A stretch of 32,000 bases of DNA, taken from Candidatus Altimarinota bacterium. GTDB taxonomy: Bacteria > Patescibacteriota > Gracilibacteria > UBA1369. Location: positions 1,796 through 33,795 of the forward strand of contig JBAZYK010000005.1 of NCBI GenBank assembly GCA_041659405.1, read 5' to 3'. The position numbers were made by a program, and so were the translations under genes. How positions within the stretch are numbered: the stretch's first letter is position 1; the number at the start of each line of letters is the position of its first letter. The notes beneath the pieces are model-generated. The model had not been told where the DNA came from. It did no database searches and worked only from the letters and a program-made list of their open reading frames with translations. Shown one piece after another: positions 1 to 32,000 of the stretch.

Positions 1-127
1 GTGAATCCCCAACATGGTTTAACCTATTATTTTCTTAAATTCATTACCATTCTTGAGTGATTTTAGATATTTTTCTCTTTTCATTGCCTCTGCTCTCGTT
101 TTAAATAATTCTTTATATATAAGCATG
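1..127 (-). pseudogene. Truncated 3' fragment of the GIY-YIG nuclease gene (last 35 codons, stop codon and 18-nt 3' flank)
   Basis: 127/127 nt identical to 163..289. Read on the minus strand it encodes MLIYKELFKTRAEAMKREKYLKSLKNGNEFKKIIG*, the C-terminus of the intact gene at 181..420. The 5' two-thirds of the gene is missing and is replaced directly by the tRNA-like element at 128..173. Confidence 0.75.
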
Positions 128-173
128 GAATGCCCCGCCATGGCGGGGTGCCTTACCACTTGGTGAATCCCCA
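128..173 (-). repeat. tRNA-like element copy H1, containing the 16-bp perfect palindrome CCCCGCCATGGCGGGG
   Basis: Minus strand reads TGGGGATTCACCAAGTGGTAAGGCACCCCGCCATGGCGGGGCATTC. It differs from copy H2 (446..492) by one substitution and one 1-nt indel. The first 11 nt of a third copy sit at the window edge (1..11). Confidence 0.7.
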
Positions 174-180
174 ACATGGT

Positions 181-420
181 TTAACCTATTATTTTCTTAA
201 ATTCATTACCATTCTTGAGTGATTTTAGATATTTTTCTCTTTTCATTGCCTCTGCTCTCGTTTTAAATAATTCTTTATATATAAGCATGAATGGAAGTCG
301 CTTTCTTGTTGATTTTACTCTTCCTTTATTGTGATAACTCAATCTTTGTTCTAAATCACTACTTTGTCCTATGTAACATTTCCCATCTTTCTTGCTCCTC
401 AACACATATACATAGTACAT
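181..420 (-). CDS. Small GIY-YIG domain nuclease (URI/UPF0213-like, 79 aa)
   Basis: 79-aa ORF. N-terminal YYVYVLRS...GKCYIGQSSDLEQRLSYHNKG matches the GIY...YIG motif pair. A conserved R (STRKR) and E (AEAMKREKYLK) follow. Confidence 0.9.
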   Translation of the reverse strand: MYYVYVLRSKKDGKCYIGQSSDLEQRLSYHNKGRVKSTRKRLPFMLIYKELFKTRAEAMKREKYLKSLKNGNEFKKIIG

Positions 421-433
421 ACTTCAGAATAAT

Positions 434-492
434 ATTCGACCCCCCGAATGCCCCGCCATGGCGGGGTGGCCTTACCACTTGGCGAATCCCCA
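434..492 (-). repeat. tRNA-like element copy H2 (pseudo-tRNA 5' part: acceptor, D-arm, palindromic anticodon-like arm, variable region, half a T-arm)
   Basis: Minus strand: TGGGGAT-TC-GCCA-AGTGGTA-AGGC-C-A-CCCCG-CCATGG-CGGGG-CATTC-GGGGG-GTCGAAT. The D-arm GCCAAGTGGTAAGGC is canonical. The anticodon-like loop has only 6 nt (CAT in the centre). The 3' T-stem and acceptor strand are absent, so this is not a functional tRNA as it stands. Confidence 0.45.
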
Positions 493-579
493 GTGTTTGA
501 ACGCACAATCTTGCAACGCTGTATGGCAAAATGTGCCCATTAAATTTAACAAAAAATGGCTGAAAGTCAACGTCATCAC

Positions 580-610
580 AAAAAGAGCCCTGATAGCAGA
601 GCTCTTTTTA
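580..610 (-). terminator. Putative intrinsic terminator of the minus-strand surface-protein operon
   Basis: AAAAAGAGC-(12 nt loop)-GCTCTTTTT inverted repeat, 27 nt downstream of the stop at 637. A- and T-tracts flank it, so it could act in both directions. The G/C core of the stem is short. Confidence 0.4.
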
Positions 611-636
611 ATTTGAATGTTTAATTATGATAACTT

Positions 637-3495
637 TTACGCTTTTCCTGTTTTTCCGGCTTTGCGTCTTAAGAAAAATGCAATTGGCAGTGTTAACAAC
701 AAATAATAACTTTCCGGGCCGGTTTGGGTAATTTCCAGTGGCAATGGCTCAGAAGAAGCCGCACCATGCAAAACGGTTGTAGTTGTTTTTGTTGTGCCGG
801 TTGCAGTTGCCGGCGTGGTTATGTTTACAGATACTGTTTCTGAAATTGCTTGATTAATAACTCCCGCAGCTGCTGGCGTTGTTGTGTTTGTGGAAACCGT
901 TTCTGAAATTGCCTGATTGATAAATCCTGTGGAAACCGGCGCAGAAGCGCTTGAAGAAAATCCTGTTTCAGCTGCAATTGATCCACTTTGCTCTGGGGCA
1001 ACCGGAGGTGTTGGGGCCGATGGGGCCTCTGTGTTGTCTACAACCGGTGCAGAAATTGAATCCGAACCTGACCCTAGGCCGCCATCTGATAATGGATCTG
1101 TCGGTGGATTTTTGGGCAAACTTGCTGAACCACTATATGGAACATAATCTGTTGGAGTAGTTGTTTTGGTGGCTGTTGGTTGGTTTTGAGCAATAGGCTC
1201 AACAATTGGCGTACCAGTTGTGGTTGGCTGGGTGTCTGGTGGTGCATCTGTCTTCTTTGGCTCATCTGTGGCGGCAGGGGCAACCGTTTTTTCAGCTGCC
1301 ACTGGCGACGAACAGATCGCAAATCCTCCCATTAACTGGCCATCGCTAACAGTTGTTAAATCAATGTTTGGAAGACTACCGGTGGTTGTTCCAGTGCTTG
1401 TCCCGCTGCCGGAACTTGTTGTTACTTGATCCGGATTTCCAAGAACCGTTTCAAGCGAAGTTGTAATTGGCTGTGGATTGCGCTGAGAATCTGTACAGGC
1501 TGTGCTTGAAGTTGGCGGAATAATGTTTCCATCGCGGACCAAAGTATTTCTTAAATCGGCAATTTCACGACTTAAAGTAGGTCTTAAAGAAGTCGTTTTT
1601 TGATCTGTGCTTAAAATTAAATCAACCAGTAACTGTTGTTTCAATCGATCACTACCGCTTGCAATTCTGCAGCTTTGATCGGCAATTTTATTTGATATAT
1701 TATCGTAAACGGCTTGCCATTGTTGATTTCTGTAGGCATCCTGAATGTCTTTATCCTGCTGCTGACAACTATTGAGAGTTGCAGGAGTTGTGGTCAAACC
1801 CGTGCCCCCGGTTGTAGTTGTTGTTGAGCCTGTTGTGGTCGTGGTCGTTCTTGTGTTTGAAGTCGATGTTGAAACCGCCCCTCCGGTTGTTAGTGTTGAT
1901 CCTCCTGTTGCTGTAGTTGATCCTCCTGTTGTTGTCGTTGGTGGAGTTACGCCCACTGTTGTCGATGTTGTTCCTCCTCCTGTTGTTAAATTTGTATTGG
2001 GAGTTGTTGAACTTGTGGTTGTGGTCGTAGAGCTTGTTGTGGTTGTTCCTCCTGTTGTAGGAGTTGTGGTTGGTGTTGTTGAGCTTGTGCTTGCCGTACA
2101 AGCATCATTCCAAGTTTTAAGATGAGAAATTGTTGAAGAGCTCAAAATATATTTATCCTGATTTGTGTAAAGTTCGCTTATTAAGAAGCAGTCATTTGGA
2201 TTGATTCGACTACAAACCGGAGCGCTTGGCGTGGATGAGGTTGATGATCCGCCCGTTGTTGGATTTGGCGTGGTTGAGCTGGAAGTTGGTCCTCCTACTG
2301 TTAAATTCGGAGATCCGGCCACTGCGGATGATGGTGGGGTTCCTCCTACTGTTAAATTCGGAGATCTTACTGCTGCAGATGTTGATGGTGTTCCTCCTAC
2401 TGTCATTGCCGGAGAACCTACTATTGTTGCCGACGGTGATCCTCCTACTGCGTTATTACCAACGGGTGCCGCATTATTCAATACTCCACTATTTGCTGCC
2501 GGAGCTTCCCTTAAATCTGGGATTTGGTTGCTGACTGCAGCCGCGGGCGTGTTACTAATACTTGGGGCTACTGCATTTGAAACCTGATTAGCTGCAGGAT
2601 TATTTGCAATGACTTGAGCGTTATTAGCAACCGCTGCCGCGCCTTGATTAGAAATAGGGGCCGGAGATGGATAATAAACATTGGTGTAATCTGGCTGAGA
2701 TAGCCCCGGTGAAACTTGGTTTATCAAGTTACTAACGTTAGGGGCTGCTGCAGGTGAACGTAAGGCGGAAAGATCAGCGCCAAAATTATTTCCGGAAGTT
2801 GTGGTACTTGTACTTGCTTTTGGAGCATATGTATCGATAGCGCAAGTTTGAGGTACCGCTGTGATATCACCCTTTAAGTTACTGCTTGATCTAAAATAAA
2901 TTGCTGCAGCCACTCCACCTAAAACCAGCAAAACTCCACCAACAATCAAAGCGATTTTCAGATGAGACATTGGTTGGTTTTCCGGTGGCGATGTGAGTTC
3001 GGTTAAACTTAAATCGGTCGCATAAAAGTCTGATGACAATTGCGCGGGATTTTTAACCGGCACTTCTGCCTGTGGCTGACCTGTACCTTTTTGAAGATTG
3101 GTAAAAGAAGTCGCTTCGACTGCCGGTTTTGGAGCTGTGGCTGTTTCCGGTACAGCTTCTTTTTTGACTGGAGCGGTGGCTGGTTCCGGTTCCACCACGG
3201 TTTCTTTTTCAGCAGTTTCAGTCGCAGCCGGAGTTTCCGGTGCAGCCGGAGTTATAGACTCAAGCGAGATTGGTTTCGGCTTTACTTCTTCAGGTGCTTT
3301 TTCCGGCAAAGCTTGAACAACCGGCATAGAAGTTTCCGCTTTTCCATCAACATTAAAAAAAGTCGAAGTATCATTTGCTACGCTGCTTTTAGGTTCGGCG
3401 CTTGGCACGGAAGCAAGACCCGCATCGCCCGTATTTGGGCTTGTGCCGCCCGTGCCCATGCCGTTTCCGGCATTTAAGTTTGTGTCTGGTTCCAT
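637..3495 (-). CDS. Thr/Ser/Pro-rich mucin-like surface protein with an N-proximal TM helix and a C-terminal tripartite sorting signal (952 aa)
   Basis: 952-aa ORF. TM helix LKIALIVGGVLLVLGGVAAAIYF at about aa 190. Long T/S/G/P tracts (TTTTSSTTTTTSSTT...). A Cys-bracketed non-repetitive domain (CQQQDKDIQDAYRNQQW...TAC). The C-terminus reads ...LEITQTGPESYYLLLTLPIAFFLRRKAGKTGKA, i.e. motif, hydrophobic stretch, basic tail. Confidence 0.8.
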   Translation of the reverse strand: MEPDTNLNAGNGMGTGGTSPNTGDAGLASVPSAEPKSSVANDTSTFFNVDGKAETSMPVVQALPEKAPEEVKPKPISLESITPAAPETPAATETAEKETVVEPEPATAPVKKEAVPETATAPKPAVEATSFTNLQKGTGQPQAEVPVKNPAQLSSDFYATDLSLTELTSPPENQPMSHLKIALIVGGVLLVLGGVAAAIYFRSSSNLKGDITAVPQTCAIDTYAPKASTSTTTSGNNFGADLSALRSPAAAPNVSNLINQVSPGLSQPDYTNVYYPSPAPISNQGAAAVANNAQVIANNPAANQVSNAVAPSISNTPAAAVSNQIPDLREAPAANSGVLNNAAPVGNNAVGGSPSATIVGSPAMTVGGTPSTSAAVRSPNLTVGGTPPSSAVAGSPNLTVGGPTSSSTTPNPTTGGSSTSSTPSAPVCSRINPNDCFLISELYTNQDKYILSSSTISHLKTWNDACTASTSSTTPTTTPTTGGTTTTSSTTTTTSSTTPNTNLTTGGGTTSTTVGVTPPTTTTGGSTTATGGSTLTTGGAVSTSTSNTRTTTTTTGSTTTTTGGTGLTTTPATLNSCQQQDKDIQDAYRNQQWQAVYDNISNKIADQSCRIASGSDRLKQQLLVDLILSTDQKTTSLRPTLSREIADLRNTLVRDGNIIPPTSSTACTDSQRNPQPITTSLETVLGNPDQVTTSSGSGTSTGTTTGSLPNIDLTTVSDGQLMGGFAICSSPVAAEKTVAPAATDEPKKTDAPPDTQPTTTGTPIVEPIAQNQPTATKTTTPTDYVPYSGSASLPKNPPTDPLSDGGLGSGSDSISAPVVDNTEAPSAPTPPVAPEQSGSIAAETGFSSSASAPVSTGFINQAISETVSTNTTTPAAAGVINQAISETVSVNITTPATATGTTKTTTTVLHGAASSEPLPLEITQTGPESYYLLLTLPIAFFLRRKAGKTGKA
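800..925 (-). repeat. Two in-frame ~63-bp tandem repeats inside the 952-aa CDS
   Basis: ctgtttctgaaattgcttgattaataa (from ~834) recurs as ccgtttctgaaattgcctgattgataa (from ~897), period 63 bp. At protein level: FINQAISETVSTNTTTPAAAG / VINQAISETVSVNITTPATA. Confidence 0.8.
2285..2455 (-). repeat. About four in-frame 51/48-bp tandem repeats inside the 952-aa CDS
   Basis: cctcctactg starts at 2291, 2342, 2393 and 2441. cctcctactgttaaattcggagatc is identical at 2291 and 2342. At protein level: (G/R)SPNLTVGGTPPSSAVA-type 17-aa units. Confidence 0.85.
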
Positions 3496-3534
3496 ATTGT
3501 TTTTGTGTTAATTTTTATTTTTATTTATCTGATT

Positions 3535-3564
3535 ATTTTAGCACTTTTTGGCTTTTTTTTGCAA
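3535..3564 (-). promoter_or_regulatory. Possible internal sigma70-type promoter for the 952-aa gene
   Basis: Minus strand reads TTGCAA-N18-TAAAAT, about 40 nt upstream of the ATG at 3495. Confidence 0.35.
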
Positions 3565-3608
3565 TTGCTGAAATCCGGCATTTTACCTTATTCCAGAGCT
3601 TTTTCCGT

Positions 3609-3719
3609 TTAGTTTATCGCGCCAAAAAATGGGAGAATCATGCCCAAAACCAGGGTTACTACCATAATAATTCCAACTACCTGCATAATTTTTCTTTGAG
3701 TTTTGTTCATGTTGTTCAT
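3609..3719 (-). CDS. Possible 36-aa single-TM micro-protein (below the ORF-track cutoff)
   Basis: Hand translation of the minus strand: MNNMNKTQRKIMQVVGIIMVVTLVLGMILPFFGAIN*. It starts 10 nt after the stop of the 767-aa gene and has a basic N-terminus followed by one hydrophobic helix. There is no homology evidence. Confidence 0.3.
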   Translation of the reverse strand: MNNMNKTQRKIMQVVGIIMVVTLVLGMILPFFGAIN

Positions 3720-3729
3720 AATAAATAAA

Positions 3730-6033
3730 TTATTGGATCTGACCTATCACTAGAATATTCATAGTGAAAGTATCAATAACATTTTGGCTGTCGGAAACTT
3801 CCAACTTAACCGGATAACTTCCCGGAGTTGCAAAAGTATGAGTTGGTTTTCTGGTCTTTGAACTTTGACCATCTCCAAAATCCCAGCTGTATTTGGCGAT
3901 AGTTCCGGTGGAACAACGTGGATCCAATTCAATTGTTAATGGAGCCGGGCCGGCACTTGCAGTTGGCTCAAAGCAGGCCTTTAATGGCACAGGTCTGACG
4001 TTAATAGGAGTCGTAACGATTGATTTGGAATTATCGGATGCAATAGCTGTAACTTTGACGTTAAAAGTTCCAATTTGGGTGTATTTGTAAGTCACCTTGG
4101 AAACATCAATGCGTTTTGGGCTGCCATCGCCGAAGTCCCATTCATAACTGACGATTTGACCACTTGGATAGCTTGATCCGGAAGCGTCAAAAGTTATGGT
4201 CAATGGCACAACGCCTTCAACCACATCTGCAGTCACGCGGGCCTGTAATCCTTGTGGCAAAACTTTTACCACTAAAAGTGTACTGGCTGTTTTATTTTGA
4301 GAATCAACCACCATAAGAGTGGCGTTAAAAGTTCCTGCATCTTTATAAACGTAAGTAGACTGCTGGCCTGCCGCGTCATTAACACCATCACCGTTAAAAT
4401 CCCATTTATAATCTACGATGCTGCCATTGGCTTCTTTGCTTCCTGAGCCATCAAACTGGACCTGAAACGGTACAGTCCCGGTAATATAGCCGTCGGTTGG
4501 TTTAGCTTGAGCCGGAATAGTTGTAAATGAAGCAAGTGCCGCGCCGACAGGTGTTTCTAAAGTTATTTTTTGGCCGGCAGTTCCGGTTGTGCCTTTGTCA
4601 TCCGTAGCTGTTAAGTTTACTTCATAAGTTCCCGCAGTTTTGTAAGTATGAGTTGCTGTTCTGGTACTTGCTTTTGGAGTCTGATCGCCAAAATCCCATT
4701 CATATTTAACAATTTTCCGAGTCGGACTGGTTGAGTTTTCGCCCAAAAAAGTATATTGAGTTCCGGTGTAATAGTGACCATCTGTTGTTGGAATACTGAT
4801 CACCGCCGTTGGAACATTGGCCCCGGCAACTGTAATATCTTTAGAAACAACAGTTGATTGAAGCGTGTTATCTGTAATGCGTAAATTAACCGTGTAAGTT
4901 CCGGCCTGATCAAAAGTGTGTTCAATTTTTGCACCTTTGCCGTCATTGAAAACGTTTTTATTGTTAAAATCCCATTCATAGGACTGGATCTCCCCTGCCG
5001 GAGCGGAAGATGCCGAAGCATCAAATTTAACCACCAATGGCGCGGGGCCGCTATCCGGAGTCGCCGTAAAATCGGCATTCAATTTAATATTGGAAATCGT
5101 AACTATGTCCGTAAAACTTTGTGATGTTTCTTCACCGGTTGTTTTATCCTTTAGATTAACCGTTAAATTTACATCAAAGCGGCCGTTGTTTCTGCCTTTA
5201 TCTTTATAAGTATGAGATGGAGATTGAACCGTAGAATTTTCACCATCGCCAAAATCCCACAAGAAAGATAAAATTTCATATTTCTGAGTATTGATCGGTA
5301 ATTTTGTACCATCAAATTTAATTAAAATTGGAGCGGTTAAACCAAGCGGAGTCGCAGGATCTGTAACAATTGAACTGGTTGTTGCTTTTGGAACAGCAAC
5401 TTTTTTGGAACTTAAGAAAAGATAAGTTCCAACCCAAACGGAAACCAAAAAGATCAGTAAAAATCCGGAAACGGCGGCCTGTTTGAAACCTTTGTTTTTT
5501 GATTCTTTATCGTCTTTTCTGGCCATGGCCGTACGGAACAGACCAATGATTGCAACAATGAAAAGCGCAATCGAGAAAAACCCAAAAACCACACTCACCA
5601 AACTGATTAAAGTGTTGATGAAAGTTGCTGTATCCAACCCTAAAGCCTTCGCCATTGGGTTATCGCCATTTGTTCCTGTTTGAGCCACGAAAATGAGTAC
5701 CAACAAAATTAAAAGTGCAATTGAACATCCAAAAAAGCCTAAAACGCCATAAATAACTTTTCGTGTATTTGGAGGACGTCTAACCGGAGCAGCTGTGCCA
5801 GGGGTAACCGGACGTGGCTGTTGGTTGAGCGGCTGATTAATTGGTGGCTTTGAAGCCGGTTGCGCGCTTGCCTGCAGTGGAGCCTGAGTTTGTGGCTGGG
5901 CAGGAGCCGGCATTGCGCCTTGCGCCTGTGCGGGAGCCATAGGCTGAACCGAAATTGGCGTAGGTTGCACCGGTGGCGTAGCGGCCGGTTGTCCCTGATT
6001 TTGTGGATTTTGGTTTGAGTTTGGTGTATCCAT
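3730..6033 (-). CDS. Polytopic membrane protein with a P/Q-rich N-terminus and six PKD-like domains (767 aa)
   Basis: Three hydrophobic helices (VIYGVLGFFGCSIALLILLVLIFVA; FINTLISLVSVVFGFFSIALFIVAIIGLF; AAVSGFLLIFLVSVWVGTYLFL). Six repeats follow, each carrying the PKD signature WDFGDG or a variant (FLWDFGDGENS, YEWDFNNKN, YEWDFGDQT, YKWDFNGDG, YEWDFGDGS, YSWDFGDGQ). Confidence 0.9.
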   Translation of the reverse strand: MDTPNSNQNPQNQGQPAATPPVQPTPISVQPMAPAQAQGAMPAPAQPQTQAPLQASAQPASKPPINQPLNQQPRPVTPGTAAPVRRPPNTRKVIYGVLGFFGCSIALLILLVLIFVAQTGTNGDNPMAKALGLDTATFINTLISLVSVVFGFFSIALFIVAIIGLFRTAMARKDDKESKNKGFKQAAVSGFLLIFLVSVWVGTYLFLSSKKVAVPKATTSSIVTDPATPLGLTAPILIKFDGTKLPINTQKYEILSFLWDFGDGENSTVQSPSHTYKDKGRNNGRFDVNLTVNLKDKTTGEETSQSFTDIVTISNIKLNADFTATPDSGPAPLVVKFDASASSAPAGEIQSYEWDFNNKNVFNDGKGAKIEHTFDQAGTYTVNLRITDNTLQSTVVSKDITVAGANVPTAVISIPTTDGHYYTGTQYTFLGENSTSPTRKIVKYEWDFGDQTPKASTRTATHTYKTAGTYEVNLTATDDKGTTGTAGQKITLETPVGAALASFTTIPAQAKPTDGYITGTVPFQVQFDGSGSKEANGSIVDYKWDFNGDGVNDAAGQQSTYVYKDAGTFNATLMVVDSQNKTASTLLVVKVLPQGLQARVTADVVEGVVPLTITFDASGSSYPSGQIVSYEWDFGDGSPKRIDVSKVTYKYTQIGTFNVKVTAIASDNSKSIVTTPINVRPVPLKACFEPTASAGPAPLTIELDPRCSTGTIAKYSWDFGDGQSSKTRKPTHTFATPGSYPVKLEVSDSQNVIDTFTMNILVIGQIQ

Positions 6034-6060
6034 TTTTTTATTTTTAAAATATTGAAAAAT

Positions 6061-9000
6061 TTATTTTTGCTTCTTTGATTTAAGCACTCTCATGCTAACA
6101 AAGAGTATACCAAATCCGGCTATAGTTACAAGCACGCCCGGAATTTCATTGGAATTGGTTCCGGCAAAAATATCTACTCCAAGTTGACTCTTGATTGGAG
6201 CGTTCGGTACATCAAAAACAATGTCTTTAATAACGGAACTTTTAGTTCCCTTATCATCAACAACCGTAAGTTTTACGCTGTCCTGGCCGTAGCTTTTGAA
6301 AAATTGAGTTGTCCATGTTCCGGGAGCTGTTGTTTTGTAATCTTCATCATCATCTTTAATGCCATTTCCATTGGAATCGTAATAAATATTTTTATCAATA
6401 ATGTAAGATTTGATCGGCCCGCGGGAATCGCTAAAATTAAAAATTACCGTTCCACTATCCCCTTGCAGATGGATTCTGTTATCGGTAACACTTGGCGCTG
6501 GAGCACTGGTTAAACGCGCCTCAAGTTTTTGCAAAGTTTGTGTTGGCTGTGTTGGTTGCTGGATTGGAGTAACCACAGGCACAGGCTTAACTATCTGCTG
6601 AGTTACTTGTTGGGTTTTTGTAACTACAAGCACAGGAGCTTTTATATTCACAAAATTTATAACGCTTGCCTGATTTCCCTGGTCGTCCGCAACAACTAAT
6701 TTAGCCCTGAAAACTCCGTAATCCGGATATTCATAAGTTGGAGCCTGCTCGGTAGAATCAAGATCATTGTCTTTAATACCGTCGCCGTTAGCATCGACAG
6801 CAAGATTAAAATCCCAGCTGTATTTTGCAAGGTTTGCACCATTTACCGCATCGGCAGTGGAATTATTGGTAAATTGGATTTTTTTGCCATCCAGCTGCTG
6901 TGAGGTGAAAGCGGCAACCGGTGGCGCAGTCTTGGCATCAACATACATCATAACCGGATCGGAAATTGATTCCGCACCATTGTTGTCGATTACCTTTAAT
7001 TTAACTTTGACGCCATCTTTATATGGCTTGGTGTAAACATAACTGACGTTTGGTTTGTTGTAATCATTAGTCAAAACATTGTCGGCAAAACCGTTGCCTT
7101 CAAAATCCCAAATGTAGGTAGCAATACTGCCGTTGGCATCCGGATCGGTTGAACTGGATGAAAAACTGACGGTATCACCGACCATAACATTGGTACGATC
7201 AACGTTTAATTTGGCAACCGGAGACTTATTAGGCCCGTTTGTTACTGCCAGTTTTGGAATCATGCTGTCATCAAGACCATCCTGAGTATTAAAAGTTTGA
7301 TTATCGTTATCGGTCGCCATTACGGCAAACCCATAAGTCTTTTTTTGGCCTTCTACTCCATTTGTACCAATTACGATAGTAGTATTTGGAGATTCGCTAA
7401 GCTGCAATCCTTTTTGATCTTCCGGATTATCAATATCGTAATACCACCAGCGATAGCTAACGATTTTGCCATCCGGATCATTTGCGCCGTTGGCGGTTAC
7501 GTTAACATTAACCGGAGTTGTAGTTGAAGTTCCTGCTGGAATTGCCGTTAAGCCCTGAACAACCGGTGGCTGTGTCGCTACATTAATATGGATTTCATCA
7601 ATAGGACTAACCTGTGTAGCGTCATCCTGATTGGTTACTTTTAGAGTTATTTTATAGTAAGGTTTATCCTTTGGTGTTAATTCGGTAAAGGTATGAGTAA
7701 CCTGTTTTTTGGTACTTAAAGTGCCATCACCAAGATCCCAACTGTAATTCAGTTTCTTGCCTGTGCCATCAATATTGATTGATTTGCCGGCATCGAAAAC
7801 GAATTGAGTTTTTCGATTTGCGGTAATTGTTGAGCTTGTATCACTTAGATCGTTACCATCCTGAGTTAACGAAATGGCCGCCACAGGTATATTATCGGAA
7901 GCGATAAATACTTTTCTAATAGTATTGTTTTGATTGTTGTTATTATCAAAAACCATTAATTTTGCGATAAAACTTCCGGATTTATTATAAGTATGTTTAA
8001 CAGTGAAAGGACTTGCGGTAATGGATCCATTTTCTTTTGCTCCATCACCGGTATCCAATTCATAAGAAACACCATTAAGACTGCTCATGACAAAATTTAC
8101 ATCAACGCTGCCGGCATTTAACTTGGCAGTAATTGGTTTTCCATCATCTCCCCAACCTACATCAAGATCATTATCAACGGTGATTCTTTGTTCCTGAGTT
8201 GTGACCTTTGCAATTTCCGCCGGATCACGAACACTTAAAGTGATGGTGTACTTACCTTTATTAAGTCTTACTTTTATTTTGGAAAGATTTTTGTCGGTAC
8301 TATAATCTTTAAAGAAGAGTACGCAGTCGTTTTCGGTTTTGCCATTTATATAAGTACAATTTCCCGGAGCGGTGCTGAATTCCCATCTATAGGCAATGTC
8401 TTCGCTGCTATCCGGATCATAACTTTTGGCACCATCCAAAATGTAAGTATTTGGTTGTGATTTGTCCGAATTATCGAAACTGAACTGGGCGACCGGTGGC
8501 TTTGAAACCACATGGATACGTACAACTGTCGAAGCATCATTTGAACCGTCACTAACACTTAGTGAAACATCATAATTGCCGGGCTCTTTAAAAGTATATT
8601 TAAGGGTATCAACATTTTTGGCCTCCGGAGGAGTTAGATCAATGCTGTTACCGCCCTTTGTGGCCAATTGCATAATTTTCCAGTCATAGGTTTTAACTTG
8701 ACTGTTTGCGCTGGCGGAAGCTGATCCATCGAATGTGGCCTGATCATTTAATTTTAATTCATTACCGTGAGTAACATTAATGCGGGCTGCAATCGAAGAA
8801 ACAACAATGTTGAAAATCTTGCGATCTGTAATGCCACGATCATCCGTTACTTCCAAAGTAACACGATAAGAACCTTCTTTTATGTATTTAACTGTCTGTA
8901 CCTGAGAAATAGTATCCGGCGGTCCTTCCACGGTATTCTTAGTATTGGATTTGTCACCAAAATCCCATTTTACTTTGGCAACCGGACTATTCTTAATGGT

Positions 9001-10824
9001 TGGATCATTAAAAGGTAAACCATTTCCGGTTTTAGTTTCACGTCCATCAAGGCTGATTCCGGTTTTGGCTTCTTCCGTAGTAATGGAAAGATCCTGAATG
9101 GAACTAAGTGAAATACCATTATTATCATATTTTGACATCCAGAAAGATTTTCCATTAACGGTTGCCTGTAAATTAATTCTGGATGATGGTGGCTTAACTG
9201 TAACCGTAGTGTAAACAATTCCATCAACTGGTTTTTTAGGGTTGTTTTGATCTTCCGGAGCGGCCACTTTTAATTTGACCACATAAGTTCCCGGATTTTG
9301 ATAAATACATTGACTCACAGTACCGGTTTTTTCACCACTGTTATCACCACAACTCCAGGTGAAATTATTATCCGGAATTGTATTGTTATTTGGATCAAGA
9401 CTCTTTAAAGCATCCAAATTAACAACCAGTGGAGCGTTTCCCTGGCTAATATCCGCATGAATTGCACTATAGACAAATTGCAGGTCCTTAACTTTTTCAT
9501 AAAGAGAAGACATATCTTTAACAATTTGGAGCATGGCGGCGTTATCCGGCACACTCTTAAGTGTTGGTAAAGCAGGACTTAAATCCGCTGCATGAACCAC
9601 GTCCACGAAAACCAAAGCTAATCCCTTTAAAATGGAATCCGCCTGACTGTTTAATGAAACGACATTTCCACGAATTATTTCAGATTGAAGATCATTTTTG
9701 TTTACCAATGTTTCAAGATCTCCGGTAACGTTATCAAAACTGGTCTGAATCTCGGGCAAATCGCTGGCCTGCTTGATGCGGGCGGAAAGTTCCGTTAATT
9801 GGCTATAGGCTTTAATAACAGCCTGGGCAAAATCCTGATTATTGGCGCCCATTAAACCGGTTTGTTCAACCGAACCCGGGGCCTGACTTGCCTGATCCAA
9901 AAAGGTATCCGCACCGGCTTCATTTTTAATGTCGTTGGTGTACGTACTGTAATTGGTTTTATACCAAAATTGTTCCCAATAAGTGTTTGGGTCTTTTTCA
10001 CTTGCAACCTCATCGATGGCTTTATCGGAAATCTTTAAATATTTATCATAAACCAGCAACATGTGCTGGGCTTTTTCCGATACCTGACTTAAAGATCCGG
10101 CTTTGACCAGTATGTTATTTAAAATATTCTTTTTATTCTGAAGAGTACTCTTTAATGTTTGTGGTGAGGTGATTTGTTTTTCCAAATCAACATTGATAAG
10201 CGTCAGCACATCTGTACGAATTTCGGAATAATTTTGATACGCGGTAAGAAAATCACGCGCAATCTGCTGAACGGCAATAGCGGCATAATTGAAAAATGCG
10301 CGTCGATCGGAAGTTGAAACTGTTCCGCCAGTGGCAGCTCCGTTAAGTGTATTGTTTTCTTTTCCGCTTGGAGCCTGCAAAACCGTGTTAACAATGGCGA
10401 AAGATCCCATAATAATCAAAAGACCCGTAACGGCATAGGTGATGGACTTTTTACCAACCTCGGTTTTATCTTCCTTGCCCATGGCTGTTACATAAAGCAC
10501 ACCTCCGTAAACAATTACCAAAACGGCAATTAAACCCAAAAAGCCTAGCGCAAAATTGGTTACATTACGAATGTAGTCTCGGGCAGTTGGGGCTTGCGTC
10601 AATGCCGGGGCGTAGCCGGCCGTGTCCGGAGCGGTAAGTCCGCCCTGAAAATTGGTAAAAGTGGTTTGTTCTCCACCGCCGCAAGAAAGAATGCCTTTGG
10701 TGGCATCACTTACGCTGCCGCAGAAATCAAACGCACCTGCCTGCATTGGCATGGTTAAGCTTAAAATCATGCCTAAAGTAAGCATGATTTCCTTTATTTT
10801 TGTGTTTTTCAGGATATTATTCAT
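6061..10824 (-). CDS. Giant surface protein: signal peptide, one VirB2/TrbC-like pilin module, a helical region, ~10 PKD-like domains and a C-terminal TM anchor (1587 aa)
   Basis: Signal-like N-terminus (...LSLTMPMQAGA). Pilin-type module FALGFLGLIAVLVIVYGGVLYVTAMGKEDKTEVGKKSITYAVTGLLIIMGSFAIVNTVL. PKD signatures (VKWDFGDKS, YSWDLGDGT, YIWDFEGNG, YSWDFNLAV and others). Acidic Ca-loop-like DANGDGIKDNDLD and DSNGNGIKDDDED. C-terminal VLVTIAGFGILFVSMRVLKSKKQK. Confidence 0.9.
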   Translation of the reverse strand: MNNILKNTKIKEIMLTLGMILSLTMPMQAGAFDFCGSVSDATKGILSCGGGEQTTFTNFQGGLTAPDTAGYAPALTQAPTARDYIRNVTNFALGFLGLIAVLVIVYGGVLYVTAMGKEDKTEVGKKSITYAVTGLLIIMGSFAIVNTVLQAPSGKENNTLNGAATGGTVSTSDRRAFFNYAAIAVQQIARDFLTAYQNYSEIRTDVLTLINVDLEKQITSPQTLKSTLQNKKNILNNILVKAGSLSQVSEKAQHMLLVYDKYLKISDKAIDEVASEKDPNTYWEQFWYKTNYSTYTNDIKNEAGADTFLDQASQAPGSVEQTGLMGANNQDFAQAVIKAYSQLTELSARIKQASDLPEIQTSFDNVTGDLETLVNKNDLQSEIIRGNVVSLNSQADSILKGLALVFVDVVHAADLSPALPTLKSVPDNAAMLQIVKDMSSLYEKVKDLQFVYSAIHADISQGNAPLVVNLDALKSLDPNNNTIPDNNFTWSCGDNSGEKTGTVSQCIYQNPGTYVVKLKVAAPEDQNNPKKPVDGIVYTTVTVKPPSSRINLQATVNGKSFWMSKYDNNGISLSSIQDLSITTEEAKTGISLDGRETKTGNGLPFNDPTIKNSPVAKVKWDFGDKSNTKNTVEGPPDTISQVQTVKYIKEGSYRVTLEVTDDRGITDRKIFNIVVSSIAARINVTHGNELKLNDQATFDGSASASANSQVKTYDWKIMQLATKGGNSIDLTPPEAKNVDTLKYTFKEPGNYDVSLSVSDGSNDASTVVRIHVVSKPPVAQFSFDNSDKSQPNTYILDGAKSYDPDSSEDIAYRWEFSTAPGNCTYINGKTENDCVLFFKDYSTDKNLSKIKVRLNKGKYTITLSVRDPAEIAKVTTQEQRITVDNDLDVGWGDDGKPITAKLNAGSVDVNFVMSSLNGVSYELDTGDGAKENGSITASPFTVKHTYNKSGSFIAKLMVFDNNNNQNNTIRKVFIASDNIPVAAISLTQDGNDLSDTSSTITANRKTQFVFDAGKSINIDGTGKKLNYSWDLGDGTLSTKKQVTHTFTELTPKDKPYYKITLKVTNQDDATQVSPIDEIHINVATQPPVVQGLTAIPAGTSTTTPVNVNVTANGANDPDGKIVSYRWWYYDIDNPEDQKGLQLSESPNTTIVIGTNGVEGQKKTYGFAVMATDNDNQTFNTQDGLDDSMIPKLAVTNGPNKSPVAKLNVDRTNVMVGDTVSFSSSSTDPDANGSIATYIWDFEGNGFADNVLTNDYNKPNVSYVYTKPYKDGVKVKLKVIDNNGAESISDPVMMYVDAKTAPPVAAFTSQQLDGKKIQFTNNSTADAVNGANLAKYSWDFNLAVDANGDGIKDNDLDSTEQAPTYEYPDYGVFRAKLVVADDQGNQASVINFVNIKAPVLVVTKTQQVTQQIVKPVPVVTPIQQPTQPTQTLQKLEARLTSAPAPSVTDNRIHLQGDSGTVIFNFSDSRGPIKSYIIDKNIYYDSNGNGIKDDDEDYKTTAPGTWTTQFFKSYGQDSVKLTVVDDKGTKSSVIKDIVFDVPNAPIKSQLGVDIFAGTNSNEIPGVLVTIAGFGILFVSMRVLKSKKQK

Positions 10825-10885
10825 AGTTTTTGTTTTTATTTATCATATTATTTTAGCATAAAATCCACTTTTCTTTAAGGGCTAA

Positions 10886-11914
10886 TTAAAGACCCGGGTT
10901 TGTGGGCAAACTTGCCGGCGAACTTGAGCCGGCTTTTTCGGAGCCGGTGGTCGGTTGCAGGGTTACAACGGTGTTCACAATTCCAAAAGCAGCCATGGCC
11001 AATAAAAGACCTATGGTAGCCCCAATAAAGACTTTCTTGGCTTTAGCGGTGTTATCTTCTTTACCAAAAGCAATAACATAAAGGTAACCTCCATAAATGA
11101 ACATAATTGCTGCGACAGTTGCGGCGAATCCGGAAATAAAATTGGTTAATTTTACCACAAATTGCGCGGCGACTACGGTATTTGGCAGTGTTTTTCCCTG
11201 ACTTGGGAAAAGTACATCTTTGATCGCAAATTCGGAAATTCCAATCACAATCAGACCTACAACGGCCCACATAATCTGTTTTTTAACCTTACCCTGAACT
11301 TCTTCATTGCCGGCGCCAATAACCAAACGGAAACCTCCAATTACAATCATCAAAATTGCCAAAGCGGCGGCAAAATATTCCATAAAACTGTAGAAGCCTT
11401 TGATGGTTTCGGTCCCCTGTTTGGCCGCATCTAAAAGCTCCGCCTGGCTGCGATAAATCTCGCCCTGAGCGCCCCAAAATACTTTTACAACCTGATCGGC
11501 AATAATAATAACGAGCAGACCAATAATCGCATATTTAAGGTTTTCTTTTTGTTTATCCGCGATCTGATCAACCTGGCGGCCCGAGGTAATCAGACGAATT
11601 CCGGAAACAATAATCATAAAAATGGCAATAGTGCCCATTACATATTTTGCAAAATCAATCGCATACCAAACGGCGCTTGTGATGTTGCTTGCGCCCGATT
11701 CAATCGAGGCGTTGGCATTGGCGTTGGTGTTGTAAGTGGGAAGTCCAATATTGTTTTCGAGTTGATTTAAAACTCCACCCGGAGACTGAGCATTGGTTTG
11801 GGCATTTGCCGGAACTGTCAGGGTCAAAACAAGGCTGGCCAAAATCAAAAATCCACACAGTGGAATAACTGTTTCTTTTAGAATTTCGCTAATTTTTTGG
11901 ACGAACTTTTTCAT
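10886..11914 (-). CDS. Secreted/membrane protein made of three tandem VirB2/TrbC-like pilin modules (342 aa)
   Basis: Signal peptide (...LTLTVPANAQ). Three modules of hydrophobic helix, G-rich turn, charged loop, hydrophobic helix: IAIFMIIVSGIRLITSGRQVDQIADKQKENLKYAIIGLLVIIIA; LAILMIVIGGFRLVIGAGNEEVQGKVKKQIMWAVVGLIVIGIS; VAAIMFIYGGYLYVIAFGKEDNTAKAKKVFIGATIGLLLAMAAFGIVNTVV. Confidence 0.85.
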   Translation of the reverse strand: MKKFVQKISEILKETVIPLCGFLILASLVLTLTVPANAQTNAQSPGGVLNQLENNIGLPTYNTNANANASIESGASNITSAVWYAIDFAKYVMGTIAIFMIIVSGIRLITSGRQVDQIADKQKENLKYAIIGLLVIIIADQVVKVFWGAQGEIYRSQAELLDAAKQGTETIKGFYSFMEYFAAALAILMIVIGGFRLVIGAGNEEVQGKVKKQIMWAVVGLIVIGISEFAIKDVLFPSQGKTLPNTVVAAQFVVKLTNFISGFAATVAAIMFIYGGYLYVIAFGKEDNTAKAKKVFIGATIGLLLAMAAFGIVNTVVTLQPTTGSEKAGSSSPASLPTNPGL

Positions 11915-11934
11915 TTTTATTTTAAAATTTATTT

Positions 11935-12984
11935 TTATTGACCCGGCAGAGTCCCGCCGGTTGGTTGTGTCACTTGTCCGTTGCCGCTGGTGCCAAAATT
12001 TCCGGAAATAATTGTGCTCACAATGGCAAAAGATCCATACATGATAATAATTCCAACAAGAGCTGAAACAATGATTCTTTTGGCTTTCCCCTGAGTTTCT
12101 TCATTGCCCGCGGAGGCAATATACATAATGCCGCCCGCAACCAGAGCTATGATGGCGATAGGGCTAACGATACTTAAAACCATGTTGGTGAATCCCACCA
12201 ATTCACTTACGCCCTGAGCGGGATTGAATGATGGCGCCGCTCCTCCAACAGTGGGGTAACGTGTAACATCAACTTTGTAGAAGACGTTGTTGATAATCGG
12301 ATCGGCAATAATAATCAAGAATAAGCCCAGCGCGCCATAAGCAAGGTTCTTTTTATCCAGGGCAATTTTGTCTTCCGCGCTGCCCATTGCAATCATGCGC
12401 ATGCCACTTCTGACAACGAAAAAAACCGAAATCGCGCCAATAAGATATTTGATGAAAGTTACGATAAATTTGGCTTTTTGGTCAAAAATAGTCACCGAAC
12501 GGATAATCGCATTTGGGTCTTTTAAAAAGCCTCCCTGCGTACAGGCAAGTCCGGAAAAGTCCTTACCGTTTTCACAATAAACCGAGAAAATACGGGCAAG
12601 ATCTCCGGAAAACCCAACAACCGCCAAGCCGATTATGCCGTAAATGATGGTCGATCTTTGCTTGGTATAAACTTCTTCATTTCCGCCGCCAATAACCATT
12701 CTGATGCCGGCATAGACGATTAAGCCTACAGCAACAGCTCCCAAAAGATAGCGCACGTTTTGGATAACGCTTAAGGCTAAGCTAAAAACTTGAGCGGAAG
12801 CACTGCCTTGCGCCGGAGCCTGCAAGCCGCTGTAGCCCGGCGTGGAAATACTTGGCAAAGGCAAAGTGGTGGTGGTCTTTGCGTTTTCGGCTAAAGCTAA
12901 AGGCATACTCGCAGTTAATACAACCGCTAAAGTTGCGCTAAAAATTGCCAATTTGACCAAGAATTTGTTTATTTTTTTGAGCAT
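11935..12984 (-). CDS. Paralogous protein with three tandem VirB2/TrbC-like pilin modules (349 aa)
   Basis: Signal peptide (...ASMPLALAEN). Modules: VAVGLIVYAGIRMVIGGGNEEVYTKQRSTIIYGIIGLAVVGFS; ISVFFVVRSGMRMIAMGSAEDKIALDKKNLAYGALGLFLIIIA; IAIIALVAGGIMYIASAGNEETQGKAKRIIVSALVGIIIMYGSFAIVSTII. It has the same architecture as the gene 20 nt downstream. Confidence 0.85.
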   Translation of the reverse strand: MLKKINKFLVKLAIFSATLAVVLTASMPLALAENAKTTTTLPLPSISTPGYSGLQAPAQGSASAQVFSLALSVIQNVRYLLGAVAVGLIVYAGIRMVIGGGNEEVYTKQRSTIIYGIIGLAVVGFSGDLARIFSVYCENGKDFSGLACTQGGFLKDPNAIIRSVTIFDQKAKFIVTFIKYLIGAISVFFVVRSGMRMIAMGSAEDKIALDKKNLAYGALGLFLIIIADPIINNVFYKVDVTRYPTVGGAAPSFNPAQGVSELVGFTNMVLSIVSPIAIIALVAGGIMYIASAGNEETQGKAKRIIVSALVGIIIMYGSFAIVSTIISGNFGTSGNGQVTQPTGGTLPGQ

Positions 12985-13014
12985 ACCGACAAAATACGCT
13001 TAATAAATCTATTT

Positions 13015-13042
13015 ATTATACCAGACAATGGGTCTTTGTGAA
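13015..13042 (-). promoter_or_regulatory. Sigma70-type promoter with an extended -10, driving the pilin/PKD operon
   Basis: Minus strand reads TTCACA-N16-(TGG)TATAAT. The -10 is consensus with an upstream TG. It lies about 30 nt upstream of the ATG at 12984. Confidence 0.6.
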
Positions 13043-13059
13043 AGGCAAAGAGCGCGAAA

Positions 13060-13244
13060 CTTGCTCACAGCTTTTTCAGGTGGTTTTCCGGAGGGAATGG
13101 CTTCTTGGCGAACGCTTCGCCTGTTCGCTGCGGCTACCATGTACGCCTCCGCGAAGGTCTCGCATCATGATGCTCGACCGGCTGCGCTCGCAATGTCGCC
13201 AAGAAGCCATTCCCTCCGGAAACTTGGAGAAACCTGTGGGCAAG
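13060..13244 (+). ncRNA. Candidate structured RNA or palindromic element: long G+C-rich hairpin with a perfect 27-bp stem (13085..13111 / 13196..13222) around an 84-nt core
   Basis: TTTCCGGAGGGAATGGCTTCTTGGCGA is exactly complementary to TCGCCAAGAAGCCATTCCCTCCGGAAA. An outer 11-bp helix pairs 13060..13070 with 13234..13244, and partial pairing bridges the two. Every non-Watson-Crick pair is G-U only when read on the + strand. The region is visibly more G+C-rich than its flanks. No known RNA family was recognised. Confidence 0.4.
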
Positions 13245-13347
13245 GACGTAGTATTTGCAAAACGCTATTTTCTCAAAATCTTTGTATATTTAACTTGTTT
13301 TTAGTAGGATGGGCCCCTGATTGCGCTTGGATTCTAATAAATTATTT

Positions 13348-13638
13348 ATGGCATTTGAAAATGCTCCAAAAGATTTGCTTGTAATAAAAAAAGTCATGGA
13401 AGAAGAAGTAATGCCTGCAATTAAAGAAAAAAGGTACTTCGTCGCCCAAATGGAAATAGGAAATATCCTTGGTGGAGTAGATCAAGATCTGGTGAGAGAC
13501 GAACATTGTGGCATGGGCTTAATTGCAAGTCTAAAAGCTTTAGAAAAGGCGTTGAAAAAAGAAAAAGTTGATCAACTTGAAGGTGGAATATTAAGAGTTA
13601 GGGCTTATTTAGCCCAAGCGTTGATGTATTATCGGTAA
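13348..13638 (+). CDS. Hypothetical small soluble protein (96 aa from the first ATG)
   Basis: ORF MAFENAPKDLLVIKKVMEEEVMPAIKEKRYF...LAQALMYYR. The ORF track extends it to a TTG at 13321, but the ATG at 13348 is preferred. No recognisable motif. Confidence 0.45.
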   Translation: MAFENAPKDLLVIKKVMEEEVMPAIKEKRYFVAQMEIGNILGGVDQDLVRDEHCGMGLIASLKALEKALKKEKVDQLEGGILRVRAYLAQALMYYR

Positions 13639-13652
13639 AGATTTGTTTTAAT

Positions 13653-13707
13653 GCCGCGCAACAATATCCGACCAGCTAGTCCATGCGTTGGCGTGGCCTT
13701 TCTCCTT
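13653..13707 (+). terminator. Possible terminator hairpin after the 96-aa ORF
   Basis: GCCGCGCAAC...GTTGGCGTGGC forms an imperfect ~10-bp stem (one bulge, one G-U) followed by CTTTCTCCTT. The loop is long (~24 nt), so this is weak. Confidence 0.25.
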
Positions 13708-13754
13708 GAATAACACGTAGTTTTTTTGAAAAAAGCGGTTTTTCTAAAATCCGC

Positions 13755-13783
13755 TTGAAAAGCTTGGGGGATGTTTGTATACT
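13755..13783 (+). promoter_or_regulatory. Sigma70-type promoter of the secE-nusG-rplK-rplA operon
   Basis: TTGAAA (13755-13760), 17-nt spacer, TATACT (13778-13783), about 80 nt upstream of the secE ATG. Confidence 0.6.
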
Positions 13784-13861
13784 GGCATTCGGGTTTGGGC
13801 CGAGCTTTTTAAAGGTGTGGTCGTCTCAATAATTACTATCATTTCTTTTGTCTAAATCAAC

Positions 13862-14197
13862 ATGAAACGTTTTATAGAAGCCACTAAAAACTATTTTCAG
13901 GACAGTTATCAGGAATTAAAAAAGGTAACCTGGCCAACTCGTAATAAGGCTATTCGTCTGACATTGATTGTTTTGGGTTTTTGTTTAGTTGCAGCCATTG
14001 TAATGGGTGCTTTAGATCTTACTTTTAATACAGGTTATCGTTATTTGGTTGATTATGCTGCAAAAGTTGCTCCAGCTCCGGCTCAGGTTGAACAAACCGC
14101 TCCATCAACTCCATTAAGCGCAGAGGGATCACCAATTACAATAGCTCCGGGGTCAGTTAAGGTTGATGCTGTTCCGGCTACAACTCCTACAAAATAA
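13862..14197 (+). CDS. secE: Preprotein translocase subunit SecE (with a C-terminal extension)
   Basis: ELKKVTWPTRNKAIRLTLIVLGFCLVAAIVMGALD is the SecE signature (KKVxWP plus a single TM helix). It sits immediately upstream of nusG. Confidence 0.9.
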   Translation: MKRFIEATKNYFQDSYQELKKVTWPTRNKAIRLTLIVLGFCLVAAIVMGALDLTFNTGYRYLVDYAAKVAPAPAQVEQTAPSTPLSAEGSPITIAPGSVKVDAVPATTPTK

Positions 14198-14223
14198 TAA
14201 TTAATTTTCTTTTTCTTTAGATT

Positions 14224-14769
14224 ATGGCAAAGCAAGCCAAAGGTACAGGCAGACACTGGTATGTGGTTCACACTTATTCCGGTTATGAAGATGCAGTTCG
14301 TGAAGCACTTTTGCAACGTATTGAATCGCTTAATATGCAGGATTTGATTTTTGATGTTGTCGTTCCAAAAGAGACTCAAATTGTGATCAAAAAAGGCGAG
14401 CCTAAACAGGAAAAGAGACGTATTTTTCCGGGTTATGTTTTAGTTGATATGACTGTAACCGATGATTCTTGGTATGTAGTTCGAAATACACCAAACGTAA
14501 CCGGTTTCGTTGGCTCCGGTACAACACCTGTTCCGGTTTCGGAAGAAGAATTTAAGCTGATTAAAAGACACATGGGTGAAAATGAACCAAAGTTCAAAAT
14601 CGATTTTGCGGTTGGCGATCATGTTATTATTTTGGATGGACCTTTTGTCAATTACGATGGTGTTGTCAATAAAGTTGATGAAGAAAAAGGTAAAGTTAAA
14701 GTTCTCATTAGCATTTTCGGACGTGAAACGCCTGTTGAACTTGATTTCACCCAGGTCAAAAAGAAATAA
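14224..14769 (+). CDS. nusG: Transcription termination/antitermination factor NusG
   Basis: WYVVHTYSGYEDAVREAL (NGN domain), FPGYVLVDM, and the KOW motif GDHVIILDGPFVNYDGVVNKVD...KVKVLISIFGRETPVELDFTQV. Confidence 0.95.
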   Translation: MAKQAKGTGRHWYVVHTYSGYEDAVREALLQRIESLNMQDLIFDVVVPKETQIVIKKGEPKQEKRRIFPGYVLVDMTVTDDSWYVVRNTPNVTGFVGSGTTPVPVSEEEFKLIKRHMGENEPKFKIDFAVGDHVIILDGPFVNYDGVVNKVDEEKGKVKVLISIFGRETPVELDFTQVKKK

Positions 14770-14771
14770 TC

Positions 14772-15500
14772 ATGAACAAATCCAACTTATTCACGCTTTT
14801 TTTGGCTGGAGTATTGGTTGTCATCGGCTCGGAACTTTTGGTGGATGATTATTTAAAAACGCCCGTTTTAAAAAATTCTCAAGCGGATGTTTTGGATGTA
14901 GGGGCGGCGACCACTCAGGGAAGCGCAAACGCGCAGACTAAAGGAACGCAAGCTCTTTCGACCTTAGCGCAAACCGCGAAAACCGCGAATGTGCAAAATG
15001 CCCAGGTTGCTCCTGCGCAAACTACTACCGGGCAAATCGCTCAGATTTCCGCTTTGCAAAACCAAGAGGCCGGTGGCCCGCAGATCACCTTTTCCATGAT
15101 AATAAAGGCGGGTTTTGCTCAAACTACCCTGCAGCGTGCCCCATTTACCGGCATGCTTTTTGATACGATCGATCTTCAAAACTCTTTGTCCGTACCGGTT
15201 TTGCAGCAATATCTGTTAAAAAACAATGTGGCGCGGGCGGCGACTTTCTATGAAATCCATCTTCAAAATAAAGAAATGGCCGGCGAGGTTTTCAGCTTAA
15301 TAAAGCAGAAAGCTGCTGCTCAAGCCGGAGCCCTTTTAAACGCTTCAAACGGTTTTGGCGAAGGGTCGTTTTATATCAATTATTTAGATAATACAAATCA
15401 TGCATTTTTAGTTGTCAAAAAGGGATCGAGTGTGTATGCTCTGACTTACGTGAAGGACTACCATCCTTATATCGCCAAGCTTATTCAATTATTACCTTAA
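14772..15500 (+). CDS. Hypothetical N-terminally anchored protein inserted between nusG and rplK (242 aa)
   Basis: ORF starts 2 nt after the nusG stop. It has an N-terminal hydrophobic helix ([18 protein letters not shown]), a Q/A/T-rich linker and a C-terminal globular part. No known motif. Confidence 0.7.
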
Positions 15501-15510
15501 AAAAATCACT

Positions 15511-15936
15511 ATGGCTAAGAAGCTATTAACAATGGTGAAACTGCAGATCCCTGCGGGTAAAGCCAATCCAGCACCTCCAATTGGTCCGGCCTTGGGTCAA
15601 CATGGTGTAAATATCCAGGCTTTCTGTCAGCAATTCAATGCTGCTACAGCAAAAGTTGGCGATACTATTATCCCGGTTGAAATCTCCATTTTTGATGACC
15701 GTACTTTTACGTTCATCATGAAGACTCCTCCAGCTTCAGTCCTTATTTTGAAGGCTTTGAATCTGCCAAAGGGCTCAGGAGTGCCAAACAAGAATAAAAT
15801 CGGTGAACTTACTATGGCTCAGGTAAAAGAAATTGCCGAGAAAAAAATGCCTGATCTTAATGCGAGCGATATTAACGCTGCCATGAAGATTATTGCCGGA
15901 ACTGCAAGAAGTATGGGTGTAACGGTTAAAAACTAA
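15511..15936 (+). CDS. rplK: 50S ribosomal protein L11
   Basis: [36 protein letters not shown]...[10 protein letters not shown] is a canonical L11 sequence. Confidence 0.97.
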
Positions 15937-15954
15937 TAATTAGAATTAATTATT

Positions 15955-16422
15955 ATGGCTACAGCATCTCAATCTATTGAAGCTCCCGGTAAAAAAAGTC
16001 ATCGAATTATTCGCAACATTTATCTTTATCTGGTTGCGATGATTGGGTTGATAACTCTGGTTATCGGCTTGGTTGGGATCATTAACAATGTTCTTCAAAA
16101 TTACGTTTTCCAGGTTAATGACAATATCTACAGTACACCTGTTCCTTATCCGGGTATGAAAAATGGTGGATGTGATCAATCTTATCCTGATCCAACTGAT
16201 ACAACCGGCAAAAAACTGATTACACCAACTGCGCAAGAGGTTCAAAAATGTGACCAGGTATTAAAAGATCAGCAGGAACAAAATCGTCGTAATAACATTG
16301 GTAGAGAATTTTCGATTTCCATCGCTCAAATTATGATTGGATTTCCTTTATGGCTCTATCATTGGGGCGTGATCCAAGCCGAGTATAAGCGCAAAGAAGA
16401 AGAAACCACCAAGAAGAAATAA
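15955..16422 (+). CDS. Hypothetical two-TM membrane protein inserted between rplK and rplA (155 aa)
   Basis: Two hydrophobic helices (IYLYLVAMIGLITLVIGLVGII; ISIAQIMIGFPLWLYHWGVI) flank a Cys-containing loop. The tail is K/E-rich. Confidence 0.65.
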   Translation: MATASQSIEAPGKKSHRIIRNIYLYLVAMIGLITLVIGLVGIINNVLQNYVFQVNDNIYSTPVPYPGMKNGGCDQSYPDPTDTTGKKLITPTAQEVQKCDQVLKDQQEQNRRNNIGREFSISIAQIMIGFPLWLYHWGVIQAEYKRKEEETTKKK

Positions 16423-16440
16423 TATTTAAAATATTTAATT

Positions 16441-16470
16441 GTGGGAGGCCTCGAAAGCCGTTATCACCAC
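16441..16470 (+). promoter_or_regulatory. Putative L1 autoregulatory leader (mimic of the 23S rRNA L1-stalk H76-78) just upstream of rplA
   Basis: GUGGGAGGC-CUCGAAA-GCCG-UUAUCA-CCAC, 14 nt before the rplA ATG. Compare the E. coli 23S L1-stalk as I recall it: GGUGGGAGGCUUUGAAG...GGAGCCGACCUUGAAAUACCACC. The shared parts are GUGGGAGGC, GCCG and ACCAC, with an enclosing GUGG/CCAC helix. Confidence 0.6.
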
Positions 16471-16484
16471 GCAACAAATTCTAT

Positions 16485-17189
16485 ATGGCAAAACATGGAA
16501 AAAAGTATCTAAAGGCTTCCGAGCTCGTAGATCAAAAGCTCAGCTATGATTTAACGCAGGCTGTAGAGCTTTTAAAGAAGACGGTAACATCTAAATTTGA
16601 TCCTAGTTTGGAAGTTCACCTTCGTTTGGGAGTTGATCCAACTCATGCTGATCAAATGGTTCGTTCTACCGTTGCTCTTCCACATGGAACAGGTAAAAAT
16701 GTTCGTGTGATCGCTTTTGTACAGGAAGACAAAGCTAAAGAGGCAAAAGAAGCCGGGGCAATTAAGGCCGGCATGGAAGAATTGATTGAAGAAATTCAAA
16801 AAGGTTTCTTGGATTTTGATGTTGCGGTTGCGACTCCGGATGCCATGAAGAGTTTATCAAAAGTTGCCAAGATCTTGGGTACAAAAGGTTTAATGCCTAA
16901 CCCAAAGGCTGGTACGGTTACTATGGATATCTCAAAAACAATCAAAGAAATCAAGAAAGGTAAAGTTGAATACAGAACTGACAAACAAGCCCAAATCCAC
17001 CAAATTTTTGGAAAGGCTTCCTTTACAGAAGATCAAATCAAAGACAACTTAAAGGCTTTCTTGAAGGCGATTGTGGATACAAAACCTGCAACCGTTAAAG
17101 GCACATACATCAGAAATATTGGTGTGGCTACAACTATGGGGCCTGGCATTCGCTTGGATGTTAGCAAGATTATGGCGGAGTTGAAATAA
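16485..17189 (+). CDS. rplA: 50S ribosomal protein L1
   Basis: MAKHGKKY...KFDPSLEVHLRLGVDP...DQMVRSTVALPHGTGK...GLMPNPKAGTVT is a canonical L1 sequence. Confidence 0.97.
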   Translation: MAKHGKKYLKASELVDQKLSYDLTQAVELLKKTVTSKFDPSLEVHLRLGVDPTHADQMVRSTVALPHGTGKNVRVIAFVQEDKAKEAKEAGAIKAGMEELIEEIQKGFLDFDVAVATPDAMKSLSKVAKILGTKGLMPNPKAGTVTMDISKTIKEIKKGKVEYRTDKQAQIHQIFGKASFTEDQIKDNLKAFLKAIVDTKPATVKGTYIRNIGVATTMGPGIRLDVSKIMAELK

Positions 17190-17248
17190 TCACAGAGTTA
17201 CGCGTTGTTGTTTAATTGGTGAAGGCGAAAAGGATTTATCTGAAATTT

Positions 17249-17283
17249 AAAAAAGAGGGCTCGGAAATGGGCTCTCTTTTTTT
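17249..17283 (+). terminator. Intrinsic terminator after rplA
   Basis: GAGGGCUC-GGAAAU-GGGCUCUC forms an 8-bp stem (two G-U pairs, valid on the + strand). It is flanked by A6 upstream and T7 downstream. Confidence 0.6.
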
Positions 17284-17366
17284 GATGCTCCTTATTGTGA
17301 ACTTTTGTGCGGATAAAAACTCCAGCAACAGAATTGCTTTTCGCCGGCGAAGTCTGCTTAAACGAT

Positions 17367-17663
17367 TTATTGCTGGCTTTCCGCTCCCTGCGCGCCGCAT
17401 TTGTTGTAGACCAGATCCTGGAAATTGGTTTGGCCTTCTTCGAACATGATTTTGTATTGTTCTCCGTTTTTGCATTTAACTAAAATCGTATTACTGCCTG
17501 CTGAAGTCGTTTTTTCGACCTGGTTGGATTTTTCGAGCTGGCGCATGTTGGCATCCAGGCTGCTTCTTCCGCTGATCACATAATACACAACGGCGATTAA
17601 GCCTATTGTCAGGGCCAAAATCATAGGAAGCCAGTGTCTTAGATTGATGTTTTTAAGGTCCAT
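17367..17663 (-). CDS. Hypothetical small membrane-anchored protein (98 aa)
   Basis: N-terminal TM helix (WLPMILALTIGLIAVVYYVI) and a soluble C-terminal part with two Cys. It starts 23 nt after the DUF1385 gene stop. Confidence 0.55.
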   Translation of the reverse strand: MDLKNINLRHWLPMILALTIGLIAVVYYVISGRSSLDANMRQLEKSNQVEKTTSAGSNTILVKCKNGEQYKIMFEEGQTNFQDLVYNKCGAQGAESQQ

Positions 17664-17686
17664 AATTTTTGAATTTATGATTTAGT

Positions 17687-18814
17687 TTATGCCACGTCGA
17701 CCGCGGTTTCTAAAGCCGGTGTGAGTTTGATTTTCTCCAGTTCAAGCGCTCTTTTTAGAGATGTTAAAGCCACTTCCAACTGCTGATCGTCCGGTTCCTG
17801 AGTTGTTAAGCGCTGAAACATCAGTCCAGGAAAAGTTACAAGTTTAACCAAAGAATGGTCGGAATATTTGGCGCTCCACTTTAAAACTTCATAAGAAACT
17901 CCGGCAATCAAAGGCAAAAACAACAAACGAAGGCTGAAGTTCATGTAAAAATCAGGTTGGCGTGGCACAAAAGTATAAATAAAAATACTCAACAAAAAAA
18001 CCACCATAATAAAACTGGTTCCGCAGCGGGGATGAAAACGGATTTGTTTTTTGGCATTTTCAACTGTTAATTCCAGGCCTTTTTCATAGGTAAAAATGGA
18101 TTTATGTTCCGCGCCATGATATTGAAAAACGCGATGCATGCTCTTGGTTAAGCCCAAAAGTCCAATATAAACCACGAAAAATGTCGTCTTGATAACGCCA
18201 TCAATAAAATTAAATAAAAGATAGTTGTCATTAATTGTGGGAAATTTTTTGCTGAGAAAATCGGTGATATAAAGTGGAATAAATTTGAACAACAAAATGC
18301 TGAACCCAAGCGCGAAAACGAGTGAGAGAACGATGGAGATAACGCCGCCGGCGGAGGAGGTTTGTGCCGTAGATTGATCTTTTGCTGCCGTTTTTTGCAG
18401 GGCATTTGCATCGGCATTCATCGTGGTCTTATTCGGATTCTTTTCGGTGTCAGCCTCGACCTCTTCCATGCTTTCCGCAGCGGAAAAATTTACCATGCGC
18501 ATACCAACTATCATCATTTCAAAAAGATTTACAACTCCGCGCACAAAAGGAATTCCCAGTAATTTTATGCGGGCGCCAATCCCCTGAAATTTTTCTTCTT
18601 TGAGTTTGATTTCACCGTTTAGTTTGCGAACGGCAACGGTCACAAAATTCGGCGAGCGCATCATGACGCCTTCTATTACCGCTTGGCCGCCAACTGCAAA
18701 GTCGATTCTAGGAAACGGTGATTGTCCCGCTTGTGCTGAAGAAGATTTTGCTTTGCTTGCTGTCGAAGTATGCCTATCGTGCGTAGCGGAATTATTTTTC
18801 ATTAATAGTTGCAA
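17687..18814 (-). CDS. DUF1385 (YqhQ-like) family membrane protein
   Basis: VGGQAVIEGVMMRSPN and YHGAEHK are signature motifs of the DUF1385/YqhQ family, and central hydrophobic helices are present. The exact start is uncertain because the N-terminal ~40 aa are low-complexity. Confidence 0.85.
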   Translation of the reverse strand: MQLLMKNNSATHDRHTSTASKAKSSSAQAGQSPFPRIDFAVGGQAVIEGVMMRSPNFVTVAVRKLNGEIKLKEEKFQGIGARIKLLGIPFVRGVVNLFEMMIVGMRMVNFSAAESMEEVEADTEKNPNKTTMNADANALQKTAAKDQSTAQTSSAGGVISIVLSLVFALGFSILLFKFIPLYITDFLSKKFPTINDNYLLFNFIDGVIKTTFFVVYIGLLGLTKSMHRVFQYHGAEHKSIFTYEKGLELTVENAKKQIRFHPRCGTSFIMVVFLLSIFIYTFVPRQPDFYMNFSLRLLFLPLIAGVSYEVLKWSAKYSDHSLVKLVTFPGLMFQRLTTQEPDDQQLEVALTSLKRALELEKIKLTPALETAVDVA

Positions 18815-19028
18815 TATGTGCTTTAAAGATCGCGGTTATTTTAACATATCAGTGGCACTTGTGCATGTAAAAGTGGCCAGAAATATGTTTGAGCGCAAAC
18901 TGCCAGTCTATGCCAATTCGTTCACAATGCGGCTACAAAGCGTCAGCTTTGGCCTGAGATAAGCCTTCGTCGAGCTCTCGCCAGCTGCTCACTGCTCCAT
19001 TATTGGCTTTCAGCAGCCCTGAATTTAT

Positions 19029-20426
19029 TTACGATTTGGTCGGCGCCAACCTGAATCCATTCACGATTTGATCGACCTGAAACTTTGGTTCGTTTTCATC
19101 TGCTGTAAGCCTTAATCCCCAAAATTTCGGATTAAATTCTTCGTTTTTGATGAGTCCAAGATGCGCCAGCCGTTCATGATTTTTGCAGAGTGAAACAATG
19201 AATTCCGGATCGTGATTTGGGACGAGTTTGAATCTTCTAGTGTGATGGTCGATGTTGGCGGGTTGTTTGCAGTCAGGAAATCCGCACATCTCCTGATAAA
19301 TTTGCTTGATGTAGCGCTGCACGCGAGCCGGAATATGCCGCGTTGATTTTTCCGGCAGTGATTTTTGGATTTCTTCTTTGGTGAGGGACGGCTTTTGCTT
19401 TTTAGCTTTTTTTTGCGCGCTGATTTTGCGAACACCACCTATCGCACCCGCACCTTCTTTTGCGCTTGGCTCAGCAGTGTGGGCGCTTGGAACTTTCTGC
19501 TCCGCACACACATGCTTGCTCGCACCTTGCCCCGCAACTTTTTGTGCGCACACATGCTCCTGCGCTTGCACTGCGATCTTTAAAAATTCCTGCATGACTT
19601 CGTTCCAATCCACCGGCTGCTTTTTTTCTTTTTCCAGTTTGAATTTAAAAAGTCTGAGTTGTTTTTCAATATCGGTCGTGACTTTGAAGGACATGTTGTT
19701 TCGTTGTTGCGATTCAGCTCGCCCATCGTCATTTTCCAAAAATCCTGTTTCCTGATTCATGAAAAGTCCCCCGGGGGACTTTCCCAAAATCGCCGATTCT
19801 TCTCTTTCTGAAGCCGAAATTTCCGGATTACCGAAATCGATTGTAAACTGTTTTCCTACCTTAGCAACAGGCGCATTTCCACGTTCCTCGCTACAATCAG
19901 CGCCATCACGCTCCTCCGCTTTCAGCAGATCGTCCTGCTTTTTCATCTCCTGCACAAACGTTTCAAGTGTTGATTTGCTCATACTTTCGACCTTTTCTTT
20001 CCAAAATTCTTGAGTTTCAACTGTTGCAACATTACTGATCACGCCGAGTTTGCTCCAGCCCTGCTCAGCAATTAAAGCTTGCAACAATGGCTTATCCTGC
20101 AACTTTTCATTCACTTTCAAAACTTTTAAAACCGCTTTTTTCGAAAGCCCGCCAACCACTGCGGCATAATGACAAATTGTCTGAAATTTATGTTCCAAAA
20201 ATAGTTTTCTTTTGTTGATTTCCGGCAAAAACGCGGCAAATTCTTTTTGTGCTTTGCGGCTTTGCGCGCCGAACCGCTGCGCTGTTTGATGCAGTTCTTT
20301 ATTTGGAAGTTTTTCGATTTCGGCCGGAGTGAGAAAGTGCGCGCCAGTAATTTTTAAAAAGTTTGTTGTGCCAGTTTGGGAAGATTTTTCTGTGGCAGCC
20401 CTTGAAAATTTTTCAGTTTGAATCAT
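19029..20426 (-). CDS. HNH endonuclease domain protein with a long helical N-terminal region (465 aa)
   Basis: C-terminal CGFPDCKQPANIDHHTRRFKLVPNHDPEFIVSLCKNHERLAH fits an HNH/His-Me finger with Cys pairs. The middle contains an A/K/Q-rich linker with repeated HVCA(Q/E)QKV. Confidence 0.8.
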   Translation of the reverse strand: MIQTEKFSRAATEKSSQTGTTNFLKITGAHFLTPAEIEKLPNKELHQTAQRFGAQSRKAQKEFAAFLPEINKRKLFLEHKFQTICHYAAVVGGLSKKAVLKVLKVNEKLQDKPLLQALIAEQGWSKLGVISNVATVETQEFWKEKVESMSKSTLETFVQEMKKQDDLLKAEERDGADCSEERGNAPVAKVGKQFTIDFGNPEISASEREESAILGKSPGGLFMNQETGFLENDDGRAESQQRNNMSFKVTTDIEKQLRLFKFKLEKEKKQPVDWNEVMQEFLKIAVQAQEHVCAQKVAGQGASKHVCAEQKVPSAHTAEPSAKEGAGAIGGVRKISAQKKAKKQKPSLTKEEIQKSLPEKSTRHIPARVQRYIKQIYQEMCGFPDCKQPANIDHHTRRFKLVPNHDPEFIVSLCKNHERLAHLGLIKNEEFNPKFWGLRLTADENEPKFQVDQIVNGFRLAPTKS

Positions 20427-20796
20427 ATCAATTTTTCGTTAAGTAATAATTTTATTTTTCTGTGATTTTTTTAAAAACTTATGCGAAAGTTTTTTTGAAA
20501 ATCCCGGACTCTTTTGAGACTAAATTCTCTCAAATAATAAAAAACAAAACAAGTCTAAAATGGCTCAAACAAGATATTAAAACACAATTCTTCGGCTTCA
20601 TGACCGCACTCAAAATCATCCAAAAAATTAAACCACTTTTATCATTAAAATTTTCGACTTAAAACTCAACAAACACAAAAATCCGAAGACATTTTCAATC
20701 CAACCTCCAATCCCGATTTCACAACAAGCAAAGAAGAGAAAATTCCGGCATAAAATGAGTCAAGGCAAAAAACTCAGCTTTTCGCACTTGACGTAT

Positions 20797-20805
20797 GGGG
20801 GGGGG
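20797..20805 (+). repeat. Homopolymeric G9 tract in the intergenic region upstream of the 197-aa secreted-protein gene
   Basis: Nine consecutive G in acgtatgggggggggtattg, in an otherwise AT-rich, G-poor 487-bp spacer. It lies 108 nt upstream of the ATG at 20914. Confidence 0.9.
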
Positions 20806-20913
20806 TATTGTGTTAACATAATACGATAACCAGCTCGCAGCTATGAAGCTGCTAAAGTCGGAGTTGGTAAATCACAGTAAATAACAATTTTAATTTTTTT
20901 TACTTACAAAAAT

Positions 20914-21507
20914 ATGAAAAACAAAAATCTTTTATATGCATTAGGCGGAGTCGTTGGTGTCGCAGCCATTGCCGTAGTCATTATGCTTTCCCTAAACAGC
21001 GGAAGCAATTTAAAGGGAATGTTACCCGGCGGTTATAAGGATGATACATTTGGTGGACGACTACCATCCGCAACTTCAGATTTAAAGCTTGCACCTACTA
21101 AAGAGGTAACAAATAATCCCGTTTCGAAGACACTAGGCCCTGTAATCACTAACCTGATTATAAGTAAGGATCCATTTGATTTAAGAAGTGGAAGCGTGAC
21201 TTTTAGTGCAGACATAAAAAATGACAATAAAAATGTAGCTTTTATGGTTTATGGTTATAAAAAAGGAACTACTACTTTTGCTTGTGAAGATGGTGCCCCA
21301 GGTCAGGGGAACTTGTTAACTAGATCCAATGGAAAAGTTACCTGCACGTGGAATGGTAGAGATGAAAATGGAAATTTTGTTACACCTGGAAATTATTCTC
21401 TTAATGTGCAAGTTTTCACAGGAGGCGCAGTATGGTCCTTCGATAAATCCAAAGATTTCAAAATTATTGATTCAAGGATCAATGCACCAAAAGTCTTAAT
21501 AAAATAA
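20914..21507 (+). CDS. Small secreted or anchored protein with one FlgD-Ig-like domain (197 aa)
   Basis: N-terminal helix LLYALGGVVGVAAIAVVIMLSL. The domain carries TWNGRDENGNFVTPGNYSLNVQV, the W(N/D)G(R/K)D..G..v..G.Y pattern typical of FlgD Ig-like/FlgD_ig-type domains. The same motif recurs in the 847-aa protein at 29002..31545. Confidence 0.8.
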   Translation: MKNKNLLYALGGVVGVAAIAVVIMLSLNSGSNLKGMLPGGYKDDTFGGRLPSATSDLKLAPTKEVTNNPVSKTLGPVITNLIISKDPFDLRSGSVTFSADIKNDNKNVAFMVYGYKKGTTTFACEDGAPGQGNLLTRSNGKVTCTWNGRDENGNFVTPGNYSLNVQVFTGGAVWSFDKSKDFKIIDSRINAPKVLIK

Positions 21508-21524
21508 TTAATTCCGTTTAACTC

Positions 21525-21562
21525 AAAATCCCATGATGAATTTGCATTGTGGGATTTTTTTT
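21525..21562 (+). terminator. Intrinsic terminator after the 197-aa gene
   Basis: AAAATCCCA-(loop)-TGGGATTTTTTTT: an 8-9 bp stem followed by a T8 run, 18 nt after the stop codon. Confidence 0.65.
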
Positions 21563-21599
21563 ATTTATATCATGATTTTGTGATTTGAGGCTGCTCACC

Positions 21600-21628
21600 T
21601 TGAGCTCGCTGGAATTTTGCTGTAATTT
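21600..21628 (+). promoter_or_regulatory. Possible promoter of the dut-tmk-folD-purF-purD block
   Basis: TTGAGC-N17-TAATTT, about 60 nt upstream of the dut ATG. The match to consensus is moderate. Confidence 0.3.
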
Positions 21629-21690
21629 GGCGGTGGCGGAAAACCTTGGCATCAAAACGCCTACCGACCTAAATTCAAAATCTCACCTTT

Positions 21691-22134
21691 ATGAAAGTAA
21701 CTTTAAAAAGAATCGACTGCGGGCTTCCTTTACCCAAATATGAGACGGATGGGGCGGTTGGGTTTGATCTTTTGGCGCGTGTTGATGCAGAAATCGCCCC
21801 GGGGAAATTGGCTTTGATTCCGGGAAATATTATTGTGGAAGTCCCGCGCGGATACATGTTGATGATCGCTTCGCGCAGCTCTCTTCCTAAAAAGAAGGGC
21901 TTGCTGACTCCGCATGGACTGGGAATTATTGATCACGATTATTGTGGGCCGGATGATGAAATTCACGTTCAGGTTTATAATTTTACCGATGTGCCGGTTA
22001 CGGTTGCGCGTGGCGAAAAAATTGCTCAGGGAGTTTTTGTGCGTGTTGATAAGTTTGAGTTTGATGAGGTTGCCGAGATGAAAAAGCCAAGTCGTGGCGG
22101 GTTTGGGAGTACTGGCGGATATCAGGCGCAATAA
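21691..22134 (+). CDS. dut: dUTP diphosphatase (dUTPase)
   Basis: GAVGFDL, SRSSL, G.IDHDY.G and the C-terminal RGGFGSTG are the trimeric dUTPase motifs. Confidence 0.92.
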   Translation: MKVTLKRIDCGLPLPKYETDGAVGFDLLARVDAEIAPGKLALIPGNIIVEVPRGYMLMIASRSSLPKKKGLLTPHGLGIIDHDYCGPDDEIHVQVYNFTDVPVTVARGEKIAQGVFVRVDKFEFDEVAEMKKPSRGGFGSTGGYQAQ

Positions 22135-22190
22135 AGTTTGCAGGATAGATTTGTAAATGCGGCAATTGTTATTTTTTATGAATATCGACG

Positions 22191-22787
22191 ATGCAGGGAA
22201 AATTTATTACCATTTACGGCATCAATAACATTGGAAAATCCACGCAGGCGGCAAGGCTTGTGGAAAGACTCAAGCGTGCAAATATTGACGTGGTGCTTTT
22301 GAAATATCCGATTTATGATTTGGAGCCGACCGGTCCGAAGATCAATAAAATCTTAAGAGAAAGCCAAGAACAGCCGATTACCGAGGCGGAATTGCAAACT
22401 CTTTTTACGCAGAATCGTAAAGATTTTGAACCAACGCTAAAAAAAATGTTGGCGGATGGCAAAATTGTAATTGCGGAAGATTATATCGGGACCGGAATCG
22501 CTTGGGGAACGGCCAAAGGACTGGATTTAAATTGGAGCGAAAACCTGAATAAAGACTTGCTGCGTGAAGATTTGGCGATTTTGCTTATTGGGCAGCGCGA
22601 TTTGCGTGCTCAGGAAAAACATCATCTACATGAGCAAAACGAGCCACTTGTTCAGAAAGTGGCGGGAAATCTGCTTAATCTGGCGAAAAAATATGGTTGG
22701 AAGGTTATTCAGGTTCAGCCGGAAATGGAAGATACCGCGGAACTTATTTGGAAAGAACTCGCCGACTTTCGTTTTGGAAAAGCCTAA
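22191..22787 (+). CDS. tmk: Thymidylate (dTMP) kinase-like nucleotide kinase
   Basis: GKFITIYGINNIGKSTQAARLVERL is a P-loop (GxxxxGKST with a degenerate DG). LLKYPIYD...GPKINKIL resembles the type I Tmk segment L.FP.R....G..I..YL. Substrate specificity has not been established. Confidence 0.6.
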   Translation: MQGKFITIYGINNIGKSTQAARLVERLKRANIDVVLLKYPIYDLEPTGPKINKILRESQEQPITEAELQTLFTQNRKDFEPTLKKMLADGKIVIAEDYIGTGIAWGTAKGLDLNWSENLNKDLLREDLAILLIGQRDLRAQEKHHLHEQNEPLVQKVAGNLLNLAKKYGWKVIQVQPEMEDTAELIWKELADFRFGKA

Positions 22788-22870
22788 AATCTGGCTTGTA
22801 ATCCTCTAAAAAGCGTGTTAGGATCTAAGCGCTTTCCTCAAAAAAGCTTTTATTTACCACCCGCAATTCC

Positions 22871-23731
22871 ATGCAACTCCTGGATGGAAAAAAAGTTTCC
22901 GCAGAGATCTATCAAAATCTCCACGGGGAAGTTTTAAGTTTAAAAAAGCAGGGTGTGAATTCTAAATTGGTGATTATTTTGGTTGGAGAAGACCCGGCTT
23001 CTTTGTCTTACATTAAACAAAAAGTTAAGGCTTCGGAAGTGGTCGGCATCGATTCGGAACTGGTAAAATTGAATCCGGAAGAAGTCACGACTGAAAGTTT
23101 GATCGAGATGATCCACAAAATGAATGAAAATCCCGCAATTCAGGGCATTTTGGTGCAGTTGCCACTACCAAAACATGTTTATGAGCCGGATGTGGTTAAA
23201 GCGGTCGATCCTAAAAAAGACGTGGACGGTTTTACGGCTTACAACCTTGGAAAAATGTTCCTGAGTAAAGATTTTGAAGAACTTGTTCCGTGCACTCCAA
23301 TGGGTGTTATCCGGCTTCTGGAATACTATAAAATCCCGGTTGAGGGCAAAAATGTGACCATGGTTGGCTCCAGCAATATTGTGGGAAAACCGATGGCCGT
23401 AATGTTGATGAACAGGCGTGCGACTGTGACTGTTTGCAATAGCAGGACTAAAGATTTGGCTTCAAATACGAAAAATGCCGATATTTTGATTGTGGCTGTG
23501 GGTAAAATTAAACTGATAACCGCGGACATGGTTAAAGAAGGCGCGGTTGTAGTTGATGTAGGCATGAATCGCAATGAAGAGGGAAAACTTTGTGGCGATG
23601 TCGATTTTGAAAATGTCAGTAAAAAAGTTTCGTTTATTACTCCTGTTCCGGGTGGTTGCGGGCCAATGACCGTGGCTTGTTTAATGGAAAATATGGTGCG
23701 AGCGATGAAGAGGAAGCAGGATTTAGGATGA
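22871..23731 (+). CDS. folD: Bifunctional methylenetetrahydrofolate dehydrogenase / methenyl-THF cyclohydrolase FolD
   Basis: LVIILVGEDPASLSYIKQK, GILVQLPLP, DVDGF, VGSSNIVGKPMAVMLMNRRATVTVC and PVPGGCGPMT are canonical FolD motifs. Confidence 0.95.
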   Translation: MQLLDGKKVSAEIYQNLHGEVLSLKKQGVNSKLVIILVGEDPASLSYIKQKVKASEVVGIDSELVKLNPEEVTTESLIEMIHKMNENPAIQGILVQLPLPKHVYEPDVVKAVDPKKDVDGFTAYNLGKMFLSKDFEELVPCTPMGVIRLLEYYKIPVEGKNVTMVGSSNIVGKPMAVMLMNRRATVTVCNSRTKDLASNTKNADILIVAVGKIKLITADMVKEGAVVVDVGMNRNEEGKLCGDVDFENVSKKVSFITPVPGGCGPMTVACLMENMVRAMKRKQDLG

Positions 23732-23777
23732 AGGAAAAATGAAACAGGCAGTGTGGAATGTAGAAAGCAAACATTCC

Positions 23778-23805
23778 TAATTACTAATTATTAATTACTA
23801 ATTAT
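23778..23805 (+). repeat. Four tandem heptamers, TAATTAC/TAATTAT x2, 7 nt upstream of the purF start
   Basis: taattac taattat taattac taattat, read directly. A related doublet, taattcg taattcg, lies at 25336..25349, 5 nt upstream of purD. Confidence 0.85.
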
Positions 23806-23812
23806 CTAAACT

Positions 23813-25318
23813 ATGTGTGGAATTCTCGGCATTATGGCCAATGAACCTGTGGCACAACAGCTCTTTGATGGGTTGACCGGCTTGCAGCATCGCGGGCAGG
23901 ATTCCGCGGGAATTATGACCTATGAAGACCATTTCAACCTGAAAAAGGGTAATGGCCTGGTTCGTGACGTTTTTCACACCAAAAACATGATGCGTTTGCG
24001 TGGAAATATGGGCATCGGGCACGTGCGTTATCCAACAGCAGGAAGCAATGATGCGGCCGAAGCTCAGCCTTTTTATGTTAACTCCCCTTTTGGACTTTCG
24101 CTGATCCACAACGGAAATTTAACCAACTATGATGAACTTAAACAGGAAGTTTTAAGAGTTGATTTGCGTCATTTAAATACAAAATCCGATTCCGAACTTT
24201 TGTTAAATGTTTTGGCAACGGCTTTGCGTGGCATTAAAACCACAGTTTTGACTCCGGAAAAAATCTTTGAAGCCATGGAAAGCGTTTTTAAGCGTCTAAA
24301 AGGCAGTTATTGCGTAATTGCTTTGATTGCTGATTACGGTATGTTGGCTTTTAGGGATCCTTATGGCATTCGTCCGCTGGCATTTGGAAAGCGCGATCAT
24401 AATCTGATGCAGGAATACATTATCGCTTCTGAAACAGTGGCAATTGATACTTTGGGCTTTGATTTTGTGAGTGATATTCAGCCCGGTGAAGTGATTTTTA
24501 TTGATATGAAGCGCAATGTGCACCGCAAGAATCTTGCCAAGCCAAAGTGGGCTCCCTGTATTTTTGAACACGTTTATTTGGCCCGCCCCGACTCGATTAT
24601 GGACAATGTGAGTGTGTATAAAACACGTTTGCGCATGGGCGTAAAATTGGCTCAAAAAATTAAAAAAGCAAATCTGGATATTGATGTGGTGGTTCCCGTG
24701 CCGGATTCTTCCAGAAGTGCGGCTTTGCCATTGGCGCAGGAGCTGGGCGTAAAGTACCGTGAAGGTCTGGTTAAAAACCGCTATATTGGGCGAACATTTA
24801 TTATGCCGGGCCAGGAGATCCGCAAAAAATCCATTCATTATAAATTGAATACCATCAAATTGGAGCTTAGAAATCGCAATGTTTTGCTTGTTGATGACTC
24901 GATTGTGCGTGGAAATACTTCAAAAAGAATTATTCAAATGGTGCGTGATGCCGGAGCCAAGAACGTGTATTTTGCTTCATGCGCACCTCCGCTAATCAGT
25001 CCCTGTGTTTATGGTGTTGATTTGCCGTCAAAACATGAATTTGTAGCGCATGAACTTTCGACTGATGAAATCTGCAAAGTGATTGGCGCCGATGCGCTGT
25101 TTTATCAGGATATGCAGGATTTGTTGGATTCCGCCCAGGAAGGAAATCCTAAAATTACCGGCTTCTGTCATGCCTGTATGAACGGTAAATATCCAACTCC
25201 GGAAGTTACAAAGGAGCTGTTGGATAAGGCCGAAGCAACCCGTGGCGCAATGCAAAAAGCTGAAAACGTGGGTGATTCAGGCGATGATATTAAAGATGAA
25301 CAACTAACTTTGATTTAA
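23813..25318 (+). CDS. purF: Amidophosphoribosyltransferase (glutamine-PRPP amidotransferase)
   Basis: N-terminal MCGILGI (Ntn Cys1), GLQHRGQDSAGI, HVRYPTAG, the PRPP-binding loop VLLVDDSIVRGNTS, and a C-terminal Cys cluster (CVYGVD...CHAC). Confidence 0.95.
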   Translation: MCGILGIMANEPVAQQLFDGLTGLQHRGQDSAGIMTYEDHFNLKKGNGLVRDVFHTKNMMRLRGNMGIGHVRYPTAGSNDAAEAQPFYVNSPFGLSLIHNGNLTNYDELKQEVLRVDLRHLNTKSDSELLLNVLATALRGIKTTVLTPEKIFEAMESVFKRLKGSYCVIALIADYGMLAFRDPYGIRPLAFGKRDHNLMQEYIIASETVAIDTLGFDFVSDIQPGEVIFIDMKRNVHRKNLAKPKWAPCIFEHVYLARPDSIMDNVSVYKTRLRMGVKLAQKIKKANLDIDVVVPVPDSSRSAALPLAQELGVKYREGLVKNRYIGRTFIMPGQEIRKKSIHYKLNTIKLELRNRNVLLVDDSIVRGNTSKRIIQMVRDAGAKNVYFASCAPPLISPCVYGVDLPSKHEFVAHELSTDEICKVIGADALFYQDMQDLLDSAQEGNPKITGFCHACMNGKYPTPEVTKELLDKAEATRGAMQKAENVGDSGDDIKDEQLTLI

Positions 25319-25354
25319 TAGTCGTCCGCCATTCTTAATTCGTAATTCGTCCAA

Positions 25355-26689
25355 ATGCCTCGCATTCTTTTAATTGGAAATGGTGCCCGTGAACACGTGA
25401 TTGCCGAAACTTTGCAAAGGGGCGGAGCTGAAATTTTCACCTATGGAAAAGCCAGAAACCCGGGTCTTTTAAAGCTTTCCGCGGACTATGAAGTTGGCGG
25501 CTATAAAACCAAAGAGGATTTTGAGCACCTTAAAAGTTATGCCCGCAAAATCAAACCGGATTTTGCCTTTGTAGGGCCGGATGATCCGATTGCTGATGGA
25601 GTGGTTGATCTATTATTGGCGGAGGAAATCCACTCTGTGGCGCCACTGCAAACTGTGGCGAGGCTGGAATCTTCCAAGTCTTTTACGCGTGATCTTGTAG
25701 CCAAATATAAGATTCCGGGAAATCCGTTTTTTAAAGTTTTCCGTACCGAGGATGGCGCAAACGTGGGTAAATCCATGGAAGATTTTATGAAAGAACTTGA
25801 TGGCAATTATGTGGTGAAGGCTGATGTTTTGATGGGCGGCAAGGGCGTAAAAGTTTCCGGAGAGCATTTGGCAACGATCAAAGAAGGTGTGGCTTATGCG
25901 CAGGAATGCCTGCAGGCTGCGGAAAAAGTGGTGATCGAAGAAAAATTTATTGGCCAGGAATTTAGTTTGATGAGTTTTTGTGATGGATTGCACACGGTGG
26001 AAATGCCAGCGGTTCAGGACCATAAACGCGCTTATGATGGCGATCTTGGGCCAAATACCGGTGGAATGGGTTCTTACGGCGATGCCAATCACTCGCTCCC
26101 ATTTTTAAAGGCGTCCGACCTTGAAGAGGCGCGGAATATCACCCAAAAAGTGGCTCGTGCGCTGTTTCAGGAAACCGGCGCGTATTTTAAAGGAATTATG
26201 TATGGTGGATTTATTGCCACTGCAAATGGCGTGCGGCTGATTGAATACAATGCCAGGTTTGGTGATCCGGAAGCCATGAATGTGTTGCCGATTTTAAAAA
26301 CAAATTTTGTTCAGGTTTGCCAGGCGGTTATAAACGGTGATCTTAATCATTTGAAAGTCGAGTTCGAGAATAAGGCTACAGTCTGCAAATATATCGTGCC
26401 GGAAGGTTATCCGGAAAAACCGGTCAAAGGCAAAAAAATTGAAATTGGAAAAATTCCGGATGGTGTTAATCTGTACTATGCTTCGGTTGATCAGACCGAT
26501 GAAGGACTGATTTTAAGTTCATCCAGGGCTGTTGCATTGGTCGGTATTGCGGATACGATCGCCGAAGCGGAAAAGATTGCCCAAAGTGCCTGCGCCTCCG
26601 TTAAAGGGCCGGTATTCTATCGCAAAGACGTTGGAACGGATGAACTCATCCAGAAACGTGTGGAGATGATGAAGAAGCTGCGAGGGTAG
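25355..26689 (+). CDS. purD: Phosphoribosylamine-glycine ligase
   Basis: ILLIGNGAREHVIAE, the ATP-grasp core (VVKADVLMGGKGVKV, EEKFIGQEFSL), NTGGMG and EYNARFGDPE are canonical PurD motifs. Confidence 0.93.
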   Translation: MPRILLIGNGAREHVIAETLQRGGAEIFTYGKARNPGLLKLSADYEVGGYKTKEDFEHLKSYARKIKPDFAFVGPDDPIADGVVDLLLAEEIHSVAPLQTVARLESSKSFTRDLVAKYKIPGNPFFKVFRTEDGANVGKSMEDFMKELDGNYVVKADVLMGGKGVKVSGEHLATIKEGVAYAQECLQAAEKVVIEEKFIGQEFSLMSFCDGLHTVEMPAVQDHKRAYDGDLGPNTGGMGSYGDANHSLPFLKASDLEEARNITQKVARALFQETGAYFKGIMYGGFIATANGVRLIEYNARFGDPEAMNVLPILKTNFVQVCQAVINGDLNHLKVEFENKATVCKYIVPEGYPEKPVKGKKIEIGKIPDGVNLYYASVDQTDEGLILSSSRAVALVGIADTIAEAEKIAQSACASVKGPVFYRKDVGTDELIQKRVEMMKKLRG

Positions 26690-26699
26690 GTTGTTCTTT

Positions 26700-28145
26700 C
26701 TACGCCAAGAGGAAAATTCTTAAAGGAATTTTTACCGCCTCAAATTCCTTTGAATATTCTAAATTTTCCTCAGATATAATCAAACTGTAATTTGGCTTAA
26801 ACTTCTTCGCCGTCGCGATTACCTGGCGATAATCTTTTTTACCTGCGCCGACCTCAATAATAATTCTCTGATTACCCATTCCAAGAATAAAATCGGCACC
26901 ACCCTGTGCGGCATCATAAGTCAAAGATTTCCCGGGATTCTTATTTAAAATCCTATGTAAATACATCGCGACCAAATCTTCAAGCAACTTACCTTTCGCA
27001 TTCTCCGGAGAAATAATATTGCCAATCATTTTGTAGTACATGGCACGAAATGCCGGTGATGAGAACAGAAACTTCGATGGTTTTCTTGCACTGGCAACCT
27101 GATTTAGATGGGAACCATGTGCATATATCCTATGCAAAACTTCCGTATTCTCCAACAAATCAAATATCTCCATGACTTTCGGTCGACTGATACCAAAATT
27201 ATCCGAAATTGTTTTAAAATTAAACGCATCCATATCCGCTACCGCATACAAAATTCCAGGGATTTTCGAAATAATTTCAGATGAAAATTTCCCTGTACTC
27301 ACGATATCGCCACTCACTACACGATCCAGTGTTTTATTGATCTGATCATAAACAATCGCTTCATTGTTCGAAGCGACCATAAAAGGCAATGAGCCATAAT
27401 TAAGGTACTTATCAAATTCATGTCTTGTTATCCCTAAATAATATTCATTAATTTTCTTTTCCAAACCATTAAGCTTCTCATAAACCTCTTTCCCGGTATT
27501 GCTTGAGAATAATGCATTTCTTATTTCCTGACCCAGGCCTTTTACCTCGTACTTCTGCATCTTTATCTTCAAATATTCAGTAAAGCTCAGAGGGAAAAGT
27601 TTCTCAAAAACAGCTCTACGGGCCACATCAGTATTAATATTCATCAATAACGCCGCAGAACCGGTGGCAAATATAAAAACCTTATTTGAACGATCAAAAA
27701 TAGTTTTTAAAACGATCCCCCATTTAGAATCATATTGAACCTCATCAAGAAACAGCAAAAGTGGCTTATCAAGGCTTTCAAGAGACCTTCCTATAAGATC
27801 CTCATAAGTAGAAATTATCTCATGCAGGGGCGCACCAAGTATTTGACTTGTTTGATCAAGTGAAAGAAAAAGACGATATACATCTTTGCCTTTTGTATCG
27901 CTAAATAACTGGGACAATACCGTAGTTTTACCGGCACCACGAAGTCCCGTAAGAGTAACCCAACGATTTGCAACATTGCCCTGCAAAAAATTATCAAGAT
28001 ACGATTTTACTTTCACAAAAACGCTCCGCTGAGGTCTACGCTTGTTCTCCTCATCTAAAACATAGGCTTGCGCTCGAAAGTCAGCCTGAGCAATTTGCTC
28101 ATTCAGGAAATTTACGATTTTTTCTTTATTTGAAGCCATATTCAA
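26700..28145 (-). CDS. AAA-type ATPase with a C-terminal DUF4143-like domain (481 aa)
   Basis: Walker A LTGLRGAGKTT and Walker B LLLFLDEVQY. The overall length and layout are typical of the AAA_14 + DUF4143 'ATP-binding protein' family. Confidence 0.8.
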   Translation of the reverse strand: MNMASNKEKIVNFLNEQIAQADFRAQAYVLDEENKRRPQRSVFVKVKSYLDNFLQGNVANRWVTLTGLRGAGKTTVLSQLFSDTKGKDVYRLFLSLDQTSQILGAPLHEIISTYEDLIGRSLESLDKPLLLFLDEVQYDSKWGIVLKTIFDRSNKVFIFATGSAALLMNINTDVARRAVFEKLFPLSFTEYLKIKMQKYEVKGLGQEIRNALFSSNTGKEVYEKLNGLEKKINEYYLGITRHEFDKYLNYGSLPFMVASNNEAIVYDQINKTLDRVVSGDIVSTGKFSSEIISKIPGILYAVADMDAFNFKTISDNFGISRPKVMEIFDLLENTEVLHRIYAHGSHLNQVASARKPSKFLFSSPAFRAMYYKMIGNIISPENAKGKLLEDLVAMYLHRILNKNPGKSLTYDAAQGGADFILGMGNQRIIIEVGAGKKDYRQVIATAKKFKPNYSLIISEENLEYSKEFEAVKIPLRIFLLA

Positions 28146-28157
28146 TGGTTAAATAAC

Positions 28158-28215
28158 TCAGTGTCAATTACAATTTACACCGAATGCCACTTCAGTGTCA
28201 ATTATAATTTACACC
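28158..28215. repeat. Two 24-bp direct repeats (1 mismatch, period 34 bp) in the promoter region of the AAA ATPase gene
   Basis: tcagtgtcaattacaatttacacc (28158..28181) and tcagtgtcaattataatttacacc (28192..28215). On the minus strand each reads GGTGTAAATT(G/A)TAATTGACACTGA, containing TTGACA and T(G/A)TAAT hexamers. Confidence 0.85.
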
Positions 28216-28257
28216 AGGCGAGTTGCTGGTATTTATGCTAATAGGGGCTTTTCCTGC

Positions 28258-28845
28258 CTACCTCTTCTTGCCTGAGCGAACTGAAGCGTTTTTTTTTGCT
28301 GAAGCCCCGGGAGCCTTTTTTGAAGTTTTAGCTGAAGCCTTCGTGGCCCTTCCCTTTGCAGCCTTGGCCGCTCCCCTTTTTTTTGTTTGAGGTTTGGAAG
28401 CCTTCCCCTGCGCCATTTCGCTTTGTTTCATTTCGTTTTTCATATCCTCGAATTCGTGTTGGACTTCGCCGATTTTCTTTTTTACGACTGTAAAGCCATG
28501 CTGGATTTGCTCTTTGGCCTGGTTAAAACTCTGCATTCCTTTATCGTACAGGCCGGCTTCTTCCAGTTGTTCCTTGGCGGAGTTACCAACTTCTTTCAGG
28601 TATTCTTTGCCTTTTTTTACATTTTTTTGAACTTCCGGTTTTTCATAAATTTTTTGCGCAGTTTGCGCAATATCTTCGCCCATCGCGGTAAAATTTTCTT
28701 TTAAAGTTTCTGTGCCAAGTCCACCGCTTTCAAACTCTTTTTTCAATTTGCCTCTAAGGTCTTTTCCTTTTTTGGGCGCGAATAAAACGCCCAGGATGGT
28801 TCCCACAATTACTCCAAATAATAATCCGCCTTTTTTGTTTGACAT
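28258..28845 (-). CDS. YtxH-like protein with a Lys/Ala-rich basic C-terminal tail (195 aa from the internal ATG)
   Basis: MSNKKGGLLFGVIVGTILGVLFAPKKGKDLRGKLKKE is a YtxH-type N-terminus, followed by a helical K/E-rich middle. The tail is KPQTKKRGAAKAAKGRATKASAKTSKKAPGASAKK. The ORF-track start at 28935 is rejected because that segment holds the upstream gene's terminator hairpin. Confidence 0.75.
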   Translation of the reverse strand: MSNKKGGLLFGVIVGTILGVLFAPKKGKDLRGKLKKEFESGGLGTETLKENFTAMGEDIAQTAQKIYEKPEVQKNVKKGKEYLKEVGNSAKEQLEEAGLYDKGMQSFNQAKEQIQHGFTVVKKKIGEVQHEFEDMKNEMKQSEMAQGKASKPQTKKRGAAKAAKGRATKASAKTSKKAPGASAKKNASVRSGKKR

Positions 28846-28911
28846 ATATTTTTGTTTGTTATTGATTGAATCGATTTTATCACGTTGAATAAACTCTGAC
28901 AAATTTTTGCA

Positions 28912-28947
28912 GATATAGAAAGAGCCCCTTGTCATTAAAGGAGCTCT
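28912..28947 (-). terminator. Intrinsic terminator of the 847-aa wall-protein gene
   Basis: Minus strand: AGAGCUCCUU-UAAUGAC-AAGGGGCUCU forms a 10-bp stem (one U-G pair) followed by UUCUAUAUCU. Confidence 0.5.
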
Positions 28948-29001
28948 TCCATGGCGTTTTACCAGTCGACTGTTAGTTTAGTATAGCGTCTTTTTTACAA
29001 A

Positions 29002-31545
29002 TTAGTAGTTGTAATTATACCCATAATTGTTGTATGGATAACTTGGCGCCGGGGCGGAATAATTGTAAGTAGGTGGCACGTAGTAAGTCGGAGCCGGTTG
29101 TTGGTAGTTGTAAGTCGTTGGAGTTACATAGTTATTTGCTGTAGGTGTAGAAGTTTTGAATCCACGATTGCTGAATTGGTAGAAAAGATCGGCAACATCT
29201 CCACGTGTAATTGGAGCGGCAGGATTAAAGCGGCCTGTTCCATCATCATGCATTAAACCGTAGCTCTTAGCGAAACAAACGAAGTCAATATACCAACGGT
29301 TTTCGCTGTTATTTACTGTGTCCACAAAAGGTGTAGTTGAGCAGTAAGGCATAGAAACGCCTGAAGCCTTCAAGAAAATCTTCAATAATTCAACACGATT
29401 GATAGTTTGATCAGGACGGAAAGTTCCATCCGGATATCCCTGAATAATACCGTAACTTACAGCTGAACGAAGGTAAGGCATATACCAAGCATTGCTGTAG
29501 TAAATATCAGAGAAATTCAAAGCTGCACCGGAATAGTTGGTTGATAAACCTAAGGCCAAAAGTACAACTTTTACGGTTTCAGCACGGTTGATTTGTTGGT
29601 AAGCACCGAAAGTATTGTCGTTGTAGCCATTAAATACACCAAGGTTTTTCATTTCCTGAATAGCGCGGCAGTATGGGTTGTTAACTGTAACGTCAATATA
29701 TCCGGCGCAAGTTACGTTAGTTGGGAAACCAATAACCGTATTGTTGGTGTTTACCTGTACATAAGCTGTTTCAGTGTCTGTTTGTCCGTCAGTGGAGTTA
29801 GCGCTTATTTTAAAGCGATAAACTGCATCCGGAAGAATGTTTCCGTAGTCGTTACGGCCATTCCAGGTATCGGAATAGTTATAATTACCTGTTCCATAGT
29901 AAGGAATGTAGATTGTTGAAGCTGGAATTGGAGTTGGGTAACGTGTAACATTACTTACCAAGTTTCTTACTACATTGTTGCTTGAATCAATAATCTGAAC
30001 TGTTACATTGGCCTGTTTTACAACCTGGTAATAAGCAATTGAAGTCTGATTATTTGGGTTGAAGATATCAGGATTGATTGTCAGGTTTTTGATGATAGTG
30101 CCGGTTTGTGTGCCGGTGCTGCCGGTTGAATTAACCTGAACGTTTACCGTTTCTGTGTCTGTAACTACATTGTTGGTATTTCTAACCTGTACGGTTGCAA
30201 CGTAAGTTCCATCACTAACACGGTTACCGTTTACATCACGGCCATCCCAGTTTTGAGTCTGAGTTCCTGTAGTCTTGTAAACGTTGTTAAGAAGTGTTTT
30301 AGCGTATGGAGAAGCAATTTGAACTGTTACATAACCAGGATTATCCAGTGTGTAATAGATATTTGTGCTTTGAGTAGTTGGGTTGAATGGATTTGGACTT
30401 ACGGAAAGGCTTGTAATACTTGGAGTTACAGAAGAAGTGTAATAGTTAACATTTACGCTTCCTGTTTTTAAATTGCCGGTTCCGTTAGCGTTGCTTGTAG
30501 CAGAAACTACAACAGTGTAAGTACCGTTAACAATGCTTCCATTATCGTATTTACCGTTCCAGTTAACGCTATTTTGGTTTGCGCTTGTAGTAATTGTTTT
30601 TCTTAAAACGCTGGCACTGTCGTAAATTCTTACGGTTGCGTAATCAAAAGACTTATCAACACCAAAAGAAATTGTAGCCTGTTCGCTATTGCTTGGATTG
30701 AAAGTTGCCGGAGTAATGCTTAATGAATTCACATTAGGGGCAGTTACTATAGGAAGAGTGGCATATACAACATTCATTTGAGCAGTTGTACCTGTATCTG
30801 CAGCGGTTGTTCCGACCGTGTAGATTTTTAATTCTCCAATATATGTTCCAGCTGGCGCATAATTACCATCGTTGTCTTTTCCGTTCCAAACTGTAAGATA
30901 GTCGCCTTGTCCTACGTTCGCGGTGTCGAATGATTTAACAATATTTAGAAAGTCGTTTTTAGGATAAATCCTCAAAGTTGCGTAAACATTTTGATTACCG
31001 CTAATTCCCCAATGGATTGTAGTGTAGCTTGTTACCGGATTAAAAGTTTGAGTATCAGCATATACATAAGTAATGCGTGGAGTGTTGGCTGCATTTGTTA
31101 CATAAACATTGCCACTTGTATAATCCTGATAATCACTGGCATTCATGGTGTTTTGAACGTGGACCTTAAAATAGAATGTTCCAACAGTTGTAGGTTCGTT
31201 CCATTGAATTTCAGAAGCTCCGGCACTTAAAGGTGCGCTTGGGCTTACTTGAGTAAGTAAGTTCTTAACTAAAGATCCGCCAACCTGATAAACATCAACC
31301 TGGGCGTAAGAACCTGTATTCAATTCAAAGTGAATTGCTGGAAGAACCCCGTTGCTTCCAAGTACGTAATTAGAATTTACAACGTATGTGTTTGATAAAA
31401 CCGGAGAAGTACCAAGGGCAAGAAACACCGGTCTGAGTGGGCTAATACCGCTACCAACGACAGCTGAAGCTGATTGAATTAAGCTCATAGAGAGCATAAC
31501 CAGTACCGCCAATGCGGATGTTTTTTTGATTCCTGACGTTTTCAT
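29002..31545 (-). CDS. S-layer-like cell-wall protein: signal peptide, ~6 FlgD-Ig-like repeats, 3 SLH domains and a Tyr/Pro/Asn-rich tail (847 aa)
   Basis: Signal peptide ...LIQSASAVV. Repeats carry WNGKDNDGNYAPAGTY, WNGKYDNGSIVNGTY, WDGRDVNGNRVSDGTY and WNGRNDYGNILPDAVY. SLH-like segments: YCRAIQEMKNLGVFNGYNDNTFGAYQQINRAETVKV; YLRSAVSYGIIQGYPDGTFRPDQTINRVELLKI; FAKSYGLMHDDGTGRFNPAAPITRGDVADL. The tail is ...YYVPPTYNYSAPAPSYPYNNYGYNYNY. Confidence 0.88.
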   Translation of the reverse strand: MKTSGIKKTSALAVLVMLSMSLIQSASAVVGSGISPLRPVFLALGTSPVLSNTYVVNSNYVLGSNGVLPAIHFELNTGSYAQVDVYQVGGSLVKNLLTQVSPSAPLSAGASEIQWNEPTTVGTFYFKVHVQNTMNASDYQDYTSGNVYVTNAANTPRITYVYADTQTFNPVTSYTTIHWGISGNQNVYATLRIYPKNDFLNIVKSFDTANVGQGDYLTVWNGKDNDGNYAPAGTYIGELKIYTVGTTAADTGTTAQMNVVYATLPIVTAPNVNSLSITPATFNPSNSEQATISFGVDKSFDYATVRIYDSASVLRKTITTSANQNSVNWNGKYDNGSIVNGTYTVVVSATSNANGTGNLKTGSVNVNYYTSSVTPSITSLSVSPNPFNPTTQSTNIYYTLDNPGYVTVQIASPYAKTLLNNVYKTTGTQTQNWDGRDVNGNRVSDGTYVATVQVRNTNNVVTDTETVNVQVNSTGSTGTQTGTIIKNLTINPDIFNPNNQTSIAYYQVVKQANVTVQIIDSSNNVVRNLVSNVTRYPTPIPASTIYIPYYGTGNYNYSDTWNGRNDYGNILPDAVYRFKISANSTDGQTDTETAYVQVNTNNTVIGFPTNVTCAGYIDVTVNNPYCRAIQEMKNLGVFNGYNDNTFGAYQQINRAETVKVVLLALGLSTNYSGAALNFSDIYYSNAWYMPYLRSAVSYGIIQGYPDGTFRPDQTINRVELLKIFLKASGVSMPYCSTTPFVDTVNNSENRWYIDFVCFAKSYGLMHDDGTGRFNPAAPITRGDVADLFYQFSNRGFKTSTPTANNYVTPTTYNYQQPAPTYYVPPTYNYSAPAPSYPYNNYGYNYNY

Positions 31546-31697
31546 AGGGAGATTGCTTAGGGATATAATAAATTAATTTTAGAAGGGATGTCCGGTGTAT
31601 AGAACCAAGTACGGTCTAATGTATTACAAAATTATTATCAATCGATTCTTGGGCAATTACACTTGCTTTTTCTTAATCTATGTAGAAAAAGGAGTGT

Positions 31698-31726
31698 ATG
31701 ATAGTACCAATCCTGCGACTTGTCAA
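31698..31726 (-). promoter_or_regulatory. Strong sigma70-type promoter of the wall-protein gene, implying a ~145-nt 5' UTR
   Basis: Minus strand reads TTGACA-N17-TATCAT. The -35 is consensus. The distance to the ATG at 31545 is about 150 nt. Confidence 0.5.
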
Positions 31727-31797
31727 ATTTATTTTTAGGGAAAGTGGTTAAATCGGGCGGAAAATTTTCTGTGCGGGATGATTTTCAGAGGTTTCCA

Positions 31798-31826
31798 TTG
31801 ACATGCGGCTCAACTTTTTTTATATT
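31798..31826 (+). promoter_or_regulatory. Sigma70-type promoter of rpsT
   Basis: TTGACA (31798-31803), 17-nt spacer, TATATT (31821-31826), 30 nt upstream of the rpsT ATG. Confidence 0.6.
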
Positions 31827-31856
31827 AGACAAGCAATTTTTTAAATAATACCTCAC

Positions 31857-32000
31857 ATGCCAGTAATAAAGTCAGCAAAAAAGAAGGCTCGCCAAGCCCT
31901 ACGTCACTTGGAGCGCAACAAATCCACACGTTCAAAGGTTAAGACTTACATCAAGAAAGTTATAACTTTGAGCAAGACTAATATTGAAGAGGCTAAAAAA
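31857..32000 (+). CDS. rpsT: 30S ribosomal protein S20 (5' part, runs off the window)
   Basis: Hand translation: MPVIKSAKKKARQALRHLERNKSTRSKVKTYIKKVITLSKTNIEEAKK. This is the S20 N-terminal signature (xIKSAKKR...N...S..KT.IKK). It is not in the ORF track because no stop falls within the window. Confidence 0.85.
   Translation, partial: MPVIKSAKKKARQALRHLERNKSTRSKVKTYIKKVITLSKTNIEEAKK

Follow-up and report, generated by a model that had tools for sequence, protein, structure and literature searches.

The window, a stretch of 32,000 nucleotides from a Candidatus Altimarinota bacterium (contig JBAZYK010000005.1, here contig C5), begins directly after an N10 scaffold gap at contig C5 1786-1795. 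Its first few hundred positions carry, on the minus strand, a small GIY-YIG nuclease gene set between two truncated copies of a tRNA-Gln, called H2 and H1. The features are listed below in window coordinates.

1..18, minus strand: leader ACCATGT, then 11 nt (TGGGGATTCAC) from the start of a further H1 copy, which the window edge and the N10 gap interrupt
19..127, minus strand: truncated gene copy, last 108 nt (codons 45-79 and the stop codon), 100% identical to the gene
19-177, minus strand: 52-aa chimeric ORF, the truncated gene copy in frame with H1
128..173, minus strand: H1, pseudo-tRNA-Gln, present in all three assemblies
133..148, no strand: the 16-nt palindrome again, within H1 (repeats I1 and D5)
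174..180, minus strand: 7-nt leader ACCATGT between the gene stop codon and H1
181..420, minus strand: intact single-domain GIY-YIG nuclease gene (PF01541), 79 aa, stop codon included
421..433, minus strand: 13-nt spacer ATTATTCTGAAGT, from the T-loop break to the ATG
434..492, minus strand: H2, pseudo-tRNA-Gln of 59 nt, ending at the T-loop
451..466, no strand: palindrome of H2, CCCCGCCATGGCGGGG, 16 nt and perfect, forming a GC-class hairpin of YCCCG type
543..570, minus strand: promoter-like site (TTGACT, 16 nt, TG-TAAATT) upstream of H2
580..609, minus strand: terminator-like hairpin (inverted repeat I3) after the upstream 952-aa surface-protein gene (637-3495)

A preliminary description of this DNA had placed H2 (492 to 434), the gene (420 to 181), H1 (173 to 128) and the start of a third element (11 to 1) on the minus strand, and had noted a perfect 127-nt repeat and copies of a 16-nt palindrome. 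All of these were found in the sequence, the repeat being 100% identical between positions 1-127 and 163-289. The locus was then called a tandem array of cassettes, a term that does not hold: a single intact GIY-YIG gene is present, and the remainder consists of a repeat unit of 162 nt made of a pseudo-tRNA and the last 108 nt of the gene. Extension of the contig to the left, as had been proposed, uncovered more units beyond the gap, namely one gapped unit, then a unit with 3 SNPs, and finally an intact tRNA-Gln(UUG) at contig C5 1433-1507, outside the window, which forms the terminus of the array. This tRNA lies 7 nt from the last repeat unit, and its leader, ACCGTGT, is the counterpart of the ACCATGT found before H1. 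The tRNA 3′ T-stem and acceptor strand had been reported missing from the window, correctly; they are located about 290 nt past its edge, in the intact tRNA that had been overlooked. Read along the minus strand, the order is the old tRNA promoter, H2, the GIY-YIG gene, at least one partial repeat unit, and the intact tRNA-Gln.

The only sigma-70-like site detected in window positions 1-800 and in contig C5 1300-2450 was the one at 543..570, a consensus match only, and no promoter-like site was found directly before the intact tRNA-Gln in the scan of contig C5 1300-2450. The site at 543..570 is the predicted ancestral promoter of tRNA-Gln, now upstream of H2. Further upstream, inverted repeat I3 has 13-nt arms that are 92% complementary and are followed by a T run; the best, weak Rfam matches at 580..609 were terminator-type sRNA models, all of them sub-threshold.

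The extent of the array was compared between assemblies. A single truncated unit, of the SNP-bearing type, is present in an independent assembly (ENA ERZ27249449, contig k141_1531747, 106,011 nt) as well as in the JGI contig Ga0172379_10149171, the order in both being H2, gene, H1, truncated gene, tRNA. The perfect 127-nt copy, which adjoins the N10 gap, is absent from both of these contigs and is supported by the gapped scaffold alone. Truncated copies with gene-type alleles read AAAACGAGAGCAGAGGCAATG, and the SNP-type copy differs at 3 positions; when JGI metagenome contigs were scanned for the junction between H1 and the truncated gene, only the SNP-type contig matched. Since the SNP-bearing unit is present in both the independent assembly and the JGI contig, at least one truncated unit is solid. 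We concluded that the extra units are local partial duplicates, one of them confirmed by the other assemblies, rather than the products of repeated insertion, as had been supposed; the assembly may have inflated their number, and a count above one is uncertain. The deletion postulated in one unit was borne out. A CATTC pentamer is indeed found on both junction partners, but the junction reads CATTC-C-ATGCTT, one C too many for a clean CATTC-mediated deletion.

The suspected tRNA origin of H1 and H2 was verified by comparison with the adjacent tRNA-Gln(UUG), whose 5′ part both copy. H2 is composed of tRNA positions 1-24 (with one extra C), a hairpin, and positions 43-60 (CATTC GGGGG GTCGAAT); bases 1-24 are identical to the intact tRNA (24/24), and the 43-59 piece matches at 18/19. 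H1 is composed of positions 1-25 (with G10 changed to A), a hairpin, and CATTC (positions 43-47), and is fused directly to codon 45 of the gene. A search with ARAGORN or Rfam made no tRNA call on either element. Both have a loop of 4-6 nt and are missing the 3′ T-stem and the acceptor strand, unlike functional tRNAs. Functional or intron-containing tRNAs were also considered and rejected, as neither program found a match and the ORF is followed by a complete tRNA, with no separate 3′ half.

The hairpin formed by CCCCGCCATGGCGGGG, with a 6-bp stem and a 4-nt loop, stands in the place of the anticodon arm and is found on both sides of the gene, upstream in H2 and downstream in H1; a third hairpin, CCCCGCCAAGGCGGGG, lies 24 nt after the intact tRNA. 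It could be imagined that the palindrome is a decayed local anticodon arm. This was rejected, as the hairpin is the same in relatives whose tRNA-Gln anticodon stems differ, its type and position being shared among relatives. The palindrome is, on this comparison of sequences, a conserved YCCCG-type hairpin that accompanies this nuclease clade. There are 29 such hairpins in the whole genome. The idea that it might be a generic palindrome, dispersed independently of GIY-YIG genes, applies to the stem only: the 7-bp stem is found again at 6 sites that lack a GIY-YIG gene, its locations including terminator-like positions distant from any such gene, but the 46-nt tRNA-like element is confined to this locus.

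The encoded protein matches Pfam PF01541 over residues 1-71 (E 2.8e-19), and across 30 homologs residues Y5, Y16, R26, H30, E62 and K66 never vary. In an AlphaFold2 model (pLDDT 94.7) the protein forms a single compact GIY-YIG domain, closest in fold to UPF0213, the Slx1 nuclease domain, I-TevI and UvrC-N; the 79 aa correspond to the catalytic domain alone, with no separate DNA-binding domain. The best sequence matches in the PDB, which holds no Ssn structure, were UPF0213 proteins. A profile of the family matched a gonococcal ssnA ortholog with 97.7% probability (E 1.7e-12) and the UPF0213-like paralog of this same genome with 99.0% (E 2.8e-18). [quoted passage not shown] The subfamily is ambiguous, UPF0213 fitting at least as well as SsnA.

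An empty site was found in a genome of the same genus (G001), which has a 100% identical tRNA-Gln and no GIY-YIG homolog. The promoter region and H2 align at 77% with the G001 tRNA-Gln and its upstream flank, which is syntenic, and by this alignment H2 occupies the ancestral tRNA position. The same site is polymorphic for presence or absence of the gene. The manner in which the small GIY-YIG gene is lodged at a tRNA gene is typical of selfish insertion, in agreement with what had been proposed from the window. In the genome of the present contig, tRNA-Gln(CUG) on contig C16 has its first 32 nt and the whole T-arm in common with tRNA-Gln(UUG) and is unoccupied. Synteny downstream of the tRNA gave no right border for the insert, the 3′ side carrying a separate rearrangement or island. 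On that 3′ side, the last 19 nt of the tRNA-Gln recur as an att-like repeat, together with hairpins on contig C7.

The closest homologs (63-73% identity) are all at tRNA-Gln genes and have the same hairpin type, with differing local anticodon stems. A genome of the same family (G024) has the same design, and is the only other one of that family with this clade. A census of the exact type-A motif in 400 other sampled genomes of the phylum gave no match beyond the present genome; in this form, the motif is either uncommon or overly strict. The pseudo-tRNA breaks at the T-loop here and in type-A relatives, and among close relatives the break position varies (T-loop, position 65, position 26, anticodon loop).

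A search for related loci, started from a 9-sequence alignment, yielded 63 named homologous loci. A recurrent layout emerged at many tRNA genes: a truncated tRNA with a YCCCG hairpin, the nuclease, and the full copy of the same tRNA. A tRNA on the same strand lay at most 355 nt from the gene in 57/63 loci, a partial copy of the adjacent tRNA was found on the other side of the ORF in about 46/63, and 49 of the 63 had YCCCG...CGGGR hairpins within 200 nt. The density of YCCCG hairpins was 3.3 per kb within this distance, compared to 0.10 per kb in the outer flanks. Among the pseudo-tRNAs, the 5′ piece is mostly free of changes and the 3′ piece mostly has one or more, a trend that is confounded by the variable ends of the fragments and was given no weight.

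When mapped on the protein tree, hairpin class required 3 changes versus 16.2 upon shuffling (0/500 shuffles as low), a co-inheritance that measures linkage and not recognition, related sequences sharing labels. The type of tRNA required 16 changes versus a shuffled mean of 29.1 (0/200 as low), about 5 above the tree minimum, this excess representing switches to new tRNA types; such clustering may be due in part to prolonged vertical residence and recurrent loss. The hairpins of the two protein clades are of the GC and GA classes, and at three tRNA-Gln loci where the protein belongs to the other clade, the hairpin is that clade's too. Across the tree, such sequence comparisons showed the hairpin type to be passed on together with the protein rather than with the tRNA type.

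The closest published relative is the family of Ssn nucleases and their hairpins. Ssn nucleases are small GIY-YIG proteins whose genes are flanked by hairpins, and they cut beside hairpins in single-stranded DNA (Chenal et al. 2025, PMC11893778); the activity that defines the family is site-specific and does not extend to double-stranded DNA or RNA. In Neisseria, SsnA modulates natural transformation through the NTS hairpin repeats, and the authors remarked on the IS-like hairpin-gene-hairpin layout and drew a comparison with REP/RAYT; the word tRNA is absent from the main text of that paper (PMC11893778). As in Ssn systems, the protein here is a single GIY-YIG domain of about 80-95 aa (79 aa at this locus, under the 150 aa limit), and its gene has short GC hairpins with a YCCCGC...GCGGGR core. 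Hairpin-forming inverted repeats lie on both sides of it, the CCCGC/GCGGG core being common with NTS, and the NTS stem TCCCGC/GCGGGA is the second hairpin stem of type-B cassettes. There are also differences. The hairpins are of 16 nt here versus 20-50 nt (PMC11893778), they have a low copy number in the genome (29), and they lie within truncated tRNA copies, usually as an exact replacement of the anticodon arm. The published SRM regular expression, HGTCWYN(0-2)YYVSBRHN(0-5)WNVSBRGN(0-2)RNCYNB, which includes a GTCAT-type 5′ flank, retrieved 7 flanking NTS repeats at the gonococcal ssnA ortholog. It had 0 matches near the present gene and at 0/63 related loci, and 1 match genome-wide versus 1-4 in simulated genomes. 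Formal SRM membership was rejected on this account, the expression matching nothing at the loci.

The gene might be a domesticated one: a resident Ssn-like system with a host function, for instance restricting or modulating incoming single-stranded DNA as SsnA does in Neisseria, kept in a tRNA operon for its expression and no longer, or never, mobile. The catalytic residues are kept across distant homologs, the same stem occurs elsewhere in the genome, and the core structure, being the same in three assemblies of the population, appears fixed. However, the distribution is patchy, with a same-genus genome devoid of the cassette, one other genome of the family with this clade, and 0/400 genomes of the phylum with the type-A motif. 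Moreover, the 29 hairpins of this genome are too few for genome-wide marking, and partial tRNA duplications with pseudo-tRNA arrays are insertion scars, not features of housekeeping genes. We consider domestication unlikely.

Classical homing was given about the same small chance. By this account, the enzyme cuts an intact, double-stranded tRNA-Gln, for instance in the T-loop, and repair of the break copies the cassette in from an occupied allele. A precedent is the GIY-YIG homing endonuclease SegB, whose gene lies in the tRNA gene cluster of phage T4 (PMC2330249). Like the Seg genes of T-even phages, the present gene is found among tRNA genes and is present or absent in related genomes; the T-loop break here and in type-A relatives, the tracking of tRNA types by protein clades and the empty site in the same genus would also fit. 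Seg proteins are larger and have DNA-binding domains. Unlike the cassette, Seg genes sit between genes, with no partial tRNA duplication and no conserved hairpin. Nor is a DNA-binding domain joined to the nuclease here, in contrast to the Seg/I-TevI type, the protein being a bare 79-aa catalytic domain. The would-be target is intact beside the gene: a full wild-type tRNA-Gln persists in the occupied allele, with the same sequence as in the empty-site allele, and the insertion therefore leaves the supposed target undestroyed. If the recognition site were within the tRNA gene, it would be intact both in the occupied allele and in tRNA-Gln(CUG), which is empty despite its common first 32 nt and T-arm. 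Finally, the break positions differ among close relatives.

Three other kinds of elements share parts of this design. In fungal mitochondria, mobile GIY-YIG ORF elements bring a duplicate end of the host gene (Allomyces atp6 for example), so that a partial duplicate of the invaded gene lies beside the ORF and one functional copy is kept; their hosts are protein-coding genes of eukaryotic organelle genomes, the ORF is often fused in frame, and neither hairpin nor tRNA is involved. REP/RAYT systems (IS200/IS605-like) also combine a small nuclease gene with palindromic repeats thought to be acted on as single-stranded hairpins, but RAYT is an HUH tyrosine transposase and not a hydrolytic GIY-YIG enzyme, and REPs, present in hundreds of scattered copies, do not sit inside tRNA genes. 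In integrase islands, a partial tRNA duplication flanks the insert and the tRNA stays functional; there, however, the 3′ part is duplicated and a recombinase is present, whereas the cassette has the 5′ part (3′ in some relatives), about 330 bp and a nuclease only. An origin of the tRNA fragments as leftover att sites of an element with a site-specific recombinase is very improbable: tRNA genes are classic integration sites and the att-like repeat lies 3′ of this same tRNA, but the fragments are 5′ parts placed upstream of it, no recombinase is found between promoter and tRNA, and a conserved hairpin stands in for the anticodon arm. Hardly any weight was left either for a mis-join of repeated sequence as the origin of the whole structure, since three assemblies, drawn from two or more data sources, agree on the core order (with the 3 SNPs) and the architecture recurs in dozens of unrelated genomes; the N10 gap within the array, a perfect 127-nt repeat exceeding typical read k-mers, and the independent assembly being about 300 nt shorter across the array than the scaffold speak for a mis-join, but only the extra identical units are in doubt. 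Literature searches found no description of small GIY-YIG or Ssn genes with tRNA duplications, and this kind of cassette, which is widespread, is apparently undescribed.

We therefore favour, as the probable reading, a selfish mini-cassette, made of the 79-aa GIY-YIG nuclease and the conserved GC hairpin, inside a single tRNA-Gln(UUG) transcription unit that the window edge cuts. On the model of the Ssn nucleases, the hairpin would be the cognate site of the enzyme, bound in single-stranded DNA and nicked beside it. The gene would be expressed by read-through from the tRNA promoter, and the host would tolerate the cassette because a full copy of the tRNA is kept. Spread would be rare and would proceed by recombination, the tRNA-derived segments on both sides serving as homology arms, and nicks at the hairpin possibly stimulating it. 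Intact tRNA genes would not be cut in the process, as wild-type tRNA persists beside the gene and the near-identical tRNA-Gln(CUG) is unoccupied, which argues against self-cutting of tRNA genes. As to the 162-nt units, unequal exchange involving the two tRNA 5′ copies and a later deletion at CATTC may have produced them. The homology-arm model does not by itself explain the switches to new tRNA types.

A bolder version can be put forward tentatively, as a possibility. The hairpin-substituted pseudo-tRNA might be the cognate single-stranded-DNA site, and enzyme and site together might constitute an autonomous, undescribed class of mobile elements, with the near-universally conserved tRNA sequences supplying its homology arms. 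Replication or DNA uptake might then be the occasion for nicks at the hairpin, which would drive copying into vacant tRNA genes in other genomes and would also make pseudo-tRNA arrays, like that of the window, grow locally.

Such cassettes matter for annotation: assemblies break at them, pseudo-tRNAs and chimeric small ORFs result from them, and tRNA genes come to lie apart from their promoters, so that tRNA annotation in metagenome-assembled genomes is affected. Small stand-alone GIY-YIG genes are very common in CPR and other bacteria, where they are mostly annotated as "GIY-YIG nuclease family protein". Their almost constant nesting in partly duplicated tRNA genes, the conserved hairpin and the co-inheritance of hairpin and protein offer a concrete hypothesis on what these genes are and how they persist, and link the Ssn single-stranded-DNA nucleases to tRNA genes, a link unmentioned in PMC11893778.

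The left edge of the window holds, all on the minus strand as the preliminary description had it, a small GIY-YIG gene between two pseudo-tRNA-Gln elements, H2 and H1. The features of the locus, including those found further left on C5, the contig carrying the window (C5 1796-33795, in a genome of 1.51 Mb and 21 contigs), are:

492->434, minus strand: H2, reading TGGGGATTCGCCAAGTGGTAAGGCC-A-CCCCGCCATGGCGGGG-CATTC-GGGGGGTCGAAT
between H2 and the GIY-YIG ORF, minus strand: 13-nt spacer
420->181, minus strand: GIY-YIG ORF of 79 aa (PF01541, E 2.8e-19)
between the GIY-YIG ORF and H1, minus strand: 7-nt leader
173->128, minus strand: H1
127->1, minus strand: last 108 nt of the ORF, leader and 11 nt of a further H1, 100% identical to 289->163
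C5 1786-1795, directly left of the window: N10 scaffold gap
C5 1433-1507: intact tRNA-Gln(UUG), CCA encoded

Neither H1 nor H2 was called a tRNA by ARAGORN or Rfam. Leftwards past the N10 gap, C5 continues with another 162-nt unit (an H1-type pseudo-tRNA plus the last 108 nt of the gene), a unit with three base differences, and then the intact tRNA-Gln(UUG). H1 and H2 proved to be tRNA-derived, as had been proposed, and are copies of the 5′ part of this gene: positions 1-24 and CATTC are identical, H2 runs on through the T-loop with a single change, and the anticodon arm (CCGCC-CTTTGGA-GGCGG) is swapped in both for a 16-nt palindrome. The 3′ T-stem and acceptor strand, reported as nowhere in the window, are indeed absent from it but not truly missing, since the intact tRNA places them about 290 nt past its edge.

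CATTC is found in both partners of the H1/truncated-gene junction, but the junction reads CATTC-C-ATGCTT, with one C too many for the clean CATTC-mediated deletion. The reading frame is maintained across it, which gives every unit a chimeric ORF of 52 aa (window 19-177, minus strand): a leader ATG, H1 read as codons and, in frame, the nuclease's 35 C-terminal residues. Two other assemblies list this ORF among their called genes. Because it lacks the half of the protein with GIY, YIG, Arg and His, its product is probably inactive.

The locus is also present in two other public assemblies, ENA ERZ27249449 (contig k141_1531747, 106,011 nt, otherwise identical to C5) and JGI Ga0172379_10149171. 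Both show H2, gene, H1, truncated gene in its three-difference version and tRNA-Gln, that is, one unit, compared to which C5 has about 300 extra bases, corresponding to two further units, one of them broken by the N10 gap. When the JGI metagenome contigs were scanned for the H1/truncated-gene junction, either allele being permitted, the SNP-type contig was the sole match. This makes the core structure and a single unit solid; for the perfect 127-nt copy filling window 1-127, the support is the gapped scaffold only. Copy number is proven in neither assembly version, as identical units of 162 nt would merge in an assembly at k=141. The tandem array of cassettes first described is not supported, as the whole genome has a single intact gene of this nuclease type. 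A UPF0213-like paralog, 35% identical, lies on contig C12, and on contig C14 the third PF01541 match falls within an open frame of 771 aa. The preliminary observation is confirmed in part, and its interpretation as a selfish cassette associated with a tRNA-derived sequence is likewise supported in part.

A genome of the same genus (G001), in which no nuclease homolog was found, provides the empty site. Its tRNA-Gln(UUG) is 100% identical, and in an alignment this tRNA and the sequence upstream of it match, at 77%, H2 and the sequence preceding H2, in which a promoter-like site, TTGACT-16-TG-TAAATT, is found. H2 thus stands at the ancestral tRNA position beside the ancestral promoter, and the working tRNA has been pushed downstream. 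Consensus scans revealed no second promoter-like site from that promoter to the tRNA, so that this old tRNA promoter probably drives both the nuclease gene and the tRNA. Where the insertion ends on the right is not readable, because the downstream flank is not syntenic: the downstream gene of G001 matches another contig of the source genome, C7 (4498-5418). C7 also carries, at 1335-1440, a repeat of about 105 nt comprising the last 19 nt of tRNA-Gln(UUG) and the three hairpins that trail the tRNA on C5, the middle hairpin being variant. C5 1-1432 and C7 1-1334 encode a lipoprotein, a SAM methyltransferase and a 299-aa ORF, and may together be an island lodged in this tRNA-Gln(UUG) at its 3′ end, across the contig break; no recombinase was seen in these assembled parts.

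The design recurs in other genomes. Genome searches identified three loci in relatives, two at tRNA-Gly(GCC) and one at tRNA-Leu(UAG), where a 5′ tRNA fragment with a GC hairpin is followed by a GIY-YIG gene and the intact same tRNA; a genome of the same family has the same design with CCCCGCCCTGGCGGGG. The closest database homologs (63-73% identity) all lie at tRNA-Gln genes, and the anticodon-arm position holds a CCCCGCC-NN-GGCGGGG or TCCCGCC-NN-GGCGGGA hairpin, including at loci whose own anticodon stem reads CCAGG/CCTGG or GTGGA/TCCAC. We surveyed 63 homologous loci in GTDB species genomes, mostly Patescibacteria, with a few MAGs labelled Gemmatimonadota, Gammaproteobacteria, Ignavibacteria, Bacteroidota and Planctomycetales. 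A same-strand tRNA was present within 355 nt at 57 of them, usually within 50 nt, and a partial copy of the same tRNA stood on the opposite side of the ORF at about 46 (the 5′ part if the tRNA was downstream of the ORF, the 3′ part if it was upstream). YCCCG...CGGGR hairpins were found within 200 nt of the ORF at 49 of 63 loci, with a density of 3.3 per kb near the ORF, compared to 0.10 per kb for the outer flanks and 0.019 for the source genome as a whole. The Gln clade has two layouts:

type A (includes the window locus): tRNA positions 1-25, hairpin in place of the anticodon arm, positions 43-60, ORF
type B: tRNA positions 1-18, double hairpin inside the D-loop, positions 19-26, ORF

Local pseudo-tRNA arrays are a recurrent property beyond this one assembly, as two or three copies stand in a row at L091, L096, L107 and L067, and fragments are nested at L048. 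At these five loci and L056, the nuclease gene and intact tRNA are accompanied, on one side or on both, by two to four serial hairpin-bearing pseudo-tRNAs; the L048 ORF continues into the second pseudo-tRNA (103 aa). In the literature searched, we found no account of small GIY-YIG genes nested in partial duplications of a tRNA.

On a tree of 64 proteins, label changes were compared with those for shuffled labels, bearing in mind that related sequences share labels. The tRNA type was clustered (16 changes versus 29.1 in shuffles, as low in 0/200), and 24 of the 29 sequences in the window protein's clade are at tRNA-Gln. Hairpin class (whether C or A follows YCCCG) changed only 3 times versus 16.2 in shuffles (as low in 0/500), and at three tRNA-Gln loci whose proteins belong to the other clade the hairpin is that clade's TCCCGAT. 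From these two results, inheritance of the hairpin follows the nuclease gene and is not set by the tRNA, which demonstrates linkage, not recognition.

Similar stems and repeats exist elsewhere in the genome. tRNA-Pro(CGG) (C10 15381-15456, minus strand) has a direct repeat of about 50 nt on either side, with a CCCCGCC-WW-GGCGGGG stem (15335-15350 and 15492-15507) and a second hairpin in each copy; no GIY-YIG gene is near it. Similar stems follow tRNA-Leu(CAG) on C5 (~60500) and occur in terminator-like hairpins on C9 and C16. Exact 20-25-nt repeats of the 3′ ends of tRNA-Ser(UGA) and tRNA-Pro(UGG), about 80 nt and 710 nt downstream (C4 45758-45806, C9 77855-77879), are att-like scars left by other insertions. 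In the window, ARAGORN reported a 99-nt tRNA-Arg(CCG) (3107-3205, plus strand, anticodon position 41) inside an opposite-strand 952-aa ORF; it is probably a false positive, as Rfam at gathering score gave no tRNA match anywhere in the window. That ORF (637-3495, minus strand) is Thr/Ser/Pro-rich, with 63-nt tandem repeats at 803-928 and a C-terminus made of a hydrophobic segment, then basic residues; its C-terminal part and terminator are conserved beside tRNA-Gln in G001. The window also contains two adjacent T4SS-pilin-domain genes (10886-12984, minus strand) and a purF/purD-like pair (23813-26689, plus strand; amidophosphoribosyltransferase-like and GAR synthetase), purine synthesis genes being notable for a small-genome CPR-type bacterium.

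In the nuclease, Y5, Y16, R26, H30, E62 and K66 show no variation across 30 homologs and correspond, as is established for GIY-YIG enzymes, to the two motif tyrosines, Arg, His and catalytic Glu. The AlphaFold2 model is confident (pLDDT 94.7), and the structures nearest to it are UPF0213 proteins, the Slx1 nuclease domain, the I-TevI catalytic domain and UvrC-N. Classical homing, in which the nuclease cuts intact tRNA genes, has a precedent in T4 SegB, which recognises a T-psi-C stem-loop motif of tRNA genes (PMC2330249). We rate it lower, because a wild-type tRNA still adjoins the nuclease gene, contig C16 carries a nearly identical tRNA-Gln(CUG) gene that is empty, and the 79-aa protein has no DNA-binding domain besides the GIY-YIG domain; relatives also differ in break position.

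A closer parallel is SsnA and the small cd10448 GIY-YIG proteins, which bind single-stranded DNA at a hairpin repeat (NTS/SRM) and cleave on its upstream side (Chenal et al. 2025, PMC11893778). ssn genes are often flanked by such hairpins, an IS-like layout remarked by these authors; the tRNA nesting is undescribed there, the word "tRNA" being absent from the main text. We recovered a gonococcal ssnA ortholog with seven NTS copies around the gene. The cassette-family profile matched it with 97.7% probability, and the NTS stem TCCCGC/GCGGGA is the second hairpin of type-B cassettes. However, the published SRM pattern was unmatched at the window locus and at all 63 loci (0/63), and the profile fitted the UPF0213-like paralog of the source genome better (99.0%), which disfavours simple Ssn membership. 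We conclude that the cassette would work like an Ssn/hairpin pair, membership of the family being unproven.

The locus layout and its recurrence, the empty site, the linkage between hairpin and protein, and the intactness of the catalytic residues are established. We propose that the hairpin is the nuclease's own site, and that the gene would be expressed by read-through from the tRNA promoter. The 162-nt units may have arisen by unequal exchange between two tRNA 5′ copies and a deletion at CATTC. As a full tRNA copy is retained, the host would tolerate the cassette, which may spread rarely through recombination at the tRNA-derived arms, possibly assisted by nicks at the hairpin.

Follow-up and report, generated by a model that had tools for sequence, protein, structure and literature searches.

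A large fraction of bacterial diversity belongs to the Patescibacteria, whose members are believed to lead a host-attached life. To our knowledge, the attachment hardware is known for only a few Saccharibacteria. The 32-kb window analysed here, a stretch of 32,000 nucleotides from a Candidatus Altimarinota contig, contains a block of surface-protein genes that takes up ≈12 kb of a genome of roughly 1–1.5 Mb. What kind of envelope structure do these genes encode, and is it a pilus of the T4SS type?

Gene order and transcription signals

The minus strand carries five long ORFs and one of 36 codons, and the gaps between them in the order A, B, C, D, micro-gene, E (20, 61, 27, 10 and 113 nt) match the initial annotation exactly. 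The genes and the predicted signals are, in the direction of transcription:

13015–13042, minus strand: putative sigma-70-type promoter with extended -10, TTCACA-16-TGgTATAAT, ≈30 nt 5′ of the start of gene A
11935–12984, minus strand: gene A, 349 aa, hydrophobic segments; ortholog present in 45 loci
10886–11914, minus strand: gene B, 342 aa, paralogue of A; >150 full-length homologues with conserved motifs
6061–10824, minus strand: gene C, 1587 aa, pilin hairpin and PKD giant
3730–6033, minus strand: gene D, 767 aa, three TM segments and six PKD domains; ortholog in 34 loci
3609–3719, minus strand: micro-gene, 36 aa, starting 10 nt 3′ of D
3535–3564, minus strand: possible internal promoter for E, weak, TTGCAA-18-TGnTAAAAT (9/12 with TG), inside the 113-nt gap
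637–3495, minus strand: gene E, 952 aa, mucin-like, variable
579–610, minus strand: intrinsic terminator hairpin with a 14-bp stem, a 4-nt loop and a U-run; operon end

The promoter read from 13042 to 13015, an 11/12 match with the extended -10 TG, had been proposed in the initial annotation, and it proved to be the best of the 27 promoter-like sites in positions 1–14000. About as many such sites would arise by chance (28.4 ± 5.0), so that the support for this promoter comes from its position and the quality of the match, and not from enrichment. A weak hairpin (z = -2) lies just 5′ of the possible E promoter. The hairpin previously noted at 580–610 is a strong terminator, with a dG of about -19 kcal/mol (-19.2) and a U-rich sequence after it; the surrounding 81-nt region folds with z = -4.2 relative to shuffles. 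No structure comparable to the terminator was detected by this fold analysis in the gaps A–B, B–C, C–D and D–micro. The ORF layout, the gaps and the fold analysis bear out the proposed single-strand envelope operon, and we infer that its genes are co-transcribed. The GC content of the cassette is similar to that of its surroundings.

A and B each carry three pilin hairpins

The N-termini of A and B are classical Sec signal peptides, ending in …PLALA↓E and …PANA↓Q, respectively. Each is followed by three tandem two-helix hairpins of the VirB2/TrbC type, and C contains one more:

≈12571–12801, 12265–12498 and 11989–12231, minus strand: hairpins of A
≈11459–11689, 11201–11428 and 10949–11179, minus strand: hairpins of B
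10369–10599, minus strand: hairpin of C (“type-3”), PF18895 at residues 84–146

The Pfam model PF18895 (T4SS_pilin; cut-off 26.6 bits) had three matches in A (E = 1.4e-19, 70.4 bits), three in B (E = 6e-24, 84.3 bits) and one in C (33.8 bits), while PKD_4 had seven matches in C and six in D, confirming the domain architecture given previously. The TrbC model (PF04956; cut-off 27.9 bits) scored above its cut-off for B (31.7 bits) and below it for A (24.5 bits). Among NCBIfam models, the best match for A, B and C was the mycoplasma ICE pilin-like NF045849, at 24–35 bits, below its 40-bit cut-off. By hhalign, the profiles of all seven hairpins are mutually homologous (probability 94–99.6%). In subtype, the hairpin of C agrees with the third one of A and of B (C1 vs. 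B3: probability 99.6%, 43% identity).

In both sequence and model, the repeats of A and B consist of two ≈30-residue helices joined by a GNEE…KxKK loop, and the basic loops alternate with acidic linkers, which fits the VirB2 topology three times over. The A-x-A sites after the N-terminal hydrophobic region suggest a cleavable signal ahead of a basic-loop hairpin, as in pilins. None of the three proteins is a single small hairpin with a mature length of ≈70–120 aa: A and B are three-hairpin fusions, and C has 1587 aa. No A-x-A cleavage sites occur in the conserved linkers between the hairpins of A and B, so the two proteins probably persist as 6-TM units. Tandem multi-hairpin proteins are common, with up to seven matched stretches, and a related cluster of pilin, pilin-PKD and PKD genes is present in another lineage. 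A C-terminal motif of B, LPT[NS][GP], is confined to one subclade and is therefore not a family feature.

The AF2 model of B contains six long helices at a pLDDT of only 65, and Foldseek comparison of this low-confidence model to the PDB gave just chance helical matches (E > 0.3). A search of PDB sequences with the type-3 hairpin profile retrieved no solved VirB2, TraA or TrbC structure, only rhodopsin-type noise. Six TM helices with conserved polar and charged residues might point to a role of A and B as polytopic transporters or channels, or in place of a VirB6-like platform, with the PKD proteins capturing substrates or host surface polymers there; VirB6 homologues are reported to be undetectable in class Gracilibacteria (PMC12102498). 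We consider such a function improbable, as neither protein is similar to a transporter or VirB6 family and the helices clearly form a pilin-type hairpin repeated three times.

The PKD proteins C and D and the micro-protein

C is made up of a signal peptide, the pilin hairpin, an all-alpha region of ≈290 aa, about seven PKD domains and a C-terminal TM anchor with a K-rich tail. Most C orthologs keep the anchor, along with a GAN[IL]F-like motif. Residues 171–460 are predicted to be helical, with low confidence (AF2 pLDDT 51), and a homologue search with residues 1–480 returned only six matches. Anchored at both ends, C is more easily pictured as a loop tethered to the membrane than as a subunit of an extruded fibre.

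D has a Pro/Gln-rich cytoplasmic N-terminus, an uncleaved signal-anchor and three TM segments, with its PKD domains outside. TM2, TM3 and the loop between them (DNA ≈5392–5652) have the topology of a pilin hairpin; the hhalign probability for this segment against B3 and C1 was just 61–63%, and D matched a pilin-like NCBIfam model at E = 0.05.

The micro-protein has a basic N-terminus, one TM helix and an invariant Pro. A homologue of 33–38 aa is found 0–39 nt 3′ of D in 22 of 32 species, and in two related loci (L007 and L008) it is annotated as a gene. What had been listed as a possible micro-ORF is thus a conserved gene.

Protein E resembles a sorted surface protein

E consists of a low-complexity N-terminus, a TM segment (residues 174–203) and an ectodomain rich in S, T, P, A and G (57%) with two Cys-bounded islands. 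Its C-terminus reads …ITQTGPESYYLLLTLPIAFFLRRKAGKTGKA and resembles a sorting signal in its three parts: the motif ITQTGP, a hydrophobic stretch and a basic tail. E had no Pfam or NCBIfam match, no match to the LPXTG model at E ≤ 10 and no sequence homologue among relatives, and the 32-kb window encodes no sortase. The genes found at this position in relatives encode proteins of the same composition, five of which end in x-[ST]-G-P (P-x-[ST]-G-P or SETGP) followed by hydrophobic and basic segments. Sortase A has been reported in Peribacteria genomes. Judged by its sequence, E is a plausible sorted surface protein. (An ARAGORN call of a tRNA-Arg within E was rejected, as it had no Rfam backing.)

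On pCF10, an adhesin and repetitive surface proteins with sorting signals (PrgB, PrgC) are encoded beside a monoderm-type T4SS. E is similar to PrgC in composition and C-terminal signal, but has no sequence similarity to the pCF10 proteins, carries x-[ST]-G-P in place of LPXTG, and is encoded with neither a sortase nor a T4SS in cis.

A core cassette at a fixed chromosomal position

A–B–C–D is syntenic in about 35–40 Peregrinibacteria/Peribacteria species, always divergent from secE-nusG-rplK-rplA. Synteny had been set beforehand as a test of the block and was found to be strongly conserved, with order and orientation kept. The identity of B across these species falls to ≈32%. For A, B and D, the median identity to the window proteins is ≈43% across species, comparable to that of housekeeping neighbours at the less conserved end, such as SecE (53%); this pattern in the sequences indicates purifying selection. 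The initial annotation had asked whether the block co-varies with host range. The distribution of A–D is that of an order-wide core cassette at a fixed housekeeping locus and not of an island varying with host range; only E is hypervariable. The retention at the same locus across the order, together with the near-consensus promoter, suggests that the product is probably a major envelope structure.

These data also bear on two alternative explanations. Surface genes that are unrelated and adjacent by chance might be suspected from the lack of conservation of E and its possible own promoter, but this is very improbable for A–D: their order and orientation are kept across the order, A, B and C share the hairpin domain, C and D share PKD arrays, and the gaps between them are narrow and unstructured. 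The second alternative is that the pilin array is what a conjugative or integrative element left behind, as remnant or cargo, when its transfer genes were lost. It would account for the association of PF18895 and the mycoplasma ICE pilin-like family with conjugation, and for the HNH-like gene (a relative of the window ORF at 19029–20426) that adjoins the cassette in a few relatives. We give this explanation almost no credence. It is largely refuted by the synteny, with the same chromosomal position occupied in >35 species at 32–60% identity; moreover, there is no integrase, relaxase or repeat, the GC content does not stand out, and the conservation pattern points to purifying selection. The ORF at 19029–20426 itself looks like an HNH-type protein and was rejected as a member of the cassette.

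Assembly genes are absent from the neighbourhood

No homologue of VirB4, VirB6, VirD4, PilB or a sortase was found among the long ORFs of the 32-kb window, and ≈45 related loci contain no sortase, VirB6, VirB4, coupling protein, PilB or other Walker-A ATPase up to ≈10 kb away from the cassette. The absence of assembly or secretion genes in cis, claimed previously for the window, is therefore real and extends to these relatives, and the linkage to VirB4 and other T4SS genes that would be expected of a T4SS pilin is seen at none of them. It is not exceptional among Patescibacteria, however. The pilin gene is near virB4 in just 1135 of 1948 assemblies (≈40% unlinked), and in class Gracilibacteria the T4SS genes are dispersed, with homologues of VirB4, TrsD and VirB3 reported to be present (PMC12102498). 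Thus, a cassette with no ATPase gene beside it is typical and not an anomaly. Our literature search found no paper naming Peregrinibacteria together with VirB4.

We also considered and rejected A, B and C as type IV pilus pilins. Their signals are of the Sec type, with no class III signal (G↓F/MxxxE), and the window contains no PilB, PilC or PilD, with no matches to T2SSE, PilC or prepilin-peptidase.

A model for the envelope structure

Tentatively, and quite possibly correctly, we regard the locus as a lineage-core cell-envelope cassette of Peregrinibacteria/Peribacteria, in the GTDB class Gracilibacteria, that encodes a pilus-like hairpin polymer with PKD adhesins, driven by an unlinked T4SS. 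One strong promoter would drive A-B-C-D-micro, with probable read-through into E, which may have a weak promoter of its own. A, B and C would be exported by Sec and cleaved at the predicted A-x-A sites, and each VirB2/TrbC-type hairpin is expected to insert with both ends outside and the basic loop inside. The seven clear hairpins in three polypeptides, and possibly an eighth in D, could then come together in the membrane as a T4SS-pilus-like polymer or the base of a pilus, with the triple units of A and B providing the bulk. C, and probably D, would join by their own hairpins, so that the PKD arrays project outward as adhesins, while the 36-aa peptide may be an accessory membrane subunit. E would be a fast-evolving coat or specificity protein, probably glycosylated and sortase-processed. 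Energy and extraction would be supplied by T4SS components encoded elsewhere. Polymerisation, adhesion and the dependence on an unlinked T4SS are what we infer from this arrangement, and the roles suggested in the initial annotation, host attachment and assembly by Sec alone, are of the same conjectural kind. On this model, A and B would be abundant, conserved membrane proteins, C and D adhesins, and E a hypervariable candidate for host specificity.

The T4SS-pilus reading is weakened by the lack of VirB4, VirB6 and T4CP in cis, the fused hairpins, the double anchoring of C, the lack of a match to a solved structure and the low confidence of the AF2 models. Several of these features would be accounted for by a static, T4SS-independent surface complex, which we consider possible, if doubtful. 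In such a complex, nothing would be extruded, and the hairpins would serve as anchoring or oligomerisation modules: A and B would form a stable 6-TM scaffold inserted via Sec/YidC, and C, D and the 36-aa peptide a tethered PKD coat or S-layer-like lattice. In its favour, no relative has an assembly ATPase in cis, and an unchanging housekeeping locus with conservation throughout the order is reminiscent of a core envelope component. Internal cleavage sites are missing from the fused hairpins, C is anchored at its C-terminus besides carrying an N-terminal hairpin, D has an uncleaved signal-anchor, and multi-hairpin tandems are common. On the other hand, the domain is homologous to TrbC/VirB2 pilins, the GNEE…KxKK loop is nearer to pilin loops than to generic anchors, and the PF18895 family lies in an essential T4SS cluster in Saccharimonadia, where the essential pilin series of Southlakia epibionticum is found (Wang et al. 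2023, PMC10633639). A bolder and rather unlikely proposal is that no T4SS handles the PF18895 proteins of Peregrinibacteria as substrates, and that Sec/YidC assembles the covalently concatenated hairpins (3 + 3 + 1, perhaps + 1) into a self-contained envelope polymer, be it a novel type of surface filament or a membrane lattice, with the PKD giant built in as the adhesin via its own hairpin. The result would be an attachment organelle of great age, shared by the whole order, which either descends from conjugative pilins or was their source.

Comparison to known pili and pilin arrays

Like canonical T4SS pilins (Agrobacterium VirB2, RP4 TrbC, F TraA), the cassette pilins have a predicted cleaved signal peptide, two hydrophobic helices and a short basic loop. 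The canonical pilins, however, are single hairpins of ≈70–120 aa encoded in a virB4-containing cluster, whereas those of the cassette are joined in triplets or to a giant ectodomain and have no T4SS gene in their neighbourhood. We know of no precedent for covalently fused triple hairpins among characterised T4SS pilins. The mycoplasma ICE pilin-like proteins (NF045849, Mbov_0395 family) share the VirB2-like hairpin and a monoderm, MPF-FATA-related context, but are single, small and located on mobile elements, unlike the cassette proteins.

The Pam pilus (bioRxiv 10.64898/2026.03.03.709456) is, like the structure proposed here, a CPR-specific surface filament system with Ig-like domains, thought to mediate host contact. 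It is built of Ig-fold pilins linked through donor-strand exchange and has chaperone-like partners, and its operon is a different one. Curated models found none of the Pam components (PamA/B/C/D/R) in the cassette; the sole match, D against PamR at 37.9 bits (cut-off 300), falls inside a PKD domain and reflects PKD/Ig similarity only, and membership was rejected.

The closest likeness is to the VirB2-like pilin gene arrays that are widespread in Patescibacteria, defined as 2–11 pilin genes in tandem or one non-pilin gene apart (Quinonero-Coronel et al. 2025, PMC12102498). As three consecutive PF18895 genes in a patescibacterial genome, a Gracilibacteria/Peregrinibacteria MAG, A, B and C constitute such an array (≥2 adjacent pilin genes). 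Both belong to the families PF18895/PF04956, have several highly diverged pilin genes in a row, are chromosomal and lack a relaxase, and the published arrays are often unlinked from virB4 as well. Those arrays, however, are described as consisting of separate small genes and as most abundant in Microgenomatia and Saccharimonadia. Here, the hairpins are multiplied inside the polypeptides (3 + 3 + 1), one is fused to a PKD giant of ≈1400 aa, and the array is bound up with PKD proteins and a micro-protein in a cassette that keeps its place next to secE-nusG throughout the order. Pilin-domain fusions go unmentioned in the main text of PMC12102498, and there appears to be no earlier description of pilins fused in threes, of a pilin fused to PKD domains or of this constant chromosomal position. 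Membership in already characterised families, which the initial annotation had named as evidence against its proposal, was thus found for the pilin domain, catalogued as PF18895, but apparently not for the architecture of the cassette.

With its triple fusions, its hairpin on a PKD giant and no ATPase encoded in cis, the cassette challenges the default label of “T4SS pilin” for PF18895, which is reported to be the top Pfam domain by abundance among freshwater-specific protein-structure clusters.

Organization of the operon

The initial annotation had described a single-strand operon encoding a surface structure, with no assembly machinery in cis. This observation is real and its anatomy is accurate: every element described was recovered at its position, in the following arrangement:

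13042→13015, minus strand, promoter with an extended −10 element, TTCACA-16-TGgTATAAT (11/12 match)
11935–12984, minus strand, gene A, triple VirB2/TrbC-like hairpin protein (349 aa)
10886–11914, minus strand, gene B, triple VirB2/TrbC-like hairpin protein (342 aa)
6061–10824, minus strand, gene C, pilin-PKD giant (1587 aa)
3730–6033, minus strand, gene D, polytopic PKD protein (767 aa)
3609–3719, minus strand, micro-ORF (36 codons)
637–3495, minus strand, gene E, mucin-like protein (952 aa)
579–610, minus strand, terminator hairpin with a 14-bp stem, a 4-nt loop and A5 and U5 runs on either side (z = −4.2)

The gaps between successive genes, from A–B to micro-ORF–E, are 20, 61, 27, 10 and 113 nt, as originally reported. 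The promoter was the highest-scoring of 27 promoter-like sites in positions 1–14000. Since this total is at the chance level, the weight of the promoter lies in its position and the quality of the match. The first four gaps are A/U-rich and unstructured, and only the gap between the micro-ORF and E contains a weak hairpin (z ≈ −2) and a 9/12 promoter-like site. The simplest reading is that a single transcript would span A to the micro-ORF and probably continue into E.

Under code 11 the long ORFs are uninterrupted, and the stop codons are nearly all TAA, which indicates that the alternative Gracilibacteria code is not used. In 24 genes checked in the window, the stop was TAA in 19, TAG in four and TGA in one, and all 24 have an A/T-rich leader before the start codon, with no recognizable Shine–Dalgarno sequence. 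The intergenic region between A and secE (12985–13861) is 877 nt long and contains a 96-codon ORF without a family; the corresponding spacing in relatives is mostly ≤≈100 nt, with 1–3 kb of inserted genes in a few.

Hairpin proteins A, B and C

Pfam agreed with the domains originally assigned, with three PF18895 (T4SS_pilin) units in A and another three in B; B additionally passes the TrbC/VirB2 model. C has a single PF18895 unit (residues 84–146) and seven PKD_4 matches, and D has six PKD_4 matches. The top NCBIfam match of A, B and C was a mycoplasma ICE “pilin-like conjugal transfer protein”, with all three scores under its cut-off. Hydropathy and sequence indicated that all three proteins start with a classical Sec signal peptide that has an A-x-A site.

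In each pilin unit, a basic loop (GNEE…KxKK) connects two hydrophobic helices, while the linkers between units are acidic or neutral. In A and B, this pattern is that predicted for the VirB2 topology, with the ends out and the loop in, three times over. The conserved linkers, VFFGEQGE and FPxQGxxLPD, lack an A-x-A site, and the triple units thus probably remain fused. Profile–profile comparison showed that all seven hairpins are homologous (94–99.6%) and fall into two subtypes, one comprising the first two hairpins of A and B and the other the third hairpins of A and B together with the hairpin of C, which is 43% identical to the third hairpin of B. Beyond its hairpin, C has an all-alpha stretch of ≈290 residues, its PKD array and, at the C-terminus, a conserved transmembrane anchor that carries a K-rich tail. 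AF2 models showed three helical hairpins in B (pLDDT 65) and a helical domain in C(1–480) (pLDDT 51); Foldseek and a PDB profile search gave no significant structural matches.

More than 150 full-length homologues of B (300–400 aa) were found. In a library clustered at 50% identity, B matched 5666 representatives at E ≤ 1e-3; the best 150 of these nearly all cover three hairpins, and some have up to seven matched stretches. Judged from these matches, tandem fusion of PF18895 units is a widespread architecture.

Most C orthologs have a GAN[ILV][FLY]-like motif ≈15–20 residues ahead of the C-terminal anchor and K-rich tail (window positions 6061–6200), possibly a signal for processing or sorting; about five orthologs lack the anchor at their end. 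B ends in an extracellular tail (10886–10960) with an LPT[NS][GP]-like motif, SLPTNPGL in the window, which no transmembrane segment follows. This motif is found in the subclade nearest the window (loci L003, L011, L014, L015 and L021) and is missing from more distant orthologs.

D, the micro-ORF and E

For D, hydropathy and sequence predict a cytoplasmic head rich in Pro and Gln, together with a signal-anchor and a TM2–basic loop–TM3 unit with hairpin topology, but the profile similarity of TM2–TM3 to the true hairpins reached only 61–63% probability. Neither E nor the micro-ORF matched a Pfam family. The micro-ORF, originally listed only as possible, recurs in 22 of the 32 species as an ORF of 33–38 aa starting 0–39 nt past D. 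Its N-terminus is basic, and it contains a single transmembrane helix and an invariant proline. This conservation marks it as a real gene.

E has a transmembrane segment at 174–203, a composition of 57% S/T/P/A/G and a C-terminus in which ITQTGPE is followed by a hydrophobic stretch and RRKAGKTGKA. In relatives, its slot is occupied by a low-complexity gene of 270–950 aa that is an analogue in position and composition only, with no detectable sequence homology to E. Five of these analogues share a C-terminus of x-[ST]-G-P, a hydrophobic stretch and RRKKK. A subclade of Peribacteria (L036–L045) retains A–B–C–D and is missing both the E-like gene and the micro-ORF; in the members scanned (L036 and L040), D is followed by a convergent Lyase_1 gene of the fumarase/adenylosuccinate-lyase type. 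ARAGORN called a 99-nt tRNA-Arg(CCG) at 3107–3205 on the plus strand, antisense to E. Rfam found no tRNA there or elsewhere in the window, and the call is therefore probably a false positive.

Conservation of the cassette

The source MAG is labeled Candidatus Gracilibacteria (locus tag WC843_02975), and the MAGs related to it belong to Peregrinibacteria/Peribacteria. With one genome scanned for each GTDB species, 46 loci were recovered, nearly all labeled Peregrinibacteria, Peribacteria or Gracilibacteria, to which six were added by exact lookup; ORFs were called in all of these and searched with the window proteins. The order and orientation A–B–C–D were repeated in practically all loci that were long enough (45 orthologs of A, 49 of B, 38 of C and 34 of D). 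The cassette is invariably divergent from secE–nusG–U242–rplK–(DUF5671)–rplA, where U242 is the 242-aa protein described below. A, B and D had a median identity of 43% to the window proteins and C one of 34.5%, compared with 53% for SecE, 71% for L11 and 82% for NusG. Rather than a host-range island, A–D make up a core cassette; hypervariability is limited to E.

The repeat homology and this synteny argue against three weak explanations of the locus: that A and B serve as a transporter or a VirB6 substitute, that the genes are the remnant of a mobile element, and that their adjacency is coincidental.

No VirB4, VirB6, VirD4, PilB or sortase is encoded by the long ORFs of the 32-kb window. Within ≈10 kb of the cassette in ≈45 loci, there was no T4SS gene and no unassigned Walker-A protein of ≥300 aa, save FtsK and RecG in one distant locus. 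Locus L057, from a different lineage, carries at 714–12264 the series pilin–pilin–MutY–GIY-YIG–pilin–(pilin-PKD)–PKD–PKD; the first two pilins are multi-hairpin proteins and the third has two hairpins, the pilin-PKD protein is 518 aa long, and both PKD proteins are giants. In another distant lineage (L055, 9000–10852), only the A–B pair is present, beside mutY and ftsK. No T4SS ATPase was found near either cluster.

Relation to published systems and possible assembly

In a survey of 3035 Patescibacteria genomes, VirB4 was found in 2417; VirB2-like pilins (PF04956/PF18895) were present in 1948 VirB4-positive assemblies and adjoined virB4 in only 1135 (Quinonero-Coronel et al. 2025, PMC12102498). 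The same study described “VirB2 arrays” of 2–11 pilin genes (n = 441) and, in the class Gracilibacteria, TrsD and VirB3 homologues that are mostly not linked to virB4, with VirB6 undetectable. The absence of machinery in cis stands as a lineage-wide property, but it is typical of patescibacterial pilin genes and not an anomaly, and the original interpretation as a whole is only partly supported. A run of pilin genes within the T4SS cluster of Southlakia is essential (PMC10633639). Sortase A, T2SS and type IV pili have been reported from Peribacteria genomes, in an account from which the operon is absent.

Compared with the published arrays, the cassette adds triple-fused pilins, a pilin-PKD giant and a conserved 36-aa subunit, and is fixed beside secE–nusG order-wide; it is a new variant. 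Neither intragenic pilin fusions nor pilin-PKD fusions are mentioned in the main text of PMC12102498, and a full-text literature search for PF18895 or “T4SS pilin” gave no other paper on the family in Patescibacteria. The CPR Pam pilus, an Ig-fold, donor-strand-exchange system, is unlike the cassette; a weak PamR match of D reflects PKD/Ig similarity only, and membership of that system was rejected.

The operon is very probably a conserved, co-oriented envelope cassette that encodes membrane proteins with VirB2-like hairpins along with PKD surface proteins. As to mechanism, we tentatively favor one in which the hairpins would assemble together as a polymer resembling a T4SS pilus or as the base of a pilus; C and D would enter it via their own hairpins and display their PKD arrays for adhesion, with energy supplied by T4SS components encoded at other loci, in keeping with the scattered distribution of T4SS genes reported for the class. 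A static, membrane-tethered PKD coat, independent of a T4SS and with the hairpins as anchors, is the main rival, and we consider it less likely. It is favored by the fused, apparently uncleaved state of A and B, the anchoring of C at both ends, the fixed housekeeping locus and the lack of an ATPase in cis in ≈45 species.

Other genes in the window

Outside the operon, the window encodes housekeeping functions. Divergent from A lie secE, nusG, a gene without a family, rplK, a DUF5671 gene and rplA. The gene between nusG and rplK (14772–15500, plus strand) encodes a 242-aa protein (U242) with an N-terminal transmembrane segment, and orthologs of 203–298 aa (median identity 31%) occur in nearly all related loci that cover this slot. 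Such an interruption of the conserved secE–nusG–rplKA cluster is unusual. The ribosomal-protein cluster has a second lineage-specific insertion, the DUF5671 membrane protein (15955–16422, plus strand), which was detected at this site in at least 14 related loci. The window also contains DUF1385, dut, tmk, folD, purF and purD, and encodes an AAA_14 ATPase, a YtxH protein and an SLH/FlgD_ig surface protein.

A 465-aa protein (19029–20426, minus strand) has no Pfam match and ends in an HNH-like Cys/His motif, CxxC…DHH…CxxHxxxH. Five relatives have shorter homologues, whose position varies and in three (L005, L042 and L048) is between secE and A; this suggests a mobile nuclease-like gene. A 197-aa protein (20914–21507, plus strand) has one FlgD_ig domain, and the 847-aa surface protein (29002–31545, minus strand) has three FlgD_ig and three SLH domains, the latter implying that the genome encodes an S-layer or secondary cell-wall polymer anchoring system.

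Follow-up and report, generated by a model that had tools for sequence, protein, structure and literature searches.

An uncultured Peregrinibacteria (CPR) bacterium encodes a very large surface protein, referred to below as the giant, in which a signal peptide is followed by a VirB2/TrbC-type hairpin of family PF18895, an all-helical domain, ten PKD domains and a C-terminal TM helix ending in KSKKQK. We read it as a cell-surface adhesin whose constant anchor, the hairpin, would serve as an assembly module and not as a passive anchor; the adhesive role is assigned from what PKD repeats generally do. It is likely that the hairpin joins further VirB2-like hairpins, in a membrane assembly or in a pilus. 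The giant is the third gene of a cassette fixed in about 20 Peregrinibacteria/Peribacteria species in the order triple-hairpin protein, triple-hairpin protein, giant, six-PKD protein, and the cassette as a whole probably builds a host- or particle-binding surface structure. The literature searched holds no description of the giant's architecture, in keeping with the first-pass annotation of this DNA, which had called it unreported. Features are listed in Table 1 by their positions in the window, the whole 32-kb stretch of DNA that was analysed.

Table 1. Positions of the cassette genes, the domains of the giant and adjacent features in the window
Feature	Position	Strand	Basis
Promoter-like site: TTCACA, 16-nt spacer, TATAAT preceded by TG	13015..13042	-	consensus match only
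Gene 1, 349 aa: signal peptide and three tandem VirB2-like hairpins, six TM helices	11935..12984	-	
Gene 2, 342 aa: signal peptide and three tandem VirB2-like hairpins	10886..11914	-	
Giant (gene 3), 1587 aa, ATG start	6061..10824	-	ORF list
Giant aa 1-31: signal peptide, ends AGA, then F	10732..10824	-	sequence reading; putative cleavage
Giant aa 32-84: conserved segment with Cys35, Cys48 and motif TxFTxFxGGLxxP	10573..10731	-	
Giant aa 85-152: VirB2-like hairpin (TM1, charged loop GKEDKTEVGKKS, TM2)	10369..10572	-	Pfam, AlphaFold2
Giant aa 171-450: all-helical domain, fold unmatched	9475..10314	-	AlphaFold2
Giant aa 461-1529: ten PKD/Ig-like domains	6238..9444	-	Pfam, self-trained HMM
Giant aa 1344-1356: acidic loop DANGDGIKDNDLD inside PKD9	6757..6795	-	
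Giant aa 1483-1495: acidic loop DSNGNGIKDDDED inside PKD10	6340..6378	-	
Giant aa 1560-1587: C-terminal TM helix and KSKKQK tail	6064..6147	-	TM scan
Gene 4, 767 aa: P/Q-rich N-terminal tail, three TM helices, six PKD domains	3730..6033	-	
Gene 4 aa ~135-210: TM2, charged loop, TM3	5404..5631	-	hhalign
952-aa Ser/Thr-rich (mucin-like) membrane protein, downstream of the cassette	637..3495	-	

Architecture and conservation of the giant

The fusion of a pilin module to PKD repeats, which the first-pass annotation had read from a single long ORF, is real: the ORF stands as called, and the PF18895 and PKD models both score above cut-off. PF18895 (T4SS_pilin), a family of VirB2-like pilins from CPR bacteria and other monoderms, matches residues 84-146 with 33.8 bits (E 3.6e-8; gathering cut-off 26.6), and the layout is that of PF18895-type proteins, with two hydrophobic helices and a short charged loop following the signal peptide. 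The hydrophobic stretches lie at residues 85-117 and 127-152 in a hydropathy scan, and AlphaFold2 places the hairpin helices at 81-113 and 118-149, with a further helix at 8-23. This model was built from a 42-sequence family alignment (mean pLDDT 74.7); a 5-sequence alignment gave a mean pLDDT of 50 and was unusable. The module belongs to the VirB2/TrbC-type hairpins of type IV secretion systems (T4SS) and is not a type IV pilin. Pfam returned no PF04956 (TrbC/VirB2) match on the giant, and phmmer searches with the module or with a 13-module profile matched no VirB2/TraA chain in the PDB, although TM hairpins this distant may exceed the reach of such methods. When residues 75-160 were compared with the two neighbouring proteins by blastp, the third module of the 342-aa protein proved the nearest of the six neighbour modules (46% identity over 79 aa), the third module of the 349-aa protein aligned with 36% identity, and the remaining four modules were matched as well. 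The correspondence with the third modules of these paralogues, proposed at first pass, therefore holds under both an HMM and blastp.

The hairpin is the giant's most conserved segment, at 61.7% identity across 41 orthologues versus 17-46% in all other segments. Among orthologues, mean identity is 41% in the segment at residues 32-84, which is predicted from the topology to lie outside the cell and in which F56, F59, G61 and P66 are at least 90% conserved among 42 family members; it is 27% in the C-terminal anchor region and 17-27% in the helical domain, the most variable part of the protein. Polar residues inside the hairpin's TM helices (N90, Y106, Y111, T113, S141, N146 and T147) are invariant or nearly so, which points to specific helix packing and not to mere anchoring. 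The closest relative of the hairpin is a stand-alone pilin of about 130 aa encoded in the same genomes (57-61% identity), a similarity that is partly a selection effect because the pilins were retrieved with a motif derived from the giant. Top conservation and likeness to the stand-alone pilin are together what would be expected of a subunit that joins a pilin-type assembly. Among the matches listed for a profile search with the hairpin alignment, nearly all are stand-alone pilins (range about 115-230 aa, most near 130 aa) and none is a large hairpin fusion.

The helical region was first described as a stalk of about 300 aa. It is indeed helical over about 280 aa, as AlphaFold2 predicts helices throughout residues 171-446 with pLDDT of up to 97, but these are many shorter helices of roughly 8-41 residues each and not one long helix or coiled coil. 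Pfam has no match to this domain, and a Foldseek search of the PDB with the predicted N-terminal 495 aa returned no match (best E 0.14, TM-score <0.2), including no similarity to the VirB5/TraC fold. The PKD array that follows is collinear across the family. PKD_4 (PF18911) and PKD (PF00801) match it above cut-off with 196 and 146 bits, in seven stretches each, and an HMM trained on the giant's own repeats finds ten domains, in agreement with the original estimate of about ten; a V/Q/P/T-rich linker within residues 1387-1453 stands ahead of the tenth. Both acidic loops noticed at the outset are present, one within each of the last two domains. The first is conserved in the family consensus as DSxGDGxKDNDxDS and probably binds calcium.

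The terminal TM helix and its basic tail are likewise where they had been placed, the helix falling in a hydrophobic stretch at residues 1560-1583. Only 80 of the 124 family members have such an anchor, which is therefore optional. Ahead of the anchor stands GVDIF, the local version of a loose motif of the family, G-A-N-[LI]-F. This motif occurs in 9 of 17 giants versus 3 of 40 further proteins that end in a TM helix and a basic tail, one of these three being a split giant. The motif was rejected as a general sorting signal, being confined to the giant's family, and NCBIfam returned no sorting-domain match (sortase/LPXTG or other C-terminal signals) in the giant. The architecture is common to more than 100 clusters at 50% identity, mostly of 1450-1750 aa; of the 150 best cluster representatives at that identity, about 103 have it in collinear form, more than chance would give.

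The cassette and its surroundings

The four cassette genes are arranged like an operon. A single strong promoter-like site precedes them, about 30 nt ahead of gene 1; it agrees with the consensus at 11 of 12 positions and is the best such site in positions 1-14000. The genes are separated by gaps of 20 nt (genes 1 and 2), 61 nt (gene 2 and the giant) and 27 nt (giant and gene 4). Genes 1 and 2 encode tandem proteins with six TM helices by TM scan, and each has three PF18895 stretches in Pfam (70.4 bits for gene 1 and 84.3 bits for gene 2). PF04956 (TrbC/VirB2) scores 31.7 bits on gene 2, over its cut-off of 27.9, and 24.5 bits on gene 1, under it; the best stretch lies on the third module in both.

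Gene 4 follows the giant in about 18 species. Its product has six stretches of PKD_4 (281 bits in Pfam), and its P/Q-rich N-terminal tail is predicted to be cytoplasmic. The TM2-TM3 region, aligned by hhalign from 18 orthologues to the module profile, matches with a probability of 86.6% (E 4.5e-6, 62 columns in register), and NCBIfam gives a weak match to a pilin-like ICE protein (E 0.052). It is possibly a degenerate VirB2-like hairpin; the match is no more than suggestive, as TM segments give inflated scores against one another. The 952-aa gene downstream is only a possible member of the cassette. It is set off from gene 4 by a gap of 234 nt and by a promoter-like site of its own (3564-3535), its product has no match in Pfam or NCBIfam, and a same-strand gene of 480-590 aa after gene 4 is found only in the closest relatives.

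The cassette adjoins secE-nusG-rplKA, and we take it to be a core, vertically inherited part of the genome. Linkage of the giant to pilin-like genes, on which the first-pass annotation had staked its proposal, is tight: about 20 species, and also a distant relative, L003, have homologues next to pilin-like genes with several modules. All seven hairpins, six in genes 1 and 2 and one in the giant, are positionally orthologous across 16 genomes, which speaks for a defined hetero-assembly. Both fused and split forms occur (L003 and L012). Related multi-hairpin proteins carry four hairpins fused to SLT, a peptidoglycan-cutting domain, and Big_5 as well as SLT domains are found as further ectodomains behind PF18895 hairpins.

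Proposed assembly in the membrane or in a pilus

In the arrangement that we tentatively prefer, the cassette would build a platform of hairpins that bears the adhesin at or in the membrane and extrudes no long pilus. Sec would export the giant and its signal peptide would be removed. The hairpin would then be embedded in the cytoplasmic membrane, the charged loop facing inward and the two ends outward, so that the helical domain and the ten PKD repeats would project outward. If arranged end to end, the repeats would span several tens of nanometres by a rough estimate, and the C-terminal TM helix would return to the membrane; both the hairpin loop and the KSKKQK tail conform to the positive-inside rule. 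As a near-copy of the stand-alone pilin, the giant's hairpin would pack beside it and beside the six specialised hairpins of the co-transcribed triple-hairpin proteins, and the degenerate hairpin of the six-PKD protein may join this packing. The platform would thus hold two PKD fibres at the cell surface, with which the bacterium would attach to a host cell or particle.

Retention in the membrane is slightly favoured over an extruded pilus because most of the family (80 of 124) has a second, C-terminal anchor, because the partner proteins are six-TM tandem proteins, because the SLT domain of the related multi-hairpin proteins must act close to the membrane, and because no T4SS ATPase lies near the 60 loci examined. 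The last point was addressed in three ways: neighbouring ORFs were run against Pfam, 64 large ORFs were taken through a Pfam census, and a Walker-A screen was made. Pfam found no VirB4, VirD4 or VirB6 in the window, and none was found within about ±10 kb of 60 related pilin-gene loci of the clade, where the sole P-loop ORFs of 450-1100 aa are PilB, FtsH, UvrA and EngA. The Walker-A screen is the stronger negative, because the census gives the best 25 of 104 families. Peregrinibacteria assemblies, sought for their VirB4 status, do not occur in the supplementary tables of PMC12102498. Several considerations weigh against a membrane platform. A hairpin so near the stand-alone pilin would suit a pilus lattice equally well, and an adhesin anchored at both ends and looping out by several tens of nanometres would be an unusual design. 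VirB2-family proteins are, moreover, best known in characterised systems for building an extruded pilus.

It is possible, if on the unlikely side, that the giant instead belongs to an extruded VirB2-type pilus, as a minor or tip pilin that bears the adhesin. The 'filament or platform' of the first-pass annotation takes in this reading and the membrane platform alike, its analogy with a minor or tip pilin this one only. A T4SS whose genes lie elsewhere in the genome would draw the stand-alone pilin out of the membrane and polymerise it; through its hairpin the giant would become part of the same lattice and present the PKD array on the filament, and the triple-hairpin proteins might, by analogy with type IV minor pilins and PilY1 or with VirB5, form a priming or tip complex. 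The PF18895 membership of the giant, the PF04956 match above cut-off on the third module of gene 2, and the strong conservation of the hairpin and its identity to the stand-alone pilin all suit this reading, as does the fixed set of specialised paralogues, which resembles a minor-pilin set. Both pilin termini face outward in solved VirB2-type pili, which makes an extension at the C-terminus sterically conceivable. The C-terminal anchor is absent from about a third of the giant family; in the giant and the relatives that do have it, it would tether a tip subunit to the cell, a poor fit to a position at the pilus tip. The helical domain is unlike VirB5/TraC, and the lack of VirB4, VirD4 and VirB6 in the window and around the 60 loci also speaks against a pilus. 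No pilus with tandem triple hairpins is known to us, and no report of a VirB2-type pilus observed in a CPR bacterium was found in the literature searched. A T4SS elsewhere in the genome would be consistent with the occurrence of VirB4 in 2,417 of 3,035 Patescibacteria assemblies, with VirB2-like pilin arrays reported as essential in Southlakia and with the reported dispersal of T4SS genes in class Gracilibacteria (PMC12102498, PMC12857230).

A further form of the pilus reading, which we regard as doubtful, is that Peregrinibacteria build a VirB2-class surface filament whose adhesin belongs to the polypeptide of a pilin. The stand-alone 130-aa pilin would form the shaft, the giant would take a place in the lattice by way of its near-identical hairpin, and the triple-pilin proteins would contribute six fixed, specialised subunits. 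The whole structure would then be encoded in the core genome, away from conjugation machinery.

A very improbable alternative makes the cassette part of a T4SS channel, the triple-hairpin proteins replacing, by analogy, the VirB6-type platform and the giant acting as a VirB5-like stalk or contact protein that would bridge to a host cell so that molecules could be taken up or delivered. In its favour, the six-TM partner proteins are polytopic, the four-hairpin-SLT fusions tie multi-hairpin proteins to T4SS-type function (SLT being the domain of VirB1), and the cassette is core and vertically inherited. VirB6 homologues are reported to be undetectable in class Gracilibacteria, where other T4SS parts are present (PMC12102498), which would leave such a role to be filled. 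The argument is one of analogy throughout; neither sequence nor fold similarity to VirB6 or VirB5 was detected, and linkage to VirB4 is lacking.

That the giant is an ordinary membrane-anchored PKD adhesin, its hairpin a mere two-TM anchor making no specific contact with its neighbours, is equally hard to credit: PKD-rich giant membrane proteins, presumed to act in host attachment, are common in related CPR bacteria (PMC8080830) and Big_5 and SLT ectodomains also occur behind PF18895 hairpins, but conservation is far higher in the hairpin than in the true anchor region at the C-terminus (62% versus 27%), the polar TM residues of the hairpin barely vary, about 20 species strictly keep the synteny with the two triple-hairpin genes, and every one of the seven hairpins keeps its position.

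Relation to known systems

VirB2-like pilins are among the few gene sets reported to be essential for epibiotic growth of a cultured CPR bacterium (PMC12857230, PMC11665869). The cassette, kept at one chromosomal site across the whole clade with six fixed paralogous hairpins, offers a natural experiment, as one VirB2-like hairpin is covalently tied to a large, easily labelled ectodomain. Siting the giant would place VirB2-like hairpins in a monoderm CPR cell, in a filament or in the membrane, and would also reveal whether such hairpins are assembly modules for surface adhesins.

Like the giant, VirB2/TrbC pilins (PF04956, PF18895) have a signal peptide followed by two hydrophobic helices and a short charged loop. 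They differ in size, pro-pilins being about 100-150 aa with a single hairpin whereas the giant adds about 1,430 residues to its hairpin, in having one hairpin per chain where the cassette's partner proteins have three, and in genomic setting, since the cassette lies beside ribosomal-protein genes and not beside virB4. VirB2-like pilins of Patescibacteria resemble the cassette hairpins in forming several divergent paralogues per genome, often as tandem genes (PMC12102498; Wang et al. 2023 via PMC12857230). The reported arrays vary from 2 to 11 genes, whereas the cassette paralogues are positionally fixed across species.

Other surface systems share single features with the cassette. VirB5/TraC is a helical T4SS protein at the pilus tip. 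It is also described as such in PMC12857230. Like the giant, it combines an all-helical extracellular domain with a tie to VirB2-family proteins and a presumed contact role; the giant's helical domain differs from the VirB5/TraC fold in having no Foldseek match in the PDB and no Pfam match. The giant PKD/Ig proteins of Vampirococcus lugosii, of the same broad CPR clade, are also very large, membrane-associated and presumed to act in host recognition or attachment, but they are not reported with a VirB2-like hairpin or with linkage to multi-hairpin genes (PMC8080830). 'Extended' VirB6 is likewise a T4SS-family membrane protein enlarged by a big hydrophilic domain outside its TM helices (PMC12857230); it belongs to another family, with five or more TM helices, and no homology to the giant was detected. 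The Pam pilus, too, is a CPR-specific system, a surface filament made of Ig-like folds, but its pilins use donor-strand exchange, have no VirB2-like hairpin and are reported mainly in Saccharimonadia and Microgenomatia (bioRxiv 10.64898/2026.03.03.709456). Membership of the cassette in that system was rejected: PamR (NF058578) matches only the 767-aa neighbour, with 37.9 bits where the cut-off is 300, and neither VirB2 nor T4SS is mentioned in the Pam paper (bioRxiv 10.64898/2026.03.03.709456).

The VirB2-like pilin family has been regarded as one of small proteins with a single hairpin; tandem hairpins, and fusions to PKD, Big_5 and SLT domains, now widen its repertoire. Two-domain tip adhesins are known from other pilin classes, as FimH in chaperone-usher pili, CofB/TcpB among type IV minor pilins with C-terminal domains, and SpaC/RrgA in sortase pili. 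The giant shares their design, an assembly module covalently joined to a receptor-binding part and encoded beside the subunits. It differs from them in pilin class, in an ectodomain about ten times larger and in a second membrane anchor at the far end, and its incorporation into a filament, unlike theirs, is putative only. A VirB2-class filament, if this reading were true, would provide the first VirB2-type counterpart both of FimH-like two-domain adhesins and of tandem-fused pilins, and a lead to how Peregrinibacteria contact their hosts.

Domain architecture of the giant and its cassette

The third gene of a four-gene cassette encodes a giant protein, described in the first-pass annotation as a pilin module joined to a helical stalk, about ten PKD domains, two acidic loops and a transmembrane (TM) helix with a KSKKQK tail. 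All of these elements were recovered; for the PKD run, an HMM trained on the giant's own repeats resolves ten domains and Pfam seven stretches. The N-terminal module (aa 84-146) matches PF18895, T4SS_pilin, at 33.8 bits; since this exceeds the gathering cut-off of 26.6, the "pilin module" is assigned to the VirB2/TrbC class of hairpins, known from type IV secretion systems (T4SS), and not to the type IV pilins. The closest NCBIfam model to the hairpin, a pilin-like conjugal transfer protein of mycoplasma ICEs, falls below cut-off. The stalk was borne out in part: AlphaFold2 with a 42-sequence alignment (mean pLDDT 74.7, pTM 0.63) places the hairpin helices at 81-113 and 118-149 and does predict helices thereafter, but aa 171-446 form a set of helices of ~8-41 residues each (pLDDT up to 97) which, judged from helix extents, not packing, bears little resemblance to a single long helix or a coiled-coil stalk.

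Features of the giant and of its cassette (aa positions are those of the giant)
Feature	Position	Strand	Description
Giant ORF	6061-10824	-	1587 aa
Signal peptide	aa 1-31	-	ends AGA, then F
53-aa segment	after signal peptide	-	two cysteines and conserved TxFTxFxGGLxxP motif
Hairpin	aa 85-152	-	two hydrophobic helices around charged loop GKEDKTEVGKKS
Gly/Thr-rich linker	between hairpin and ~280-aa region	-	
Region of ~280 aa	before PKD repeats	-	no Pfam match
PKD run	aa 461-1529	-	ten domains by self-trained HMM
Acidic loops	aa 1344 and aa 1483	-	two
V/Q/P/T-rich linker	ahead of last PKD repeat	-	
C-terminus		-	hydrophobic helix, then KSKKQK
Triple-hairpin genes	11935-12984 and 10886-11914	-	signal peptide and three PF18895 hairpins each (Pfam)
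Six-PKD protein	3730-6033	-	next gene after giant; P/Q-rich N-terminal tail (predicted cytoplasmic), three TM helices, six PKD domains
Promoter-like site	13042-13015	-	best match of the region; cassette follows

The two triple-hairpin genes, of 349 and 342 aa, precede the giant in transcription order, and the intergenic gaps within the cassette are 20, 61 and 27 nt. As had been proposed, the giant's hairpin aligns with the third module of each upstream paralog, at 46% identity for the 342-aa protein and 36% for the 349-aa protein; the former module also passes PF04956 (TrbC/VirB2; 31.7 bits vs 27.9). When the six-PKD protein is compared by hhalign with the profile of the VirB2-like modules, TM2, a charged loop and TM3 (aa ~135-210, nt 5404-5631, minus strand) align in register (probability 86.6%). 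This is no more than suggestive of a degenerate VirB2-like hairpin; the protein may share the giant's mode of anchoring.

The remaining genes of the window are housekeeping (secE, nusG, rplK, rplA, dut, tmk, folD, purF and purD), and no T4SS gene occurs elsewhere in the 32 kb. A 952-aa protein (637-3495, minus strand), with no match in Pfam or NCBIfam, has very long mucin-like stretches rich in Ser, Thr, Pro and Gly and a single TM helix at about aa 174-203. Its C-terminal tail, ...LEITQTGPESYYLLLTLPIAFFLRRKAGKTGKA, is like a sortase-type tripartite signal without the LPXTG proline. An 847-aa protein (29002-31545, minus strand) has three SLH and three FlgD_ig domains, so that attachment to the S-layer or cell wall is likely; SLH is the commonest family among large ORFs of related loci (6/64). 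One FlgD_ig domain occurs in a 197-aa protein (20914-21507, plus strand). Base composition is unusual (GC 0.457, AT skew -0.27) around a 465-aa ORF (19029-20426, minus strand) that likewise matches nothing in Pfam or NCBIfam.

Distribution and synteny

With aa 40-495 of the giant as query, a search of 1.84 billion cluster representatives returned 110 matches at E <= 1e-30. Of the best 150 matches, about 103 are 1200-2666 aa long, mostly 1450-1750 aa, and carry a single hairpin at the N-terminus ahead of PKD repeats; a 42-member alignment of giants is collinear along its full length. A motif derived from the giant, run against a single genome for each GTDB species, recovered 60 loci, nearly all labelled Peregrinibacteria, Peribacteria, Gracilibacteria/Altimarinota or unclassified Patescibacteria. 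The order triple-hairpin, triple-hairpin, giant, six-PKD protein recurs in ~20 of these, so that the linkage of hairpin-PKD fusions to multi-hairpin genes, which the first-pass annotation proposed to check, is kept in related genomes; 16 loci have the giant and the two triple-hairpin genes all intact. The seven cassette hairpins are positionally orthologous, scoring 86-102 bits at the same position across genomes vs 10-54 bits at other positions, and each of the three positions of the triple-hairpin proteins is orthologous across 16 genomes. The cassette, which mostly adjoins secE-nusG-rplK-rplA in divergent orientation, is core and vertically inherited, not a mobile element.

In a distant relative (L003, 4938-12264) the linkage is kept with the PKD repeats distributed over separate genes: a 518-aa hairpin-PKD protein, then PKD proteins of ~1150 and 756 aa. 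In L012, also from UBA1369, the giant occupies two ORFs, of 588 aa (hairpin and helical region) and 1089 aa (PKD domains and anchor). Either case may reflect a real split or a frameshift in the assembly.

The C-terminal anchor is found in 80 of 124 family members, including the window giant; about one third of the family ends directly after the last PKD domain, without it. In the C-terminal region (6064-6200, minus strand, in the window), a loose motif specific to the giant family, G-A-N-[LI]-F (GVDIF in the window giant), precedes the TM helix by ~7-15 residues and could mark processing or a juxtamembrane contact.

Stand-alone pilins, other fusions and secretion genes

Related genomes of Peregrinibacteria also encode a single-hairpin, VirB2-like stand-alone pilin of ~130 aa (mostly 129-160 aa), for example at L032 9836-10234 and L026 9821-10234, and also in L031, L033 and ~38 other loci; some sources name members of this family 'pilin'. 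Its gene lies directly downstream of murB in the two loci checked (L026 and L032), with murA following in L032, and no T4SS genes occur near it. Among the modules compared it is the closest hairpin to that of the giant (57-61% identity within a genome vs ~40% for the next best), a similarity partly selected because the loci were retrieved with a motif from the giant. In L030 (10001-12811) the stand-alone pilin gene has a gene for a PilB-type (T2SSE) ATPase ~0.8 kb away; as the only such case in 60 loci, this is probably coincidental. One contig (L042, JBLIGW010000024.1), with a Peregrinibacteria-type stand-alone pilin only, was probably mis-binned, since its MAG is labelled as the gammaproteobacterium Oceanicoccus sp.

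Tandem VirB2-like hairpins also occur in P0061, P0093, P0103 and P0098, the last with up to eight in one 820-aa chain. In P0149 (L065 589-2427) and P0150 (L066 1361-3217), four such hairpins precede an SLT lytic transglycosylase, the domain of VirB1; the former adjoins a YkuD L,D-transpeptidase, and the latter is near an R3H (jag-like) gene, yidC and rnpA, genes usually close to the replication origin. P0005 joins one hairpin to a Big_5 domain. Because SLT and Big_5 fusions exist besides the giant, placing an extracytoplasmic domain behind a VirB2-like hairpin is a recurring design.

According to published work, 2,417 of 3,035 Patescibacteria assemblies carry VirB4, and VirB2-like pilins are close to virB4 in 1,135 of 1,948; pilin arrays comprise 2-11 genes, that of Southlakia is reported to be essential, and in the class Gracilibacteria T4SS parts are reportedly dispersed and VirB6 undetectable (PMC12102498, PMC12857230). 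The surroundings of the 60 pilin-gene loci, out to ~10 kb, yielded no VirB4-like ATPase; P-loop ORFs of 450-1100 aa there comprise only PilB, FtsH, UvrA and EngA.

Hairpin conservation and candidate assemblies

Across 41 orthologues the hairpin averages 61.7% identity to the window protein, vs 32-46% for the PKD domains, 27% for the C-terminal anchor region and 17-27% for the helical region, and polar residues within its helices (N90, Y106, Y111, T113, S141, N146 and T147) are invariant or nearly so. Such constraint exceeds that expected of a passive anchor.

Taking membrane and pilus versions together, the hairpin probably serves as an assembly module, through which the adhesin takes its place among similar hairpins. 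The adhesive function is itself putative, suggested by the PKD repeats and by analogy with giant surface proteins of related CPR bacteria, for which such a role is presumed (PMC8080830). Slightly preferred, and tentatively so, is a version in which the hairpin would join a membrane-embedded platform of like hairpins, because those 80 members have a second, C-terminal anchor, the partners are tandem proteins with six TM helices, the position implied by the SLT fusions is near the membrane and no pilus-extruding ATPase is linked. Incorporation of the giant into an extruded VirB2-type pilus would accord with the known role of the family and with the closeness of its hairpin to the stand-alone pilin, and seems rather unlikely. 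A role in a T4SS channel, set beside the VirB4-free neighbourhoods, is very improbable, and we give equally little credence to a plain anchor, in view of the constraint on the hairpin.

The membrane platform and the pilus alike would build on an architecture that the first-pass annotation took to be unreported. The open-access papers and preprints searched describe neither the fusion of a VirB2-like hairpin to a large adhesin nor VirB2-like proteins with hairpins in tandem; public listings of domain architectures may already include such combinations. Neither the combination nor the clade-wide cassette is known, whereas both of its parts, the VirB2-like hairpin and the PKD adhesin, are.

What the first reader, a model, noticed from the sequence alone, without database searches (positions are those of the whole stretch)
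10886..12984. Two tandem paralogs, each a covalent concatenation of three VirB2/TrbC-like pilin modules
Both proteins (349 and 342 aa) have a cleavable-looking signal peptide followed by three copies of a ~65-aa module. Each module is a hydrophobic helix ending in (S/G)G(I/F/Y)(R/M/L)(L/M/Y)(I/V)xxxG(N/K/S)(E/A)(E/D), then a short K-rich loop, then a second hydrophobic helix. This helix-loop-helix layout with a charged loop is the hallmark of conjugative/T4SS VirB2/TrbC pilins and of the CPR 'T4SS pilin' proteins. Those are normally single-module proteins of about 100 aa. A triple-module version, duplicated in tandem, is not an architecture I know to be described. It could be a pre-assembled pilin trimer, a polyprotein cut between modules, or a six-TM membrane platform.
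Basis: partly seen in the sequence, partly recalled or inferred. Interest (0 to 1): 0.78.

Follow-up and report, generated by a model that had tools for sequence, protein, structure and literature searches.

The report
Fused triple T4SS-type pilin proteins
Two neighbouring genes of an uncultured Peregrinibacteria-type (CPR) bacterium each encode three secretion-system-type pilin hairpins joined in one chain, next to a giant adhesin with a fourth copy of that hairpin; this conserved layout has not been described and hints at how such pilins fit together.

Summary
ORF A (11935-12984, minus strand, 349 aa) and ORF B (10886-11914, minus strand, 342 aa) each have an AxA signal peptide followed by three ~69-aa helix / charged loop / helix modules.

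- **Family:** All six modules, and a seventh at the N-terminus of the next gene (a 1587-aa PKD protein), individually pass the Pfam T4SS_pilin (PF18895) cut-off. Similarity to true VirB2/TrbC is only borderline.
- **Conservation:** The gene order [3 modules][3 modules][1 module + ~1500-aa PKD protein] recurs in 38 of 44 related loci, beside secE-nusG. No large P-loop ATPase such as VirB4 lies within 10 kb.
- **Module types:** The last module of A and B and the adhesin's module form one "terminal" type. The other four are "internal" type, and their order looks swapped between A and B.
- **Linkers:** Their lengths are conserved. A's first linker carries either no cysteines or exactly two, which points to an extracellular disulfide.
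- **Spread:** Proteins with 2-8 such modules occur in other CPR lineages. No paper found describes them.

My best reading is uncleaved "poly-pilins" that co-assemble with hairpin-anchored adhesins into a surface structure. Whether that structure is a pilus or a membrane platform is unresolved. I rate it a new variant of a known kind, interest 0.64.

The parts
11935..12984 (-). Tri-pilin A gene (349 aa): signal peptide plus 3 T4SS_pilin modules in the order internal, internal, terminal
   Evidence: ORF. PF18895 matches 3 stretches, E 1.4e-19. An orthologue with 3 modules is present in all 44 non-duplicate sources that hold both tri-pilin genes (43 related loci plus the window).
12889..12984 (-). 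Signal peptide of A (residues 1-32, ...LALA|E)
   Evidence: Hydrophobic segment 5-32. AxA motif read from the translation. No signal-peptide predictor was available.
12586..12789 (-). Module A1 (residues 66-133), internal type
   Evidence: PF18895 37.6 bits, E 2.4e-9, scanned alone. Its best class partner is B2.
12487..12585 (-). A linker 1 (residues 134-166) with a Cys pair and the GGFLKDPNAI motif
   Evidence: Of 44 orthologues, 30 have exactly 2 Cys here, 14 have none and none has one. Cys is almost absent elsewhere in the mature chain. This is a disulfide signature, so the linker is probably extracytoplasmic.
12280..12486 (-). Module A2 (residues 167-235), internal type
   Evidence: PF18895 29.2 bits. 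Its best class partner is B1.
12007..12213 (-). Module A3 (residues 258-326), terminal (gamma) type
   Evidence: PF18895 28.8 bits. It groups with B3 and G1, with 76-93% NJ bootstrap for the gamma group.
10886..11914 (-). Tri-pilin B gene (342 aa): signal peptide plus 3 T4SS_pilin modules
   Evidence: ORF. PF18895 E 6.2e-24; TrbC 31.7 bits against a 27.9 cut-off. More than 150 homologues of 290-380 aa, of which 119 of the 120 listed have 3 modules. AF2 pLDDT 80.8.
11801..11914 (-). Signal peptide of B (residues 1-38, ...ANA|Q)
   Evidence: Hydrophobic segment 11-38. AF2 helix 2-33. AxA motif read.
11474..11689 (-). Module B1 (residues 76-147), internal type
   Evidence: PF18895 36.6 bits. AF2 helices 75-110 and 115-147.
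11207..11416 (-). Module B2 (residues 167-236), internal type
   Evidence: PF18895 41.0 bits. AF2 helices 157-199 and 204-235.
10964..11170 (-). Module B3 (residues 249-317), terminal (gamma) type
   Evidence: PF18895 35.2 bits. The single-module AF2 model is a 37+33-residue helical hairpin, pLDDT 87.4.
6061..10824 (-). Giant surface protein G (1587 aa): signal peptide, one gamma-type pilin module, about 8 PKD domains, and a C-terminal hydrophobic helix with a basic tail
   Evidence: PF18895 33.8 bits, PKD_4 matches 8 stretches. Transmembrane segment 1560-1583. It lies directly downstream of B in 38 of 44 loci.
10378..10584 (-). Module G1 (residues 81-149 of G), terminal type; 46% identical to B3
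   Evidence: 40.9 bits. hhalign B3 against G1 gives E 1.6e-28.
6064..6147 (-). C-terminal hydrophobic helix plus KSKKQK tail of G; membrane anchor or sorting signal
   Evidence: Most orthologues show the same layout, preceded by an [A/G]N[ILV][FL]-like motif.
3730..6033 (-). Second PKD protein K (767 aa): P/Q-rich N-terminus, a transmembrane helix, a degenerate pilin-like hairpin, then 6 PKD domains
   Evidence: PKD_4 matches 6 stretches. Transmembrane segments at 91-123, 135-173 and 183-210.
5431..5616 (-). Degenerate pilin-like hairpin of K (residues 140-201, loop RKDDKESKNK)
   Evidence: It scores only 10.8 bits against the module HMM, which is weak. The orthologous genes in L010 and L014 score as one clear module.
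637..3495 (-). Last gene of the run (952 aa): S/T/P-rich low-complexity protein with one internal transmembrane helix and a C-terminal hydrophobic helix plus basic tail. Whether it belongs to the system is uncertain.
   Evidence: No Pfam or NCBIfam hit. Sequence. Same strand, TAA stop. It is poorly conserved: related proteins occur in only a few loci.
13015..13042 (-). Promoter-like site about 30 nt upstream of A (TTCACA, 16-nt spacer, TG, TATAAT; 11 of 12 positions)
   Evidence: This is a consensus match only.

Best explanation
A and B are "poly-pilins". Each is one Sec-exported polypeptide in which three VirB2-like (Pfam T4SS_pilin) helical hairpins are joined by short, structured extracellular linkers.

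After signal-peptide cleavage, each chain should sit in the membrane with the N-terminus out, three charged loops in the cytoplasm, two linkers outside and the C-terminus out. That is the topology three separate pilins would have. The chains most likely stay uncut.

I propose that the hairpins of A and B pack side by side, as VirB2-type pilins do. They would also pack with the single terminal-type hairpin of the giant PKD protein G and the degenerate hairpin of PKD protein K. The result would be one hetero-oligomeric surface structure that displays PKD adhesins for contact with other cells. Covalent fusion would fix the stoichiometry and the neighbour order of paralogous pilins that other CPR bacteria encode as arrays of separate genes.

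Status of each step:
- **Shown:** family membership of every module, the three-hairpin architecture, and the conserved gene set and its position.
- **Inferred from sequence:** the topology, the extracellular linkers, and the absence of cleavage.
- **Inferred by homology and gene linkage only:** co-assembly with G and K.
- **Open:** whether the hairpins are extruded as a pilus by a T4SS encoded elsewhere or stay as a membrane-rooted platform. I lean slightly towards a short pilus or stalk.
For: - **Family.** All 7 modules pass the PF18895 cut-off individually. TrbC/VirB2 is the second-best family for 5 of 7, aligned to the mature-pilin part of that profile. There is also a sub-threshold hit to NCBIfam's Mycoplasma ICE pilin-like protein.
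- **Structure.** AF2 gives three 30-40-residue helical hairpins. Each protein has a signal peptide and an even number of hydrophobic helices.
- **Linkers.** Linker lengths are tightly conserved (B: 19-23 and 12-22 aa; A: 20-39 and 16-23 aa). Invariant or nearly invariant Gly, Pro and Glu residues lie in B's linkers. A's linker 1 has 0 or 2 Cys, never 1.
- **Gene set.** The order [3][3][1 + PKD giant] occurs in 38 of 44 loci spanning 31-87% identity, always at the same chromosomal site.
- **Module types.** The gamma-type module is the last pilin module in A, B and G. Among the top 150 representatives the pattern internal(n)-gamma dominates: iiG 87, iiiG 9, and iiiiiiiG once.
- **Other lineages.** An 8-module poly-pilin elsewhere sits in the same kind of cassette, with a 1-module gene, a pilin+PKD gene and a PKD gene. 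Poly-pilins of 6-7 modules sit inside arrays of single-module pilin genes, which fits an origin by fusion of array neighbours.
- **Literature.** CPR T4SS loci carry arrays of 2-11 divergent VirB2-like pilin genes, and the six-gene array of Ca. Southlakia is essential (PMC12102498, PMC12857230, PMC10633639). VirB2-like hairpins assemble with termini outside and the charged loop in the lumen, also in Gram-positives (bioRxiv 10.64898/2025.12.18.695078).
Against: - No large P-loop ATPase such as VirB4 or VirD4 (nor any other recognisable T4SS gene among the proteins scanned) lies within 10 kb in any of the 48 genome-collection loci or in the window. Whether these genomes encode a T4SS at all was not tested.
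- Similarity to experimentally characterised VirB2 is not significant. hhalign gives E 0.099. There are no PDB sequence hits. Foldseek returns only generic hairpins.
- G has a C-terminal hydrophobic helix with a basic tail in addition to its hairpin. If that helix is a permanent anchor, G is tied to the membrane at both ends, which fits a platform better than a long pilus.
- Inter-module packing could not be inspected because model coordinates are not exposed; pTM is only 0.59.
- There is no expression, proteomic or imaging evidence.
Confidence: 0.5

Rival explanations
1. Membrane platform only. A and B remain six-helix integral membrane proteins and are never extruded. Their hairpins oligomerise in the bilayer with those of G and K, forming a scaffold or raft that anchors and clusters the giant PKD adhesins. 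No T4SS is involved.
For: No large P-loop ATPase such as VirB4 lies near the cassette in the 48 genome-collection loci. G carries a second, C-terminal membrane helix with a basic tail. K has an extra transmembrane helix before its degenerate hairpin and no signal peptide. The cassette is a fixed, vertically inherited chromosomal unit. Poly-pilins of 7-8 hairpins would be costly to pull out of a membrane in one piece.
Against: The helices are 30-40 residues long, well beyond bilayer thickness and like pilin hairpins. The family is homologous to pilins that sit in T4SS loci in other CPR bacteria (PMC12102498). In that survey 813 of the 1,948 assemblies with pilin genes did not have them near virB4, so distance from virB4 is not decisive.
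Confidence: 0.3
2. Polyprotein. The chains are cut in the linkers after membrane insertion. This would release six different single-hairpin pilins in equal amounts.
For: The second helix of each hairpin runs from inside to outside, like a signal peptide, so external cleavage after it is topologically possible (inference). Linker motifs are conserved and could in principle be recognition sites.
Against: No AxA-type site follows the second helices; the consensus is ...VFFGExGEV and ...FPxQG. Linker lengths are fixed and one linker carries a covarying Cys pair, which suggests folded connectors. AF2 models the linkers as ordered, with pLDDT about 76-85. Linkers of only 6-8 aa in other poly-pilins leave little room for a protease site. 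The adhesin G shows that a hairpin can work while fused to a large partner.
Confidence: 0.08
3. An unrelated polytopic membrane protein, such as a transporter or channel, whose hydrophobic repeats only mimic pilins.
For: Weak sub-threshold hits to Cation_efflux and other membrane families (15 bits against 26.6). Some source databases auto-label homologues as cytochrome bd subunit II, antiporter and the like.
Against: All seven modules pass a curated pilin-family cut-off. No transporter family reaches threshold. Foldseek finds no polytopic bundle (best E 0.9). The same module is fused to PKD adhesins and occurs as single ~100-aa signal-peptide proteins in arrays.
Confidence: 0.03

Closest known systems
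CPR/Patescibacteria VirB2-like pilin arrays (Pfam PF18895 T4SS_pilin), e.g. the essential six-gene array in the Ca. Southlakia epibionticum T4SS locus (PMC10633639, PMC12102498, PMC12857230)
   Same: Same domain family (each module passes the cut-off). Both are Sec signal peptide plus a hairpin with a charged loop. Both have several sequence-divergent paralogues side by side. Both come from host-dependent monoderm CPR bacteria.
   Different: Here the hairpins are covalently joined (3 + 3), with a conserved internal-internal-terminal order. A further copy is fused to a 1500-aa PKD adhesin. The cassette sits beside secE-nusG with no large P-loop ATPase within 10 kb. The papers describe only separate genes.
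Conjugative and effector T4SS pilins VirB2, TrbC and TraA (PF04956; T-pilus, F-pilus, R388 pilus)
   Same: Signal peptide, two long hydrophobic helices and a short charged loop, with both termini on the outside. Weak profile similarity in the correct register.
   Different: Those have one hairpin per chain, and some are cyclised head to tail (my own knowledge). They are encoded in virB/trb operons. Sequence similarity here is below the per-domain cut-off and no structural match was significant.
PrgF of pCF10 and related VirB2-like proteins of Gram-positive T4SSs (bioRxiv 10.64898/2025.12.18.695078); Mycoplasma ICE Mbov_0395 pilin-like protein (NCBIfam NF045849)
   Same: A small two-helix hairpin with an acidic and basic loop in a monoderm envelope. 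NF045849 is the best NCBIfam hit for A, B and G, at 24-35 bits against a cut-off of 40.
   Different: Those are single-hairpin proteins encoded within conjugation operons. The hit here is sub-threshold.
Multi-hairpin proteolipid (c/K) subunits of A- and V-type ATPases. This is an architectural analogy from my own knowledge, not homology.
   Same: A helical hairpin that builds a ring has been duplicated or triplicated into one chain. This works because both termini lie on the same side, next to the neighbouring protomer. The same logic would let pilin hairpins be concatenated.
   Different: No sequence relationship: there is no ATP-synt_C hit. The loop chemistry and function differ.
Adhesin-bearing minor subunits of pili (e.g. 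T4SS VirB5 tip proteins, large type IV minor pilins). Functional analogy from my own knowledge.
   Same: A pilin-type assembly module could place an adhesive domain on a pilin-built structure. G and K combine a pilin hairpin with PKD repeats.
   Different: VirB5 is not a VirB2 hairpin fusion. Type IV pilins use a single N-terminal helix and a prepilin-peptidase site, and neither is present here.

Membership tests
Pfam PF18895 T4SS_pilin (CPR VirB2-like pilins) | Profile HMM score at or above the curated gathering cut-off (26.6 bits) | tested here: met
   Each of the 7 modules scanned alone scores 28.8-41.0 bits. Whole proteins score 70.4 (A), 84.3 (B) and 33.8 (G).
Pfam PF18895 T4SS_pilin (CPR VirB2-like pilins) | Sec-type signal peptide followed by a two-helix hairpin with a short charged loop | tested here: met
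   AxA sites and hydropathy. AF2 hairpins. Loops carry about 3 K/R and 2-3 D/E. No dedicated signal-peptide or topology predictor was available.
Pfam PF18895 T4SS_pilin (CPR VirB2-like pilins) | Small protein with a single hairpin (about 100-130 aa), as in the described arrays | tested here: not met
   There are three hairpins per chain in A and B. This holds in 119 of 120 homologues and in all 44 non-duplicate sources that hold both genes, the window included.
Pfam PF18895 T4SS_pilin (CPR VirB2-like pilins) | Encoded near virB4 and other T4SS genes | tested here: not met
   No large P-loop ATPase and no T4SS family was found in the window or within 10 kb in the 48 genome-collection loci. In the published survey only 1,135 of 1,948 assemblies had pilin genes near virB4 (PMC12102498), so this feature is common but not strict.
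TrbC/VirB2 conjugative pilins (PF04956) | Profile HMM score at or above the cut-off (27.9 bits) | tested here: inconclusive
   Whole protein B scores 31.7 bits and A scores 24.5. Single modules reach only 15.5-18.4 bits, E 0.003-0.02.
TrbC/VirB2 conjugative pilins (PF04956) | Detectable homology to authenticated VirB2 sequences | tested here: inconclusive
   hhalign of a 59-module alignment against 30 VirB2 sequences (seed 98% identical to Agrobacterium VirB2) gives E 0.099 over 48 columns in the correct register. There are no PDB sequence hits.
TrbC/VirB2 conjugative pilins (PF04956) | Structural match to solved pilus subunits | tested here: inconclusive
TrbC/VirB2 conjugative pilins (PF04956) | Polymerises into a tubular pilus on a VirB6/VirB4 machine, with the loop and bound lipid facing the lumen | not testable with these tools
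   This needs multimer modelling or cryo-EM. Presence of VirB4 and VirB6 elsewhere in these genomes was not checked.
Type IV pilins (T4P/T2SS pseudopilins) | Class III signal peptide (G|F/M-xxxE) cut by prepilin peptidase, plus a single N-terminal hydrophobic helix | tested here: not met
   The N-termini are classical AxA signal peptides. No N-methylation or pilin Pfam family was hit.
Pam pili of CPR bacteria (PamA/PamB, bioRxiv 10.64898/2026.03.03.709456) | Ig-like pilins assembled by donor-strand exchange | tested here: not met
   A and B are all-helical. The only trace is a 37.9-bit hit (cut-off 300) of PamR to an Ig-like stretch of the neighbouring PKD protein K.
Polytopic transporters or channels | Significant sequence or fold match to a transporter family | tested here: not met
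   The best hit is Cation_efflux at 15 bits against 26.6. Foldseek gives nothing below E 0.9.

The most novel reading that the evidence does not exclude
CPR bacteria possess a distinct surface organelle built from VirB2-type hairpins but assembled without a neighbouring T4SS. Polar "poly-pilin" chains (n internal-type hairpins capped by one terminal-type hairpin, 2-8 hairpins per chain among those checked here) would co-polymerise with adhesins that carry the same terminal hairpin. The order of protomers would then be written into the polypeptide rather than left to self-sorting. This would also give a Rosetta-stone map of which paralogues are neighbours in the essential multi-gene pilin arrays of Saccharibacteria.
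Probability: 0.25. Interest if true: 0.85.

Novelty: new variant of a known kind. Interest (0 to 1): 0.64.

Why it matters
VirB2-like pilin arrays are essential in the one genetically tractable CPR bacterium. VirB2-like pili have also only just been proposed for Gram-positive T4SSs. What these pilins build, and why there are so many paralogues, is still open.

Covalent fusions are natural experiments on that question. They imply that different paralogues sit next to each other in one assembly, and in a fixed order. They also show that a terminal-type hairpin can carry a huge adhesin. Concrete chains are now available for multimer modelling, proteomics or cryo-EM.

The fixed cassette (3 + 3 + 1 hairpins with PKD proteins) is a good candidate for the host-contact apparatus of Peregrinibacteria-type organisms, none of which appears among the cultivated Patescibacteria named in the papers read here (PMC12102498).

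Tried and rejected
- **Foldseek of the whole B model against PDB:** no hit below E 0.9, so no known bundle or transporter.
- **Foldseek of a single-module model:** only generic hairpins such as chemoreceptors, MORC2 and designed coils. The test has no discriminating power for this fold.
- **Profile searches of PDB sequences** with 7- and 59-module alignments: nothing.
- **hhalign against an Agrobacterium-type VirB2 alignment:** E 0.099. That alignment is narrow (template Neff 3.2), so the result is inconclusive.
- **PHROGs:** nothing relevant.
- **PamR lead from NCBIfam:** I followed it to the Pam-pilus preprint. It describes an unrelated Ig-like, donor-strand-exchange system, so I rejected the link.
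- **Supplements of the CPR T4SS survey:** searched for Peregrinibacteria entries to learn whether these genomes have virB4. No text was held.
- **Collinear duplication of a triple ancestor (A1~B1, A2~B2):** rejected. Identity, HMM scores and hhalign all pair A1 with B2 and A2 with B1. The collinear pairing appeared in 0 of 300 NJ bootstraps. The swapped pairing itself has only weak support (0-31%).
- **Alternative genetic code (Gracilibacteria code 25):** considered, because of the taxon label. It is not needed. All five cassette genes end in TAA and the ribosomal-protein and nusG ORFs match their Pfam families under table 11.
- **First NJ run:** failed because of saturated distances. I repeated it with capped distances.
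Full report
**What is there**

On the minus strand, five ORFs run head to tail, each ending in TAA:

| Name | Coordinates | Length |
|---|---|---|
| A | 11935-12984 | 349 aa |
| B | 10886-11914 | 342 aa |
| G | 6061-10824 | 1587 aa |
| K | 3730-6033 | 767 aa |
| (unnamed) | 637-3495 | 952 aa |

The gaps between successive genes are 20, 61, 27 and 234 nt (coordinates). A near-consensus promoter-like site lies about 30 nt upstream of A. The cassette is divergent from secE-nusG-(242-aa unknown)-rplK-DUF5671-rplA. B is identical to a hypothetical protein of a Candidatus Gracilibacteria MAG. Related loci are labelled Peregrinibacteria, Peribacteria or Gracilibacteria. Table 11 gives intact ribosomal-protein and nusG ORFs that match their Pfam families, so no alternative genetic code is needed.

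**Checking the observation**

A and B each begin with a hydrophobic segment ending in AxA (LALA|E after residue 32; ANA|Q after residue 38). Six more hydrophobic segments follow. I delimited three ~69-aa modules in each protein, plus one in G.

- Pfam T4SS_pilin (PF18895) matches three stretches in A (E 1.4e-19), three in B (E 6.2e-24) and one in G.
- Scanned alone, all seven modules pass the gathering score, at 28.8-41.0 bits against 26.6.
- AlphaFold2 on a 93-sequence alignment of B gives the signal helix and then helices 75-110/115-147, 157-199/204-235 and 246-281/286-316. That is three long hairpins (pLDDT 80.8, pTM 0.59).
- A single module modelled alone is a 37+33-residue hairpin (pLDDT 87.4).

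**How good is the pilin assignment?**

Membership of the CPR T4SS_pilin family is solid. The step from there to experimentally characterised VirB2/TrbC is weaker.

- PF04956 is the second-best family for 5 of 7 modules and aligns to the mature-pilin part of the profile, but at only 15-18 bits. Only whole protein B exceeds the cut-off (31.7 against 27.9).
- I rebuilt an authentic VirB2 alignment (seed 98% identical to Agrobacterium VirB2). hhalign against 59 modules gave E 0.099 in the correct helix-loop-helix register.
- PDB sequence-profile searches found nothing.
- No transporter or other family reaches threshold.

The published CPR survey used this same Pfam model to call VirB2-like pilins. 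It found them near virB4 in 1,135 of 1,948 assemblies (PMC12102498). That survey is the main functional link between this family and T4SS.

**Conservation**

B has more than 150 homologues of 290-380 aa, and 119 of the 120 listed have three modules. A scan of one genome per GTDB species returned 48 loci.

- In every locus with enough sequence the order is [3-module gene][3-module gene][1-module, ~1500-aa PKD protein]. Counting the window and the contig look-ups non-duplicate sources carry both tri-pilin genes, and 38 of them show the giant directly downstream.
- Of the six exceptions, two contigs stop too early to tell, one looks chimeric (a high-GC stretch follows the cassette, in a MAG labelled Alphaproteobacteria), two have a different gene downstream, and one has its giant cut by the contig end.
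- The flank secE-nusG-unknown-rplK-rplA is conserved as well. This is a fixed, vertically inherited chromosomal cassette and not a mobile element.
- No large P-loop ATPase and no recognisable T4SS gene occurs within 10 kb in any of the 48 genome-collection loci. The only Walker-A protein of at least 350 aa is the window's unrelated AAA_14 gene.

**Anatomy of the modules**

Each of the seven positional classes is conserved across species (39-62% identity within a class, 22-42% between classes). Three measures agree on the relationships: pairwise identity, class-HMM scores and hhalign.

- A3, B3 and G1 form one "terminal" (gamma) type, with motifs TNF-SGF, YGGYLYV, KAKK and AFAIVNT.
- A1, A2, B1 and B2 are "internal" types. 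Their reciprocal best partners are A1-B2 and A2-B1.
- NJ bootstraps support the terminal/internal split at 76-93%. They never recover the collinear pairing (0 of 300) and recover the swapped pairing only weakly (0-31%).

A and B are therefore not plain duplicates of a triple ancestor. Either they arose by separate fusions of three ancestral pilin types, or modules were later exchanged.

The loops are zwitterionic (G-x-E-E...K-x-K-K, about 3 K/R and 2-3 D/E). This recalls the acid and base loop residues shown to matter in PrgF (bioRxiv 10.64898/2025.12.18.695078).

**Linkers and topology**

With a cleaved signal peptide and three hairpins, the N-terminus, both linkers and the C-terminus lie outside, and the three loops lie in the cytoplasm. 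That is exactly the topology of three separate pilins (inference).

- Linker lengths are conserved: B 19-23 and 12-22 aa; A 20-39 and 16-23 aa.
- B's linkers contain invariant or nearly invariant Gly, Glu, Phe and Pro residues.
- A's first linker has exactly two Cys in 30 of 44 orthologues, none in 14, and never one. Cys is almost absent elsewhere in the chain. This is a disulfide signature and supports an extracytoplasmic, folded connector.
- No AxA-type site follows the second helices.

These points argue against the polyprotein option.

**The neighbours**

- **G** has a signal peptide, one terminal-type hairpin, about eight PKD domains, and a C-terminal hydrophobic helix with a basic tail. 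Most orthologues share that C-terminus.
- **K** has no signal peptide. It has a P/Q-rich N-terminus, one transmembrane helix and a degenerate hairpin with loop RKDDKESKNK. The hairpin scores only 10.8 bits here, but the orthologues in two other species score as a clear module. Six PKD domains follow.
- **The 952-aa protein** is S/T/P-rich low complexity with a C-terminal helix and basic tail. It is poorly conserved.

The same hairpin therefore serves as the membrane or assembly module of two large adhesin-like proteins.

**Beyond this clade**

A profile of the seven window modules, searched against 1.84 billion representative proteins, gave 52,349 clusters at E ≤ 1e-3, 4,787 at ≤ 1e-10 and 195 at ≤ 1e-30.

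- By my own module HMM, the top 150 hold 2-8 modules per chain (the tool's count of matched stretches reaches 10 for one protein). All begin with a signal-peptide-like N-terminus, and linkers are as short as 6-8 aa.
- Classifying their modules gives a polar rule: internal-type modules followed by one terminal-type module (iiG 87, iiiG 9, and iiiiiiiG, iiiiiG and iiiiG once each). This sample is biased towards relatives of my query.
- The 8-module protein sits in a cassette [8 modules][1 module][1 module + PKD][PKD].
- Proteins with 6-7 modules lie inside arrays of single-module pilin genes. These are the arrays already described for CPR (PMC12102498). Fusion of array neighbours is thus a recurrent event.
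- None of these four longer contexts shows a Pfam-annotated T4SS ATPase within about 10 kb either.

**Interpretation**

I conclude that A and B are uncleaved poly-pilins. The conserved linkage, the shared terminal-type hairpin on G, and the independent recurrence of poly-pilin + pilin-PKD cassettes all point one way. The hairpins of A, B, G and probably K most likely co-assemble into one surface structure that presents PKD adhesins.

By Rosetta-stone logic, the fusions imply that paralogous pilins of CPR arrays are neighbours in a heteromeric assembly. From my own recollection of pilus geometry, termini lie on the outer face and adjacent protomers of a strand are roughly 2-2.5 nm apart. Linkers of 7-30 residues could bridge that distance. 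I have not computed this.

Whether the structure is an extruded pilus or a membrane-rooted platform is unresolved.

- For a pilus: the family's T4SS context in other CPR bacteria, and helices well beyond bilayer thickness.
- For a platform: no large P-loop ATPase or recognisable T4SS gene nearby, G's second membrane helix, and K's extra transmembrane helix.

Multi-hairpin proteolipids of A/V-ATPases are a useful architectural precedent (my own knowledge, analogy only).

**Novelty**

Database pipelines already label such proteins "pilin", and the domain family is known. However, none of five full-text searches, nor the key papers I read, describes multi-hairpin T4SS pilins, adhesin-fused hairpins, or this cassette. 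I rate it a new variant of a known kind.

Noticed in passing
window 13045-13250: A roughly 200-nt GC-rich element with a perfect 23-bp inverted repeat (13089-13111 and 13198-13220) folds extremely stably on either strand (MFE -113.8 kcal/mol, z -8.2). It lies between the promoter of A and the ORF at 13321. It matches no Rfam family and is absent from the rest of the window and from all 58 related loci. It could be a strain-specific insertion, a MITE-like element or an unknown RNA.
   Followed up: partly
window 14772-15500 (+): A 242-aa gene with no Pfam or NCBIfam hit sits between nusG and rplK. It is conserved at that position in 34 of 50 sources (49 related loci plus the window). This is a lineage-specific insertion in the otherwise universal secE-nusG-rplKA cluster. 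A DUF5671 gene likewise sits between rplK and rplA.
   Followed up: partly
window 6064-6147 (C-terminus of G) and G orthologues in L001-L051: Most orthologues of the giant PKD protein end with an [A/G]-N-[ILV]-[FL]-like motif, about 10 residues, a hydrophobic helix and a K/R-rich tail. The layout resembles a tripartite C-terminal sorting signal. The 952-aa protein ends in a similar way (TGPESYYLLLTLPIAFFLRRKAGKTGKA).
   Followed up: partly
window 3107-3205 (+): ARAGORN calls a 99-nt tRNA-Arg(ccg) inside the low-complexity 952-aa ORF, on the opposite strand. Rfam finds no tRNA there, so this is probably a false positive.
   Followed up: partly
window 29002-31545 (-) and 20914-21507 (+): An 847-aa protein combines three SLH (S-layer homology) repeats with FlgD-Ig-like domains, and a 197-aa protein also has a FlgD_ig domain. 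These are further cell-envelope proteins of this CPR genome.
   Followed up: no
B residues 39-80 (window about 11675-11800): The segment between the signal peptide and module 1 of B is strongly conserved (…LP-F-T-GHA-AS-E-GASNITSAI…). It includes an N-I-T-S sequon-like motif at the start of helix 1. Its role is unknown.
   Followed up: no
L007 (CAWEAT010000016.1, labelled Alphaproteobacteria): The tri-pilin pair is followed by high-GC sequence that looks proteobacterial. The contig is probably chimeric or the MAG contaminated. This may explain odd taxon labels such as 'pilin [Pseudomonadota bacterium]' among the homologues.
   Followed up: partly
L057 9005-14262; L058 8321-12663; L056: In other CPR lineages, poly-pilins of 6-7 modules are embedded in arrays of five or more single-module pilin genes of 106-135 aa. 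A single locus can therefore encode more than 14 hairpins.
   Followed up: partly

Follow-up and report, generated by a model that had tools for sequence, protein, structure and literature searches.

A hairpin between a pilin-operon promoter and its neighbour gene most likely belongs to an undescribed DNA repeat family of one order of CPR bacteria

The window analysed here, a stretch of DNA of 32,000 nucleotides, carries at 13060-13244 a long hairpin that raises the question of whether it is the gene of a structured RNA or a repeat that acts as DNA. The initial annotation of this locus favoured selection on a + strand RNA and mentioned a MITE-like element as a second option. Its description of the structure was borne out. 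The 27-bp stem is formed by exact reverse complements, and the complementarity ends at the limits of the stem in both directions. The stem encloses a G+C-rich core (13112-13195; 84 nt, 63% G+C), within which CTTCGC (at 13115), GCGAAG (at 13151) and the 12-nt palindrome GCATCATGATGC (from 13162, the tip of hairpin B) were located. The 11-bp outer helix consists of 10 Watson-Crick pairs and one T-G opposition (T13065-G13239), and three further G-T oppositions (T13075-G13229, G13079-T13225 and G13080-T13224) fall in the partly paired zone between the two helices. The whole element is 58% G+C, compared with 38% and 33% in the 200-nt flanks. A folding energy of -113.8 kcal/mol was calculated for the + strand (z = -8.3; none of 200 shuffles was as good) and of -106.0 kcal/mol for the - strand (z = -6.9). 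The hairpin is real and far from chance; its parts are listed in Table 1.

The setting is also as first described, between the pilin-operon promoter and the next gene. The element starts 18 nt upstream of the -35 hexamer of this strong minus-strand promoter, and the next + strand ORF (13351-13638) begins ~100 nt past its end. This ORF, which lies between the element and secE, encodes 95 aa without a Pfam match; the same-genus genome G001, in which the pilin promoter region is directly followed by secE, contains no homologue. At the window copy no + strand promoter was predicted. A scan of the 32-kb window with Rfam 15, at the gathering threshold and at a relaxed E-value, gave no family at threshold, in agreement with the earlier failure to match a known RNA family; the best sub-threshold matches reached 16 bits through the long stem only.

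Table 1. Parts of the hairpin element and the neighbouring promoter (positions in the window)
Feature	Position	Strand	Remark
Outer helix, 5' strand CTTGCTCACAG	13060..13070	+	pairs with 13234-13244; in other copies the sequence differs and complementarity is kept
Internal loop (semi-conserved), 5' side CTTTTTCAGGTGGT	13071..13084	+	pairs only partly with 13223-13233; TTTTTC..G..TG common to other copies and genome G020
Long arm P1, 5' strand, 27 nt	13085..13111	+	exact reverse complement of 13196-13222
Small palindrome GGCGAACGCTTCGCC, core base	13107..13121	+	alternative local hairpin competing with the P1 base
Hairpin A, tip CTACCATGTACG	13124..13155	+	family consensus TA[A/G]CATGTAC
Hairpin B, tip CATCATGATG	13156..13179	+	TC/TC internal loop (GA/GA on the opposite strand)
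Core 3' tail GGCTGCGCTCGCAATG, small hairpin C	13180..13195	+	invariant in the window's genome (G000)
Long arm P1, 3' strand, 27 nt	13196..13222	+	exact reverse complement of 13085-13111
Internal loop, 3' side CTTGGAGAAAC	13223..13233	+	TTGG.GAAA common to other copies and G020
Outer helix, 3' strand CTGTGGGCAAG	13234..13244	+	pairs with 13060-13070
Sigma-70-like pilin-operon promoter, neighbour outside the element	13015..13042	-	TTCACA-16-TATAAT, 11/12 matches, TG

Whether the hairpin is unique was asked of the window's own genome (G000; 1.51 Mb in 21 contigs, 98.5% complete). It contains 11 full copies with 77-95% identity and four partial ones, all of them intergenic. Four of the full copies lie between divergent genes, four between convergent and two between co-directional genes, and one is at a contig end. 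The initial annotation had proposed copy number as the deciding check, many copies pointing to a mobile repeat and a single conserved one to an RNA gene. By that test the MITE-like reading is superior to a unique RNA gene, although the repeat does not qualify as a classical MITE: the termini are variable, a target-site duplication is lacking and no parent IS was found. Indeed, no target duplication was seen at the window copy, as originally noted, or at the sharply bounded copies of a second genome (G108). No conserved promoter or terminator flanks the copies, and no convincing conserved 5' flank is shared among those of G000 or of G108. No pair of copies exceeds ~95% identity, which gives no hint of very recent movement. 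A terminator was rejected as a candidate function on account of the four copies between divergent genes. ORFs do cross the element, but the earlier view that it has no coding potential was upheld, since subfamilies differ by a net +2 nt in hairpin B and a copy in genome G004 carries single-base insertions.

Some further observations were made in G000. Outside the repeats, the only core motif found in a search for a possible 'master' copy within a gene was one occurrence of the 12-mer GCATCATGATGC, at C9:1775-1786, in a gene of 536 aa that has a repeat copy 1.3 kb away; chance is the probable cause (~0.2 expected). The gene of a 503-aa secreted protein (47,384-48,895) is framed by two like-oriented copies at C8:47,192-49,328. 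A 13-member paralogous family of ~560-aa proteins occupies C4:71,971-82,240, partly as a tandem array, and nine other places. Its members begin with a Cys-rich, zinc-ribbon-like N terminus, the first 120 residues have no Pfam hit, and no member adjoins a hairpin repeat.

Comparison of the full copies in G000 revealed an uneven pattern of conservation. The central ~84 nt are near-invariant, and the GGCGAACGCTTCGCC palindrome is unchanged in all 11, whereas the arm of 27-30 bp and the outer helix vary and yet stay paired. In the alignment, 97% of cells are paired. Double changes affect 22 of 52 pairs, as against 8.8 +/- 1.8 in shuffles (0/500 as high), and this signal was destroyed when the partners were slid by 1-3 columns. 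In long arm P1, compensated double changes were observed at 19 of 30 pairs; by our own reading of pair types, 9 of the 21 distinct compensated changes in the arm are of the transversion type (GC to UA, UA to AU etc.). The stems of hairpin A (CG to UA, for example) and hairpin B also co-vary. Insertions and deletions are mirrored in both arms and in hairpin B, where one subfamily has mirrored 1-nt insertions. Compensated transversions without a wobble intermediate, together with mirrored indels, are as expected if each arm can serve as the template for its partner. Quasi-palindrome mutagenesis is a known case of such template switching on a folded strand.

The argument for a + strand RNA had rested on the mismatches, all four of which are G-U on the + strand and would be A-C on the other. 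It did not survive at the level of the family. A fold-based count of 94 G-U against 18 A-C was set aside as biased, G-U pairs being favoured by the folding model. In a wobble-blind test, for which the 5' arm was aligned to the reverse complement of the 3' arm in 29 copies, the isolated mismatches in solid helices comprised 12 G-T, 7 A-C and 8 transversions, with no significant asymmetry.

To follow the hairpin beyond G000, a covariance model was built from the 11 full copies. It was positive in 10 of 36 genomes of the taxonomic family and in 26 of 151 of the order, usually with 1-7 copies each. The one same-genus genome in the set, G001, has none, and between close relatives the copy number ranges from 0 to 15. 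In a motif scan of 185,579 species representatives, matches were confirmed by the model only in MAGs labelled Peregrinibacteria, Peribacteria or Gracilibacteria; most matches of the pattern scan in GC-rich genomes were chance, and the family's models give false positives on any long GC-rich palindrome. One such hairpin, in Hymenobacter rubripertinctus (L098:1547-1671), is 73% G+C and scored 42.5 bits through its stem alone; it is unrelated. Metagenome contigs supplied six additional copies, and on viral contigs none of eight pattern matches was confirmed by the covariance model. In the literature no account was found of such repeats in Peregrinibacteria or Peribacteria. The hairpin is most likely a member of an undescribed family of hairpin-shaped DNA repeats in CPR bacteria of the Peregrinibacteria/Peribacteria type, within one order.

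Across the order, only two adjacent hairpins, A and B, form the constant part of the element. Among 62 copies, the tip TA[A/G]CATGTAC of hairpin A is kept in 48 and the tip CAT(n)CATGATG of hairpin B in 44, and at least two CATG occur in 58 of the cores. The arms of the same 62 copies have unrelated sequences, yet they extend over 25-45 bp and pair almost perfectly. The small flanking hairpins, GGCGAACGCTTCGCC on the left and GCTGCGCTCGCA on the right, are specific to subfamilies: distant relatives have other small hairpins in place of the former, and hairpin C is kept within the family clade and absent from more distant subfamilies. The unit of G108 is ~330 nt long, with sharp ends and an extra outer inverted repeat. 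In this genome (e.g., L279, ~9,850-10,180) a 140-nt hairpin is nested in a second layer that has two additional side hairpins and the outer inverted repeat GCAATCTTATTCTG...CAGAATAAGATTGC.

The behaviour of the repeat at orthologous loci was examined in two congeners, G016 and G045. At one locus the flanks are collinear with ~84% identity and the core is inverted (91%). The core can flip because the arms are inverted repeats. An invertible promoter switch was considered and rejected: the arms lack the conservation of recombinase sites, and no promoter-like hexamers occur in the core. Upstream of murI, ~184 nt are present in G016 and missing in G045, giving a filled and an empty site. Downstream of guaA, G016 has a full copy and G045 a reduced relative, just past the guaA stop (L315, C2). 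The reduced relative has arms of 18 bp and a single GATCATGATC-tipped hairpin. A copy is also found downstream of guaA in G020, and the locus seems to have been occupied since before these genera split. A comparable empty-site comparison with the same-genus genome G001 was abandoned, as the spacer was too diverged for exact boundaries.

The orientation of the copies follows GC skew. On complete or large contigs the copies proved to lie all on one strand, and their orientation was therefore compared with the local skew. In G000 all 15 copies, distributed over 8 contigs (four of each sign), have the + strand of the model on the strand with positive skew. The count depends on the size of the interval, being 13/15 at +/-3-5 kb and 15/15 at +/-10 to 40 kb; the same-strand baseline is 51% for ORFs and 63% for tRNA genes (26/41). 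In the other genomes skew was measured in windows of 12-20 kb. Concordance was complete in G108 (7/7, at skews of -0.26 to -0.37), G046 and G092 (3/3 each), and G045 and G082 (2/2 each). It was 3/4 in G020, where the fourth copy lies at about zero skew, and 1/3 in G016, the flipped copy included. Four genomes of other families (G084, G100, G139 and G065) and the few copies on metagenome contigs were at about chance. By our own tally, copies with a |skew| of at least 0.03 divide into 40 concordant and 10 discordant, and within the window's taxonomic family into 23 and 2.

Transcription of neighbouring genes does not account for this polarity. Copies between co-directional genes are without bias (6 sense, 9 antisense), and in G108 all four copies in a tandem context are antisense to their neighbours and yet concordant with skew. 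What the orientation correlates with is thus strand composition and not transcription. The usual rule assigns the leading-strand sequence to the G-rich strand, which is hence the lagging-strand template. The same is assumed here for these genomes, where it would make the G-rich strand that carries the core the lagging-strand template. The pattern fits an orientation relative to the fork that was fixed at insertion, or maintained by selection, and that later lost sharpness as old single copies flipped or were rearranged. The chromosome of G108 is itself unusual. This genome is a single contig of 998,424 nt, and the seven loci L278-L284, at 128-916 kb, were sampled in 20-kb windows that are distributed over ~80% of a complete-looking chromosome; the skew is strongly negative in all seven, without a change of sign, and most genes near the sampled copies are on the C-rich strand. 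Such asymmetry may reflect very unequal replichores or unidirectional replication. A similar disparity is reported for a Microgenomates genome (PMC7143001).

A mobilising enzyme or carrier was sought in several ways. The Y1/RAYT profile PF01797 had no match in G000, G020, G046, G047, G108, G092, G100 or G082; as a positive control, it matched in 6 of 14 known genomes. Within the family, Y1 transposase genes were found in 5 of 10 carriers and in 4 of 26 non-carriers. In G000 there was no match to TnpB (PF07282), none to Y2 (uninformative, as no control genome was matched either), and with PF00589 only two tyrosine recombinases of Xer size. No multicopy transposase-like gene was found in G000, where the multicopy genes are the 13-member zinc-ribbon family and HNH-type families, none beside a copy of the repeat; the scanned fragments had no Pfam hit. 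No neighbour gene recurs at the seven copies of G108. Among the viral contigs scanned, no phage carrier of the repeat emerged.

We give an even chance to the reading that these hairpins are non-autonomous repeats that work in single-stranded, folded form at the replication fork together with a putative partner protein. The core would be the working part, its twin CATG-tipped hairpins serving as a recognition module for a putative trans-acting protein, and the long arms would matter only as a perfect duplex, a scaffold. The arms would be kept perfect at the level of DNA, one arm being copied from the other by intrastrand template switching on the folded strand, and not by slow selection on an RNA helix. 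The element comes and goes as a unit of ~185 nt, with no target duplication. Where it has multiplied, in G000 and G108, the core strand found on the G-rich strand is the same in all copies, and from this we infer copying, insertion or selection of single-stranded DNA at the fork. Action as single-stranded DNA would be similar to that of IS200/IS605 and REP elements, but without their Y1 transposase. Some observations do not sit easily with this reading. No mobilising enzyme was found, PF01797 being absent from G000, G108, G020, G046, G092 and G100, no copies are closer than ~95%, polarity is about chance in the four genomes of other families and the few metagenome contigs, and the core's strong conservation in all copies may indicate that every one of them benefits the host.

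The principal rival is a family of small structured RNA genes, in which each copy would give a rod-like + strand RNA from its own signals, with a conserved multi-hairpin core that serves protein binding or undergoes RNase III processing. We consider this unlikely. The very stable fold, the core that is conserved across genera with covarying internal helices, the small excess of G-T over A-C on the + strand and the position of this strand on the presumed leading strand are all in its favour, and co-orientation with replication is the usual rule for highly expressed RNA genes. However, the polarity of 15/15 in G000 exceeds that of its tRNA genes, the core is flipped at an orthologous locus with the flanks in place, and close relatives differ by 0 to 15 copies. 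Near-perfect arms of 25-45 bp, in which transversions are compensated and indels mirrored, do not look like known RNA helices. On the + strand both sides of the internal loops are pyrimidines, and the stable GA/GA form would lie on the opposite strand. Neither an Rfam match nor a conserved promoter or terminator outside the hairpin was found, and the window copy has no predicted + strand promoter. The RNA-gene reading is the weaker one and a non-unique DNA repeat is preferred. The initial annotation pointed out that the perfect duplex would be a substrate of RNase III; a cleavable transcript is possible wherever a copy is read through, and would be a by-product.

Two other DNA readings differ from the preferred one in how the copies are kept or moved. 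Their small number (1-15), their intergenic positions and strict skew polarity in G000 and G108, the strong purifying selection on the core in every copy and a syntenic persistence across genera, as downstream of guaA in G016, G020 and G045 (reduced), would suit a polar site kept by the host. The twin hairpins or palindromes would then be bound by a chromosomal protein that acts according to the direction of the fork, as at a fork barrier of the Ter type, a signal for the primosome or for single-strand initiation, or the site of a recombinase, and selection, not transposition, would maintain them. This appears improbable, since most genomes of the same family, including that of the same genus, have no copies, polarity is lost in several carriers, and the copies in the complete genome G020 are not clustered; the need for long perfect arms would be left unexplained and there is no candidate binding protein. 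A conventional miniature transposon (a TIR-type MITE, for instance of the Correia kind), or else a REPIN that a RAYT transposase moves, is more doubtful still and in our estimate very unlikely. The repeat is short, non-coding, palindromic, intergenic and multicopy, its arms undergo compensatory changes as in REPINs (PMC3116915), and Y1 genes are somewhat commoner in carriers within the family. Against this, the pattern of conservation is the reverse, with variable ends and an invariant centre, there is no target duplication, the genomes with most copies have no Y1 transposase, and G000 has no multicopy transposase gene.

Comparison with known systems shows likeness in parts. In REPINs, the two ends are highly conserved and inverted, the spacer is less conserved, and changes are compensatory (PMC3116915). 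Like REPINs and REP-BIMEs, the present elements are short, non-coding intergenic hairpins with inverted halves in which compensatory changes keep the hairpin; REPINs too are thought to act as folded single-stranded DNA and show patchy, lineage-specific expansions within genomes. In contrast to REPINs, it is the centre that is invariant here, and the arms vary and are unrelated between genera, so that conserved inverted ends are lacking; no GTAG-type REP motif was seen, no RAYT gene, which in such systems usually has the repeats at its sides, was found in G000, G108, G020 or G046, and there are 1-15 copies instead of hundreds.

[quoted passage not shown] The repeat shares with these elements and with PATEs two small hairpins on one strand that are likely recognition units, the lack of a target duplication, and an orientation that goes with the direction of replication, the lagging-strand template carrying the active strand; for the repeat this bias is lost in some genomes and the template strand is deduced from skew. 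Long inverted arms are not a feature of IS200/IS605 elements, in which the hairpins take subterminal positions on either side of tnpA/tnpB, whereas those of the repeat are adjacent, central and set within a duplex of 27-45 bp, and the main carriers have no TnpA or TnpB. The IS200/IS605 arrangement of subterminal hairpins, no TIR and a conserved target of 4-5 nt 5' of the left end was not found in the repeat.

In Correia elements the terminal repeats, of 26 bp, are conserved and accompanied by a TA duplication. Those of Neisseria (CREE/NEMIS) are similarly palindromic, intergenic and 100-200 bp long, their read-through transcripts would be RNase III substrates, and they can adjoin promoters. 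Unlike in these and other TIR-type MITEs, which have the conserved TIRs of a parent IS and a target-site duplication, the termini of the present repeat are its least conserved part and no duplication was seen. Integron attC sites are also imperfect palindromes that act as a folded single strand, are strand specific and have a replication-related orientation. They keep their structure and short R''/L''-L'/R' boxes around a variable centre and stand in cassette arrays beside intI, whereas the centre is conserved here and the copies are dispersed; the 32-kb window had no Rfam hit to attC. The hairpin tips of parvovirus ITRs, those of AAV among them, are read by an HUH protein on single-stranded DNA. 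A long stem, two internal hairpins and 'flip/flop' orientations are common to both, in form only: ITRs are the ends of linear animal-virus genomes and flip through hairpin-primed replication, whereas the repeat is embedded in a bacterial chromosome, with no linked Rep-like gene and no sequence similarity. The parallel is one of resemblance, not of relationship. The repeat, then, resembles REPINs, IS200/IS605 derivatives and Correia elements in parts and fails the defining features of each; it is set apart from them because it has no conserved ends, Y1 transposase or target duplication.

A bolder reading can be put forward tentatively, as possible rather than probable. The repeat would be a new single-stranded DNA element whose twin-hairpin module, with its invariant CATG tips, is read on the lagging-strand template by a protein other than a Y1 transposase, and whose perfect self-templated arms present this module as a cruciform or long hairpin. 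It would be either a new CPR transposition system or a polar chromosome-maintenance site that copying has spread.

In the tiny genomes of CPR bacteria very few mobile elements have been recognised, and the non-coding DNA is almost unstudied. Against this background, what is new is the inversion of the core, the presence or absence of ~184 nt, an orientation that follows skew and the lack of Y1/RAYT in the many-copy carriers. The conservation of the repeat is the reverse of that in REPINs and MITEs, with arms that stay perfect while drifting around a core that flips, and its polarity is strict where it has multiplied, though known single-strand transposases are absent. The family also cautions that, with no RNA function involved, DNA can give rise to perfect stems and plentiful 'covariation'. 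If the polarity does reflect action on the lagging-strand template, it would point to a new hairpin-reading enzyme or a new replication-linked site, and the repeat would also be a ready orientation marker of replication direction in uncultured genomes.
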